DNA of 43,577 nucleotides, filler included, from Jimgerdemannia flammicorona (Eukaryota), in NCBI GenBank assembly GCA_003990765.1. It is 2 parts of 2 records of this genome, joined end to end, with 100 filler letters (N's around TTAATTAATTAA, not from the genome) between each part and the next. Parts side by side here need not be neighbours in the genome. Positions count along the whole stretch, not along the records: positions 21,841 to 43,577 come from RBNJ01001403.1; 1 more part is not named here. The stretch is one strand, 5' to 3'. Positions within the stretch are counted from its first letter, which is position 1, and each line of letters begins with the position of its first letter. Positions 1-43,577 of this stretch are shown here, piece after piece. The notes beneath the pieces are model-generated. The model ran no database searches. It was not told the DNA's origin and saw only the letters and a list, made by a program, of their open reading frames with translations. The translations under genes and the position numbers were made by a program.

Positions 1-979
1 TTTTTAGATGTGTTGAGATGTTTCTATATTATCTTTATATATTTGACTTAGAAATGGGAGACACATAACTCAGCCAAAATGCTCAGAGCTCAGCCAAATG
101 GAGAAATGTGTGACCAATCTAAAAATATTTCAGGTACTGCCGAGTTGTGACTATCGACGCTTTAGACAACCCCTAAGTATGGAACTCGACCTCCTTAAAT
201 ATGCTTATTGTTAACCGGCCTTCCCGCCGTCGATAAACGATAGTCGTTGTCTTCATATTACTCTATAACTTCAAAGCCAATCGAACGCTTACCTGTGACC
301 CTTTCTTGGTTCACATAACAAATAGGAAATTTATTCTGGGAATTGTAACTTTTAGATTAGATCGTTCGCAAAATCGCCGTTCTGATAGACAAGCCAACTT
401 TTTTATTTTATTTTATTTTTTTTATTCATTGCTCGCATACGTAGAGCTATGTAGTCATCTTTAGCTCTTGTCATCTCGACCATTTTTGCGCGTTCCATTC
501 ATCTTTTCAAGTAGTGGTTTCGGCAATCACGCCCAACCTTATCGAACCATACCAGCCGTGGTCTTGAAATCGCCACCGCAATTAGCGTAACTAGGCAAGC
601 CCACTCGGCGTAGATTTTTATGGCCAAACTGTACCGTTCTTAGAAGTTTTCGTGTTTTCCATTAACCATTGTCGACTTTTTTTTTAGCTTGTCGCGTCTT
701 CTAAATTCTTTGTGTTGCGGAATTAGTGAGTGGTAGAGAACTATTCAATGCGCGAGTTTTCTGATGCTGGGAAATACCAACAACAACGTGAATACATTAT
801 TCCCTGGATTATAAGTCGTAATCGGGGATGACTATTGTATCCTAGATCACGTCACATGGTTGTGGGCCATTGCAAAACCCAGAAAACACGTTATTGTTCA
901 TTAACTTTATGGAGTTCCGTATCTCATTCTTGTGGTCACTGAGACAATTCTGTCTTTATTTAATAATCCGGTCAATTCC

Positions 980-1119
980 TGTTGTGGAATGGAGAGAAAG
1001 AAGCGAATTGTTTATTGATACTAGCTTACGCGCTTTTACGCGTGCTGATGACGTTTACAGGATGACGTAGTCAGCTGCGCCACCACATATCGAGTTGCTA
1101 TAACTAAGATATTTCAACA
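980..1119 (-). repeat. Copia 3' LTR (140 bp)
   Basis: TG...CA termini with TGTTG/CAACA inverted ends; matches 17704-17837 except for one substitution, a 1-bp indel and a 7-bp indel. Confidence 0.95.
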
Positions 1120-1130
1120 CTCCCGCTCAA
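1120..1130 (-). promoter_or_regulatory. Copia polypurine tract
   Basis: Minus strand TTGAGCGGGAG directly abutting the 3' LTR. Confidence 0.8.
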
Positions 1131-1516
1131 TGAGATATGTCCCAGAAGTCCCAGAAAATACAAATAAAAGACTATAACATGCAAGAATTAAGCTGCAATA
1201 CTGGAATGCAATGCTGGAATGCTATCTATGTATGGAAAAATGTCTGAATTCTCTACTTATAAGCCAGAAAATAGATTAAGAATATAGTAAAAGATCATCT
1301 ATAGTTGGATGAAACTAGCAATGTTGATGGATGTATGTAAGATATGCAAGAATATAGAGATATGCAAGATGTGGTGGGAGGATTTTTAGAAGTCTGAAAA
1401 GTATTTCATAATCTCTACCAAAATACTTAAATATTGATTATAGATATAATTTACTAATATATAGTTCTTATTAACTTAGAGTTATCTATAAGTTCTATTC
1501 CTTATATACATAAATC

Positions 1517-2119
1517 TAGTACTCTGAATGAGTCAATTTAATCTGGATTGAATTTGGATTGGATTCAGTCTGAATCAACTTAGATGGGATTTGAATCTCA
1601 TCTAAATCAATTCAAATTAACTATTGTTTTGATTTTCAAATTAGACAATTAAATATTTATATAAATAACTCAATAAATAATTATTTAATTTTGATGATCT
1701 TGGTGTCATTTGAAAGCCCTTAATAAGGCCTTTCTAATGATATCAAGAATAGTAAAATCAGATTACACATTGCTAAGCTATTAAAGAAAACATTCTTTTG
1801 AAGAAATTTCCAAAATCAGCAAGTTGAATAATTTCCAAAATTGGCAAGTTAGACATTTTTTTTGATAACTCAGAAATGTATGATCCAATTTCAATGTTCT
1901 TGATATTATTAGAAAAGCCTTATTAAGAGCTTTTAAATGATACTAATATTATCAAAATTAGATAATTATTTATTGAATTATTGATATAAATATTTAATTA
2001 TCTAATTTGGAAATCAAAACAATAGTTTATTCAAATTGATCTGGATAGGATTCAAATCCTATCTGAGTTGATCCAGATAGAATTCAAATCTGATCTGGAT
2101 CAACTTGTTCAGAGCACTA
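1517..2119. mobile_element. Foldback MITE, probably hAT-derived (603 bp)
   Basis: About 270-bp imperfect inverted arms starting TAGTACTCTGAA and ending TTCAGAGCACTA; 8-bp TSD CATAAATC (1509-1516) / CATAAGTC (2120-2127); no ORF. Confidence 0.88.
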
Positions 2120-2127
2120 CATAAGTC

Positions 2128-4692
2128 AAACTTTGCCTTTAGAGGAGCTTTAGTCAATGAATCTGCTATTATATACTCTGTTGAGATATATTTAAGATAT
2201 ATAGTACTGTTTTTTATATATTTATATATGAAATAGTACTATATATTAATATGTTTCATTTCAGTATAATTTATAATATTCTTTACCAAAGCTATTATAT
2301 ACTGATTGTTTTGTTAAAATAGTATAGAGTGCTATTGTTTATATTCTAACTTCTTTAGTAGTTTCTGAAGCTATATAGCTTTCTTTATTACTATTGATAA
2401 TACTTAATATTCTACTTATATAGAGAATATCACTACTGAAGATTACTTATATATTTGCTATGAAATAGCTCTATTTTTGCTGATTTGAAAGAGATATCTA
2501 GTTATAGAGCACTAATTGTCAAGATCTTTGATTCAATCTATATTATATATATTAGTTAGCTTTATAGTACTCCTACTTGATCTATTGTTACTAAATATAA
2601 TATATAGTATACTATATCTGAAAATATATCAGAAAATATATTTAATTACTATTCAATAGGTATTATTATAGCAGAATGAATACTGTACTACTTTGTTGAC
2701 TACAAAAGAGATATCAGGTCTTATTTCTTATATAAGATATATAAGAGATTTTATAGCTTATCAATAGAGGATATTATTATCTTCAGATATAGTATTGCTA
2801 GACTTTTTTTAGCCTTATAGATATTTTTATAAATATTCCAACTAGCTTATATTTATTCATATCAAATTATTTAAATATAGTCCAAATATATGTGACTTAT
2901 AATAGATATATAGTATATTTATATCTATTATATATAATCAATATTTTAAGAAGATAAGATATATGTATTACTTATATTTATTTTCTTGAATTCCTGAAAT
3001 AGTATTATTTTAACTTCATTAATCTTATTTATTATTCTAATCAAAATGATATCATTTATTCAAATTTCTAAATATACTACTTCTAAAATTATATACTAGA
3101 TATATATATATATATATATATTAGCCTTGTAATATTTTAATCTATTATTTAAGAGATATTTATCAATCTACTTATTCTAGAGATATACTACTTGCTTAAT
3201 TCTATATAATTCTTTATATAATTTATATATGAGCTCATTTTCATCATCATTATATATATAATTTATATCTTAGTAGCTAATAGACATATAGCTCCATATC
3301 TATATTACTGTTTAAGAAGGCTGTCTTAATATCTATTTAATGAATTTTATAGTCATATTTGGCTCTGATTATAAGAAGTATTTTAAGTAAAGTAAGCTTA
3401 AATATCAGAGAGAAGATCTTATTATAGTTGATACTAAAGTCTTATAAATATCTCTTTGCTACAAATCAGATCTTATACTGCTCTATACTATTATTATTAT
3501 TATATTTAATTTTATATATCTAGTGGGATTCTATTACTTATCAATTTATTAAAAGAGAAACTAAATCTCATATATTATTCTTAATAAACAAATTATACTT
3601 CTTATCTATAGCTTTTTTTTACTCTTTCTTATTATCTAAATGAATGACTTCATTATAGTTTACTGACTCAATAGTTAATACTATCTAGATATACTTATAA
3701 ATATAATTTATATAATATTTGCTATTATAATGAGATATTTTAAATAGATCTTAATAATCTCCTAAATTTGCTTTAACTTTATTTTATAATCTAGATCTAC
3801 ACTTTTTTTTTGCTTTTTAGAGAGATATCCTTATCATTATTCTTATCTATAATTTCTATAATTCTTAGCTCTAATAGTCTTATTAATATATGTATAAATT
3901 TTACTAGTACTAATATAGATATGGAAGATATCTTTATTGAAATTTTGACTACTTTTTCAGATATAAAAGTTATTCTGCTCATCTTTGAAGTTGGTATAGA
4001 TGTTATTAACTATATTTTCAGATTAGTAAAGATAAGAATTTTCATATAAATTTTCTGCTTAGTTTTCTTAAACTGAATATTGTGAGAGATAACTATATAA
4101 CATTTCTGTAGATTTCATAATCTGTATACTACTCTGTCATATCTAAGAAATATATACTTATTTATCTTAGGCTCAAATTTATCTTCATTGCTACCTTTAT
4201 TTAGAACATAAGCCTTACTTCTAAGTATCTATAGGTATAAGATATCTGGCTTGGATCTACTCCATAATTCCTCAGAGATAAGATTACTATTATTTCTAAA
4301 TTACTATTCCTAGATTGCTGATTATTACTATTTCTGGATTACCAGTTGTTAGATCTACTATATTTACAACTTTAGCCCAAAAAGAATATAGTAAGCTAGT
4401 CATATTTATTATCATTTGAGCTATCTCTACTATTATTTGATTAAAACATTCTACTATACTGTTCTGTTAAGATATATAGAGAGCTATTATAGAGTATTAG
4501 ATACCATACTTCTTCAAGAAGTATCTAAAGACTTTATTAATATATTTATTATTATTATTTAATCATAGAGTCTGTATCTTATATAATTACTCTAAATTCT
4601 TAGAATTTTTCAAATATCTCATTCTTTATTATAAGGAAGTATATATATACTTTATGAGTATAATTATCAATAAAGGTAATAAAGTATCTCTT
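2128..4692 (-). pseudogene. pol: Decayed Copia pol (integrase core, RT, RNase H)
   Basis: Remnant motifs RYFITFIDNYTHKVYIYFL (IN), IDIKTAFLN (RT, ~3310-3340), KHINI.YYFI and IADSLTK (RNase H, ~2145-2260); many stops. Confidence 0.9.
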
Positions 4693-5191
4693 TGTAAGAG
4701 GGTTACTTTTTAGGGTGACCGTTACGTAGTTCTGGAAGAGTTTTCTGGATATTCTGGATATTCTGGAAGACTGTTTTCTTATGGTCAAGATCAATTTTAT
4801 ATAGAGTACGTCCTCTACGCTTATTGATTTCAAGATCGGGTTGACATCTCAACCAAAGTCCTTTTTTGGACTAGTTCTGGATGTTCAGGATCTTCCGTAT
4901 TTCAGGAAGTTCAAGAAACTAAGACCAGCTTAGTTGAATTGGCGTATCGCTGCAGACAATACCCAATTAGGAAATTTCGTGATGGAGTTAGGAGTAGGAC
5001 CTAACAGAGAGCGGATTTACTTAAGAGTGGTTTGTGAGTTATGGAATAGGTTTATTTGCTATTCATGATATTGCTATACTAGGAGTATTTGTGTGAAGGG
5101 ATATTGTGGGGAAGTGCTCAGGAGTTGTGTTCGGATTGTTCAAGTCTTCAAGTCTGTTCGAGTCTGAGATTCTGAGGTCTGGGGGAGGGGG

Positions 5192-5199
5192 TATTTATA
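5192..5199 (-). promoter_or_regulatory. Putative LTR TATA box
   Basis: TATAAATA followed by CCCC on the element strand about 500 bp from the LTR 3' end; same motif in the other LTR. Confidence 0.55.
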
Positions 5200-5388
5200 C
5201 TAGTGGGGGACTATCTGGACTATGCTGAATATGGATGTAGTACTAAGTGCCTTGCTGAGTTGGAATGCAGTCATGTAGTACAAGTGTGATCTGACATGTC
5301 AAGAGATTGTCTGACTGCTGAGTTAGTTCACAGTCATGTCGTACAAGGCTAATCTAAGTATACTATGACTGCTAGGCTATTTATGGGT

Positions 5389-6144
5389 TTAGGCACTATC
5401 TGGGTAGTCTTCGATGACATCACCATTGATTGCATCATCTCTGATGAAGTAGTCATCTAGGAAGAGTGGTTCGCGGATTACTTCTCCTTGTTGGCTGAGG
5501 TAGTAATACATTGGGACTTCATCTCCATCCCACAGGATAGCATCATCTGTTTCGTATGCTGGATAAGGTGTTGGTGGATGAAGGATGGATGTACTGTCTT
5601 CGCTTTCATCGGATTCACTGTCTGCATACCTTCTATAGGTTACAGTACTATGAGTTGCAGGGTTATAGTATGCTGGTGGCTGTGGTTCATGTTGCTCATA
5701 CTCAGGTGGTGGAGTGGTTGGTTCGATCTCGAGGGTTGTCTGAAGGTACAGGTTGTGTTCTCCGGTCTCTTCATTGTAATTGAAGTAATCGGGGGTGAAT
5801 GCAGGTTGGTATTCGTGCCAGTGGTCATTGTCCCAATAAGTCTCGTATGCAGTTATGAACTGTTGCAAGTTCATCGGCAAGGTTGGTGGAGTGATCAGGG
5901 TTGGCAGAGATCCTTGGCTAGAGGTCATGTCGGCATCAGAGGGATTATTGTCTTCTGCTTCATCTTCATCGAAGTGGATTATATCGTAGACGTCCTTCAT
6001 GGCATATCCGACTTGAGGCATTTGTAGGATATGGTCATCAGGGTGCGGGAAGGTTCTGTCTGTAGTTTCGACATACTCGAGATATTTGTGGTTGAGTTCT
6101 TGTATCATGTCATCGATTTGGCTATAGGACAGGGTAGCAACCAT
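5389..6144 (-). CDS. LTR-encoded acidic, Tyr/Pro-rich hypothetical protein (ORF-B, 251 aa)
   Basis: Open in both LTR copies; same sense as the element; two PPxY motifs. Confidence 0.65.
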   Translation of the reverse strand: MVATLSYSQIDDMIQELNHKYLEYVETTDRTFPHPDDHILQMPQVGYAMKDVYDIIHFDEDEAEDNNPSDADMTSSQGSLPTLITPPTLPMNLQQFITAYETYWDNDHWHEYQPAFTPDYFNYNEETGEHNLYLQTTLEIEPTTPPPEYEQHEPQPPAYYNPATHSTVTYRRYADSESDESEDSTSILHPPTPYPAYETDDAILWDGDEVPMYYYLSQQGEVIREPLFLDDYFIRDDAINGDVIEDYPDSA

Positions 6145-6485
6145 TTCGCTGGTAGTGACTCGGAGGCGGGGAATAAAGGTTTGTACTCATAGAAGAGTTC
6201 TCGATGTTTGTGGGCGATAAGCTTTTGGTATTGAGACATCTGGGTAATATCTGTATTGTGGTGGTATTCGACCATGTCTTCTAGGAGGTGGCCAATCTGG
6301 TAGTAGCTTGAGATTTGTCCGATTCGGTGGGCCTCGCTAAGCATATTCAGGGCATTCCATCGGGCTTCCACGAAGTAGAGGGGTGCCAGGCTATGGATAT
6401 TCATGAGGGGCAGAGGGGGTGTGGCTTGGTTGACAATGGCATTCCAAATGTCAGCGCGGATGCGGTTGTAGATCTCAGTGGTCAT
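6105..6485 (-). CDS. LTR-encoded hypothetical ORF-A (126 aa), possibly the frameshifted N-terminus of ORF-B
   Basis: ATG preceded by A/C-rich leader and TATATA (6556-6561); overlaps ORF-B by 40 nt; copy in the other LTR has CGA>TGA and CAA>TAA stops. Confidence 0.55.
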   Translation of the reverse strand: MTTEIYNRIRADIWNAIVNQATPPLPLMNIHSLAPLYFVEARWNALNMLSEAHRIGQISSYYQIGHLLEDMVEYHHNTDITQMSQYQKLIAHKHRELFYEYKPLFPASESLPAKWLLPCPIAKSMT

Positions 6486-6775
6486 GTTTGTGTGTTTTGG
6501 AAGTTGTGGTTGTTGTTTGTTTTGGTTTTCTGATTCGACGTGTCTCGGTGCTCAGTATATATGCATTTGGTCCTGATTGGTAAGGTTCCATTTGTGTAGA
6601 TCTTGTATTCCATGACTTTGTATTGACTCAGCTTTGTGCACTGTGACTTCGGTTTGACTCAGCTTCGTGATCAAGCAGGTGATTTCCAGATTTGTTCAGA
6701 GGTCGCATGTGATTTCAGTGGCTTTGTTCAGAGGGTGATGTGTAATTTTGGTGGCTTGGAGGTTGTGCGCTTACA

Positions 6776-6789
6776 ACTCTCCCCTTCTT
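6776..6789 (-). promoter_or_regulatory. Gypsy polypurine tract
   Basis: Minus strand AGAAGGGGAGAGT directly before the 3' LTR. Confidence 0.9.
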
Positions 6790-7202
6790 AGCTTTCGACG
6801 TCCTCATCGGGGCCTTCTAATTTGTTCTAGTGTTGTTACACCGTTTGGGAGGTCAAAAGTCTGGTAAGGTTCATTTTTTCTCAGAAAGTGGCATGCTCAT
6901 AGTACAGTTGCTTAACGCATTGGATTCACACATTAAAGGGTCATGTGTTCAATGCCATGTGCCGGAAGTGATTCTGATGTCATTCACTGCTGGAGAATTT
7001 CCTCTAAGGAATCTTCTTAAATGTCTACGCCTTGTTTCCCACCAGTGGTACGGGGAGAATAGGCTTGCTTTCAGTTTTGCTATTTTTCCAGAGGGTCGGT
7101 ATTCTTGTCTTGTTTTGCTGAGTTCCTGACTTGGTTCATGATAGTTATAATGTTCGGGAGGATAATATATAGTATGTACGGATTGATGCAGAGTATTTGG
7201 TT

Positions 7203-10200
7203 CTAGTTGTTCAAGAAATCATATTCCTGAACTAGGTTGGTAGCATTCTGAAGATTGGTCTTGGGTTCCCAGGTTGCATCATGGATCGGGTAACCTTTCC
7301 ATTTGACAAGGTACTTAGGATGGTTCTTGTTTCCACATTTGTTGAGGATTTGTTCAACTTCGTACTCTTCTTGGTCATTAATGATGACAGGTGTAGGTGG
7401 TTTGGTGGCCCGATTTGGAAATAGCTCGTCATTATTGTCATTGTATCGCTTGAGATGTTGAACATTAAAGACTGGGTGAATCTTAATGGTGTCTGGTAGT
7501 ACCAGTTTGTAGGAGGTTGGAGAGACTTGTGCAATGACTTCGAATGGTCCAATGAACTTGCTGTTCAGCTTTAGATGGTCTGTGCTTGAGGTTGTCAACT
7601 CGGTATCCTCTGATATCTAGTAGAACTTTTTCTCCAATATCAAAAGTTTCTTCTCGGCAGTGTTGGTTAACATACTGTGACTGTTGTTCTTGAGCTCATA
7701 ATAAATTCTCAATTGCAATCTGGCTTAGATTGCGCATTCGGAGTAGGAATTCTTCAACAGCTTCGACTGTGGAGGGTTCTTCAGTAGTTCGGATAAGTGT
7801 CAAAGGGGTGTTTGGGTTTTGTCCAGTATTAGCGAAGAATGGGGTCATTCCAAGAGAGGCTTGCTTGCTGTTGTTGTAGGCAAACTCAACTGCAGTGAGA
7901 TGTTCATGCCAATCATCTTGTCTGTAGGAGACATAGTTCCTTAGCATTTGTTCCAGGGTTCGGTTCATTCTTTCGGTTTGGCCATCAGTTTCAGGGTGAA
8001 AGGCTGTGGATAGTGCAAGTTTTGTTCCAAGGTGCGCATGGAGGGCTTTCCAAAAGTGGCTGGTGAATTTCGGATCTTGGTCACTAACAATGATCTTGGG
8101 AAGATCATGATGGTGGAAGATGTTGTCAAACAAGAGTGTGGCTATGTCTGGTGCTGTTGCAGTAGTGGTAGTAGGCACAAAGTGAGCTTGTTTGCTGAGA
8201 TAGTCTACAAAGACAATAATTGCATCTTTTCCGTTCTTGGTTCGGGGTAGTTGTACAATAAAGTCCATAGAGATTTGTTCCCAATTTGCAGATGGTACTG
8301 GGATAGGGTGAAGTAAGCCAGGTTTTGCTAGTGTTGAGAACTTGTTTCGTTGGCAGGCATCACAGGAAGTAATGTAAGTTTTGAGCTGATCTGCCATGTG
8401 GGGCCAATAGAAGTTTCGGGAGATAACTTCATAGCATTTGTCAAATCCTAAATGTCCAGCTGTAGGGGCATCATGACATTCGAATAGGATAGTCCTTCTG
8501 AGATCTCGGTTGTTCGGAACATACAGTCTGTCCTTGTAGTAAATAGCATTGTCCTTGAGTTGGTATTGATTGTACTGGGTATGCTTGTCAGCATCATCAT
8601 TGTTCAGGATTTCTCGGAGTGCTTGAGCTTCTTTATCATCAACACATGCCGCAATGATTTGTTCCATGATAGTGTTGGTAACCAGAGTTAGAGTTTGGAT
8701 AACCTCTTCAATTGGTGGTCTGGAGATTGCATCGGCAACAATGTTTTCCTTGCCAGGGCGGTACTGGATTTCGTAGTCAAAGTTGGTGAGGACTTTCATC
8801 CATCTAGCTTGCTTTCGGGAAAGGGTAGCCTGTGTCTTGATGTTGACTAATGACTTGTGGTCGGTCAATACAGTGAAGTGTGCTCCTTCTAGATATGGTC
8901 GCCATTTGATCAGAGTGTCTATGATGGCTAGCATTTCCTTCTCGTGAGTTGCGTAGTTGATTTCGGCATCGTTGAACTTGCAGGAGTGATAGGCCACAGG
9001 GTGTCCTTCTTGCATAAGCACTGCTCCAAGAGCTAGGTCAGAGGCATCAGTAGTAACTTCATATGGTAGGGCAGGATTTACCGCTTGAAGTACTGGTGTG
9101 GTTATCAGGGCATCTTTCAGTGCTTGAAAGGCGGTATCTTGTTCAGGTCCCCAATTTACAAGATTGTTGAAGTCTTTCTCTTGTTTCATGGTCCAAGGTT
9201 GTTCTTGTTTCTTGCTGTACTTGGTCATTTGGGTGAGGGCCATAGCAATTTTAGCAAAGTTGGCAACAAATCGCCTGTAATAGTTTGCTAGTCCCAGGAA
9301 TGACTGGAGGTCTTTCAACTTCTTCGGTCTGGGCCAATCTTTGATTGCAGAGATTTTGCTGGGGTCCACTTTGATTCCATTTGGAGTGACAATGTGTCCG
9401 AGGAATTGAATTTCTTTCAGAAGAAATTCGCACTTGCTGAGTTTTGCGAAGAGTCTGTTTTCTCGGAGTTTCAGTAGTACTAGTTCAAGGTGTTCAAGAT
9501 GTTCCTCCAGGGTTTTGCTGAAGACTTGGATGTCATCAATGTAGACAACAATGAATTTGTCCAGGTATGGATGCAGAATGGTATTCATCAGTATCTGGAA
9601 GGTTGCTGGAGCATTAGTTAAGCCAAAGGGCATAACCAGGAACTTGAAGTGTCTATAGCGAGTTCGGAAAGCTGTCTTATAGATGTCTTCTTCTTTCATG
9701 GCAATTTGCCAGTAACTGTTTCGCAGGTCAAAAGAGCTCATGAATTGTAGGTTGGTGAGCCTATCGAATATTTCATCAATCCTCGGTAGTGGGCAACAGT
9801 TCTTGATGGTCTGTTCATTGAGATCATGGTAGTCAATGCACATTCGCAGGTCTTCTCCTTTCTTGACAACAAAGAGGACTGGTGCACCATAGGGTGATAT
9901 GCTAGATCTGATGAATCCTTGTTCTAGGAGTTCGTTGATTTCCTTCTTAAGTACATCAATTTCTCTCGGAGACATGTGGTAGATTGACTTGAAGGCTGGT
10001 TTGGCATCTGGGATAGTCTTGATTGTATGGTCTACTGCTCGTTTGGGAGGTAGGCCTTTCGGGAGCTTCTTTGGGAATATGTCTCGGAATTTCTGGAGTA
10101 GTGGTCTGACATGGCTGTCAACTTTGGAAAAATCTTCTTCAGAGTTCTCGGGTTCTCCTTTGGATGGTTGGATGAAGATAGTGAAGAGAGGGCATTTCTT

Positions 10201-10836
10201 GGCCAATTTCTTGAGTTGTAGCTTGTTGATGTGGGTGATCTTTGGTCCAGGGTCACTAGAGTTGAGTGTGTCTTTTTCGCCTTGTAGTTTGAAGTTGTGG
10301 TGTCCTTTCTTGATGGTCAGAGAATAGTTTACCCAATCGATCATGGGGTTCTCTTGTTTTAACCATGGAGTCCCAAGGATGATTTTATTGTCAGGAAGTG
10401 GTACAATTTGGAGGGTAACATGTACTTGGTAGTTGCCAATTCGGAAGGGTAGATTGCGGACTTCTTTGCTAATGACATGTGAGGTTCCATCAGCTGTAGC
10501 AACTGCTTGAGTTTGCTGTACTGGGGAGGTGAAGACCTTGAGTCTGTTGGCTGTCTCCTCATTGATGAAATTGTCTGAGGCACCACTGTCTATCATAATC
10601 TTGACAGGTGCTCCGTTGACAAAAGCTTTAAGGGTGAGCAGTTTGTCTGATCCAATTGTGGTGATTTTGGTTGTAGGAGCCTTTCTTCTGTTGATTCTTC
10701 TTTGAGCCAGTTCATTGACACAGGAGAAGCAATCGTCAATTATTCGGGAAGAGTACATTCCAATACCATGAGAGCATCGGCCACTTGGTACATATCCATC
10801 TTCTATCTTCTTGTAGAATTGTTCTTCTTTGCTCAC
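7203..10836 (-). pseudogene. pol: Gypsy pol: aspartic protease, RT, RNase H, integrase, chromodomain
   Basis: IDSGA (PR); [13 protein letters not shown] and YIDDI (RT); TDAS...EKEMLA...TDH (RH); H-x6-H...[19 protein letters not shown] (IN); FIGPF and EEYEVEQIL...YLVKWKGY...TWEP (chromodomain). TGA at 7696-7698 and a frameshift near 7570. Confidence 0.97.
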
Positions 10837-10860
10837 AGTAGGTTGGGCTGGGGCCTTGGT

Positions 10861-11268
10861 TGATGAGCCAAATCCTTTAGATCCTCGGATAGTGGGTAGT
10901 AGTTCAGGGACTTCCTTGATTGTCAGGGTTGACTCGATTTTTTCGAATAGGATCTGGGTGATGCAGAAGCCAATAGGGATCTTGAAGGGTGTCCAACTGT
11001 GATTTCAGATGAGGACAATGATTTCGCCTGTATAATCTTTGTCAATGATTCCTCCTTCTACTGAGAGTCCTTTCAGTGCTAGGCTGCTGCAACAGCATAT
11101 TCTTCCAACATGTCCTTCAGGGATTTGGATACTGATTCCTGTATAGACTTGTTTGACTTCTCGGTTAGAAACAGTAGCTTCTTTGGCTGCATACAGGTCA
11201 TATCCGGCTGCTTTTTGACTTCCTTTAGTTGGGGCTTTAGCAGTTTGTCTTAACTTGACAAAGTCTAG
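10861..11268 (-). pseudogene. dut: Trimeric-type dUTPase domain in frame with gag and pol
   Basis: Manual translation: AAGYDLY, GRIxxx[31 protein letters not shown] (motifs I-V); one TGA at 11005-11007, so the ORF track misses it. Confidence 0.93.
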
Positions 11269-11316
11269 TGTTCTGGTAGTCAGGTTGTTGAGGTGGTGCA
11301 GAGTGGTAATAGTTGC

Positions 11317-13311
11317 TCATGTTGCTGTTTGGGGTTTTCGGTTGGGGCAGGCACTGGCCATGTGTCCTGTCTTTCGGTAATAGAAGCATGCTCCGCTTCT
11401 TCGAAGTTCATTTCTTTCGCCTTCAGTAAGTTTCTTGAAGATACTTGGCTGAGTGGGTTCATGATTTCTGGGTATCCAAGAGGTGGATGTGGAGGGAGCT
11501 CGAGATGCTTCATGCTTGGGTTCTTCTTTCTTAGTCCAAGTCTTTTCCTTGTTGTTGAATTGTCTTCGAGGCAGAATTGGTCCAGCTGTTAGGATTCGCT
11601 TGACCATGGTCTTGATTCTTACTAGACACCATTGTTGGTGATCACAACCAACTAGGCGGCCTTGTTCTCGGATTTTTCTAGTAAGCAATTCAGGCAGTGC
11701 ATCGAATAAATGGTCTGCTCTTGTACCATTTCGTGCTTCATCGTTGGCAATATATCCTAGGCCAACAGTGTTCAGGAGTGACTCGAGTTTTGTATAGAAG
11801 GTTTCAAATTCTTCTTTGCCATGTATATCAAATTTGAGGTTGCGGAGTTTTACTCGAGATTCAGCAATCATGGTTTCGCTGTGGTATTGAGCAATCATGA
11901 GTTGTTTGAGTCCAGGGGCTACAGGATGGGCTCCATATCCTGGGGCATTGTTTGCTGCATTCTGAGCAACTACTGCAGGTTGGGTATCCCATGTGAGGGG
12001 TTTTTCAGGAAGGGTTCACCACCATTCTTCGGCAGGTCCTCGGAAGAATGTAACAACTCGGTGGACATAGGCTGTAGTTGTAGCAAAGAGTTGTTCTAGA
12101 GTGTGATCTTGATTGTTTGTCAGAACGTGGTCAGCAACTCATTCATTGGTCCATTGATTGGCTTCAAAGTTGGTGTCAACTACACTAATGAAGCTTTGGA
12201 CTTCTTGTGCAGTACTATTGAAGGTAGGTAGGCTCAGATTTTTGGTAGGTCGGGTCTGTTCGGCTAAGACAGTAATGGTTGCTGCCATTATAGCTACTTG
12301 GGCTGTGAGATCCAGAATCTGTTGGTTCGCCATGTTGATTGCTGGAGGCGGTTGGACTGCTGGTAGTGGTGTTACTGGTACTACTTGAGGTACTGGTGCC
12401 GAGTGTGATAGAGTTCTTTGGGTCTGTGTAAGCTGCTGGAGTAGTAGTTGTGGATCTGGAGTGAGGGCTTGATAGATAGCTGTTTGTTGCTGTGTAGGTG
12501 TATTCTGTCCTGATGGGTGTGTGTCTCCTTCAGTGGTGTATCTGGGATCGAATTCGGTGAGATACTTCTCCTCTTCTTCAGTTTGGTCCCCGTGTAATTG
12601 GGTTTGCTCGGCGTCAAAGTAGACAGAATCAGTTGTATATCTGATTTCAGATGGACTTAATTCAAAGTCAAGTTCAGGTTCGGTATTGGTTTCAGATTCA
12701 GGTAGGGTTATAGCAGGGCCTGCTTCAGGTTCAGGGTCAGGTAGTTGATGAAGGGTTTCTCTTGCTTCTTCTTTAAGAATATGGTGGGCCTTGCTGTTCT
12801 GGAATCGGTAGTATAGTGCGGTCTTGGTCCTGGTGCAGTGAAAGTCAGTAGAGTTGAGCCACTTGGCTACAGAGGCTTGGGCTTCGTGAGGAACTAAGGC
12901 TAGAAAGACTGCTGCTGGTTGTCCTAGGTTGCTCGGATTTGTGGAGCTGACAAAACTCTTGTTGAGAAGAGTAAAGAAGGCTTCAATAAGACCTTCTTCA
13001 TCTTGACTTGCTGGGTGTAGTGCAAGGAGTTCGGTGAATAGCGTTTCGCCTATTTGCTGGTTTAATCGGAGTACTTCTTTCTTTGAATGAAGTTTGTCCC
13101 ACTTGTTGCAGGTGTGGAGGTCAAATTGTCCTTGTATGTCAGGTTCAATTCTCTCCAGATTGTCAGATGGTTCGGATAAATTCCAGTTCAGAGGTTGGGC
13201 TTTATACCAACTTGTAGGAATTCGCAGAAGGGTTTGTAGCGGGGTGAGGAAGTGTCTTGAAGCAGAATTGGATTGTAAACCGCTGCTACCAAGTTGTAAG
13301 AGGGTTACTTT
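11317..13311 (-). pseudogene. gag: Gypsy gag with long N-terminal open frame
   Basis: Same frame as pol; LPTF capsid-like start after MANQQ (12333); degenerate zinc knuckle CFYYRKTGHMASAC; TGA stops at 12139, 12016 and 11317. Confidence 0.88.
13280..13291 (-). promoter_or_regulatory. Gypsy primer-binding site, tRNA-iMet 3'-end type
   Basis: TGGTAGCAGCGG 3 nt downstream of the 5' LTR. Confidence 0.85.
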
Positions 13312-15377
13312 TTAGGGTGACCGTTACATAGTTCTGGAAGAGTTTTCTGGATATTCTGGATATTCTGGAAGACCGTTTTCTTATGGTCAAGATCAATTTT
13401 GTATGGAGTACGTCCTCTACGCTTATTGATTTCAAGATCGGGTTGACGTCTCAACCAAAGTCCTTTTTTGGACTAGTTCTGGATGTTCAGGATCTTCCGT
13501 ATTTCAGGAAGTTCAAGAAACTAAGACCAGCTTAGTTGAATTGGCATATCGCTGCAGACAATACCCAATTAGGAAATTTTGTGATGGGGTTAGGAGTAGG
13601 ACCTAACAGAGAGCGGATTTACTTAAGAGTGGTTTGTGAGTTATGGAATAGGTTTATTTGCTATTCATGATATTGCTATACTAGGAGTATTTGTGTGAAG
13701 GGATATTGTGGGGAAGTGCTCAGGAGTTGTGTTCGGATTGTTCAAGTCTTCAAGTCTATTCGAGTCTGAGATTCTGAGGTCTGGGGGAGGGGGTATTTAT
13801 ACTAGTGGGGAACTATCTGGACTATGCTGAATATGGATGTAGCACTAAGTGCCTTGCTGAGTCGGAATGCAGTCACGTAGTACAAGTGTGATCTGACATG
13901 TCAAGAGATCGTCTGACTGCTGAGTCAGTTCACAGTCACATCGTACAAGGCTAATCTAAGTATACTATGACTGCTAGGCTATTTATGGGTTTAGGCACTA
14001 TCTGGGTAGTCTTTGATGACATCACCATCGATTGCATCATCTCTGATGAAGTAGTCATCTAGGAAGAGTGGTTCGTGGATTACTTCTCCTTGTTGGCTGA
14101 GGTAGTAATACATTGGGACTTCATCTCCATCCCACAGGATAGCATCATCTGTTTTGTATACTGGATAAGGTGTTGGTGGGCGAAGGATGGATGTACTGTC
14201 TTTGCTTTCATCGGATTCGCTGTCTGTGTACCTTCTATAGGTTACAGCACTATGAGTTGCGGGGTTATAGTATGCTGGTGGCTGTGGTTCATGTTGCTCG
14301 TACTCAGGTGGTGGAGTGGTTGGTTCGATCTCGAGGGTTGTCTGAAGGTACAGGTTGTGTTCTCCGGTCTCTTCATTGTAATTGAAGTAATCGGGGGTAA
14401 ATGCAGGTTGGTATTTGTGCCAGTGGTCATTGTCCCAATAAGTCTTGTATGCAGTTATGAACTGTTGCAAGTTCATTGGCAAGATTGGCGGAGTGATCAG
14501 GGTTGGCAGAGATCCTTGGCTAGAGGTCATATCGGCATCAGAGAGATCATTGTCTTCTGCTTCATCTTCATCGAAGTGGATTATATCGTAGATGTCCTTC
14601 ATGGCATATCCGACTTGAGGCATTTGTAGGATATAGTCATCAGGTTGCGGGAAGGTTCTGTCTGTAGTTTCGACATACTCGAGGTACTTGTGGTTGAGTT
14701 CTTGTATCATGTCATCGATTTGGCCATAGGACAGGGTAGCAACCATTTCGCTGGTAGTGACTCGGAGGCGGGGAATAAAGGTTTGTACTCATAGAAGAGT
14801 TCTCGATGTTTGCGGGCGATAAGCTTTTAGTATTGAGACATCTGGGTAATATCTGTATCATGGTGGTGTTCGACCATGTCTTCTAGGAGGTGGCCAATCT
14901 GGTAGTAGCTTGAGATTTGTCCGATTCGGTTGGCCTCGCTAAGCATGTTCAGGGCATTCCATCAGGCTTCCATGAAGTAGAGGGGTGCCAGGCTATGGAT
15001 ATTCATGAGGGGCAGAGGGGGTGTGGCTTGGTTGACAATGGCATTCCAAATGTCAGCACGGATGTAGTTGTAGATCTCAGTGATCATGTTTGTGTATTTT
15101 GGAAGTTGTAGTTATTGTTTGTTTTGGTTTTCTGATTCGACGCGTCTCGGTGCTCAGTATATATATATTTGGTCCTGATTGGTAAGGTTCCGTTTGTGTA
15201 GATCTTATGTTCCATGACTTCATATTGACTCAGCTTTATACACTGTGACTTCGGTTTGACTCAGCTTCGTGATCAAGCAGGTGATTTCCAGATTTGTTCA
15301 GAGGTCGCATGTGATTTCAGTGGCTTTGTTCAGAGGGTGACGTGTAATTTCGGTGGCTTGGAGGTTGTGCGCTTATA
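13295..15377 (-). repeat. Gypsy 5' LTR (2083 bp)
   Basis: TGTAAG...CTTATA (terminal CA mutated to TA), followed by TSD CTCTT. Confidence 0.97.
13991..14746 (-). CDS. Second copy of LTR-encoded ORF-B (251 aa)
   Basis: Near-identical to 5389-6144, uninterrupted. Confidence 0.65.
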   Translation of the reverse strand: MVATLSYGQIDDMIQELNHKYLEYVETTDRTFPQPDDYILQMPQVGYAMKDIYDIIHFDEDEAEDNDLSDADMTSSQGSLPTLITPPILPMNLQQFITAYKTYWDNDHWHKYQPAFTPDYFNYNEETGEHNLYLQTTLEIEPTTPPPEYEQHEPQPPAYYNPATHSAVTYRRYTDSESDESKDSTSILRPPTPYPVYKTDDAILWDGDEVPMYYYLSQQGEVIHEPLFLDDYFIRDDAIDGDVIKDYPDSA

Positions 15378-15382
15378 CTCTT

Positions 15383-17600
15383 TTTAGAGTATATTGAAGT
15401 ATATATAGAGCTACAGATATCTATATATATCAGGTTGAAAATACTGACTGCTTGCTTTATTTATTTTTGAAAAGGTTATCTGGAAGTCTTATTTATTATA
15501 TATCTATTATAAAAGAAGTTTGGAGATATACAGTCTAATAATTTTCTTATTAAACTACTCTTTATTATCTATTCTAAGCTTATCTTACTGATGTATCCTA
15601 AGTATTCATATTATATATATCAGAGATCCTCTTTAGTTATAGTTGTAGAATATATAAATAATATATTACTTAGTATACTATTAATTGTATATAGGTTCTT
15701 CTTTTTTAATATATATATATATATATATTAACTTCATATTATTCTTTAGATTAATTACTATTATATATAATATTTAGATATATATTTACTCCTCTGTCTT
15801 AAGCTATTATCTAGTCTATTGAGAAGAGGTTCTAGTATATATAATATATCTATAAAGATATCTGAAGATTTGTTAATATTTTTATATAGATATATACTAA
15901 TATTTCTCTTATCTTAGATATAGATAATATTATTATTACTCAGTTTGATAAGTATAGGATGTTTTAACTTTTTATATATAAAGAACTACTTGTAATATAC
16001 TAGTATATATTATATTACACTAGAATTTATAAGTCAGACTTCTTTATTATATATATAAATATTGTTTAGTATATAGCTTATATTGGCACTAGTACTATTA
16101 GTATTGATATTACTATTTTTTACTATCTAAAAAGTATTTTGCTGATCAGAATTTATAAATATTGAACTAATATTGAAACTGAAATTATAGCTATAACTAG
16201 TATTTATAATTAGAGTATTTTTTATTAGTATAAAAGAGTTTTCTGAAATTCTTTCTATATCTATCTCTATATATAGATAAGTTACACTTCTGTAAAAAAT
16301 AAACCTCTGCTACTATTGTTTATATTGCTAATATCTATTGTATTTATCTGCTATTATCTTTATTACTATTGTCTACTCTTTTCTTTTTTCTTATAGTTGT
16401 AGTCCTGCTTATAATATCTATACTTATTATAGTAAAAATATTTATTTTCAAATTTCTAACTATCATATTACTGACTTTGATCTCACTCTTTATTCAGCTT
16501 ATCTTTATCTTATCTATATACTCTATAGAAGACTTTCTCATCATCATCTTTATTAGTATCATTACTTAGTCTTATTTCTTTATTTAAAAGACTTATAATA
16601 ATATACTTATTCCTTAAGCTATAATATAGACAAATTTGCTTATAAAAAATATATATATAATTTTTATTAAAAAAAATTTTTTACTAATAAATATAAAGTT
16701 AAAAAAAAAAATTTAAATTTTTATTTTTTTTTTTTTTTTTTTTTTATTTTTTTTTTTTTTTTTTTTTTTATTTTATTTTTTTTTTTTAATATAATTTATT
16801 AATAAATATGAAAAAATTAAAAAAAAAATTCATTGAAAATTTATACTATTTGCAGTAAACTAATAGAATATATTTTACCTTCTGATAGATTGATTCAGTA
16901 TCTCCTATATCTATATTATAGTAGTAGTATAGTATAATAAATATATTGTTATAAAAAGGGTTAAAAATTAAAAAAAAAATTACTGGTAAATTTGTCTACA
17001 AAATTGTACAATCTATTGGTTATAATTTAATAATTTGCCAAATTCGCTTATAATAGTAATAATAATATTATATATCTTGAGAAAGTCTTACATAAGAGTT
17101 AGAACCTTATCTTTATCCTTGATAGTATCTACTAGTGTAGATATAAGAGAGTTCACTTAATTTGCTAGCTCATTGACTTAATTGATATAGTTCTAAATAC
17201 TCTCTTTAGACTTTATTTAAAGATTGAATAGTTGTACTTTTAGGTAAAATCTGTTGGATGTAAATACCTATAGGTAGTAATTACATAAGATCTCTCAGGT
17301 TTTATTTACTGTCATAATATTGATTATAAGCTTCAATTGTATATTCAACAAGATGAACATATTCTTTCTTAGTACTCTGTAATTCTTTACAGTATTATAT
17401 TCTATTATTTATATCTATAGCTTCCAGTAGTCCTCCAAACTATATTCCTCTAAGATATTCTTTATATGATATGTCCATATGGTATAGTTCTTTCTGTCAA
17501 AGACAGGAATCATCCTCTTTATCATTATTATTGGCATGCTCACCCCACCAGCATCCATTCTGGGTCCCATTCTACTTATATTACTTAGAACTAATATGCT
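15383..17600 (-). pseudogene. gag: Decayed Copia gag, protease and integrase N-terminus
   Basis: IPVFDRKNYTIW Copia Gag N-terminal motif (ORF 17415-17681); continues the IN frame interrupted by the Gypsy; boundaries approximate. Confidence 0.75.
16620..17050. repeat. A/T homopolymer-rich low-complexity tract within Copia gag (possible small insertion)
   Basis: Long T and A runs at 16720-16830; CAAATT(T/C)GCTTATAA occurs near both ends. Confidence 0.5.
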
Positions 17601-17685
17601 TCCTCCAGTGCTTCTGCTGCTAGTATTAGTCAACATTGTGTAATGTAGTGTAACATATATGTTAGAGGGGTGTATATCCACTAAT

Positions 17686-17699
17686 CAGGGCTCATAACC
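17686..17699 (-). promoter_or_regulatory. Copia PBS complementary to the anticodon-stem (half-molecule) region of tRNA-iMet
   Basis: GGTTATGAGCCCTG 4 nt downstream of the 5' LTR, the copia/Ty5-type half-tRNA PBS. Confidence 0.88.
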
Positions 17700-17703
17700 T
17701 TTT

Positions 17704-17837
17704 TGTTGTGGAATGGGGAGAAAGAAGCGAATTGTTTATTGATACTAGCTTACGCGCTTTTACGCGTGCTGATGACGTTTACAGGATGACGTAGTCAGGC
17801 TGCGCCATCGAGTTGCTATAACTAAGATATTTCAACA
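17704..17837 (-). repeat. Copia 5' LTR (134 bp)
   Basis: Matches 980-1119. Confidence 0.95.
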
Positions 17838-20800
17838 ATTCTGCACCATGAACAATTAACACCCCACACCATTTCGTAACGCAAACAACGCTGATAAACG
17901 ATTTGTAGGTCGAGAGGATATCTTGGAATAGATGCTGGCTGTAATCCATGAAACCGGTTGAAAGCCGTACGATATATTATTGCCATCGACATTGCGGGGA
18001 TTTTTCTGGCCTTGCGTCGATGGTCGGGAGCCTACGAGATAGAAAAAACAAATAAGTAACGAATAAAGAGAGGCATGTCTTGTGCGGATTTAACATAGGT
18101 ACAAGAAGTGTGGGTAGGGTGGCACGAATAAAAACTGCAAAAAAAATAATTACGGGGTATCGGATGCATGAGCACAGTGTTCCCAGTCAATTTCCGACAT
18201 GGCTCAACCAACTCGCAAGGGTCTCGTACATTCATACCCGAATAACGTGACGTAAGCTCCAAAACTACAACCCGGTTTCACCCTTACTTAAGGGGCTCAT
18301 CAGTTGGCTTTATAGTAACCCGAGACCGGTGTGAATCCATACACCGGCCACTTAGCTTTATATTTTCTTTACCAGCGATATGCAAAACCATGACGAAAAG
18401 GAGAAAACTATACTCACTTGTATCACGACCTCCCAGACCAGCAACGCTCGAGGGTGCGAGATTAGTGTCCTGCGGAGGACGAATAGCCAGCCCATTACCA
18501 AAGGTTGGCATGCCACCCGAAGGCCACCAGCCCGTCAGCCCGGATTCCATGGCCGGGCCACTATTACTTCGAATTCTTAGTGAGATAAATTTACACCTTC
18601 TGGTCCAGCGGATCTCCAGCGTAACTCTTGTCCAAGCGGCGTTGCGGAAGGAAGGCCCCGGAAGACCGTGCTGAAGAGGAGGTGCTCGCGATTTAGTGTG
18701 CGATGGGTTGGGACAGTTGTAGCGGATAAGGGTTCCAAATCTACCTGAGCTTTGGTTGACGGTCTTTCGAGTGGGTAAAGAGCATTCGCAGGGTCAAAAT
18801 AATTTTCGTTCCGAGCCCCCCGTTCTCCGATTCCCCGAAGTAAACACACCACCAGATAAGGCCTTTTTGTTTGTGTGTGACGTGAAAAATCCATGCCAAT
18901 TACGTTCACATGCTGGGCAAGAGGGTACTTATGGGTATGTGCTCGGGGGTTGCCCGAAATTCTATTTGAAGCATCGAAACAGGGACACGCTTCCAAAGAT
19001 GGTGTATCTGTATGATTTTAGTTATAGCGTTGCCATCTTGCCCTAGTATGTTCTAGTCTCATGCATTGAAGATTCGGCAGCCAGTAATTTCTGATGTGCC
19101 TCATGATAAACAAATGGGCCCATTCACCGACAAGGCGCGGTCTGAACTTGCTGGCATGCCGACCTTTTTCACGAACCCCTCACGTCCTTTGTGCTCAGAA
19201 ACACCGGCTTCTGCATTATGCGTTCCTTCGAATAAGTCCCGCTCGACAGATCGTCGGTATCCGACGTCATCTTCACCAACATAAAAAATCACGCAGAGGA
19301 ACAGGCACACGATGCCCTTGCTTCATTCCTCAACTCATTCTATCATGATTCGAACCACCAACGGTAAAAAACGGCCATCGATGCGCACATTAGATGGAAG
19401 GCCAAATATAAACACGTTCATCTAAAATTCGCCCATGTTTTCGACTGGGAAGAAAAATGCATCAAGGGCGCGGTGGAAGTTCATACCAGAGGAGTTCCCA
19501 GTCCATTTTTGTTTGCTGTGAGGTCACATTTCAAAAAAAAAAATCACACTATTTACGCGGCACAACCTGTTCTCACCAAATATATCCAGAAAAAATTCTT
19601 GTCGTGCGGGATGACTGACGCCGTTTTGGGAGCGTCTGTATACGTGGTACGTGCACATTCCGAAAATCGAAACATATTTCCCGTCTCTTCGGCAGATCGT
19701 AGATGTCGACAAAAATAGCTGGGGATAGATTGTCCGAGCACCCGTTGTCTGAGCGAAATGACAAGTCACCTTTCGTCATGCGAATAGTTGACACGACAGT
19801 CAATTGATAATGTATGGGCCATGCAGAAAACACAGCTTTCAATAAGTCCACCAAAGCGAATACACCATCGTACATCGCCACTTCCAGATCCTCCTGCAGC
19901 TACTGAGAGTGCCGTACCCGTTACTTCCAGGCAGGGCAAACTGGGACCTTCTTGGTAGAAGTATTTGATATTTCGCGCGGGCCCATTCAGCATCAAAGGG
20001 TCCCGTTGTATACTTTCGGGCCAGTCAAGCGACCGCCGCGGAGATAGGTGACCCTATGTTTATCTACATCGCATTATTCTTATGTCGAGTGATAATCGAC
20101 ATGGAGTGGATGGACAGATGCCGGGACCTTCATGGTCACCTTGGCCAAAATATCTTAAATTGTTGCCCTACGTAAATATTCTTAAATTTCTTGTGGTCAT
20201 TGACAAGAAGAGTTCATGAACTCACCGTCATAACAACTTCCAGGTATATACCCGCCACCGCCGTGAGGCACGTTAAGCTGCAGCAAGGATACTTGCCCAG
20301 GCGAGGGCATCAAGGAACAATACCGCCTGGCTCGCCCTTTCCGTGAACCACGCGTACCTTACGCCAAACACAAGCCACCTAGGACAATGTCTCGCCAGTT
20401 TACGACCAAACCACACCACATACGTCTGCTGCCGCTATGATTGCGCAAAGATCACGCAAGCGAACACACGAATAATTACTATGGTGGGTTTTGGCTGCGG
20501 TTCACCCTTGCGCATGTTCGACTATCGGTCTCACTTGTCCTCTGGTTTTATTATATGTTACATTTCGCCATTATCAGGCCTTTTTACTCCGCACACTCGA
20601 TGTACATATTTTGCTTTTCTAATTCTTCAGATTTTAGAGGCCAATTCTTATTGTTATTTCTGAGTGCGGGGCGGCAGTTATTTCAGTATCTTCTAGGTTC
20701 TGCCTTTCTTTCTTACTCGTTCGCATGTATAATTACTAATTACGTAACATTATAAAATTATATTATAATGATGACATTCATGCTTAAGCCACTTCATTTA

Positions 20801-21740
20801 TTCGATGGGGTATTTAGCACAGCCATGGTCGTGTGCGTCTTTCTCTGTCGCAAAGATGCGAGACATATGTGTATTTTGGTTTGTCCGATTTATACTCTCG
20901 AGGACAAGGAGGCCTCAAACTCTATCAGTGAAAATGAAGCCCAGGTATCACCGTATTTCTTGATTTCTCGTGATGGGTTTAACATGTTGAAAAGCTTGAT
21001 TATATTGTGGCGATAATCATGGCGTGTGCACAATTTCAATATTAGCTTCATGCTTTTCCTACATGCCTCACTCCGCCGCCAAAGCACAGGCCAGAAGAAT
21101 GGAATTAGGGCACAGACGATGGGTGGGGTTTTCGGCATCGGAGCCGGTTGAAGGGATTAAAGTCTGTTTTGCGTTGATGACGCCTGTGCAGGAGCACGCA
21201 ATAAATGCACCGAAATGAACTGAACCAGTCCATTCATAAATATTGCAAAGATGCGTGCGCTACATCACGCCTCATGACAGTAAGTTCTACAACCCTCTAA
21301 AAGAACGAACCCACTTCACTCATTTGCCATTGCTATCGCGTTTATCCGAGTTCTGGTCGGACGGCCAATGTGTCCAAGCTTTTGCGACGTCTCGGCACTG
21401 GGGTCCTTTGTTCCGCTTCGAGCTTTGAGCCTATGAGAAACCGCATGGAAATACCAAATGGAATGGCGTCTCGTTGAGGTTCACAAAGCCTGTATCGAAC
21501 CGAGACACTAAGCGTTTTTATTTTTTTTTATTTTATTTTATTTTTAATCGGAAGCAGAGTCGAGTCTTTTGCTGGAAGGACTTCATCCCCGAACGGGTAG
21601 ACATCCTCGCCACGATGGCACCTTGTTACCACGTTCCTCGATGTCGCCCGATATCTTGTCAAACTCGCCCGATCACTCGGACGGTTCGCTATTGTAAAGC
21701 TTTGCGTGTCCCGTTGTCGACCTTGGCTTTTTTTTTTTTT

Positions 21741-21840
21741 NNNNNNNNNNNNNNNNNNNNNNNNNNNNNNNNNNNNNNNNNNNNTTAATTAATTAANNNN
21801 NNNNNNNNNNNNNNNNNNNNNNNNNNNNNNNNNNNNNNNN
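21741..21840. other. Assembly gap with artificial all-frame stop linker
   Basis: N runs around TTAATTAATTAA (21785-21796), 100 nt in total. Confidence 0.97.
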
Positions 21841-24800
21841 TTTTTGTAGTCTCTTGGACTTCACTATTTATTACCATTCTATTAGCTATAAGTACAGAAC
21901 CTCATCCCACTACCCAATCCCCCTAGAGGGACCTCTCTCCATACTCTCACACTTAAATATCATCCTATCACCCATTACTCCAACTCTCTCCTTACTCTGC
22001 CTACAAATTTTTTCTACTAATCAATATTACCTACCACTCTGCAGACTCTGTCCCAGCCACCAGCCTGTCAAAACATCCTCCATCAACCCTTTCTATCTTG
22101 ACAGCTGGTTTCCCATATCTAAATATTTTCCTTTCTCAAAAACAAATAACCAGTAATCTGCTAGCCCCACCTATACAGCCAATACTCAACCTAAAGTGAG
22201 CTACTCCTTCCCAATCCCCTCTATCAATCTATCCTTAAGATCCTCCCATTGATTCCTCTCAGCATTCCCCCTATATACAATACCCAAATGAAACCCAACT
22301 GCTAATCAAAAATCACCAAGTATCTCACACTCTCTCAGTCAATATTCTGGCATCTGCACAAACCCTCCTTTCTGCCCTACATTATAATACTCCTTACAGT
22401 CAAAACTCCTCCCCTCCACAAGATGGCCTGAGTGAAGGTTGAGCATAACATTCCTCCATCATCCCTTTCTCCACTACCTTACCAGTCACAAAGTTTGGTA
22501 GGCAACCTTCTAAGTCCCCTTTCCTCTATTATTACCCCCCCTCTACCTCAGGTTAGTTTGCTGTGCCTACATGGGCATAGTGGAAGGAGGGCAATAGTGA
22601 TGAGTTGCCCCTTTATCAGTATCTAATTGGTGTCTTCTTCACTTTTTCATGGTTTCTGGTATCTTCAGCTGCATCTGGAGTGCATTCATTTTGGTGCGGT
22701 ACCTTCTTCCTTTTGCCATCACCAACAAGGTATTGTCTCAGTATGTCTCAGACTATGTAGAGAGTTGGCTGACCTTGGGTATCAAGTGCTCAGTATAGGT
22801 TACCTACAGATCCTTGGTATCTATGGTGGAGCCCTCTGGCTTTGGCAAGCTTCCCGGTGAGCACAGTTCTAGCATAGGTGACTACTTTTCAGATATTGTC
22901 AGGATGGGAGGGGAGATGGCCATTACAGATAGGAGAAAGGGCGATAATGGTGAACCAGTAGGATACCAGGCTGGGGGTGGTCATTGGGGCTGGGGCAGGT
23001 GCTGCTTTGGTGGGGCCTTTTGATTGATGTGGTGCAGTTAGGTAGTAGGTGTCACTCTCGGCTTCTTTTGGTGGGTTGGTGGGTTAGGCCCCAGTCATCA
23101 GGGGGGGTCGGGGGGCCCAAGGCTACTCATTTCAGGCATCTTGGCTACACTCAACTGGAACCGGGTGCTGACATGACAATGTGATCAAGGCCCACAGACT
23201 TGAGTAGTGGGGTATTGGGGGTCTCCTTCCATCTCATGTGTAAGTTCTTTACTCACCTTGACTGGGAGAACCAGGCCCTACCCACCATGTTGTACTTTGA
23301 TGAGAGTTTTTCTTTGCCTGTCATTCTCTTTGGGGAGGCAGGGGCTATTCTATTCGGCTCAGACATAGCCTTGTATATACATTGGGTTCTCAGGCATGTG
23401 CTTTTGGTCATTGGCATATGGTTGGGTTTCCCCTGGTGGTAGAGAGAGCATGGTGTGCAGAATGAGGTGCAGGCCAACATAGGCCCTGCTGTGCCTGATA
23501 TAGTCAAGCTGCTGGACAATAGCTAGCCTAGGTTAATGGGGGGGCAGTACTTAGTGGGTGGTGGGGGAGGGTTTTGGCCTATATAGTCTAGGTTCCCTTC
23601 CAATAAAATTCCACAGGACATGAGTCCATTAAAAAAAAAAATAAAAAAAAAATAACATTCCTCCACAGCATATGCTATCAGACCACCCAGTACTTAGGTA
23701 GTAACTATCTCCTCACCTCCATACTCTAGGCCCAGACTCTATTTCAGTTTCACTTCTCCCCAATATCTGCTATCTACCAGCCACCAGGCCAAGCATCCTG
23801 GCCCAACCTCCTCTGGTATTTGACCCTATCTCTAATATCAAAATCCAGAAAGAGTGTATCCCCCAACAATACTCTATCCCATCTCTATATTGCCAGGTCC
23901 CAAGGCTCCTCCCCTTTATCTCCCTGCCAGTGGATTCCAATGTAGTGAGCCCCATCTACTACACCCCACCAGAAGCCCTTATACTGCATGTGCCCACTAT
24001 TTTGAAGCCCAACCAAGGACAGCCAATCTCCAGTTAAGCCTCTTGGTGAGCACCTCATCTTCCAGATCTTCTTCATCAGTGGAACCCAGCTACCACTCCT
24101 CAGTTCCCCCACTCTCTTCAGCCACCATACTCTCAAACAATGCAGTCTCTTCAGGAAGTTAACCAGCCCAAAGTCCTACTCTAGACACCAGTAATGATAA
24201 GATTTCCCAGCTAATCTGACTCCTCCTTCCCATCCAGATCCAATTTCTATCCAACTACAAAAGCCTCTTCACCACCCAGGCCAGAAAGTCCAGATGATAT
24301 ATCAGATACCACAGCTTTAGCAGTCGGTAGACATTCAAAATTGTAATATGCCCCACTAAAGAAATGTAGTAGCCTCTCCAACTCTACAGGGCCTCTCCCC
24401 AGATAGCTACTCTCTATTCCCACCAAGGTCTTGGTAGAATGGACCCATATACTAAAAGATATATACCCAAGTACCTAACAGCCTCTTCAGTAGGGACAAT
24501 TGTTACAATGACATCCCCTCCCACCAAGCCATTGCTCAATACTATTATTTTGTACTTATACCAGTTGAGTTTTGCTCCAGAATGTGCCTTGTACCACTCT
24601 ACTATTTCTCAGAGCTCCTCAATATCTGCAATTGATCTCAGGCCATTTACTATGTCATCTGCAAAGGCTCTAACTTTCCACACCACACCAAATACTAAGA
24701 GTCCAACTATCTTCTGCCAGATCTTATCCATCAAAGGCTCTAAGGATAGAGTGTACAAAATAGGTAACAGTGGGTCCTCCTGGGGAATACCCATATTCAG

Positions 24801-27800
24801 AGGGAATGCCACCCCTCTATGTCTATTATATATGAGCACCACTTGACTTCCTTCCAACAGGCTGACTATTGCCTCCCAGAATTGCTGGGGGACACCAATT
24901 CTATCTAGTACCTTTATCAGCCAGACCTGCCAAATATAGTCATAAGCCTTCTTCTGATCTAAGAAGACCATTCTCCCATCCAGTCTACAAGCACAAGCCT
25001 CTTCAATAACACTATGCACCCATGCTGTGCCATTCCTAATAAGCTGGCCCCCAATAATGTCTCACTACTCCTCTCCCAAGACTTGCTGGGCCACCTTCTG
25101 TAGTCTTGCCACCACCACCTTAGTGACCAACTTCCTGTCTATATCCAGCAGTATGATTGACCACCAGTACTTCCAGTCCTCCCTCCTACTCTTGTCCTTA
25201 AAAAGCAGTACCACCAGCCCCAGATCCTGCTCACCCACCCATCTCTCTGACTGCAGTACTAAGTTACAAAGCACCATCAACTCTACCAGCACTCTAGGGA
25301 CTTCTACCATCTTCTCCCAAAAGTCCCAGAACAGACCATCCTCTTCTGGTGCTGTACCTGGCATAGTTATGGCAAGAACCTAACAAATCTTCTCCTCTTG
25401 TACTGGCACTACCAAACTGTCCAGTCCATCTACTTATAGTGGGTGCCAATCCTCCAAAGTACATTCTATGGCAGCCTCATCAGCCCCACTCTCCTCCTCA
25501 CTCTACAAACCACTCCACCTCTCTTTCAGTGAGCCCATGATATCTTAGGAACCATGAATCAGTATACTATTGGAATCTAGGACCCCCTCTCATCTCTGCT
25601 GCACTCTCTTTGCTCTAAGGGACTCTGAAATAAACTTAGAGAGCCTCTCTCTCTCCTCCAGCCCCTACCAGTGCAGCTGTATAGCCAAACCCTATACCTG
25701 TATCTTCTCCTCCTCCCTCAACACTTATTGTAGCTCTGCAACTACTATCTTTACCTGCCTCACCCTTCAGTCCTCCATCTCCTCCAAAGCTAAGAGCTCT
25801 GCCCAATCCTCCAAAAGCTCAGCTAATCTAGCAAAGTCCAGGTCACCCTCCTTCTCCTCTGTCTTCCAGCCTCCTTTCTAGCTACACTCTAGTAGACCTT
25901 AGCAGCCTCCTTCAATCTCATCCATCAGACACTCACTGGGGCCCCCTCCTATATCTAACTCTCCATTTGCTGCCAAATGTCCTCAACTCACTTTTTCCAC
26001 AACACCTTCTCAGCCAATAAAGAGAAGTTGAGATGCCAATGTCTAGGCTCATCCCCACTCCCTCCAAAGTGACTCTGCCCCAATAGCCCACAGTGATCAG
26101 ACCCTGGACACCACTCAGCCTCCAGTGATTTCCAAACATCCAAACCCCAGTGATCTGTTGTCAATATCCAGTCAATCCTTGTCCCCAGACCATTGGTCCA
26201 GTGTGTGTAGACCCTCCTATCTCCCCAGAGTCCCCTAGCAGGATCCACTAGAGAACTTAGCCTCTCTACTTTCTCCCATAACCCCAGACCCCTGCTCTTA
26301 CTCTCAGCCCCCTGCCCTCTATCAGTCTTATTCATCTATATATCTCAGACCATATTAAAGTCCCCTCCAAGAATATCTCCTCCTGCCTCTGCAAGGGCCC
26401 CACTCTCCTGGAGACCCTTCATCCAATCCACTCTCTCACCATATATAGCAGGGCAGTAGCAGGACTCCACTGTAACTAGCTCCCAACCTGATTGAATCCA
26501 CTCTCCCCAGACCAGCCTATCTCCCCAGCTCCTCATATCTTATATCTCCCCTCTGCCTCTCTGGACCAAGATCCCAACCTTACTATTCCAAACTACTACT
26601 CCTTTCCATTCTGGCATCTATTGCAATCTGTCCAAGTTGTCTTCATATCTAACATCCTGCAAAAGAAAGAGATCAGTCTCCAGACTCTTAAGCTAAGTAA
26701 AAATATTCCAATGTTTAACCAAACCCCACAGTTAATTTAAATTTGAAGAAAAAATATTCATTGTACTATTTATAAGAAATAATATTAAGAGTCCTGCTTG
26801 CTCTCTACAACTCTATATCTATCCTTTCCTGTATCAAGTCCCCATTGTGTTCTATAGCCACCTTCTCCTCTTTAACTCTCCTTGCCTCCATTCTTCCCAG
26901 AAGTTCAGTTAGTTCCCCATTCTCTTTTTCCTCAAAATCCTTATAATACTCTAAGCAGACCTTCTGCCAGAGCTGTAATTCATAATGCTCTGCTCAACAG
27001 AAGGCAGCCTGCTCACCAGCCACCACTGTCAGCTCAGCCTCCCTCTCTTTATCAATCTCATACCCTTTCCTCTCCAAGAAAACTATAAGTACCTCCACCT
27101 TCAGTGCCTCCACTATTCTATTACCATACAGAATCCTTGCCCAATGCTCATCACTCATTACTCTCAGGTCCACTTCTCTCAACTCTTCAGCCACAAAGTT
27201 ATTCATCATCCAGCATATCTATTGTAGGTTTCCCACCTCCTTCCCCCCTGGAGTTGCTGGACTTCCTCCACCCAGCATGGACATATCTACTCCTGTACTT
27301 GTAGTCTCATCCCACCCATCCTCTGAGACATCTACCAGTTTCTTCTTGCCAGCTACCACCACTTATCCCCTCTTTGTTACCTTAGAAAATCCAAAGTATA
27401 CTTGCTGGGCACTACACATTAGCATATCCTCTACTGCCCAGCCTCTTACAGCTGATCCCCACCTAATAAGAGGAGGAGGAGTATCCTCCCAGACTTCAAA
27501 TGTACAATCCTCATATAGGTTCTTACTCAGTGCCTTCCTGGCCTCCTCTGGACCCACCTCTACAATCTCTCCACTACTGCCAGCCCAGATACTCACTTTG
27601 GCTCCTCCAGTATCCTCACCACTACTAGCAGTTCTCTTTGCCTCTCTCTCTAGTTTCACCAGTAACTCTCTCTGCTGCTTACATTCTTGAGACATCTTCC
27701 ATATCTTCTTATTCATACAGTATCAATAATCTCTATGTGCATTGACTCTACATATGTCTTCTAAGCCTTTACTCTTTACTCCACTATACTACTCTGCTTC

Positions 27801-28810
27801 TCCAGTGCCTCCAACAGGTCCTCTTCCTCCTTCTTACTCCCCTTCACCCTCATCACCTTGTGCACAAAGGCTCTCCACACTATCACTATAGGCCAATCAT
27901 GAGCCTTCTCAGTAGCCTCTCTCCCTGTCAACCAAATCTAGATATCAACATCTCTTGTCTGGAAGGAGGTCCCTCTCCAGACTCTGAACTCTACATTGAC
28001 TATCTCTCTATACTTGGCTATAACTTCCTCAACTCTCCTACTTATCTCTACAACAGTCACTATAGGAACCCCTTTCACTAGGAGCTATACTACTCTGGGA
28101 TCCTATCTCAAGCAGTACACTATCAGAACAGATACCTCTTCAACTGTCAACCCAGTCTTCAGCACCTCCTTCAATGACCCTCCCCTTCCAGGTCCCTCAG
28201 GAACTTAACAGATGCTGTACCATTCATCTACTTAGTAATCAGCCCTAAAACCATCTTTGCCATCACTGCCAAGCCCTGGAAGCATAAGGTAACTGCAAAC
28301 TCTGAGATCTATTTCTTAAATAATAGGGCCACCACTAGGTCTATTACACCATCAGCCAGATCACTAGGCCTTATGTCCTTCCCACAACCCAGTTCACTAT
28401 CAGTAGTCCCATTTAGATTTTTTTCCAGATTACCCATCATGCTCCCATCAGTAGTTACCCCCTTAGCTACTACACTGTAAGCTCCACTACTCTGGCCCCC
28501 CCGAGAGACTCCCCCCTGCTACTGCTATCCTGCAGTCTTTGCCACCTCCTAACCCCTCCTCAGTCAGCTCTCCAGTCTAGTCACCAGCTGTCTCCCCTTT
28601 ACCATATCTGCAAAACTCACTCTCCTGATTTCCCATCCTCCAACACTGCTCTCTCCCCTTCTATATTCTCTCACTAACAGGTCCCTTATACTTTCCCCCA
28701 AGCCTGGGCCTCTCTCTACATATTACCAGTCAAACACACTTGGGCCCCCCTACCTAGTATACACCTCAGAATACTCATTTCTCACCATGTTACTAGTATC
28801 ATTTCTCTAA
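21841..28810 (-). mobile_element. Decayed two-ORF LINE, L1/Tx1-like
   Basis: ORF2 remnants from ~26761: APE endonuclease (N..GL, LLQD, LGGDFN, RIDWIL, SDH) and RT (LDQKKAYD, GIPQEDPLLPILYTLSLEPL, AFADD, YLGI); ORF1-like region ~26790-28790; T-run (poly(A) tail) at the gap; 5' boundary approximate. Confidence 0.9.
22459..23651 (+). mobile_element. Nested poly(A) retroposon (probably a 5'-truncated LINE) in opposite orientation
   Basis: Perfect 14-bp TSD ATAACATTCCTCCA (22445-22458, 23652-23665); AATAAA at 23602-23607; A-tail at 23631-23651; composition differs from flanks. Confidence 0.88.
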
Positions 28811-30605
28811 AAACTATGTTATGAGTATTGTTAAATAGTTGTGTAATCTGAATATTACTAGAGAAAGATGGCAATCTACATGGCTATGTAGTTCTTTGTA
28901 TAATTTATATATGAGTTCACTATTTAGACTGTTGTATAGTTTATATCCTTGCAGTTAACAGACATATAGTTTGGTGTCTACATCACTATTTAAGAATACT
29001 GTCTTTATATCTATTTGATGGATTTTGAGATTGTATACCACACCAATCACAAGGAGTATTCTAGGTAAAGTAAGCTTAAATACTAGCAAAAATATCTCAT
29101 TGTAGTCTATACTATAATCTTGTAAATAACTCTTAGCAATAAAATGAGCTTTATATTACTCTACATTGTCATCAGTATTATACTTTATCCTATAAACTTA
29201 CTTGGATCCAATTGCTTTATAGTTGGACAGATAAGATACTAGGTCTTAGATACTATTCTTGATAAGTGAATTGTATTCCTCATCCATTGCATGTTCCCAT
29301 TTCTTACTATCTAGATATTGCATAACCTTGTTGTATGTACTTGGCTCACCAGAAGATATCATAATATATGTACATTTGTATACTTTGGTATAGCTCATAT
29401 GGTCTTGATATTGCTACTATCTAGAGCTCACTTGTATGTCTCAATAACTTCCTAAATCTGAATATATCTCTTGGTATACATTGGACTACTTTTGCATTTG
29501 TTTACTCTTCATAGAAGATCCTTTATTATTGTATTCATCTTTGATCTCAGTAATCCTTAGCTTAGAGACATATAGTGGTTGGAAATAGTTTTGATTAACT
29601 ACTGTAATTATTGGAGATATTGATAGTATCAGTTGTTGTACTAGCTAGAACATAAAGGTTTCTATGGATATTTCTACATAGATTTTCTTATTGTTTCCTT
29701 TTTTTATTGAATTATATATTATGCAAAATCACTATGTATTTCATATATAGATTCCAAAGTCTATATGATTTCCCACATTTTGAAGCTATCATTAGCATTT
29801 TGTTATCATGTGAATTATACACTGTTATATCTTTTGAATATATGTGGATCTCTTTGTTGTTATGGAACATCATTTTTCCTATAGAGAAGAGGTTCCTTCC
29901 TATCTCCAGAGTATACAGTACATCTCCAAGAGTTGCAGCTAGCTTGACAACATTTCTGTAGAGATATATTCTTACATTTTTCTTTCCTTGAGTATAGATG
30001 ACATTGTTATCTTCTAACTTGATAGGTATAGGGTGTTCAAAAGGCTCATATATAGGGAACTATTCTCTGTGTAACATGACTCCAGAATCCATTAACCAGA
30101 CATCATTGTCATTGACTATATTGATACATTCAGTAGATATATTATTGCTAATGATACTGATATCATCACTACTCTTTATCAGCCCAAAAGTATTTTGCTG
30201 ACTGGGATTTATAAATGATAGATTGGTGGATTTCATGGTATATCTTGTACTGGTAGTAGAACTACTTGTCATAGATATTGATCTTATACTAGCAGAATTG
30301 ACAGTAGAGCTAGTGGCTTGTGCAAAAAATAGATTACTGCTTTCATCAGTTTCAGCAGTGTTTGCATTATTATACTTCTCTCTATAGTTTTTTCTACTAC
30401 TCTCACATTGTCACTATTGGCTTTTACCATATTGTTGCTTATTTTCACTACTCTTCTTAGCTATAGAAATAGTATTTCCTATATTTATACTTGCCACAGT
30501 ATTCATAGTAACCATTATACTTAATTGATTAGCTGGACTGATTATTGCATTATTGATCTTGGGTTTGGGTTCATCTTGTTTGGCCTTATTGCCCATGCTT
30601 CTCTT
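28811..30605 (-). pseudogene. Copia fragments (gag end and protease, deletion, then RT N-terminal half)
   Basis: WLMDSG protease motif (~30090); EPSTY...KWEHAMDEEYNSL, YKAHFIAK and QIDIKTVFLN RT motifs (29350-28990). Confidence 0.85.
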
Positions 30606-30752
30606 GTTTATAGATAGAGCAAAGATTTCGAAGATAGTTTGCTCTCCTGGTTCCAAGATGAAGTTCTTGTATAATCTGATTAGTTGGCAGTATACTTGCT
30701 AAGGAGTATCTTTCTTAAAGTAGTTGATCTGAAGGAGATATACTTTCTTCTT

Positions 30753-31148
30753 ATCTAAGCTTCCAAATTCTTTAGTTTGTCTTATTCCTTTAGTCAGTTC
30801 AGAGACTTCTTGTAATTATAGTGTCTTGACTTCTATAAAGACTGCCTGTGCAATCTTCTATCCTCAAAGAATTCAGTAACATTCTATTCTACTATTATAT
30901 AAGATAATCTTAATTTTACCTATATATCCTGAGTCTATAGTTTCTCCTTATATAGTTACTTCTTATCTAGTAAGCCCAGATCTTGAGGTCAGCTGGATGT
31001 AAGTTTCTTTGGATGGCTGCATGACTACTCTTATTTTAAACACCAGTGTTCTTCCAGATTTGATAGGTTTGTTCTCCAAACTGTAGAAATTATACCCTAC
31101 ATCTTTCTGGTGGACTATGTTCAGGGGTTTGACCTTGAGATGGAGCAG
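30753..31148 (-). pseudogene. dut: Second dUTPase remnant, downstream of protease
   Basis: Manual translation: DVGYNF, LTSRSGL, GETIDSGYIGKI, KIAQAVF, RQTKEFGS (degenerate motifs I-V at correct spacing); several stops. Confidence 0.85.
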
Positions 31149-34100
31149 GACATACTGAGTAATATCATTACTAAGTTTCTGCTATCCTTGGGCTGAAGCT
31201 CTGCTGGCTGTAAACCTCTAGGCTCTGAGGTTAAGGTGTGGCTATCTGGCTCCACTAGAGGGTTCTTAGAGGTAATTGATTTCTCTTTTTCCTGTAGAGT
31301 CTAGGGCTTCCATATAGTGGCATCTTCTATCTATTCTTGGCAGATTGCATGTCTGATGGAGTGAGAATGTCTTCTCCCAAACTATAGATCTTGAGGATCT
31401 TTCTTCCAGATTTCTTCACTTGGTTTTTTCAGATCTGAGTTCTGTTGTCTCCTCTCTTTAGTATATAGACTCCAACATCTTGGCTGAGATGAATCTTCTG
31501 ATGTCTACTGTCTTGGCAGTCAGGGTGTCTTCTATGATTGTAGTATCTTATTGTTCTAAAATACTTCTCTTAGTTGTTGATTTCTTATTACATTGGAAAT
31601 CAGTATCTATCTTAGTTATAGACTAGAGAAAGAGTAAACAGGGGGTATACTTCTGTTCAGGTGAAGAGGCCTTGTCCCCTAGCTCAACTTTGCAACACTG
31701 TGATCATTTCTTAGAAGATAGTTAACTGTATGATTGTTGTTGGGAATTCTGGTCTATAGCATCTCTGTTTTTCTTATTGATCCAGGAGATAGTACTGATA
31801 GCAGTAGTCTTAGAGAGAGTGAAAGACCATTTAGTACTGGCATCTTCCTAGCCTGAAGGCTTTTTCCTAGTATGTTTCTTGTTTTGGGATAATGGTAACT
31901 ATACTCAGTTCTTCTTAATATTCCAGAGGTCATTATCTTCTGGTAGTATCCAGTGAGGATCATCTCAGGGAATAAGTTCAGAGAGGTCTTCTTGTTCTGA
32001 AGCTTCTTGTTCAGGAACCTCCTGTTCAGAGGTTTCTTCTTCCTCAGATAACTATTGACCCCAGATTGCTTATACTTCTATAGCTTTGGCTGGAGATGTT
32101 TCTAGGACATATCTATATGTATTTCTTCTTCCTTTTTCTGCATTTGGGGCAGGCTATGCAAGGCAAATTCCTTGTTCCAGTGAATTTGGAGAAGTATTTG
32201 GAGTACTTGTATTTTTTGAGATAGGTGGGGCATTCTTTGATCTGTCTTATAATAGCTCTGATTGTGATAGAGATAGTATTTCTGGCCCACACATTGTCTT
32301 CTGGCCTATCCTCTGCTAGGTTGATTCAGAGATTGAGCCTGGGATCATTTTCATCTTCAGATTCTCTTCCTCTTCTGTGGTAGACCCTTTACTGCTGGCA
32401 TATTCTTCCTGGACAGTGATCTTCTTCTTCTTCTTTGATTGCTCATAATTGGTCACCTTAATACTATACTTTTTGCCTTAGTAATCAAACTAGAGTACTT
32501 ATTGACTGATATCAATAACTGCATTCATTTCCTTCATTCAGTTGGTGCTAAGAATCATATCATAGGTGACAGCTTCAGTGATAAGAGCTTTTAGAATAGA
32601 GAACTGAATGTGTCCCAAAGAGATGATAATGTTTCACACTTCTCTAAGAGGTTGAGTTTGGGCTCCTTCTGCTACTATAATGCTGAGATTGGATAGTCCA
32701 TCAATGGGTCATTGAAGGGTGTCCAGAAATTATTTAGCAATAATACAGACAACTACTTCTATATCTATGAGGATTTCCACTTTTTTTCCTCTAATATCCC
32801 TATATAGATAGGTGCTGGCATGTCTCTCTACAACTTGAATAGAGATGAAAGCTGGTTCTCATTGTGGGATTGGAACTCTGTCAGTGCTGGACCTGGTAGT
32901 TCTTAATAACTTGTTTCAAACTCTAGCTGGTATCAGTTGCAAGAACTGTAAGAGAGGAACTTCCATCTTGGCTTCTTGAATCTTTTATCAGACTTTATTA
33001 TAGATATCTCTGGGTATGGTCTTTGGGGTATACTTCTTCTTGGGCTTTGGGACAGCAGGCTCTTGCTCCATTTCTTCATCCTCTAAAGATGTTTCATTTG
33101 TTTCAGAAACAAAGAGTAAGGGAGATTAGAGAGATATTTCTACTTACTTCTATTCATGTCCTTCATCTTTCTCTTGAATTCTTCTGCTAGTATTCTGAGA
33201 TGGTTTTCCTACAGATCACTTTCTTTTTTCTGCTGAGAAAACTGTCTTTCTAATGATGACTTTGGCTGAGTATAAGTTTAGATTACTATAGTCTTCACTG
33301 TTGCTTTTTTCTTCAAAGTCTTCAATAGGATAGGCTTCAGTCTTTATATACTGAGTTTCATTTCTTCAGTTAGATGATTCAGAGTCCCTGTGGTTACTTC
33401 TTTTATTATCACATTCAGTGGCATAGTGTCCAAATCTATAGTGAAAGCATTGGACTTGGGCTCTGTTTGGGACAGGGTATCTTCTTTCTTCTGACCAGTA
33501 GTCACTATTATCTCTAAATGAATAACCTTGGTTTCTTTATGGTATATATCCTCTATTGTCTTGTGGGTAGCTCTGATTTTTAAATATGGTGAGTTTTTCA
33601 ATCTGTTCAACCTATTAGTCTAACTTAGAACTGAGGTCTTGAATTTTACTCCTATCCTTCTTCTATTCTTTGGCTCTTCAGATCATTTCTATTCTTAAAG
33701 GAGTCCTTATAGGGCTTTGACCAGAATATCTTCTTTATCATCTTTCTTATCATAGTAACTCCAGGTAGTTTCTTATCTAATATTAAAAAATCCTTAAGCT
33801 ACATCTACTTAGTCTTCAGGTCTCCTGATGCCTAGAGTGCAGACATACTGAGTAATGTTTGGTGGAATTCTATTCATAAAGATCATTGGACTCATAATGT
33901 CTTGGTTGGTGGTATTGGACCCAGTAGTATGTATTCTTTTTTGAATTCTTATGAAGAATGCTCTGGGTGATTCTCTAAGGTTCATCTTCATTTCTATGAT
34001 AGATTCCTGTATTTTATAGTAGATCTCATTTCCTATATACTTCTCAATGAGCCAGTGGATCATGGCCTGACATTCTGTCAGCCAGATTGGTGCTATATTG

Positions 34101-34898
34101 ATGGTAGCTTAAAGATCTGAGTTTATATTATTTATTGCTCAGATGAAAATTCCTTTGGCTAGTTCTCTGAGTTGAGCCTTATAGATAGTGACTTTTCTTT
34201 CAGGAGAGAGGTTCTTCAGAGCTGCAATTCTTTCAATTTTATCAAGAAATTCTCTTGGGTCTTCATCTGAATATCTAGCAAAGATTGGCAATGGGGTGGC
34301 CATTTTGTCATCACTGTCTTCTAGTTCTGATTCTTATTCTGGTGCTACATAATTCTGATTCTTATTCTGATTCTGATTCACTCTCTGAATTGTTACTAGA
34401 GTTTGGGACACTTGGATATTCTGAGTATAGTATTGGAGATCTTGAGTGAGATGGAATAGATCTGAGTATCCTTAAAGAAGCTGCTCTCTGGTCTTATTCT
34501 ATGACAGCTGATGATAGAGGTTCAATGGGCAAAATTGATAGGTCTCCTATAGGAAGTTGGGCATGTACAATGAGATCTTTTAGTTTTTGAGCAATTTAGT
34601 CAAAGTTGATAGCAGAGCTGTCTGTGTTATCTGGTTGATCCAGTTGATCTAGTAATAAGTCTGTTGGTATGGGCTGGAGATTCTGTACTATGCTGGCTTT
34701 CTGTTGAGATCCTTCTGATGCTGGGTAGTTGGTAAGTCTTGAAGTAATTATTTCAATTCCTGTCCAAATACTGGTGATGACCAGTTCATCTGTGGTAGCA
34801 GAGATTGGTGTTATATCAAATATATCCAGTTTGACTGTGAGTTCTTATGTACTGAAAAGTTATGTTAATTTTGAAATCTTTCTAGTTGAGCTCTCAAA

Positions 34899-35841
34899 TG
34901 TAATATAGCTGACTCAATAGAGGCAAATTATAAGGTTGGGGTGGGGGGTTGATATAGATTGGCTTGAGTCCACAGTTACTTTCTCAAAAGCAACAAAATG
35001 TTCTAAGATTCCTTATTGATATTTAGTAATATAATAGTCAAAGCTGGATATCTGCAGCCAATTTCCTTATTGGAATGGTTCTTTAGATGTAGTGGTGATT
35101 TGTATGTATGATATAAGTAGATTTATTCTTGGGTAGTAGATGATTTCTGTATAGTATGACAATCTGCTAATTTAGAAATTTTCTTCCTGAGAAGTGATGA
35201 TCTCTATATAGTGTAATAGGTTCCTTATATGATTTTTATATAATGGTCTTATTTCTAAAAATATATGATTTCTGATAACAATCTTAGTAGTATTCTATAT
35301 TTGGTAGTGAACTTGGTTTGGTAGATAACTCAAATAATAACTTAGTTAGCAGATAACTTAGATAACACAGATAACTTAGATGACTTAGATGGCAGATAAT
35401 TCAATAACTTAGATAATACAGATTCTTCTGAATTGGTAGCTCTCTGGAAATATTAGATAACTTAATAACTCAGATAACTTGGATGGCAGAAATTCTTGAT
35501 AAGTTACATCAAAGACTGGCTTTGTTTGTATGAGATTACATCATAGACTGACTCTACTGTGAAGTTGTGTCAGATAGACTAGCTTATGGTAAGATTTCTA
35601 TAAGACTTTCTAAGAATGCAGATTTCTCAAATAGTGGCAAAGTTCTTTGCTCAAACTTGGCAGGTTTCTCAGATTCTTCAGGCTTATCTGATATATAAAC
35701 CAAAACATAGTGGGTTATTCCTTAAGTGACAGATTTCTCTTCAAAAGTCAGTAAAGTTCTTTACTTAAACTTGACAGCAAATCTTCAAGCTTTATATTGG
35801 AAAGTAGACTAGAGTGTGGGAAAAGAGAACTAATGCTTACA
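34899..35841 (-). repeat. Putative 5' LTR of the second Gypsy
   Basis: TGTAA...TTACA termini; non-coding; internal AGATAACTT tandem repeats (~35320-35480); no partner LTR in the window. Confidence 0.5.
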
Positions 35842-37904
35842 ATCTTTAGTGGCTTCTTTGGTTTGTACTTCAACTTTTCAGACTGAGGTTTATTCACTCT
35901 TATCTCTAGGATATTTTATATAGTTGTGGTTACTACCTGGTTGCTATGTGGCTAATTATAAAAGGCTATTTATGGTAGGTATTTCTAGCTTGATATAAGT
36001 ATTCAGGTCCTGTACAAGTATTCAGATTCTATATAGATAAATATACCCTTTTTGGTATATCTGGCTAATTATATAAGTTGTTATGACAAAGTAGTCCTAG
36101 ATATCTCCAGATATGTTTAACTGTCTTTTTGTATACTTATGACTATTAAGTATTAGTTATTTTATAATATTTCTACTGCTTATCACAATATATTGGCCTA
36201 TACATATATTTATATATATAAGGTTAAGAATCCTGAATATACATTTTAATCATTCCTCAGATAGTTACTGAGATACTTTGTTTTTTGTACATATCTTACA
36301 AAGGTTATCTTCTGGATATATATATATTGATAATCTATTTCCAAGCCACTTCAGATCATTCTTTTAAGGTATAATTTGTTAATATGTCCTAAGCATTGAT
36401 ACTATATATTGGATATATCAGACATAGTTGTTATATATATATGCAGAGGCTTTCATGTCATTCCTATTTGTTATATTATTGATCATATAAAGATTGCTAT
36501 ATTTCAAGACTATTATTAGTTTATTGTCATTCAAATTATATATAGTTGTGCTCTTTGAATATATATATATCTCTTTGTTACTACAAGATATCATCTTATC
36601 TATCAAAAGAGGTTTTTACTAATTTCTAGAATATATAGTATGTCTAAGAAGATGTTAATGAGTTTTATAATATTGCTATAGAGATGTATCCCCATATTTC
36701 TCTTTTCTTGAGTATAGATGATATTGTTATCTTCTAGTTTAATAGGTATAGAGCATTCAAAATGCTTATACATAGACAATTATTCCCTATGTAGTATTAT
36801 ATATTATATGGCTTTAGAATCTATTAGCTAGATATTATTATCATTAGTAATATTAGTATTTGTAGTATATTTATCAGATGTATGACTATGTAAACTACTT
36901 GCTCTATTGGTATTTTTACTATTAGTAGTGCTGATGTTATTATTACTTTTTATCAGATAAAAAGTATTTTGCTGCTGATTAGAATTTATAGATAATAGGT
37001 TAATAGATAATGAGTTGGTAAATTTAGTAGTAATGAAACTGTTTATAGAAATATAGTTATCTATATATGTTACTTATGTGAAGAATATACTACTGCTATT
37101 AGTTTCAGTAGTATTTATATTATCATACTTCTCTTTATCTCAATAGTTCCTATACTGGCTTTTTTTATACTTATTTTTACTACTCTTTTTGTTATTTTTT
37201 CAGTGATAACAATTGTACTTCCTATATCTATACTTGCCACAGTATTCACAGTAACTATCATACTTAGTTGATTGGCTGGACTAGTTATTATATTAATTTT
37301 AAGTTTGGATTTATTAGTCTTATTATCTATACTTTTGACCTTATTTAACTGCTATATCTGCAGGACTAATAGAAGATATTTCCATCATTATCACTATCAT
37401 TTTCATAGTATATTTCCTCGTTTATACATTATTATGTTGACATAGTCTATGAGTCTGCTGCTCTTATATATATTTATAATAATATTATTATATATATTCA
37501 GAAGTGCTCTTATAATTGCTATAACCCTTTCTTCATTGCCAATACAGTCTATAGATATACTGAGAGAATTTACTTAATTTACCAGATCATTGATGTAACT
37601 GGTATATTTATAGATACTCTTCTTAGGTTTTATTTATATATTAAATAGCTGAGATTTTAGATAAAAACAATTTGATATGAATACTTACATATGATAATTA
37701 TATAGAGTTTGCTATATCTCATGAGCTATTATAGTATATATTATGAGCTTTATTTGAGAATTCAATAATATAAATATGATCTTATATAATACTTAGTAAT
37801 TATTTATGGTATCATAATCTTGAATCAGTACTTATAGCTTCATATACTCCACCAAGCTATATTTGTTAAGGAGATTTGATATGAAATATCCAAATAGTAT
37901 AATT
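35842..37904 (-). pseudogene. Decayed Copia gag-PR-IN fragment
   Basis: ~36400-37330 aligns by eye with the Copia gag/PR at ~29690-30605; integrase-like remnants at 35850-36300. Confidence 0.75.
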
Positions 37905-38412
37905 GCGGTGGAGGAAGAAGGCCCAGCGGGAGCCAAGGGAGCGAACCCAGAGCCAGTGTCAAAGCGAACGGAAGACATGTGGAAGAGCATGTATAAGGGG
38001 GACGAACAAAGAATGTAACCGAATATGCATCAGCCGTTTATTGCTATGTAAAAACGTGGTCCTTATATACAAAATACGATGTCCCAAAAGGGAGGACGTG
38101 CCACAACTCGGGGCGAACCAAATTAGGAACCACATGACCGCTGGAGATAAGCAGAGATAAAGGGGGAGCCAATCCCAGTTGCAGGATAAAAATCACAAAC
38201 AAACACAAACAAAACAAATCCAAATTGAGATTAAAAAACATCTGCAGACCCCAGAGGGGTGAGCGTGAGCGAGGGGTGAGGCCGAAATGGAGTGAGCAGC
38301 AACAAGCCCGAGCGAAGCGAGGGGCCGAAGGCAGCGGAGGGGAGCAGAGTAAGGCCGAGACCCCGGAGCGAGCGCGAGACCCCAGAGGGGGCAAGGATGT
38401 TTTTTAAATCTC
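37905..38412 (-). repeat. 3' pseudo-LTR (hairpin segment, promoter arm, start of next ORF1)
   Basis: Reverse complement of ~41626-42133; 3400-bp direct-repeat period with the arm ending at 41642. Confidence 0.88.
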
Positions 38413-40488
38413 TCCAGCAGAACCGGAGGCACCAGAAGGTGATAAAAACGCAAAACGAGAGTGATGGATTGAAGAAGAAACAGAGGGAAGACGCGAACGA
38501 GCAATCAGAGGGTGTCGGGAAAGAGATGAAAGTCCATGGCGTGAAAGAGAAGAGCGCAGGACGGTATCAGGGCGTTGGGCAACCCAGCGAGCATGATCAA
38601 ATGGTATGATGAGAATCGGGGGTGGGAAAGAAGAGGGGGTACAGAGTGGGTAAGGGGGGAGAGAGGGAAGGGAGGGGGAGTAAAGGGGAGAGAGCAGGGA
38701 AGAGCGAACAACAGACCATTCAACAGAAGCAAGCAGATCGTGAACGATAGAAATGGGGTAGGCACGACGATGGACCACGAAGTTGCTAAGAACCCGAACA
38801 GCAGACACCCAATCAGAATGATGGGAGCAGCATAATGCAAGACAATGAGCCTCACCACGAACACATTCAAGAAGAGTGTGACGGGGATGGTTGGACAAGA
38901 AGTCAGGGAACTGTTGGGAATGGGGAAACTGGGAATAAACAACAGTTCAGAAGGGAGAAAGAGAAATGGAAAGGTTCAAAAAGGGAATACTAGTCGTACC
39001 GCACACCCAAGTAATGGAGTGATGGGGAGGGTAGACGCCCAGAAACACACTAGGGATATCAATGCCAGCAACAGTGAAGACAATAAAGTCATCAATGTAT
39101 TGGCGAAAGAAGATATCCCCAGCCTGGAATGCAATGGAAAGAGGTGAAGTAATATCACGTAACGCACACAATTCATGGGCCAGGCCAACGAGGTTGGCAA
39201 GGGTGGGGGCACAATTCGTACCCATGGCAATACCAGAAGTCTGGTGAAAAGAGCCAAGGGCCGACTCAAAATAATTAGAGCCGCAGACGAGGAGCGTAAG
39301 CTCAACAATGGAAGCCAACGAAACCGGGGAGTCCGAAGGAAAAACTAAGGAACCCAAGAAGCGAAGGCAATCATCGATCTCATCAAAACGAATAGCAGTA
39401 TAGAAAGAAGAGAAGTCACCAGAGGCCAAATGAGAAAAATGGTGAACAGGCACAATGGTGGAGCAGAGAAGGGCGAGCTCCTGAGTATCACGAAGGATAG
39501 TATACTCAGGCCCAAGACGGTGTTGTAAGAGAGCCATCCAGGAGAGAAAGAAACGGGATAACCATTTCGAAATCTCGGTGGTAGGAGAACTGTAAGCAGC
39601 CATAATAGGATGCCAAGCCAAAACAGGCTTGTGAACTTTAGGAAGAGCATAGAAAACTGGAAGAGAAATGTCCAGGGAGGACAAAGAGTCCTGGAAGAAG
39701 TTAAAAAGGGGGTTCGCGAACAGGGAATCCAAAAGCGATCTAGCGTGAGCCAGAGAAACCTGAAGAAGTATGAGAACCTCATCCAATCCAAGAGCACTAG
39801 GCTCGTAAGCCACGGCTCGAAGGAGGGCAGAAAGGCCATCAAGGTAGAGTGACTTAGGAATAAGTGCAAAACCCTGATTCTTATCAGTGACTGTGAGTAA
39901 ATGCATAGGCAATTGCTTGACCGATTTAAGCGCGGTACGTATGGCACGGTCCGAAACCAAGCAAGAGCGAGCTCGTCCAGGAACGGACAGTGAGCAAGCC
40001 ATGTCGAGGAATACGCAGTGTGAAGAGACATTGGGAGGGGGGACCCAATTGCTAGGAACAAAATAGCGAGAGGGCATCTCACCACGATCTTGAAAGAAGA
40101 TAGCAAGGTCAAGAGCATGATGAAAACATGTTAGATGAGCCGGATCAGTAAAGGAGAATTGTGAGGGAGTCGCAGGAAAAACAAAGCGAGGACCCAAGGA
40201 TAAGGCAAAGACTTGAAGGGGAGAAAGGGGGCAGTCAGCCAAAGAAAAAGGAGGAGACAAAAGTGTTCCAAGAGAAGAATAAACCCGAAAATTCGGGACA
40301 AGCAACTGGGAAAGGCGAAGGGGGGACAATATGAGGAACCACTCAGAGCGCACCAGAAGTGACGATGGAATCCGAGAAGGGACAGGGACACTGGGGGAGA
40401 ACCATGCCGGGGGAAAGTTTAAGAGCAGGAGGCCTTCCCCTTCCCTCTGACTTTTTTTGAAGGTGGCGAGCCTGATGAGCGGGAACAC
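38404..40488 (-). pseudogene. Penelope-like reverse transcriptase (ORF2), one in-frame TGA
   Basis: LSLGPRF, FYALPKVHK...WHPI...SPT, GDFSSFYTAI, GIAMGTNCAPTLANL, YIDD, IPFLNL, SNHPRH...GE; ORFs 38947-40488 and 38404-38898 are in one frame, split by TGA at 38947-38949. Confidence 0.92.
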
Positions 40489-41378
40489 ACCCCGTCAGAG
40501 TGCCAGACCTTGCGGCCACAGGCTTTCGTGCAGCCCTTACATTCAGGGGCACGGGTGGAGGAGGCGGAGGAGGAACCGGCAGAGGAGGCCGAAGGCGAGC
40601 GAGCAGCCGAAGGGGCAGTAGTGCGAGGAACACCACCATGAGGACAGACAGACTTGGCCGGGTGCCAGTAGGCACGGTGGAGGCGGCCGGAGCAGACAGC
40701 GCAAGGCCAGGCCCTGACGGGGCAAGAACCAAGTTGGCGGCCATGCTTGGGGGCAGGGGGAATAGAGGAGGAAGCCTTGGCGAGGGAGGGGGACCGGGAA
40801 GAGGCCGACGAAGCCTGGTTGGGCTTGGCAGGGGTCTTGGCGGGGGTCTTGGAGGGGGCCTTGGTGGTGGCGGCGGCGAAGGAATGAACCTCAGCACGAG
40901 CAGCAGCACGAGCCTCGGTGCAGATGGCCTCGGAGACCGAAACCTCAGGAGAGGCAGGCAGGGGAGCAGTGGCGGCAGCGCGAGCAGTGGTGGCATGAAC
41001 CTCTTCAGAGAGGGCTTGGCGGCGGGCCTCAGGGAGAACAGAGTAGCAGACGGTGGGCAGAGCGATGACGTCGATGTCATGGCGGAGATGAGCCTCCTTG
41101 GCAGAGAGGGCAAGAACCAACCGGAACTGAGAGAGGAGCGGACGACCAGAAGGATGAAGGTCCAGGGGGAGAGAGAGGATGGCAGAAGAGACGTAGGTCT
41201 TGAAGGAGACAGTGGCAGGGGTGAAGGCAGGGGGAGGGGGAGGAGGAAGTACCTCATCCATGAGCTCGTCAATGAGGACGGAGGCCCCGAGGGCAGGCAG
41301 TACAGCAGCAGAGGAAGAAGGCCCAGCAGGAGCCAAGGGAGCGAACCCAGAGCCAGTGTCAAAGCGAATGGAAGACAT
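40419..41378 (-). CDS. PLE ORF1, internally deleted copy (319 aa)
   Basis: Ala/Ser/Pro-rich, two Cys/His clusters, basic C-terminus; overlaps ORF2. Confidence 0.8.
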   Translation of the reverse strand: MSSIRFDTGSGFAPLAPAGPSSSAAVLPALGASVLIDELMDEVLPPPPPPAFTPATVSFKTYVSSAILSLPLDLHPSGRPLLSQFRLVLALSAKEAHLRHDIDVIALPTVCYSVLPEARRQALSEEVHATTARAAATAPLPASPEVSVSEAICTEARAAARAEVHSFAAATTKAPSKTPAKTPAKPNQASSASSRSPSLAKASSSIPPAPKHGRQLGSCPVRAWPCAVCSGRLHRAYWHPAKSVCPHGGVPRTTAPSAARSPSASSAGSSSASSTRAPECKGCTKACGRKVWHSDGVCSRSSGSPPSKKVRGKGKASCS

Positions 41379-41642
41379 GTGGAAGAGCGTGTATAAGGGG
41401 GATGAACAAAGAATGTAACTAAATATGCATCAGCCATTTATTGCCACGTAAAAACGCGGTCCTTATATACAAAATACGACGTCCCAAAAGGGAGGATGCG
41501 CCACAACTCGGGGCGAACCGAATTAGGAACCACATGACCGCCAGAGATAAGCGGAGATAAAGGGGGAGCCAATCCCAGTTGCAGGATAAAAATCACAAAC
41601 AAACACAAACAAAACAAATCCAAATCGAGATTAAAAAACATC

Positions 41643-41795
41643 CTTGCCCCCTCTGGGGTCTCGCGCTCGCTCCGGGGTCTTGGCCTTACTCCGCTCCCCT
41701 CCACTGCCTTCGGCCCCTCGCTTCACTCGGGCTCGCTGCGGCTCACTCCGTTTCGGCCTCACCCCTCGCTCGCGCTCACCCCTCCGGGGTCTGCA
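41643..41795. other. 153-nt asymmetric spacer at the centre of the large inverted repeat
   Basis: Reverse complement of 38243-38395; bounded by TTAAAAAACATC / GATGTTTTTTAA. Confidence 0.9.
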
Positions 41796-41968
41796 GATGT
41801 TTTTTAATCTCGATTTGGATTTGTTTTGTTTGTGTTTGTTTGTGATTTTTATCCTGCAACTGGGATTGGCTCCCCCTTTATCTCCACTTATCTCTGGCGG
41901 TCATGTGGTTCCTAATTCAGTTCGCCCCGAGTTGTGGTGTGTCCTCCCTTTTGGGACATCGTATTTTG

Positions 41969-41975
41969 TATATAA
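41969..41975 (+). promoter_or_regulatory. Putative TATA box of PLE ORF1 (mirror copy at 41463-41469 on minus)
   Basis: TATATAA about 85 nt upstream of the MSS start (42060), retained in all three arm copies. Confidence 0.55.
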
Positions 41976-42059
41976 GGACTGCGTTTTTACATGGCAATAA
42001 ACGGCTAATGCATTTTCGGTTAAGTTCTTTGTTCGTCCCCCTTATACATGCTCTTCCAC

Positions 42060-43277
42060 ATGTCTTCCGTTCGCTTTGACACTGGCTCTGGGTTCGCTCC
42101 CTTGGCTCCCGCTGGGCCTTCTTCCTCCGCTGCTGTACCGCCTGCCCTCGGGGCCTCCGTCCTCATTGACGAGCTCATGGATGAGGTACTTCCTCCTCCC
42201 CCTCCCCCTGCCTTCACCCCCGCCACTGTCTCCTTCGAGACCTACGTCTCTTCTGCCATCCTCTCTCTCCCCCTGGACCTTCGTCCTTCTGGTCGTCCGC
42301 TCCTCTCTCAGTTCCGGTCAGTTCTTGCCCTCTCTGCCAAGGAGGCTCATCTCTGCCATGACGTCGACGTCGTCGCTCCGCCCGCCGTCTGCTACTCTGT
42401 TCTCCCTGAGGCCCGCCGCCAAGCCCTCTCCGAAGAGGTTCGTGCCGCCACTGCTGCCACCAAGCTCGCTGCCGCTGATGCTGCCGCTGCTTCCGCCGCC
42501 ACCACCTCCGCCTCCTTCCACCATGCCTGTGCCGCTTTCGTGACCTTTGCCTCCTCCCGCCTTTTGGATGCTGCCCACTTCTGTGGCTTCACCATCCATG
42601 AGGTTCCTTCTGTCACTGCCGACATCGATGCTGTGCGTTGTTTCCTCCTCACTGGCACTTCTCTTGTTGCTCGCCTTCACGAGCAGGAGTCATCACGTGC
42701 TGCCGCCACTGCTCGCGCCACCGCCACTGCTCCCCTGCCTGCCTCTCCCGAGGTTTCGGTCTCCGAGGCCATCCGCGCCGAGGCTCGTGCTGCTGCTCAT
42801 GCTGAGGTTCGTTCCTTCGCTGCCGCTACTGCCAAGGCCCCCTCCAAGACCCCCGCCAAGACCCCCGCCAAGCCCAACCAGGCTTCATCGGCCTCTTCCC
42901 GGTCCCCCTCCCCTGCCAAGGCTTCCTCCTCTATTCCCCCTGCCCCCAAGTGTGGCCGCCAACTTGGTTCTCGCCCCGTCAGGGCCTGGCCTTGCGCTGT
43001 CTGCTCCGGCCACCTCCACCGTGCCTACTGGCACCCGGCCAAGTCCGTCTGTCCTCATGGTGGTGTTCCTCACGCTGCTGCCCCTTCGGCTGCTCACTCG
43101 CCTTTGGCCTCCTCTGCCGGTTCCTCCTCTGCCTCCTCCACCTGTGCCCCTGAATGTAAGGGCTGCACGAAAGCCTGTGGCCGCAAGGTCTGGCACTCTG
43201 ATGGGGTGTGTTCCTGCTCGTCGGGCTCGCCACCTTCAAAAAAAGTCAGAGGGAAGGGGAAGGCCTCCCGCTCTTAA
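42060..43277 (+). CDS. PLE ORF1, full-length copy (405 aa from MSSVRF)
   Basis: Intact ORF homologous to 40419-41378 plus 86 aa; followed by the RT N-terminus (LSLGPRF) to the window end. Confidence 0.82.
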   Translation: MSSVRFDTGSGFAPLAPAGPSSSAAVPPALGASVLIDELMDEVLPPPPPPAFTPATVSFETYVSSAILSLPLDLRPSGRPLLSQFRSVLALSAKEAHLCHDVDVVAPPAVCYSVLPEARRQALSEEVRAATAATKLAAADAAAASAATTSASFHHACAAFVTFASSRLLDAAHFCGFTIHEVPSVTADIDAVRCFLLTGTSLVARLHEQESSRAAATARATATAPLPASPEVSVSEAIRAEARAAAHAEVRSFAAATAKAPSKTPAKTPAKPNQASSASSRSPSPAKASSSIPPAPKCGRQLGSRPVRAWPCAVCSGHLHRAYWHPAKSVCPHGGVPHAAAPSAAHSPLASSAGSSSASSTCAPECKGCTKACGRKVWHSDGVCSCSSGSPPSKKVRGKGKASRS

Positions 43278-43577
43278 ACTTTCCCCCGGCGTGGTTCTCC
43301 CCCGGTGTCCCTGTCCCTTCTCGGATTCCGTCGTCGCTTCTGGTGCACCCTGAGTGGTTCCTCATGTTGTCCCCCCTTTGCCTTTCCCAGTTGCTTGTCC
43401 CGAATTTTCGGGTTTATTCTTCTCTTGGAACACTTTTGTCTCCTCCTTTTTCTTCGGCTGACTGCCCCCTTTCTCCCCTTCAAGTCTTTGCCTTATCCTT
43501 GGGTCCTCGCTTTGTTTTTCCTGCAACTCCCTCACAATTCTCCTTTACTGATCCGGCTCGTCTAACACGTTTTCGTC

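Follow-up and report, generated by a model that had tools for sequence, protein, structure and literature searches.

Accessory genes that lie in U3 or overlap it have previously come from a few vertebrate retroviruses. In MMTV, sag is a sense ORF inside U3, so that both LTRs of the provirus contain it and the genomic RNA carries it at its 3′ end; its product is an accessory protein that is dispensable for the enzymatic steps. The foamy-virus gene Tas/Bel1 and the lentiviral gene nef are 3′-end accessory genes that reach into U3, and foamy Tas, which has its own internal promoter, activates the LTR promoter and contains an acidic activation domain. Retrotransposon LTRs are regarded as control regions without coding content and are masked by annotation pipelines. 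Additional ORFs have been described elsewhere in these elements. As far as the available part of one account goes, plant aORFs occur besides gag and pol, have an unknown function, and show conservation like that of the element's own proteins; those described lie in the internal region, either ahead of gag or in the interval from pol to the 3′ LTR, and brtn of the Botrytis element Boty is an antisense additional ORF (PMC7264820). Some fungal chromoviruses are drawn, in the available part of another account, with an 'add. ORF with unknown function' (PMC2864245).

The window analysed here, a 43,577-nt stretch of DNA from Jimgerdemannia flammicorona, contains a damaged Ty3/Gypsy element. We consider it very likely that this element, a chromovirus with a dUTPase, is a dead copy, and that its LTR harbours a true accessory gene of the element itself, ORF-AB, which comprises about 368 codons and was formerly under selection. 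The sense strand of the element is the minus strand. The 3′ LTR (4693–6775, −) is 2083 bp long and is bounded by TG..CA, and the 5′ LTR (13295–15377, −) has the same length, with its terminal TG mutated to TA; the two LTRs align over 2089 columns (4692–6780 versus 13294–15381) with an identity of 96.4%. A perfect 5-bp target-site duplication, AAGAG, can be read directly at both flanks of the element (4688–4692 and 15378–15382). The polypurine tract AAGAAGGGGAGAG (6777–6789, −) is positioned 1 nt before the 3′ LTR, and the primer-binding site TGGTAGCAGCGG (13280–13291, −) is positioned 3 nt after the 5′ LTR. Pfam assigns to the internal region (6790–13279, −) gag with a CCHC motif, dUTPase, PR, RT, RNase H, integrase, SH3_Tf2-1 and a chromodomain. 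Specifically, one pol ORF of 1020 aa contains gag-asp_proteas (residues 45–135), RVT_1 (299–457), RT_RNaseH (562–660), Integrase_H2C2 (750–806) and rve (827–922), in the order PR-RT-RNase H-INT, as in a Ty3/Gypsy chromovirus (Metaviridae), and the chromodomain at the C-terminus of the integrase is recognized within 7616–7206 (Chromo, E = 1.2e-16; SH3_Tf2-1, E = 3.2e-16). The LTR ends with the target-site duplication, the pol order, the chromodomain, and the primer-binding site with the polypurine tract are thus all those of a Ty3/Gypsy chromovirus. The gag-pol region is damaged by four in-frame stops and one frameshift, and no solo LTR of the element was found within the window.

Each LTR contains two ORFs, ORF-A and ORF-B, both of which are in element sense and lie wholly within the LTR. 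In the 3′ LTR, the gene formed by them spans 6485–5389, its start lying 290 nt into the LTR and past the polypurine tract. The full ORF-A frame (6485–6105, −) encodes 126 aa, among which residues 1–101, ending in ...ELFYEY, form the N-terminal part of the gene (6183–6485, −), while the remainder, past 6183, is out of register and runs to a stop at 6105–6107. ORF-B (5389–6144, −), the C-terminal part of the gene, is open over 251 aa. The corresponding copies in the 5′ LTR are located at 14707–15087 (−) for ORF-A and 13991–14746 (−) for ORF-B. A TATATA motif (6556–6561, −), a candidate promoter of the LTR gene, precedes the ORF-A ATG by 71 nt and is itself preceded, at a distance of about 20 nt, by a CCAAT motif found by motif scan (6576–6580, −), both being assigned at the level of motifs. 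The 71-nt leader between TATATA and the ORF-A ATG is free of other ATGs, and the ORF-A ATG has an A at −3. Downstream of the stop of the LTR gene are TATAAATA (5192–5199, −), which at the motif level is a candidate main promoter for the genomic RNA and marks the end of U3, and, 136 nt further downstream, the sole AATAAA of the LTR (5051–5056, −), a candidate for the poly(A) signal where R meets U5. Because the ORFs lie upstream of the TATAAATA/AATAAA pair, the gene is assigned, by position, to the predicted U3, and since it is situated between the LTR start and this pair, reverse transcription would copy ORF-AB into both LTRs in each cycle. The preliminary description had placed a protein-coding unit wholly inside the LTR and upstream of the main TATA, and the ORFs, the TATATA and TATAAATA are indeed found where it located them. 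Neither tblastn (E up to 10) nor blastn detected another copy of the LTR gene in the window.

Two homologues of the LTR gene, P0004 and P0005, were found among 5.8 billion clusters and 1.84 billion representatives, each of them on a contig of about 1 kb and known here from its protein sequence alone. P0004 is 66% identical to ORF-B across its full length, with the same start and stop, the frame kept, and only two in-frame gaps of 2 residues each, and P0005 is 88% identical to ORF-A over 106 aa. An exhaustive profile search of 1.84 billion proteins returned P0004 as the sole match, and a 'shorter' search returned no further homologue at E ≤ 0.01. The preliminary description would have counted a lack of homologues against the gene; instead, two exist, and the frame is preserved in both. 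In searches of nucleotide collections, alignments of ORF-B and ORF-A gave 135 and 227 pattern matches, respectively, in metagenome contigs, and ORF-B gave 101 in viral contigs and 72 in genome contigs, none of which was confirmed; pol of the element gave no pattern match in viral contigs.

P0005 reveals how the two ORFs are connected. In tblastn, it maps to 6485–6168 in the A frame and to 6180–6103 in the B frame, with the frame switch falling within 6168–6180 in the 3′ LTR and within 14770–14782 in the 5′ LTR, while P0005 itself runs from ...ELFYEY directly into the ORF-B frame as one continuous frame. Relative to P0005, one base is missing near 6181 at the frameshift site (6168–6183, −; approximately 14770–14785 in the 5′ LTR). 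The proposal that one extra base near 6180 would fuse A and B into a protein of about 365 aa is therefore confirmed by P0005, the one sequence from which the read-through form of ORF-AB is known. A search for sequencing runs yielded no definite RNA source, but three runs with small word shares (0.05–0.21), two of which are only presumed to be RNA. Among the indels listed for contigs from sequencing runs, there is no inserted or deleted base near 6180. The one-base loss is common to both LTRs, indicating that the break is older than the insertion.

The split could also be the working state, with A and B meant to be separate, either as two proteins or as segments joined by programmed frameshifting or splicing. 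Both LTRs carry the split, yet the element transposed; the ORF-B Met, with a purine at −3 and a G at +4, is kept in P0001, P0003, P0004 and P0005; P0004 was called from this same Met, internal to ORF-AB, as would be expected if its lineage were split as well; and a 38-nt GT...AG stretch between ...TATGA and CGAAATG would join the frames as well. However, P0005 is continuous, and the residues at its junction, STFIPRLRATTSEM, agree with what the B frame encodes in the window, indicating that the 38-nt stretch is coding and not an intron. Usual fungal introns are longer than these 38 nt, no slippery heptamer of the type X XXY YYZ is visible at the junction, and a 40-nt out-of-frame overlap followed by a nonsense tail of 25 residues is the outcome of a simple deletion. 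We regard separate A and B products as unlikely and treat ORF-AB as a single gene interrupted in this copy.

As judged from the conservative pattern of its replacements and the frame kept in its homologue, ORF-B is a coding sequence. The sense strand of the LTR is rich in A and C (712 and 597) at the expense of T and G (451 and 329), and stops are rare in such a strand, such that long ORFs could appear in it by chance, without coding. The ORF-A frame of 150 codons fits this view, as it is matched by 29 of 2000 dinucleotide-preserving shuffles of the sense strand, and so does an antisense frame of 188 codons that is also open in the LTR. The ORF-B frame does not, since it extends over 265 codons from stop to stop, a length reached by none of the 2000 shuffles, the maximum of which is 217. 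Moreover, the codon usage of ORF-B correlates with that of the element's pol in frame (r = 0.68) but poorly out of frame (r = 0.15–0.22), and its codon position 1 is enriched in G, like that of pol, so that codon-position pattern and codon usage fit pol in the ORF-B frame only. Furthermore, 44 of the 83 replacements between ORF-B and P0004 are BLOSUM62-positive, versus 24–26 ± 4 under neutrality conditioned on staying open, and none of 1200 neutral simulations reached 44 conservative replacements. Neutral simulations run to 66% identity stayed stop-free in only 3–8 of 1000 runs, a figure to be read with the composition of the protein database in mind, which holds called ORFs only and hence favours stop-free copies by ascertainment; the replacement-pattern test is free of this bias. 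Shuffles, codon usage and replacement pattern together effectively refute a chance frame, leaving it hardly any probability.

U3 normally holds regulatory DNA, and the coding capacity of ORF-AB is known here from sequence alone, so the conserved entity might in principle be cis-acting LTR DNA or RNA, such as enhancers or packaging and dimerisation signals, with the open frame as a by-product. Constraint on DNA or RNA, however, would not yield conservative amino-acid replacements in one frame, and would give neither a codon-position periodicity like that of pol nor a restriction of indels to whole codons. We consider a purely cis-acting origin of the conservation very improbable, and an encoded protein remains our preferred reading.

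The ORF-AB protein would be composed of a helical N-terminal part of about 100 aa and a very acidic, aromatic- and proline-rich C-terminal part of about 250 aa. Specifically, ORF-B has a pI of 4.05, with 53 D+E versus 7 K+R and 33 W/Y/F in 251 aa, and is rich in Tyr/Trp/Phe and Pro. The N-terminal part has a pI of 6.35 and is thus not basic, which does not favour DNA binding. AlphaFold2 predicts no confident fold, with a pLDDT of 52.5 for the N-terminal part, modelled as four helices at low confidence, and of 31.8 for ORF-B; a Foldseek search with the weak N-terminal model retrieves ferritins and other generic helical bundles (best E = 1.8). Pfam contains no family matching ORF-A or ORF-B at E up to 1, and the ESM Atlas yields no usable match for ORF-B and, for P0005, unrelated clusters at 0.93 that share few features with it. 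The best matches among PDB sequences (E = 0.75 for ORF-B and 0.017 for ORF-A) were taken as chance; that of ORF-A is an HIV gp120 construct, in which no stretch passes alone. Two PPxY sequences in ORF-B, PPEY and PPAY, were considered as late-domain motifs and rejected, as they are not kept in P0004. On reading the protein sequence of the LTR gene, no hydrophobic membrane anchor was seen.

No relation between the LTR-gene protein and the element's Gag or pol was found. LTR retrotransposons can pick up foreign sequence, and a captured host gene or gene fragment, hitch-hiking in the LTR with no benefit to the element, would be consistent both with this lack of relation and with the transposition of the copy despite its frameshifted gene. 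A host-like relative, however, is found neither among the 1.84 billion representative proteins nor in Pfam, the codon usage is the same as that of pol, and the frame and the conservative replacements are kept over 34% protein divergence separating element lineages, which would not be the case for a functionless passenger. Capture of this kind is improbable, and we favour a gene that belongs to the element.

Like MMTV sag, the 'LTR ORF', ORF-AB is a sense ORF in the U3 of an LTR, as judged by its position upstream of TATAAATA. The two bear no sequence relation (no Pfam family at E up to 1, and P0004 only in the exhaustive search), ORF-AB shows no hydrophobic membrane anchor, and MMTV is a vertebrate betaretrovirus, whereas the present element is probably a fungal retrotransposon, for which a superantigen role would be meaningless. 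ORF-AB is reminiscent of Tas/Bel1 in the CCAAT/TATATA ahead of it, at the level of motifs, and in its very acidic, aromatic-rich C-terminal part, at the level of composition. In contrast to Tas/Bel1 and nef, with which it shares no homology, ORF-AB lies entirely inside the LTR rather than merely overlapping it, and in contrast to Tas/Bel1, its N-terminal part is not basic, and the low-confidence model of this part shows no DNA-binding fold. ORF-AB resembles the plant aORFs and Boty brtn, as far as these are covered in the partial account, in being a conserved ORF other than gag and pol that is carried by an element family, as P0004 and P0005 attest; what sets it apart from them is the described position, since ORF-AB runs in sense and is contained entirely in the LTR, past the polypurine tract. 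Cassandra TRIMs, in the part of their description available, likewise have a gene-like unit with its own promoter inside the LTRs that is duplicated with them, except that this unit is an RNA-polymerase III, 5S rRNA-derived module of plants and is not protein-coding. We found no published description of a gene such as ORF-AB inside a fungal Gypsy LTR.

We propose that the ORF-AB protein was under purifying selection while the element family spread, and that the source RNA of the present copy already carried the one-base deletion, which would have split the gene into ORF-A and ORF-B. As the copy transposed with its gene already broken, either intact copies provide the protein in trans or the element can do without it. 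The gene would most likely be expressed from its own short mRNA, starting after the CCAAT/TATATA (6580–6556) and ending at the sole AATAAA, which would make each LTR a complete transcription unit; alternatively, the 3′ end of the genomic RNA may serve as its message. Acting in trans, the protein may regulate the element or serve it as an adaptor, in either case without enzymatic activity; our leading guess is an acidic activator of transcription from the LTR promoter. A further-reaching proposal, which is conceivable but doubtful, is that each LTR, solo LTRs included, is a self-contained gene, with promoter, 368-codon ORF and poly(A) signal, for a trans-acting factor that activates the LTR promoter or suppresses a silencing or hypermutation defence of the host. 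If so, the dosage of the factor would scale with the number of LTRs, intact copies would mobilise defective ones, and the element would count as a 'complex retrotransposon' of fungi, its factor being the counterpart of the regulatory genes that complex retroviruses carry.

A selected protein gene in U3 alters how the genomic load of the element is to be read. Every transposition would double the gene, solo LTRs arising from recombination may keep a working copy, and the family would carry a third function beyond Gag and Pol, as a regulator, an adaptor or a counter-defence. The occurrence of the same layout in a dUTPase-bearing chromovirus suggests that it arises repeatedly, and offers a tractable and non-pathogenic setting in which to ask what U3 genes do.

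The differences between the two LTRs of the present copy comprise 75 mismatches and 1 gap, with transitions accounting for 73 of the mismatches. The preliminary description had regarded the openness of ORF-B in both LTRs, despite the stops in gag-pol, as evidence for the gene. This argument does not reach significance. The 3′ and 5′ copies of ORF-B have 29 differences, and because 16 of the 168 possible C>T/G>A changes would give a stop, the chance of zero stops is about 0.055. In addition, the split of these differences into 11 synonymous and 18 non-synonymous, versus 51 and 101 possible, matches the neutral expectation. The stop-free chance and the neutral split together indicate that the copy decayed neutrally after insertion, and both LTR copies would have drifted through C>T/G>A transitions in CpG and CpA contexts. 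The ORF-B copy of the 5′ LTR remains open with 18 aa differences from the 3′ copy. The ORF-A copy of the 5′ LTR contains two stops, created by C>T at 14964 and 14829, and the changes separating the two LTRs are of a neutral type.

The minus strand of the window carries one complete LTR retrotransposon of the Ty3/Gypsy type. The 3′ LTR (6775-4693, minus strand) and the 5′ LTR (15377-13295, minus strand) are each 2083 bp long and end with CA; the former starts with TG, its ends being read directly, while the latter starts with TA in place of TG. Alignment of 4692-6780 with 13294-15381 gives 96.4% identity over 2089 columns, with 75 mismatches and one gap. On either side the element is bordered by AAGAG, a 5-bp duplication without mismatch. 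A primer-binding site (TGGTAGCAGCGG) is located 3 nt past the 5′ LTR, and a polypurine tract (AAGAAGGGGAGAG) adjoins the 3′ LTR. The internal region encodes, in order, gag with a CCHC knuckle, dUTPase, protease, reverse transcriptase, RNase H, integrase, SH3_Tf2-1 and a chromodomain, in a single frame interrupted by four stops and one frameshift. The dUTPase domain (11008-11316, minus strand; Pfam E 2.3e-21) is located between gag and protease; dUTPase has been reported in fungal Gypsy elements of Postia, Phanerochaete and Tuber (PMC2864245). The LTRs, the AAGAG duplication, the two priming sites, the domain set and the interruptions identify the element as a dead, dUTPase-bearing chromovirus. 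A Pfam scan of 77 ORFs outside the element revealed 0 non-transposon families and no recognisable host gene, and the window consists of nested transposon remains.

Each LTR contains two open frames in element sense, which in the 3′ LTR are ORF-A (6485-6105, minus strand, 126 aa) and ORF-B (6144-5389, minus strand, 251 aa). The distance from the ORF-A start to the ORF-B stop is 1097 nt, entirely within the LTR. Upstream, on the same strand, are a CCAAT motif (6580-6576), a TATATA motif (6561-6556) and a 71-nt leader up to the ORF-A ATG, which is A/C-rich, contains no ATG and has A at −3. Downstream are TATAAATA (5199-5192, minus strand) and the sole AATAAA of the LTR (5056-5051, minus strand). 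All the features listed in the preliminary description of this protein-coding unit were recovered at their positions. Because the TATAAATA/AATAAA pair is downstream of the ORF-B stop, the usual U3/R/U5 layout would place ORF-A and ORF-B in the predicted U3, with U3, R and U5 assigned by motifs only.

A and C predominate on the sense strand of the LTR (A 712, C 597, T 451, G 329), which makes stop codons scarce, so that a test against chance must preserve composition. Dinucleotide-preserving shuffling of the LTR (2000 replicates) gives a longest open frame of 91 codons on average and 217 at most, compared with 265 codons for the real ORF-B frame. The 150-codon ORF-A frame is matched by 29 of the 2000 shuffles, and its length by itself is therefore not convincing. 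ORF-A and ORF-B share the codon-position composition of pol, with G abundant in the first codon position and depleted in the second, and C abundant in the third. Furthermore, their codon usage correlates with that of pol in frame (r = 0.68) versus 0.15-0.22 out of frame, and the non-coding LTR tail gives 0.21-0.38.

Among 5.8 billion protein clusters, each half of the gene has one relative, P0005 for the ORF-A half and P0004 for the ORF-B half; profile searching across all 1.84 billion representatives returned only P0004, and a search among shorter proteins returned zero relatives. P0004 (247 aa) is 66% identical across the full ORF-B, with identical first and last residues and only two gaps, each in-frame and two residues long. 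When ORF-B DNA is allowed to drift neutrally to 66% identity (1000 simulations), ~140-170 substitutions are required, 4-5 stops arise and 3 to 8 runs per 1000 remain open, a proportion to be read against a database of called ORFs only, in which ascertainment favours open copies. A second test, independent of stops, uses simulations conditioned on an open frame (n = 1200). Specifically, 44 of 83 replacements between ORF-B and P0004 are BLOSUM62-positive, compared with 24-26 ± 4 in simulations, of which 0/1200 reach 44, and the mean replacement score is +0.40 versus −0.4 to −0.6. From the stop-free and replacement-pattern tests against P0004 we conclude that purifying selection acted on a protein encoded by the ORF-B sense frame, and we regard the LTR gene as very probably a real, formerly selected gene.

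P0005 is 128 aa long, apparently truncated where its 1180-bp contig ends, and matches ORF-A at 88% identity across 106 residues. Past the ORF-A part it continues as ...ELFYEY-STFIPRLRATTSEMVATLSYGQIDDMI, which is the window's ORF-B frame, including 14 residues preceding the ORF-B Met. Mapped on the window, P0005 runs in one frame over 6485-6168 and in a second over 6180-6103, and switches frame at the equivalent place in the 5′ LTR. This mapping indicates that a close relative has a continuous gene of ~368 codons, a state based on the one sequence P0005, and that the window element is one base short in the codon that follows Tyr; the fusion of ORF-A and ORF-B by one extra base near 6180, predicted earlier, is thereby borne out. 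P0004, called from an internal Met, would also fit a split state in its more distant lineage. Reverse transcription of a retrotransposon derives both LTRs from a single U3. Since the break is common to both LTRs, it was already in the RNA that made the window copy, and the element transposed with the LTR gene already split.

Between the LTRs, 73 of the 75 mismatches are transitions, and the base following their C allele is A in 33 and G in 32, even though CpG is threefold less frequent in the LTR than CpA. The element shows no elevation of classical RIP indices (TpA/ApT 0.78). We describe the change as C-to-T decay at CpG and CpA, and nothing further; on their own, simple RIP and simple CpG deamination both fail to match the spectrum. 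In the 5′ LTR, ORF-A has stops at 14964 and 14829 (minus strand), both C>T. Between the two ORF-B copies there are 29 differences (11 synonymous, 18 non-synonymous); possible changes of that mutation type number 51 synonymous, 101 non-synonymous and 16 stops, so the divergence is neutral. The probability of zero stops in 29 hits is ~0.055. The earlier reading of an LTR-borne gene largely holds with respect to the gene and the fusion, with a separate transcript as a candidate only. One of its arguments, that ORF-B is still open despite the stops in gag-pol, counts for little; selection is indicated by comparing ORF-B with P0004 rather than by the state of the window copy.

The LTR holds a protein gene that has been under selection and that doubles whenever the LTR does. 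RNA starting after TATATA (6556) would meet the LTR's only AATAAA ~1.5 kb on, far enough from the cap for use, and from this anatomy every LTR, whether 5′, 3′ or solo, would be a complete unit yielding an mRNA of ~1.5 kb. RNA starting after TATAAATA (5192) would meet AATAAA within ~140 nt, and read-through in the 5′ LTR would give genomic RNA, as in retroviruses. Alternatively, the LTR gene could be expressed from the 3′ end of genomic RNA via a spliced subgenomic RNA. In runs X1 and X2, which are contigs whose RNA origin is only guessed, the predicted R-U5 (4871-5241 and 13404-13774) has summed word depths of 1430/368 and 2051/481, against 0-10 for the LTR gene and internal region; either many more repeats sharing the stretch or far higher RNA abundance would produce this excess, and contig depth fits both.

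The LTR-gene protein is an orphan, with no usable likeness in Pfam, PDB sequences, the ESM Atlas or Foldseek, and none found to the element's own Gag. The N-terminal ~100 residues are near neutral (pI 6.35) and are predicted, from an alignment of two sequences, to form four helices at low confidence (pLDDT 52.5). The C-terminal 251 residues have a pI of 4.05, with 53 D+E versus 7 K+R, 33 Tyr/Trp/Phe, 25 Pro and no Cys, and are modelled without confidence (pLDDT 31.8). A strongly acidic, aromatic-rich tail joined to a small helical domain resembles, in composition only, a transcriptional activator, but the N-terminal part lacks a basic character and searches yielded no DNA-binding fold, and we consider this reading unlikely. 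The window copy moved with its LTR gene broken, and the product is therefore either trans-acting or dispensable; granted a real gene, itself very probable, we somewhat favour some form of helper that acts in trans and is not an enzyme.

MMTV sag, an ORF within U3, matches the layout of the LTR gene, and a looser match is offered by genes overlapping U3, namely nef and foamy-virus bel. The LTR gene has no homology to retroviral sag, nef or bel, and the likeness is a positional analogy, not membership. Foamy-virus Tas has its own promoter and lies at the 3′ end, an arrangement that the LTR gene, behind a candidate promoter of its own at the 3′ end, may recall. An accessory gene in U3 is a known arrangement, and here its carrier is a chromovirus retrotransposon. 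Additional ORFs of LTR retrotransposons are described in the internal region; the only fungal example named, brtn of Boty, has antisense orientation and occupies the stretch from pol to the 3′ LTR (PMC7264820; PMC8365987). A survey draws some fungal chromoviruses with an 'add. ORF with unknown function', position unstated (PMC2864245). The full-text literature searched, with subscription journals largely outside it, did not describe any sense-oriented protein gene within a fungal Gypsy LTR.

Other repeats were observed in the window. Non-LTR (LINE-type) retrotransposon remains with strong negative GC skew lie at 24612-26335 (minus strand; RVT_1 E 2.9e-09, Exo_endo_phos E 1.3e-04). A Copia-type Pol_BBD domain lies at 29715-30059 (minus strand; E 9.2e-08), and the old LTRs of that element may be represented by a pair of diverged direct repeats (29779-30574 and 36502-37314, 64% identity). 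The G+C-rich block at 37910-43577 (up to 63%) is made of inverted repeats of ~95% identity (40119-40995/43577-42701, 40983-41642/42455-41796 and 37910-38412/42128-41627) and contains long open stretches that overlap one another in several reading frames, with only a weak RVT_1 match (E 0.0058). Finally, a 155-bp direct repeat (980-1133 and 17704-17851, 91% identity) flanks the chromovirus in AT-rich DNA (17-30% G+C) and may trace an older element that received the chromovirus insertion.

Follow-up and report, generated by a model that had tools for sequence, protein, structure and literature searches.

A purine-laddered palindrome at the pseudo-LTR junction and inversion axis of an endonuclease-less Penelope-like element

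The hairpin termini of Streptomyces linear replicons and of parvoviruses are located at the physical 3' ends of linear genomes, and short inverted repeats seed large palindromes, as in Tetrahymena rDNA and in yeast models. Penelope-like elements (PLEs) deficient in the endonuclease (EN), the Coprina/Athena elements, were reportedly described by Gladyshev and Arkhipova in 2007. According to the available portion of Craig et al. 2021 (PMC8557442), an inverted copy truncated at its 5' end is often found in PLEs beside the upstream pseudo-LTR, and some clades (Naiads) are, like the element described below, also devoid of canonical hammerhead motifs. Both strands of a DNA target are cut and extended by the purified protein of an animal PLE (Frangieh et al. 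2024, PMC11167929), whose reverse transcription starts in vitro at an internal site, 111-118 nt into the ORF; the only structure mentioned in the main text of that study is an AC-rich stem-loop within the ORF. Second-strand synthesis and the composite tandem/inverted insertion of PLEs are unresolved in the field, and the same in-vitro study calls the steps 'yet to be validated' (PMC11167929). As for DNA structure, CGAG-type repeats form hairpins of G:C and sheared G:A pairs by NMR (available portion of PMC10085684), and d(GCGAAGC) is a hyperstable DNA mini-hairpin (available portion of PMC13037366).

The window analyzed here, i.e. the whole stretch of 43,577 nt from Jimgerdemannia flammicorona, contains an imperfect palindrome of 186 bases (38227-38412, hereafter the module) directly after the RT gene of an EN-less PLE. 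Two elements, E1 (minus strand, complete, ending at 37905) and E2 (plus strand), are arranged head to head, with the following parts.

37905..38226, minus strand: 3' pseudo-LTR of E1, with a TATA-like box, AATAAA and the first 87 nt of ORF1 (ATG at 37991)
38404..40494, minus strand: RT ORF, with DKN, PKVHKP and YIDD motifs and an in-frame TGA at 38949-38947; endonuclease domain not found
40419..41378, minus strand: ORF1 of E1, proline/serine-rich, with Cys/His clusters, 258 nt shorter than that of E2; no Pfam match
41305..41626, minus strand: 5' pseudo-LTR of E1, repeating 37905-38226 directly, 3400 nt away
41812..43577, plus strand: element E2, with its 5' pseudo-LTR reaching to 42133, ORF1 at 42048-43277 and the start of the RT frame at 43202-43576; runs off the window end

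Judged from its sequence, the element is Penelope-like, with a telomerase-like RT, the PLE DKN motif, pseudo-LTRs and an inverted copy. The RT has 1892 relatives at E<=0.001; its match to Pfam RVT_1 (E 0.0058) falls below the cut-off, and PDB sequences gave no match at E<=10. No Pfam match to the GIY-YIG endonuclease was obtained in 9 frames/ORFs of the element, nor in any of the 57 relatives scanned from the best 150 of the 1892; 44 of these 57 contain RVT_1. A more distant relative, P0005, carries both RVT_1 and GIY-YIG. The original prediction had assigned the locus to an endonuclease-less Penelope-like element, in agreement with the DKN/PKVHKP/YIDD motifs of the RT, the pseudo-LTRs and the undetected GIY-YIG. 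It had also failed to find a hammerhead, and the Rfam search of both strands (E<=10; 37500-43577 and again 37900-38450) gave the same answer: hammerhead, HDV and other families were not found at the pseudo-LTR or the module, and elsewhere only chance-level snoRNA, CRISPR-repeat and lncRNA rows were retrieved. The whole window contains 0 matches to (TTAGGG)2 on either strand with up to one mismatch, and the element is flanked by AT-rich repeat DNA.

The strand antisense to the ORFs is 65-72% purine across the element (37905-43577), corresponding to a pyrimidine-rich mRNA, which is an unusual composition for a retroelement. As the background for loop composition, the purine share of the antisense strand over the whole element is taken as 65-69%.

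Several other features were observed in the window. A Ty3/gypsy-type element (4692-14746) encodes a 1046-aa pol on the minus strand (7696-10836; protease, RT, RNase H and integrase) and has long direct repeats 8602 nt apart, each with a 251-aa ORF without a Pfam match. This element and AT-rich DNA are bracketed by a 95-nt direct repeat (980-1074 / 17704-17798; 99% identical, 16.7 kb apart), which may represent the ends of a larger nested element. The block at 24001-29000 shows a strong C-over-G skew (GC skew -0.34 to -0.49) and has ORFs of 110-234 aa without a Pfam match, and runs of N occupy 21741-21784 and 21797-21840.

The pseudo-LTR repeat is a 338-nt stretch composed of the module arm and 322 nt, and the direct repeat of 37911-38242 at 41311-41642 has 94.6% identity. 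The 3' boundary of the unit is located 87 nt into ORF1, with module copy 1 lying 322 nt inside that boundary, and homology ends sharply at 37905, next to AATT, against AT-rich DNA. A RIP-degraded continuation of the element to the left of 37905 was rejected, as the purine/pyrimidine-collapsed identity there is only ~50%. By eye, a TATA-like box (38069-38061) and AATAAA (38041-38036) were identified on the minus strand, at distances of ~160-190 nt from the module, which they follow, and ~45-70 nt from the ORF1 ATG, which they precede. The positions of these motifs suggest an LTR-like promoter/terminator arrangement within the pseudo-LTR.

The module itself is composed of a closing stem and an inner segment, termed L. 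Each of the two unit copies has it at the corresponding position, and it occurs nowhere else in the window.

38227..38242, plus strand: left arm of the closing stem of copy 1, on the pseudo-LTR side, AT-rich, 16 nt; its partner is 38396-38412
38243..38395, plus strand: inner segment L of copy 1, 153 nt, 72% purine, 69% GC
38312..38318, plus strand: GCGAAGC with a GAA triloop, the apex of the predicted long hairpin; GTGAAGC in copy 2
38396..38412, plus strand: right arm of the closing stem of copy 1, on the ORF side, 17 nt, containing the RT stop codon
41627..41811, minus strand: module copy 2, with arms at 41627-41642 / 41796-41811 and the inner 153 nt at 41643-41795; 94.1% identical to copy 1, in the opposite orientation

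The arms of copy 1 pair as 6 + 11 bp with one bulged A, making a 16/17-bp AT-rich stem, and the RT stop codon TAA (minus strand, 38406-38404) lies inside the right arm. GCC-GAA-GGC is found at 38324-38332 and ACCCC-AGA-GGGG(T/G) at 38248-38260 and 38379-38391 of copy 1, where CGAAG cores occur at 38313 and 38326; GCG(T/C)-GA-GC-GA is placed opposite GGA-GC-GA-GCGC. L includes an exact 14-nt direct repeat (38246-38259 / 38377-38390) and four copies of AGCGA. It also has 13 YGAR motifs, or 8.5 per 100 nt, which is a roughly 3-fold enrichment over the element body (2.7 per 100 nt), and the maximum in any of 110 body windows is 7. The sequence features on which the original prediction was built, i.e. 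the stem, the 153-nt purine-rich inside, the stop codon in the stem, GCGAAGC, the GNA motifs and the G.A arms, could all be located.

All three minus-strand frames are open throughout the module. A protein search with the frames translated through it gave 43 candidates for the minus strand and 4 for the plus strand, none of them significant. In all three copies, a (CAAA/CACAAA)n-like tract adjoins the arm on the pseudo-LTR side (38194-38218, 41594-41618 and 41820-41844).

Folding of either strand with DNA or RNA parameters yields one long interrupted hairpin in 4 of 4 predictions. Inside the closing stem, the predicted blocks are CCCC/GGGG, GGGGT/ACCCC, GCGT/GCGC, GC/GC, GGGGT/ACCCC and GGCC/GGCC; the loops between them consist of purines throughout (AGA/AGA, GA/GAG, GA/GA, GA/GGA and GA/GAG), and the apical part ends in GC-GAA-GC. 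In this predicted fold, 74 of the 80 unpaired plus-strand bases of the 186-nt module (92%) are purines and 36 of its 40 cytosines are paired. One loop is a clean 2x2 G.A block (C/T-GA-G // C-GA-G), and most of the others are 2x3 or 3x3. The module had been pictured in the original prediction as separate mini-hairpins, but the single long hairpin is predicted to be far better: -61.7 against -36.6 kcal/mol for local mini-hairpins (pair span <=30 nt) with RNA parameters, and -21.0 against -15.2 kcal/mol with DNA parameters, so that the local fold would cost 25 and 6 kcal/mol, respectively. With RNA parameters, the purine strand folds better than its complement by 14-15 kcal/mol. A decayed perfect palindrome was rejected, since the mismatches observed set purine against purine, and transitions would have left A.C or G.T instead.

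To what extent the fold exceeds chance depends on the part considered. Against 200 dinucleotide shuffles, the whole module gives z values of -3.4 (plus strand) and -3.0 (minus strand) with DNA parameters and of -6.6 and -4.1 with RNA parameters, a signal that owes much to the closing stem. For the inner 153 nt, RNA parameters yield z values of -4.1 and -4.25 for the purine strand of the two copies, with 0/300 shuffles as good; the corresponding values of the pyrimidine (minus) strand are -0.8 and -1.4, with 60/300 and 23/300 shuffles as good. Only the purine strand, which is antisense to the RT and has the polarity of first-strand cDNA, beats the shuffles for the inner segment, and it is this strand that had been proposed as the foldable one. 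With DNA parameters, neither strand of the inner 153 nt is better than shuffles (z -0.5 to +0.6). Conventional thermodynamic models miss the stability of GCGAAGC, according to the available portion of a review of DNA mini-hairpins (PMC13037366), and therefore this null result neither refutes nor supports a DNA-level reading. Of the proposed DNA-type structure the motifs are present, with loops of the YGAR/CGAG type and the GCGAAGC apex in copy 1; the energy of the inner 153 nt lacks significance under the DNA model.

The palindrome alignment score of L exceeds that of shuffles in both copies (z 3.5, 0/1000; z 3.4, 3/1000), although the raw score is also reached by 20/110 windows of the element's own body. 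Long-range pairs (span >=60 nt) number 26-27 in L, a count matched by 1/275 body windows per strand, and GC-rich parts of the element body fold nearly as well (-60.7 kcal/mol). We consider the ladder to be real but statistically not overwhelming; what seems to be special in the modelled fold is the purine-only lining of one strand.

Copy 2 of the module forms the exact centre of a large inverted repeat of 1.5-1.8 kb (40119-41642 vs 41796-43577), with perfect 62-nt arms flanking its core (41581-41642 / 41796-41857), and the 5' pseudo-LTRs of E1 and E2 both begin exactly at the module stem. The three 338-nt pseudo-LTR copies (37905-38242, 41305-41642 and 41796-42133) have 10, 11 and 9 private differences. 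This equal divergence implies that the tandem and inverted duplications are of the same age, and, as far as the sequence can tell, both were probably made in a single event. Formation of the palindrome by a later chromosomal process is disfavoured by the same equality. Since there is a single inverted junction (n=1), its axis position could be the result of one repair accident.

The two module copies differ at 10 positions, a divergence of 5.9% as compared with ~5.4% in the flanks. The stem changes comprise one G.T/G-C, one T-A/C-G double change in a weak 2-bp helix and one C-G/T.G; from this alignment there is no clear excess of pair-preserving changes, which are too few for covariation. Throughout the repeat copies and the module, the copy-to-copy differences are nearly all CpG to TpG/CpA transitions, and the neighbouring DNA is extremely AT-rich. 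The bias points to a methylation-type or RIP-like decay with a CpG preference. ORF1 of E1 is without 258 in-frame nt that are present in E2 (40983-40995 vs 42455-42701), and loose ends of metagenome relatives at 40984/40987 suggest that the relatives carry the extra 258-nt segment.

The DNA of relatives was available as short metagenome contigs from four sequencing runs, with 80-99% likeness and no joints; match shares were small (soil metagenome run, 0.12; 'organism A', 0.05). In one relative, the arm is joined to the RT end although the adjoining 30 bases differ at 8 positions (loose end at 41629; by eye), and in another contig it is joined to the pseudo-LTR. In a variant arm from a metagenome contig (38408 A>T, 38409 T>C), neither the pairing nor the TAA is lost. 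Taken at sequence level, these contigs speak weakly for retention of the module and against an independent MITE. A search of JGI metagenome contigs for an RT read through its stop (X) gave 63 pattern matches, of which 0 were confirmed, and an exact 22-nt stretch of the module had 0 matches in JGI metagenome contigs, prokaryote genome contigs and viral contigs.

The palindrome probably marks the junction of two DNA copies rather than a telomere-like cap. We tentatively suppose, as a reading that is still short of being probable, that at this palindrome two converging minus-strand cDNAs pause and pair, each then priming the second strand of the other. The module would then be an integral part of the unit, an interrupted palindrome at the ORF/pseudo-LTR junction, ~160 nt upstream of the TATA-like box, at which minus-strand cDNA synthesis would pause. 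Two purine-rich cDNAs of like polarity, each primed from one DNA end of the target, would pair via the 16-nt arms and the GC blocks with G.A-lined loops between them, and each paired 3' end would prime second-strand synthesis on the other cDNA. The expected product would be E1 leftward, one module at the axis and E2 rightward, with the module setting the outer boundary of the pseudo-LTR.

Converging minus-strand cDNAs are of the same polarity, so that pairing between them requires a self-complementary sequence. Within the unit such a sequence is offered by the module alone, in which the mismatches on the strand of cDNA polarity are purine-purine. The pairing of cDNAs is further suggested by the position of copy 2 exactly between inverted-repeat arms that start at the module stem, and by the equal ages of the pseudo-LTRs, as expected of one insertion event. 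The purine-lined loops, the YGAR enrichment and the better folding with RNA parameters are all found on the strand of cDNA polarity and argue in the same direction. On the other hand, the upstream module must be contained in the RNA or be reached by template jumping, and the TATA-like box lies downstream of the module. The extension of both strands in vitro (PMC11167929) belongs to an endonuclease-bearing animal PLE of another lineage, and body windows attaining the palindrome score of L also weigh against this reading.

The module might instead act in the sense-strand RNA, as a stem-loop of the 3'-UTR/pseudo-LTR in a pyrimidine-rich RNA that serves RT/RNP binding, a template boundary or pause (as in telomerase RNAs), or 3'-end formation or termination. 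We regard this as possible, though somewhat unlikely. The Watson-Crick blocks can form on either strand alike, and folding of the sense RNA again predicts the long hairpin (-63.4 and -72.3 kcal/mol; z of the whole module -4.1); the module begins at the RT stop codon. In addition, PLE RTs are relatives of telomerase that initiate at an RNA stem-loop (PMC11167929). The purine-only loops of the antisense strand would simply be pyrimidine-only loops of the sense strand that follow the composition of the element, and with an antisense strand of 65-69% purine their composition is partly background. The 92% purine content of the unpaired antisense positions is nevertheless above that background, and the inner 153 nt of the sense strand does not fold better than its shuffles (z -0.8, -1.4). 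Moreover, GCGAAGC as the apex belongs to the antisense strand, the sense strand having a plain UUC triloop there, and the known initiation site of a PLE RT is inside the ORF start, not the ORF end (PMC11167929).

Selected function might also be lacking altogether. The module would then be a low-complexity purine tract of CGAG/AGCGA-like composition between the arms of a short inverted repeat, and host repair by microhomology annealing happened to use these 16-nt arms in resolving the composite insertion, which we consider unlikely. (GCGA)-like repeats are inherently self-pairing, and L holds direct repeats of self-complementary motifs, including the 14-nt exact repeat and the four AGCGA. The ease with which body windows reach the palindrome score (20/110) and fold (-60.7 kcal/mol) would be explained as well, and the divergence of the module between copies, not below that of its flanks, gives no sign of constraint. 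However, L beats dinucleotide shuffles in both palindrome score (0/1000, 3/1000) and purine-strand energy (0/300), and its long-range pair count is matched in 1/275 body windows only. The ladder is also coaxial with the 16/17-bp stem, and the arm is kept in the relative that differs at 8/30 of the adjacent ORF-end bases.

We find it quite improbable that the first-strand cDNA folds back on itself as a hairpin 'telomere', for a self-primed second strand or for end protection as at the termini of Streptomyces and parvoviruses. The better folding of the purine strand, the GCGAAGC apex and the tandem G.A contexts would fit, and if the cDNA snapped back at the module and was then replicated, a palindrome centred on the module would result as well. 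The role in telomeres or end protection that was originally proposed does not hold in this window, which is without telomere repeats and in which both copies are internal, flanked on both sides by element sequence. At 322 nt from the 3' boundary of the unit, copy 1 is too far inside to serve as a terminal primer at that boundary. Replication of a hairpin-capped end would leave a dicentric palindrome that reaches into the flanks, where E2 runs off the window, and the inverted arms are non-identical, with a 258-nt indel between them.

That a foldback element or MITE of independent origin inserted into the PLE, as the 16-17 nt terminal inverted repeats around a non-coding core might suggest, is very improbable, given that no target-site duplication is seen by eye at 38226/38413, the RT stop codon is inside an arm, both window copies and 3 metagenome contig pieces at the module edge (X1, X2 and X3) are contiguous with PLE sequence, and no further copy is present in the 43.6-kb window.

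Returning to the two converging cDNAs that would pair at the palindrome, one may go further and regard the module as a dedicated DNA-level device of a PLE lineage that is EN-less and hammerhead-less. The minus-strand cDNA would form a palindromic ladder made up of G:C and sheared G.A pairs, and through this ladder two cDNAs primed from the two sides of a break would pair, or one would fold back, for second-strand priming. We consider this extension doubtful. If true, it would explain the long-puzzling tandem/inverted pseudo-LTR architecture of Penelope-like elements; if the axis position is a one-off, the module is a mere odd low-complexity hairpin in a dead retroelement. In either case, the locus shows a PLE lineage without hammerhead, endonuclease and telomere repeats, and a palindrome at an inversion axis with non-canonical pairing potential on the cDNA strand only offers a concrete hypothesis that can be tested with oligonucleotides.

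As in pseudo-LTR PLEs (PMC11167929 and the available portion of PMC8557442), a partial tandem and a head-to-head inverted copy are placed beside the upstream pseudo-LTR here, and, as in the animal PLE (PMC11167929), the 3' boundary of the unit is inside the start of the first ORF and the flank is AT-rich. Unlike those elements, this one has no hammerhead motif and carries a 186-nt palindrome, which occupies both the ORF/pseudo-LTR junction and the inversion axis. The word 'hairpin' has 0 occurrences in the available portions of the texts of PMC8557442 and PMC13159263. What is known already comprises the element class, the pseudo-LTRs and the inverted copy; a purine-laddered palindrome at the junction and axis is not mentioned in the PLE literature searched, though an earlier description is possible. 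With the EN-deficient Coprina/Athena elements, including Coprina-1_Alen (available portion of PMC13159263), the locus shares the missing GIY-YIG, two ORFs, an RT with DKN and a thumb-like tail, and direct repeats of a few hundred bp. It differs from Coprina/Athena, in a comparison by features rather than by RT phylogeny, in that neither end has telomeric repeats within the window, the flanks are AT-rich repeats and a hammerhead is absent.

At the level of structure, the predicted fold resembles CGAG-block DNA (available portion of PMC10085684) in that YGAG faces YGAG between G:C pairs, with one perfect block, and the GCGAAGC mini-hairpin (available portion of PMC13037366) in its apex, which is intact in copy 1 and mutated in copy 2. 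Those structures are short oligonucleotides, whereas the present one is a 186-nt element of a retrotransposon with mostly 2x3 or 3x3 loops in a predicted fold.

The module has purine-purine pairs and GNA-type loops in common with the single-stranded fold-backs at Streptomyces and parvovirus termini; unlike these, it is internal in both copies, with no end visible in the window. It is also similar to the seeds of Tetrahymena rDNA and yeast palindromes, in that a kb-scale palindrome has at its axis a short inverted repeat whose centre is non-palindromic. In contrast to those palindromes, however, the arms here consist of retroelement copies as old as the tandem pseudo-LTR, which points to formation during retrotransposition rather than by a later chromosomal rearrangement.

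Follow-up and report, generated by a model that had tools for sequence, protein, structure and literature searches.

A programmed head-to-head palindrome at the centre of an endonuclease-less Penelope-like element in Jimgerdemannia flammicorona

Endonuclease-deficient (EN-) Penelope-like elements (PLEs) were reportedly defined in a 2007 paper. The hairpin ends of parvoviruses are imperfect palindromes that occur in two orientations, flip and flop. The typical layouts of PLEs have been described, and the origin of their pseudo-LTRs and inverted ends has been called undefined (PMC8557442). Head-to-head palindromes are found in Pen2a_Av, Pen2, and Pen3a of Adineta vaga, for which self-priming was proposed, and fungal EN-deficient PLEs were said not to share this layout (PMC3846280). 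A preliminary description of the locus treated here offered self-priming as the cause of inverted pseudo-LTRs; that idea, like the head-to-head Penelope palindromes themselves, is already published (PMC3846280). With an internal RNA site as the common start, purified PAc (Poseidon of Anolis carolinensis) extends both strands of its target; it has been modelled as a dimer, and the in vitro work ends before second-strand synthesis and joining (PMC11167929). For L1, twin priming with microhomology is established (PMC11702581). Among the papers listed by our literature searches, we saw no report of twin priming for PLE pseudo-LTRs, and none of dispersed, head-to-head, EN-less fungal PLEs with mapped junctions.

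The locus lies in a stretch of 43,577 nucleotides of J. flammicorona DNA (assembly GCA_003990765.1), referred to here as the window. As the preliminary description had stated, two arms (40119–41642 and 41796–43577) are inverted copies of each other around a spacer. A global alignment gives 1,445 matches, 79 mismatches (77 transitions and 2 transversions), and a single 258-bp gap. Its reading of both central sides as GAGATTAAAAAACATC held as well, and sequence comparison bore out the opposite spacer orientations that it reported: after position 38243 the arm leads into the spacer's reverse complement, and after 41643 into the spacer as such. It gave a 12-bp stem and a 153-nt spacer, but the family has a closing stem of 15 bp and a spacer of 151 nt; the 12-bp stem and the “extra base” are a variant of the window's left copy that no other listed 3' copy shows. 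The right arm stops at 43577 because contig C1403 ends there, and the arm may extend further.

On the minus strand, the left end of the insertion coincides with the fixed end site of the family and opens with the 336-nt terminal arm of the 3' pseudo-LTR (37908–38243). It is followed by the 3' copy of the GC-rich spacer, predicted to fold as a rod-like imperfect hairpin (38244–38394), and by the left strand of the closing stem, a window-specific variant that overlaps the RT stop codon (38395–38409). ORF2 (38404–40494) encodes a Penelope-type reverse transcriptase (RT) with a DKN motif, core RT, and thumb, without an endonuclease domain; it is broken by a stop at 38947–38949, and is open, at 696 aa, in loci L045 and L041. 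ORF1 of the left unit (40419–41378) carries an in-frame 258-bp deletion near 40982, between short direct repeats, and an A-run in the ORF1/ORF2 overlap (40449–40463) is a candidate −1 frameshift site. The inner arm of this unit, also on the minus strand (41308–41643), ends in the stem at 41629–41643. The palindrome axis is the central spacer (41644–41794, plus strand), which is sense relative to the right unit. The right unit, on the plus strand, starts with its inner arm (41795–42130), which includes the stem (41795–41809) and an AATAAA motif (41996–42001); the fixed end site at 42130 is read through. Its alanine/proline-rich ORF1 (42060–43277) has two CxxC..H..C-like clusters and contains, at 42456–42713, the 258 bp missing on the left, and its ORF2 start (43202–43577, A-run at 43233–43247) is cut by the contig end. 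The deletion is unique to the window's left arm; its junction has one match in the genome, which rules it out as a heritable allele.

The family is Penelope-like, with a telomerase-related RT that has the DKN, core motifs, and thumb, and with pseudo-LTRs in direct and/or inverted arrangement. DKNLG, LPKxHK, GxAMG, and YIDD are conserved among 76 aligned RT proteins, and the six best PDB fold matches of the ORF2 model (pLDDT 81) are all telomerases; RT motifs and fold ruled out a DIRS/Ngaro identity. No GIY-YIG endonuclease is fused to the RT, as it is in the EN+ PLEs (Penelope/Poseidon, Neptune, Nematis, Naiad, Chlamys, Hydra): ORF2 stops about 90 aa past the thumb helices without a nuclease match, and no Pfam nuclease domain was found in ORF1 or ORF2 at E values up to 1. 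The absence of an endonuclease together with an ORF1 upstream of the RT is a feature that the family has in common with the Coprina/Athena (EN-) PLEs. Compared by features, it shares with these a telomerase-like RT with DKN and thumb and without a nuclease, an upstream ORF1 overlapping the RT frame, and, probably, short target pairing that aids priming; unlike them, it is interstitial and head-to-head and has neither a tandem telomeric repeat nor a hammerhead core in its consensus (PMC8557442, PMC13159263, PMC6431247). Specifically, no CTGANGA core was present on either consensus strand, Rfam gave nothing better than E 4.5 over 37000–43577, and the telomeric repeat is absent from the consensus. 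Tandem units of the TTAGGG type, from which the host's own repeat may differ, were found at none of 79 loci.

ORF1 had no relatives by sequence among 8,000 scored candidates, and its atlas matches were weak (all below 0.85), so that it may contain a nuclease of unrecognised fold. Alternatively, a nuclease may be supplied in trans. A nuclease-bearing helper PLE was also considered; the genome has 34 GIY-YIG matches, and none of the 12 checked lies beside a Penelope-type RT. Among named sequences, the one close match to the RT is a partial Racocetra fulgida protein, at 36% identity. A metagenome search with a single protein gave no close relatives, and one with a five-sequence alignment gave 43 distant loci (22–30% identity), most of them shorter than 5 kb, among which no hairpin-centred head-to-head palindrome was seen.

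The same axis recurs throughout the genome, and the map of breakpoints over all copies, proposed with the preliminary description, proved non-random. A pattern search found 166 centres joined at the 15-bp stem, 17 joined deeper, and 1 of opposite polarity; these counts are lower bounds, owing to CpG decay, and the deeper pattern admitted only spacers of about normal length, so that far out-of-register junctions would escape it. All 15 deeper junctions that were fetched sit on helices of the predicted hairpin (CCCC 4, GGGGT 5, GCGC 4, GGCC 2), one of the GGGGT group being one base off register. The polarity of 17 against 1 is as expected for cDNAs entering from the arm. Chance does not account for the structure: the stem with the start of the spacer has 384 exact matches in the genome and its reversed control none, and the hairpins have z-scores of −4.5 and −6.2 against 200 shuffles. 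The cDNA strand is predicted to fold more stably than the sense strand (−41.3 and −35.9 kcal/mol, as DNA). The non-random breakpoints support an inversion point that is programmed by the hairpin, as had been suggested.

The window palindrome is real, and forms the centre of an endonuclease-less PLE. We consider it extremely improbable that it is an assembly or amplification chimera, or a chance inverted duplication after insertion, as could be feared in an assembly fragmented into 35,354 contigs and with a contig break within the right arm. Against this stand at least 184 centres on the same axis, independent and unequal CpG decay in the two arms of the window, a 258-bp deletion junction found once in the genome, and flanks that join into plausible empty sites.

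Elements of the family, with a unit of 3,658 bp, occur in solo, short-armed, full, and tandem forms, all with one common centre and one common end site. The solo palindrome measures 823 bp, the common form 4.5 kb, and the full palindrome 8.1 kb; the window insertion is most likely of the last type. The asymmetric form, a short arm plus a full unit, is the commonest, at 52 of the 78 standard centres examined. Of these 52, 44 have the spacer in sense orientation relative to the long arm and 8 have it flipped. True isomers therefore exist outside the window, but the window itself, with its right arm cut by the contig end, does not prove them: the presence of both isomers within one insertion is expected from geometry, as any full palindrome shows both orientations. 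In all eight complete 8.1-kb palindromes (L041, L051, L060, L070, L072, L078, L083, L102), the central spacer runs in the direction of one of the terminal spacers and opposite to that of the second.

The preliminary description had read the palindrome as a footprint of snap-back or rolling-hairpin synthesis and as a hint at a linear, hairpin-ended DNA. On the rolling-hairpin reading, a free, parvovirus-like duplex would replicate with flip/flop ends and be captured later. Such a route would fit the occurrence of full palindromes, of two spacer orientations, and of some tandem units. However, a duplex opened by replication of its hairpins gives symmetric products, and with the asymmetric form commonest this reading is not supported. 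It is further disfavoured by the spacer behind the RT gene, which is in normal orientation in 247 cases and flipped in none, and by the insertion ends, which lie 336 nt from the hairpin and never in it. Unlike in parvoviruses, the hairpin is internal, the two isomers differ in frequency, with a single orientation in the 3' repeat, and no HUH/Rep nickase was found in either ORF. We regard this origin as very improbable.

The ends of the insertions are equally uniform. Distal arms end at the fixed end site in 79 of 83 cases. The last base is C at 38 of 44 inverted and 74 of 79 distal ends, and the next base is T at 31 of 44 and 54 of 79, against a background of 0.31; beyond this T, the bases G, C, and T are also enriched at both end types. 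Inverted and distal ends thus have a hard edge in common, as well as a soft match to the continuation of the element, and both look like primed starts with primer-like microhomology. Host DNA is present on both sides at 49 loci. Paralogous empty sites were recovered for 9 of 40 elements tested; 8 of these lack 2–24 bp, 1 is flush, and none shows a target-site duplication. Duplications of at least 4 bp were absent in 41 of 49 elements, similar to shuffles (881 of 980). Some empty sites lack the “GA” predicted by primer pairing, an observation that speaks against two-ended priming.

The family resembles the canonical EN+ Penelope in having a pair of direct pseudo-LTRs with an inverted one next to them, a pseudo-LTR that holds the first ORF codons, and a palindrome at the inverted junction (PMC3846280). 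It differs in lacking GIY-YIG, in its two ORFs and hundreds of copies, in small target deletions instead of 8–10-bp duplications, in a 15-bp stem closing a structured 151-nt hairpin instead of an 18–38-bp palindrome, and in having both ends at one site, without the optional 30–40-bp tail.

We propose that such insertions arise by two-ended priming, in which a break primes cDNA at each end and the two cDNAs anneal at the hairpin. This probably fits better than either snap-back or rolling-hairpin synthesis. In this model, the nuclease-free element would repair double-strand breaks that already exist. At such a break, each 3' end would pair, over 1–4 bases, with element RNA at the fixed internal site, which lies 336 nt into the arm, and would prime a minus-strand cDNA; the templates are probably two RNAs that come from a single source locus. 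The cDNA from either end would copy the arm and meet the hairpin at the RNA 5' end, from where it may jump to the 3' repeat of the RNA and copy the whole unit; by this jump, the pseudo-LTRs would be remade from one template. As the hairpin is self-complementary, one cDNA could then pair with the other head to head, in most cases through the outer 15-bp stem and occasionally through a helix further in. Without a jump, the product would be the 823-bp solo palindrome; one jump would give the common 4.5-kb form, and a jump on both sides the 8.1-kb palindrome. The spacer orientation would depend on which cDNA contributes the spacer, although a symmetric model predicts about equal orientations, unlike the 44 and 8 observed.

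PAc likewise reverse transcribes from a fixed internal site shortly into an ORF. Unlike the family, it cuts its own target and has two start sites and a hammerhead, and its starts reportedly need no homology with the DNA that is cut, in contrast to the primer-like microhomology seen here (PMC11167929). The parallel with L1 twin priming and endonuclease-independent L1 insertion lies in both break ends priming cDNA, in an inversion junction with microhomology, and in target deletions when the nuclease is inactive (PMC11702581, PMC1920257). In L1, however, the site of second priming varies by accident, and so does the junction, whereas in the family both would be fixed by the element and part of the normal route.

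The main competitor is a snap-back at the target, in which a single target-primed cDNA folds at the stem and so serves as the primer for its own second strand. In most cases this strand would stop at +336, by a bound protein or RNA block; otherwise it would reach the end. The part of the preliminary description that placed the fold at the stem agrees with the junctions on hairpin helices, but the helix map and polarity suit fold-back in cis and pairing in trans equally, as the same base pairs are involved. The more stable cDNA fold, the spacer sense to the long arm in most asymmetric centres, and the common haplotypes of the two halves also favour it. Where both body orientations are present, left and right share 6–47 variants, with at most 2 discordant markers, in 16 of 17 loci (the 17th is variant-free), which supports one source lineage for the halves of an insertion; snap-back predicts this sharing too, a point against two-ended priming.

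What weighs against snap-back is the short arm, for which an extra rule is needed, as the second strand must stop at the start base of the first with the same microhomology, making both ends primer-like; to this the arm markers can be added. Among non-deamination variants in 34 three-arm elements, 48 are shared by all three arms, 9 by the inverted and 5' arms, 5 by the 5' and 3' arms, and 0 by the inverted and 3' arms. Although inverted plus 5' is the commonest two-arm class, in line with snap-back, the overall distribution is the pattern for two RNAs, and the 5' plus 3' class, forbidden under self-copying, counts against snap-back. In L084 and L100 the inverted arm lacks a 2-bp deletion that the 5' and 3' arms carry, and in L055 and the window the same holds for a T>A change; in L041 two markers set one terminal repeat apart from the other three arms. 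Snap-back could produce these patterns only with conversion; however, four of the five discordant insertions rest on a single hypervariable T-run (arm 219–222), so that they could also stem from changes that recurred or from gene conversion, given the hundreds of copies. Snap-back does not directly produce the eight flips, and would derive them from flipped templates or from later inter-arm recombination, yet flips do not accumulate with age. Taken together, we consider snap-back rather unlikely.

Two-ended priming could also use opposite-strand transcripts from a bidirectional promoter within the palindrome, as bidirectional transcription has been suggested for Penelope pseudo-LTRs (PMC3846280). 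Here, a sense RNA would comprise the whole unit and an antisense RNA the spacer and inverted arm, and the cDNAs would be complementary over the entire spacer and anneal there. This would account for the orientation bias and for inverted arms that differ from the other two, but the inverted arm should then drift as a separate lineage, yet the arms nearly always share one haplotype among many; nor would inner-helix junctions be produced. We consider this variant improbable.

The family represents a population of natural products that share a single start site and a single joint and carry internal markers, and it turns the origin of pseudo-LTRs into a question of one template or two. It also shows that neither a fused nuclease nor telomeres are required for the head-to-head layout or for spread across the genome. 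More tentatively, and with some doubt on our side, a nuclease-free sister of telomerase may have spread to hundreds of internal sites by two-ended break healing from a fixed RNA start, with a strong-stop-like jump and a programmed hairpin joint with flip/flop outcomes. If true, a telomerase-related enzyme would normally enter through chromosome breaks, and the inverted pseudo-LTR typical of all Penelope elements would be a second primed cDNA, with no endonuclease needed.

Several minor candidates were set aside. An inverted plus 3' marker in L081 was an alignment effect, and an apparent four-unit tandem on contig C765 consists of two adjoining separate insertions. A build-up of flips with age was likewise rejected (median CpG decay 0.23 for 8 flips and 0.27 for 43 non-flips, p = 0.74, at low power); flips are no older than non-flips, which speaks for two-ended priming.

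The palindrome forms the centre of a Penelope-like element (PLE), a whole unit of which spans 37908-41643 on the minus strand in the order arm, ORF1, overlapping ORF2, stem, spacer, and arm. ORF1 encodes about 404 aa and ORF2, overlapping it in the -1 frame, 696 aa from stop to stop in open copies. ORF2 carries DKN, core RT, and thumb motifs, and the best structural matches of its predicted model (mean pLDDT 81) are telomerases; no nuclease was detected in either ORF by profile and sequence comparisons, nor by structure comparison of ORF2. The family consensus contains neither a hammerhead core nor a telomeric repeat, and no tandem telomeric repeat was found in 79 loci. Among the matches listed, only one close relative has a name, a partial protein from Racocetra fulgida, a fungus, at 36% identity; taken with the CpG decay, it points to a fungal host. 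The overlap of the ORFs holds an A-run with a predicted stem-loop after it (43233-43290, plus strand; A-run also at 40449-40463, minus strand), which, judged from sequence, is a candidate programmed frameshift site that could yield an ORF1-RT fusion.

The preliminary description read the two arms (40119-41642 and 41796-43577) as inverted copies, and they align with 1,445 matches, 79 mismatches (77 transitions), and one 258-bp gap. Spacer orientation is also as described, with the reverse complement following the arm at 38243 and the forward sequence the arm at 41643. Its 12-bp stem, on the other hand, stems from a variant of the window's left copy; in the family, a 15-bp stem goes with a 151-nt spacer. 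The right arm continues to the very end of the second contig, and is thus cut there rather than truly ended; an assembly gap of Ns with TTAATTAATTAA filler (21741-21840) joins the two contigs, C1402 and C1403. Changes between copies are mainly C-to-T at CpG (1,680 of ~3,000 across 15 units compared), and the junction of the 258-bp deletion occurs once in the genome, in the window's left arm. The arms therefore decayed separately, which makes an assembly chimera very unlikely, in line with the preliminary description. The palindrome is a real, programmed feature, and artefact as its explanation is extremely improbable.

Genome counts were obtained by exact-pattern search and are lower bounds throughout. 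There were at least 166 inverted-arm/spacer junctions, at least 247 RT-side stem/spacer junctions, and at least 17 centres with the 5' side of the spacer swapped for the complement of its 3' side; one centre of opposite polarity was found (again a lower bound), and this search returned no flipped spacer behind the RT gene. We took 79 long stretches (19 round the best matches and 60 more, 58 of these round the first 100 matches listed for the stem plus spacer start), in which 92 centres were scored once duplicates were removed: 78 standard ones, joined at the outer stem, and 14 deeper ones, joined at an inner helix of the spacer. Among the standard centres, 44 paired a short inverted arm with a spacer in sense to the full unit, 8 had such an arm but a flipped spacer, 14 continued on both sides, 4 ended on both sides, and 8 were unclassed. 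Those ending on both sides include a clean solo palindrome (locus L005) and two with added arm pieces (L044, L047); L094 was rejected from this class as a miscall of the common form. Counted within the 44 is the one reciprocal-polarity centre (L125, G000:C19583), which seems to have been made from a flipped template; if it was, flips could be heritable. The window itself does not demonstrate the flip/flop first claimed for it, as the centre of a full palindrome is always antiparallel to one terminal spacer, seen in 8 complete 8.1-kb examples. True flip/flop is present in the family, as other loci show.

Both insertion ends share one site, 336 nt into the arm, where 79 of 83 distal arms stop. 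The edge is hard inside and soft outside; the last base is kept at 38/44 inverted and 74/79 distal ends, and at both end types as many as 4 further flank bases match what follows in the element more often than background. A paralogous empty site was found for 9 of 40 elements, eight with 2-24 bp missing and one flush. Target duplication was seen at none of these 9 sites, and a direct test for it gave a result like shuffles. For L1, target deletion marks nuclease-independent insertion at breaks (PMC1920257), and it is the most frequent change accompanying interstitial telomerase insertions (PMC2246262). Some loci also hold local arrays built of arm pieces (L044 in G000:C7023, L050, L057, L092, L105, and L107), in which each piece stops at the fixed end site and restarts internally, as from repeated template jumps within one event.

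The spacer folds into a rod that the 15-bp stem closes (hairpin z-scores -4.5 and -6.2). As the preliminary description had anticipated, breakpoints recur at the hairpin: all 15 deeper junctions fetched switch inside four spacer helices (CCCC 4, GGGGT 5, one of these shifted by a base, GCGC 4, GGCC 2), counted with a pattern that took near-normal spacer lengths only and passes over far out-of-register events. The other two deeper junctions read GGCC and GGGGT in the match listing. Junction polarity is that of the cDNA coming into the hairpin from the arm. The helix map and polarity are the same for fold-back in cis and for trans pairing of two cDNAs. Parvoviral ends likewise carry an imperfect palindrome in two orientations; a rolling-hairpin replicon as the source of the palindrome here is very improbable.

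At 16 of 17 two-orientation loci, both halves of the insertion have a common haplotype (6-47 shared variants, at most 2 discordant markers); the window halves share 9 variants across 1,201 bp and disagree at no marker. In 34 three-arm elements, non-deamination variants are common to all three arms in 48 instances, indicating that a single template serves to rebuild the repeats, as in LTRs. Sharing between two arms only was seen nine times for inverted and 5' arms, five times for 5' and 3' arms, and never for inverted and 3' arms. Snap-back, the core of the preliminary description, in which one cDNA folds back and primes itself, here with the second strand blocked at +336, permits only the first of these classes, and we regard it as possible but unlikely. 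Discordant cases comprise a 2-bp deletion that the 5' and 3' arms have and the inverted arm lacks (L084, L100), a T>A distributed likewise (L055), a T>A in the window's two left arms and absent from the right, and one terminal repeat of the full palindrome L041 differing at two markers from the other arms; four of these five insertions depend on a single variable T-run, and conversion among copies is a possible source. Within 41996-42016 (arm positions 202-222 in all arm copies), a T-run ~11 nt past AATAAA varies stepwise (TTTT 167, ATTT 50, AATT 34, TATT 5, CTTT 3, TT 2, AT 2), perhaps a trace left by template jumps at a poly(A) junction. CpG decay of flips is not above that of non-flips, which argues, at low power, against slow inversion after insertion.

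The best explanation, and in our judgment a probable one, is two-ended priming at a break, with an optional jump and annealing at the hairpin. Both ends of the break would prime cDNA from one internal RNA site, a cDNA could jump to the RNA's 3' repeat, and the two cDNAs would anneal at the hairpin; each enzymatic step we infer from the observed anatomy, counts, and markers. If two-ended priming holds, one rule yields all the forms seen (solo, full, short-armed, and flipped), with the 44:8 bias in spacer orientation as a loose end. Priming on opposite-strand transcripts instead is improbable.

Both the layout and the idea of self-priming have been published before. Passages of PMC3846280 describe an inverted pLTR beside two direct ones, with palindromes at the junction, propose self-priming, and state that fungal EN-deficient PLEs do not have the inverted-pLTR organisation. 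In the sections concerned, PMC8557442 calls an inverted 5' copy typical and EN- PLEs generally restricted to chromosome ends, adding that some EN- lineages must find other primers. Extracts of other papers show internal initiation with extension of both strands (PMC11167929), telomeric Coprina and Terminons (PMC13159263, PMC6431247), and L1 twin priming with cDNA annealing (PMC11702581). None of the papers listed by the literature searches combines nuclease-free dispersal, mapped hairpin junctions, and head-to-head layout. New here are dispersal without a nuclease, a junction map resolved helix by helix, and evidence that two cDNAs were primed.

Elsewhere in the window, a Ty3/gypsy-type LTR element (~4692-15271, minus strand), whose long direct repeats (97%) lie at a distance of 8,602 bp, encodes protease-RT-RNase H-integrase; immediately upstream of the protease there is a weak match to dUTPase (E 0.0014). 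It is flanked by short direct repeats beginning TGTTG (980-1133 and 17704-17851; 16.7 kb apart, at most 99% alike), which are probably LTRs belonging to an outer element in a nested arrangement. An AT-rich inverted repeat (1559-2087; 232-nt arms, 84%) belongs to a repeated family that is also an insertion target in L058 and L100, and the minus strand holds a LINE-type RT remnant at 24612-25379 (RVT_1, E 2.9e-9). GIY-YIG-like frames occur several per contig in the genome (loci L127, L130, L131, and L137 in G000:C509; contigs C6559, C1998, and C17552); no Penelope-type RT was seen beside such matches at the 12 loci checked of 34. Among metagenome relatives (L139-L181), 12 of 43 have assemblies whose first 60-127 bases are repeated identically at the end, as either circular or collapsed tandem units of ~3-5.3 kb, and L165 and L166 are perfect 3,196-bp tandems. 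A loose, uncontrolled hammerhead pattern matches 13 of these 43 distant relatives.
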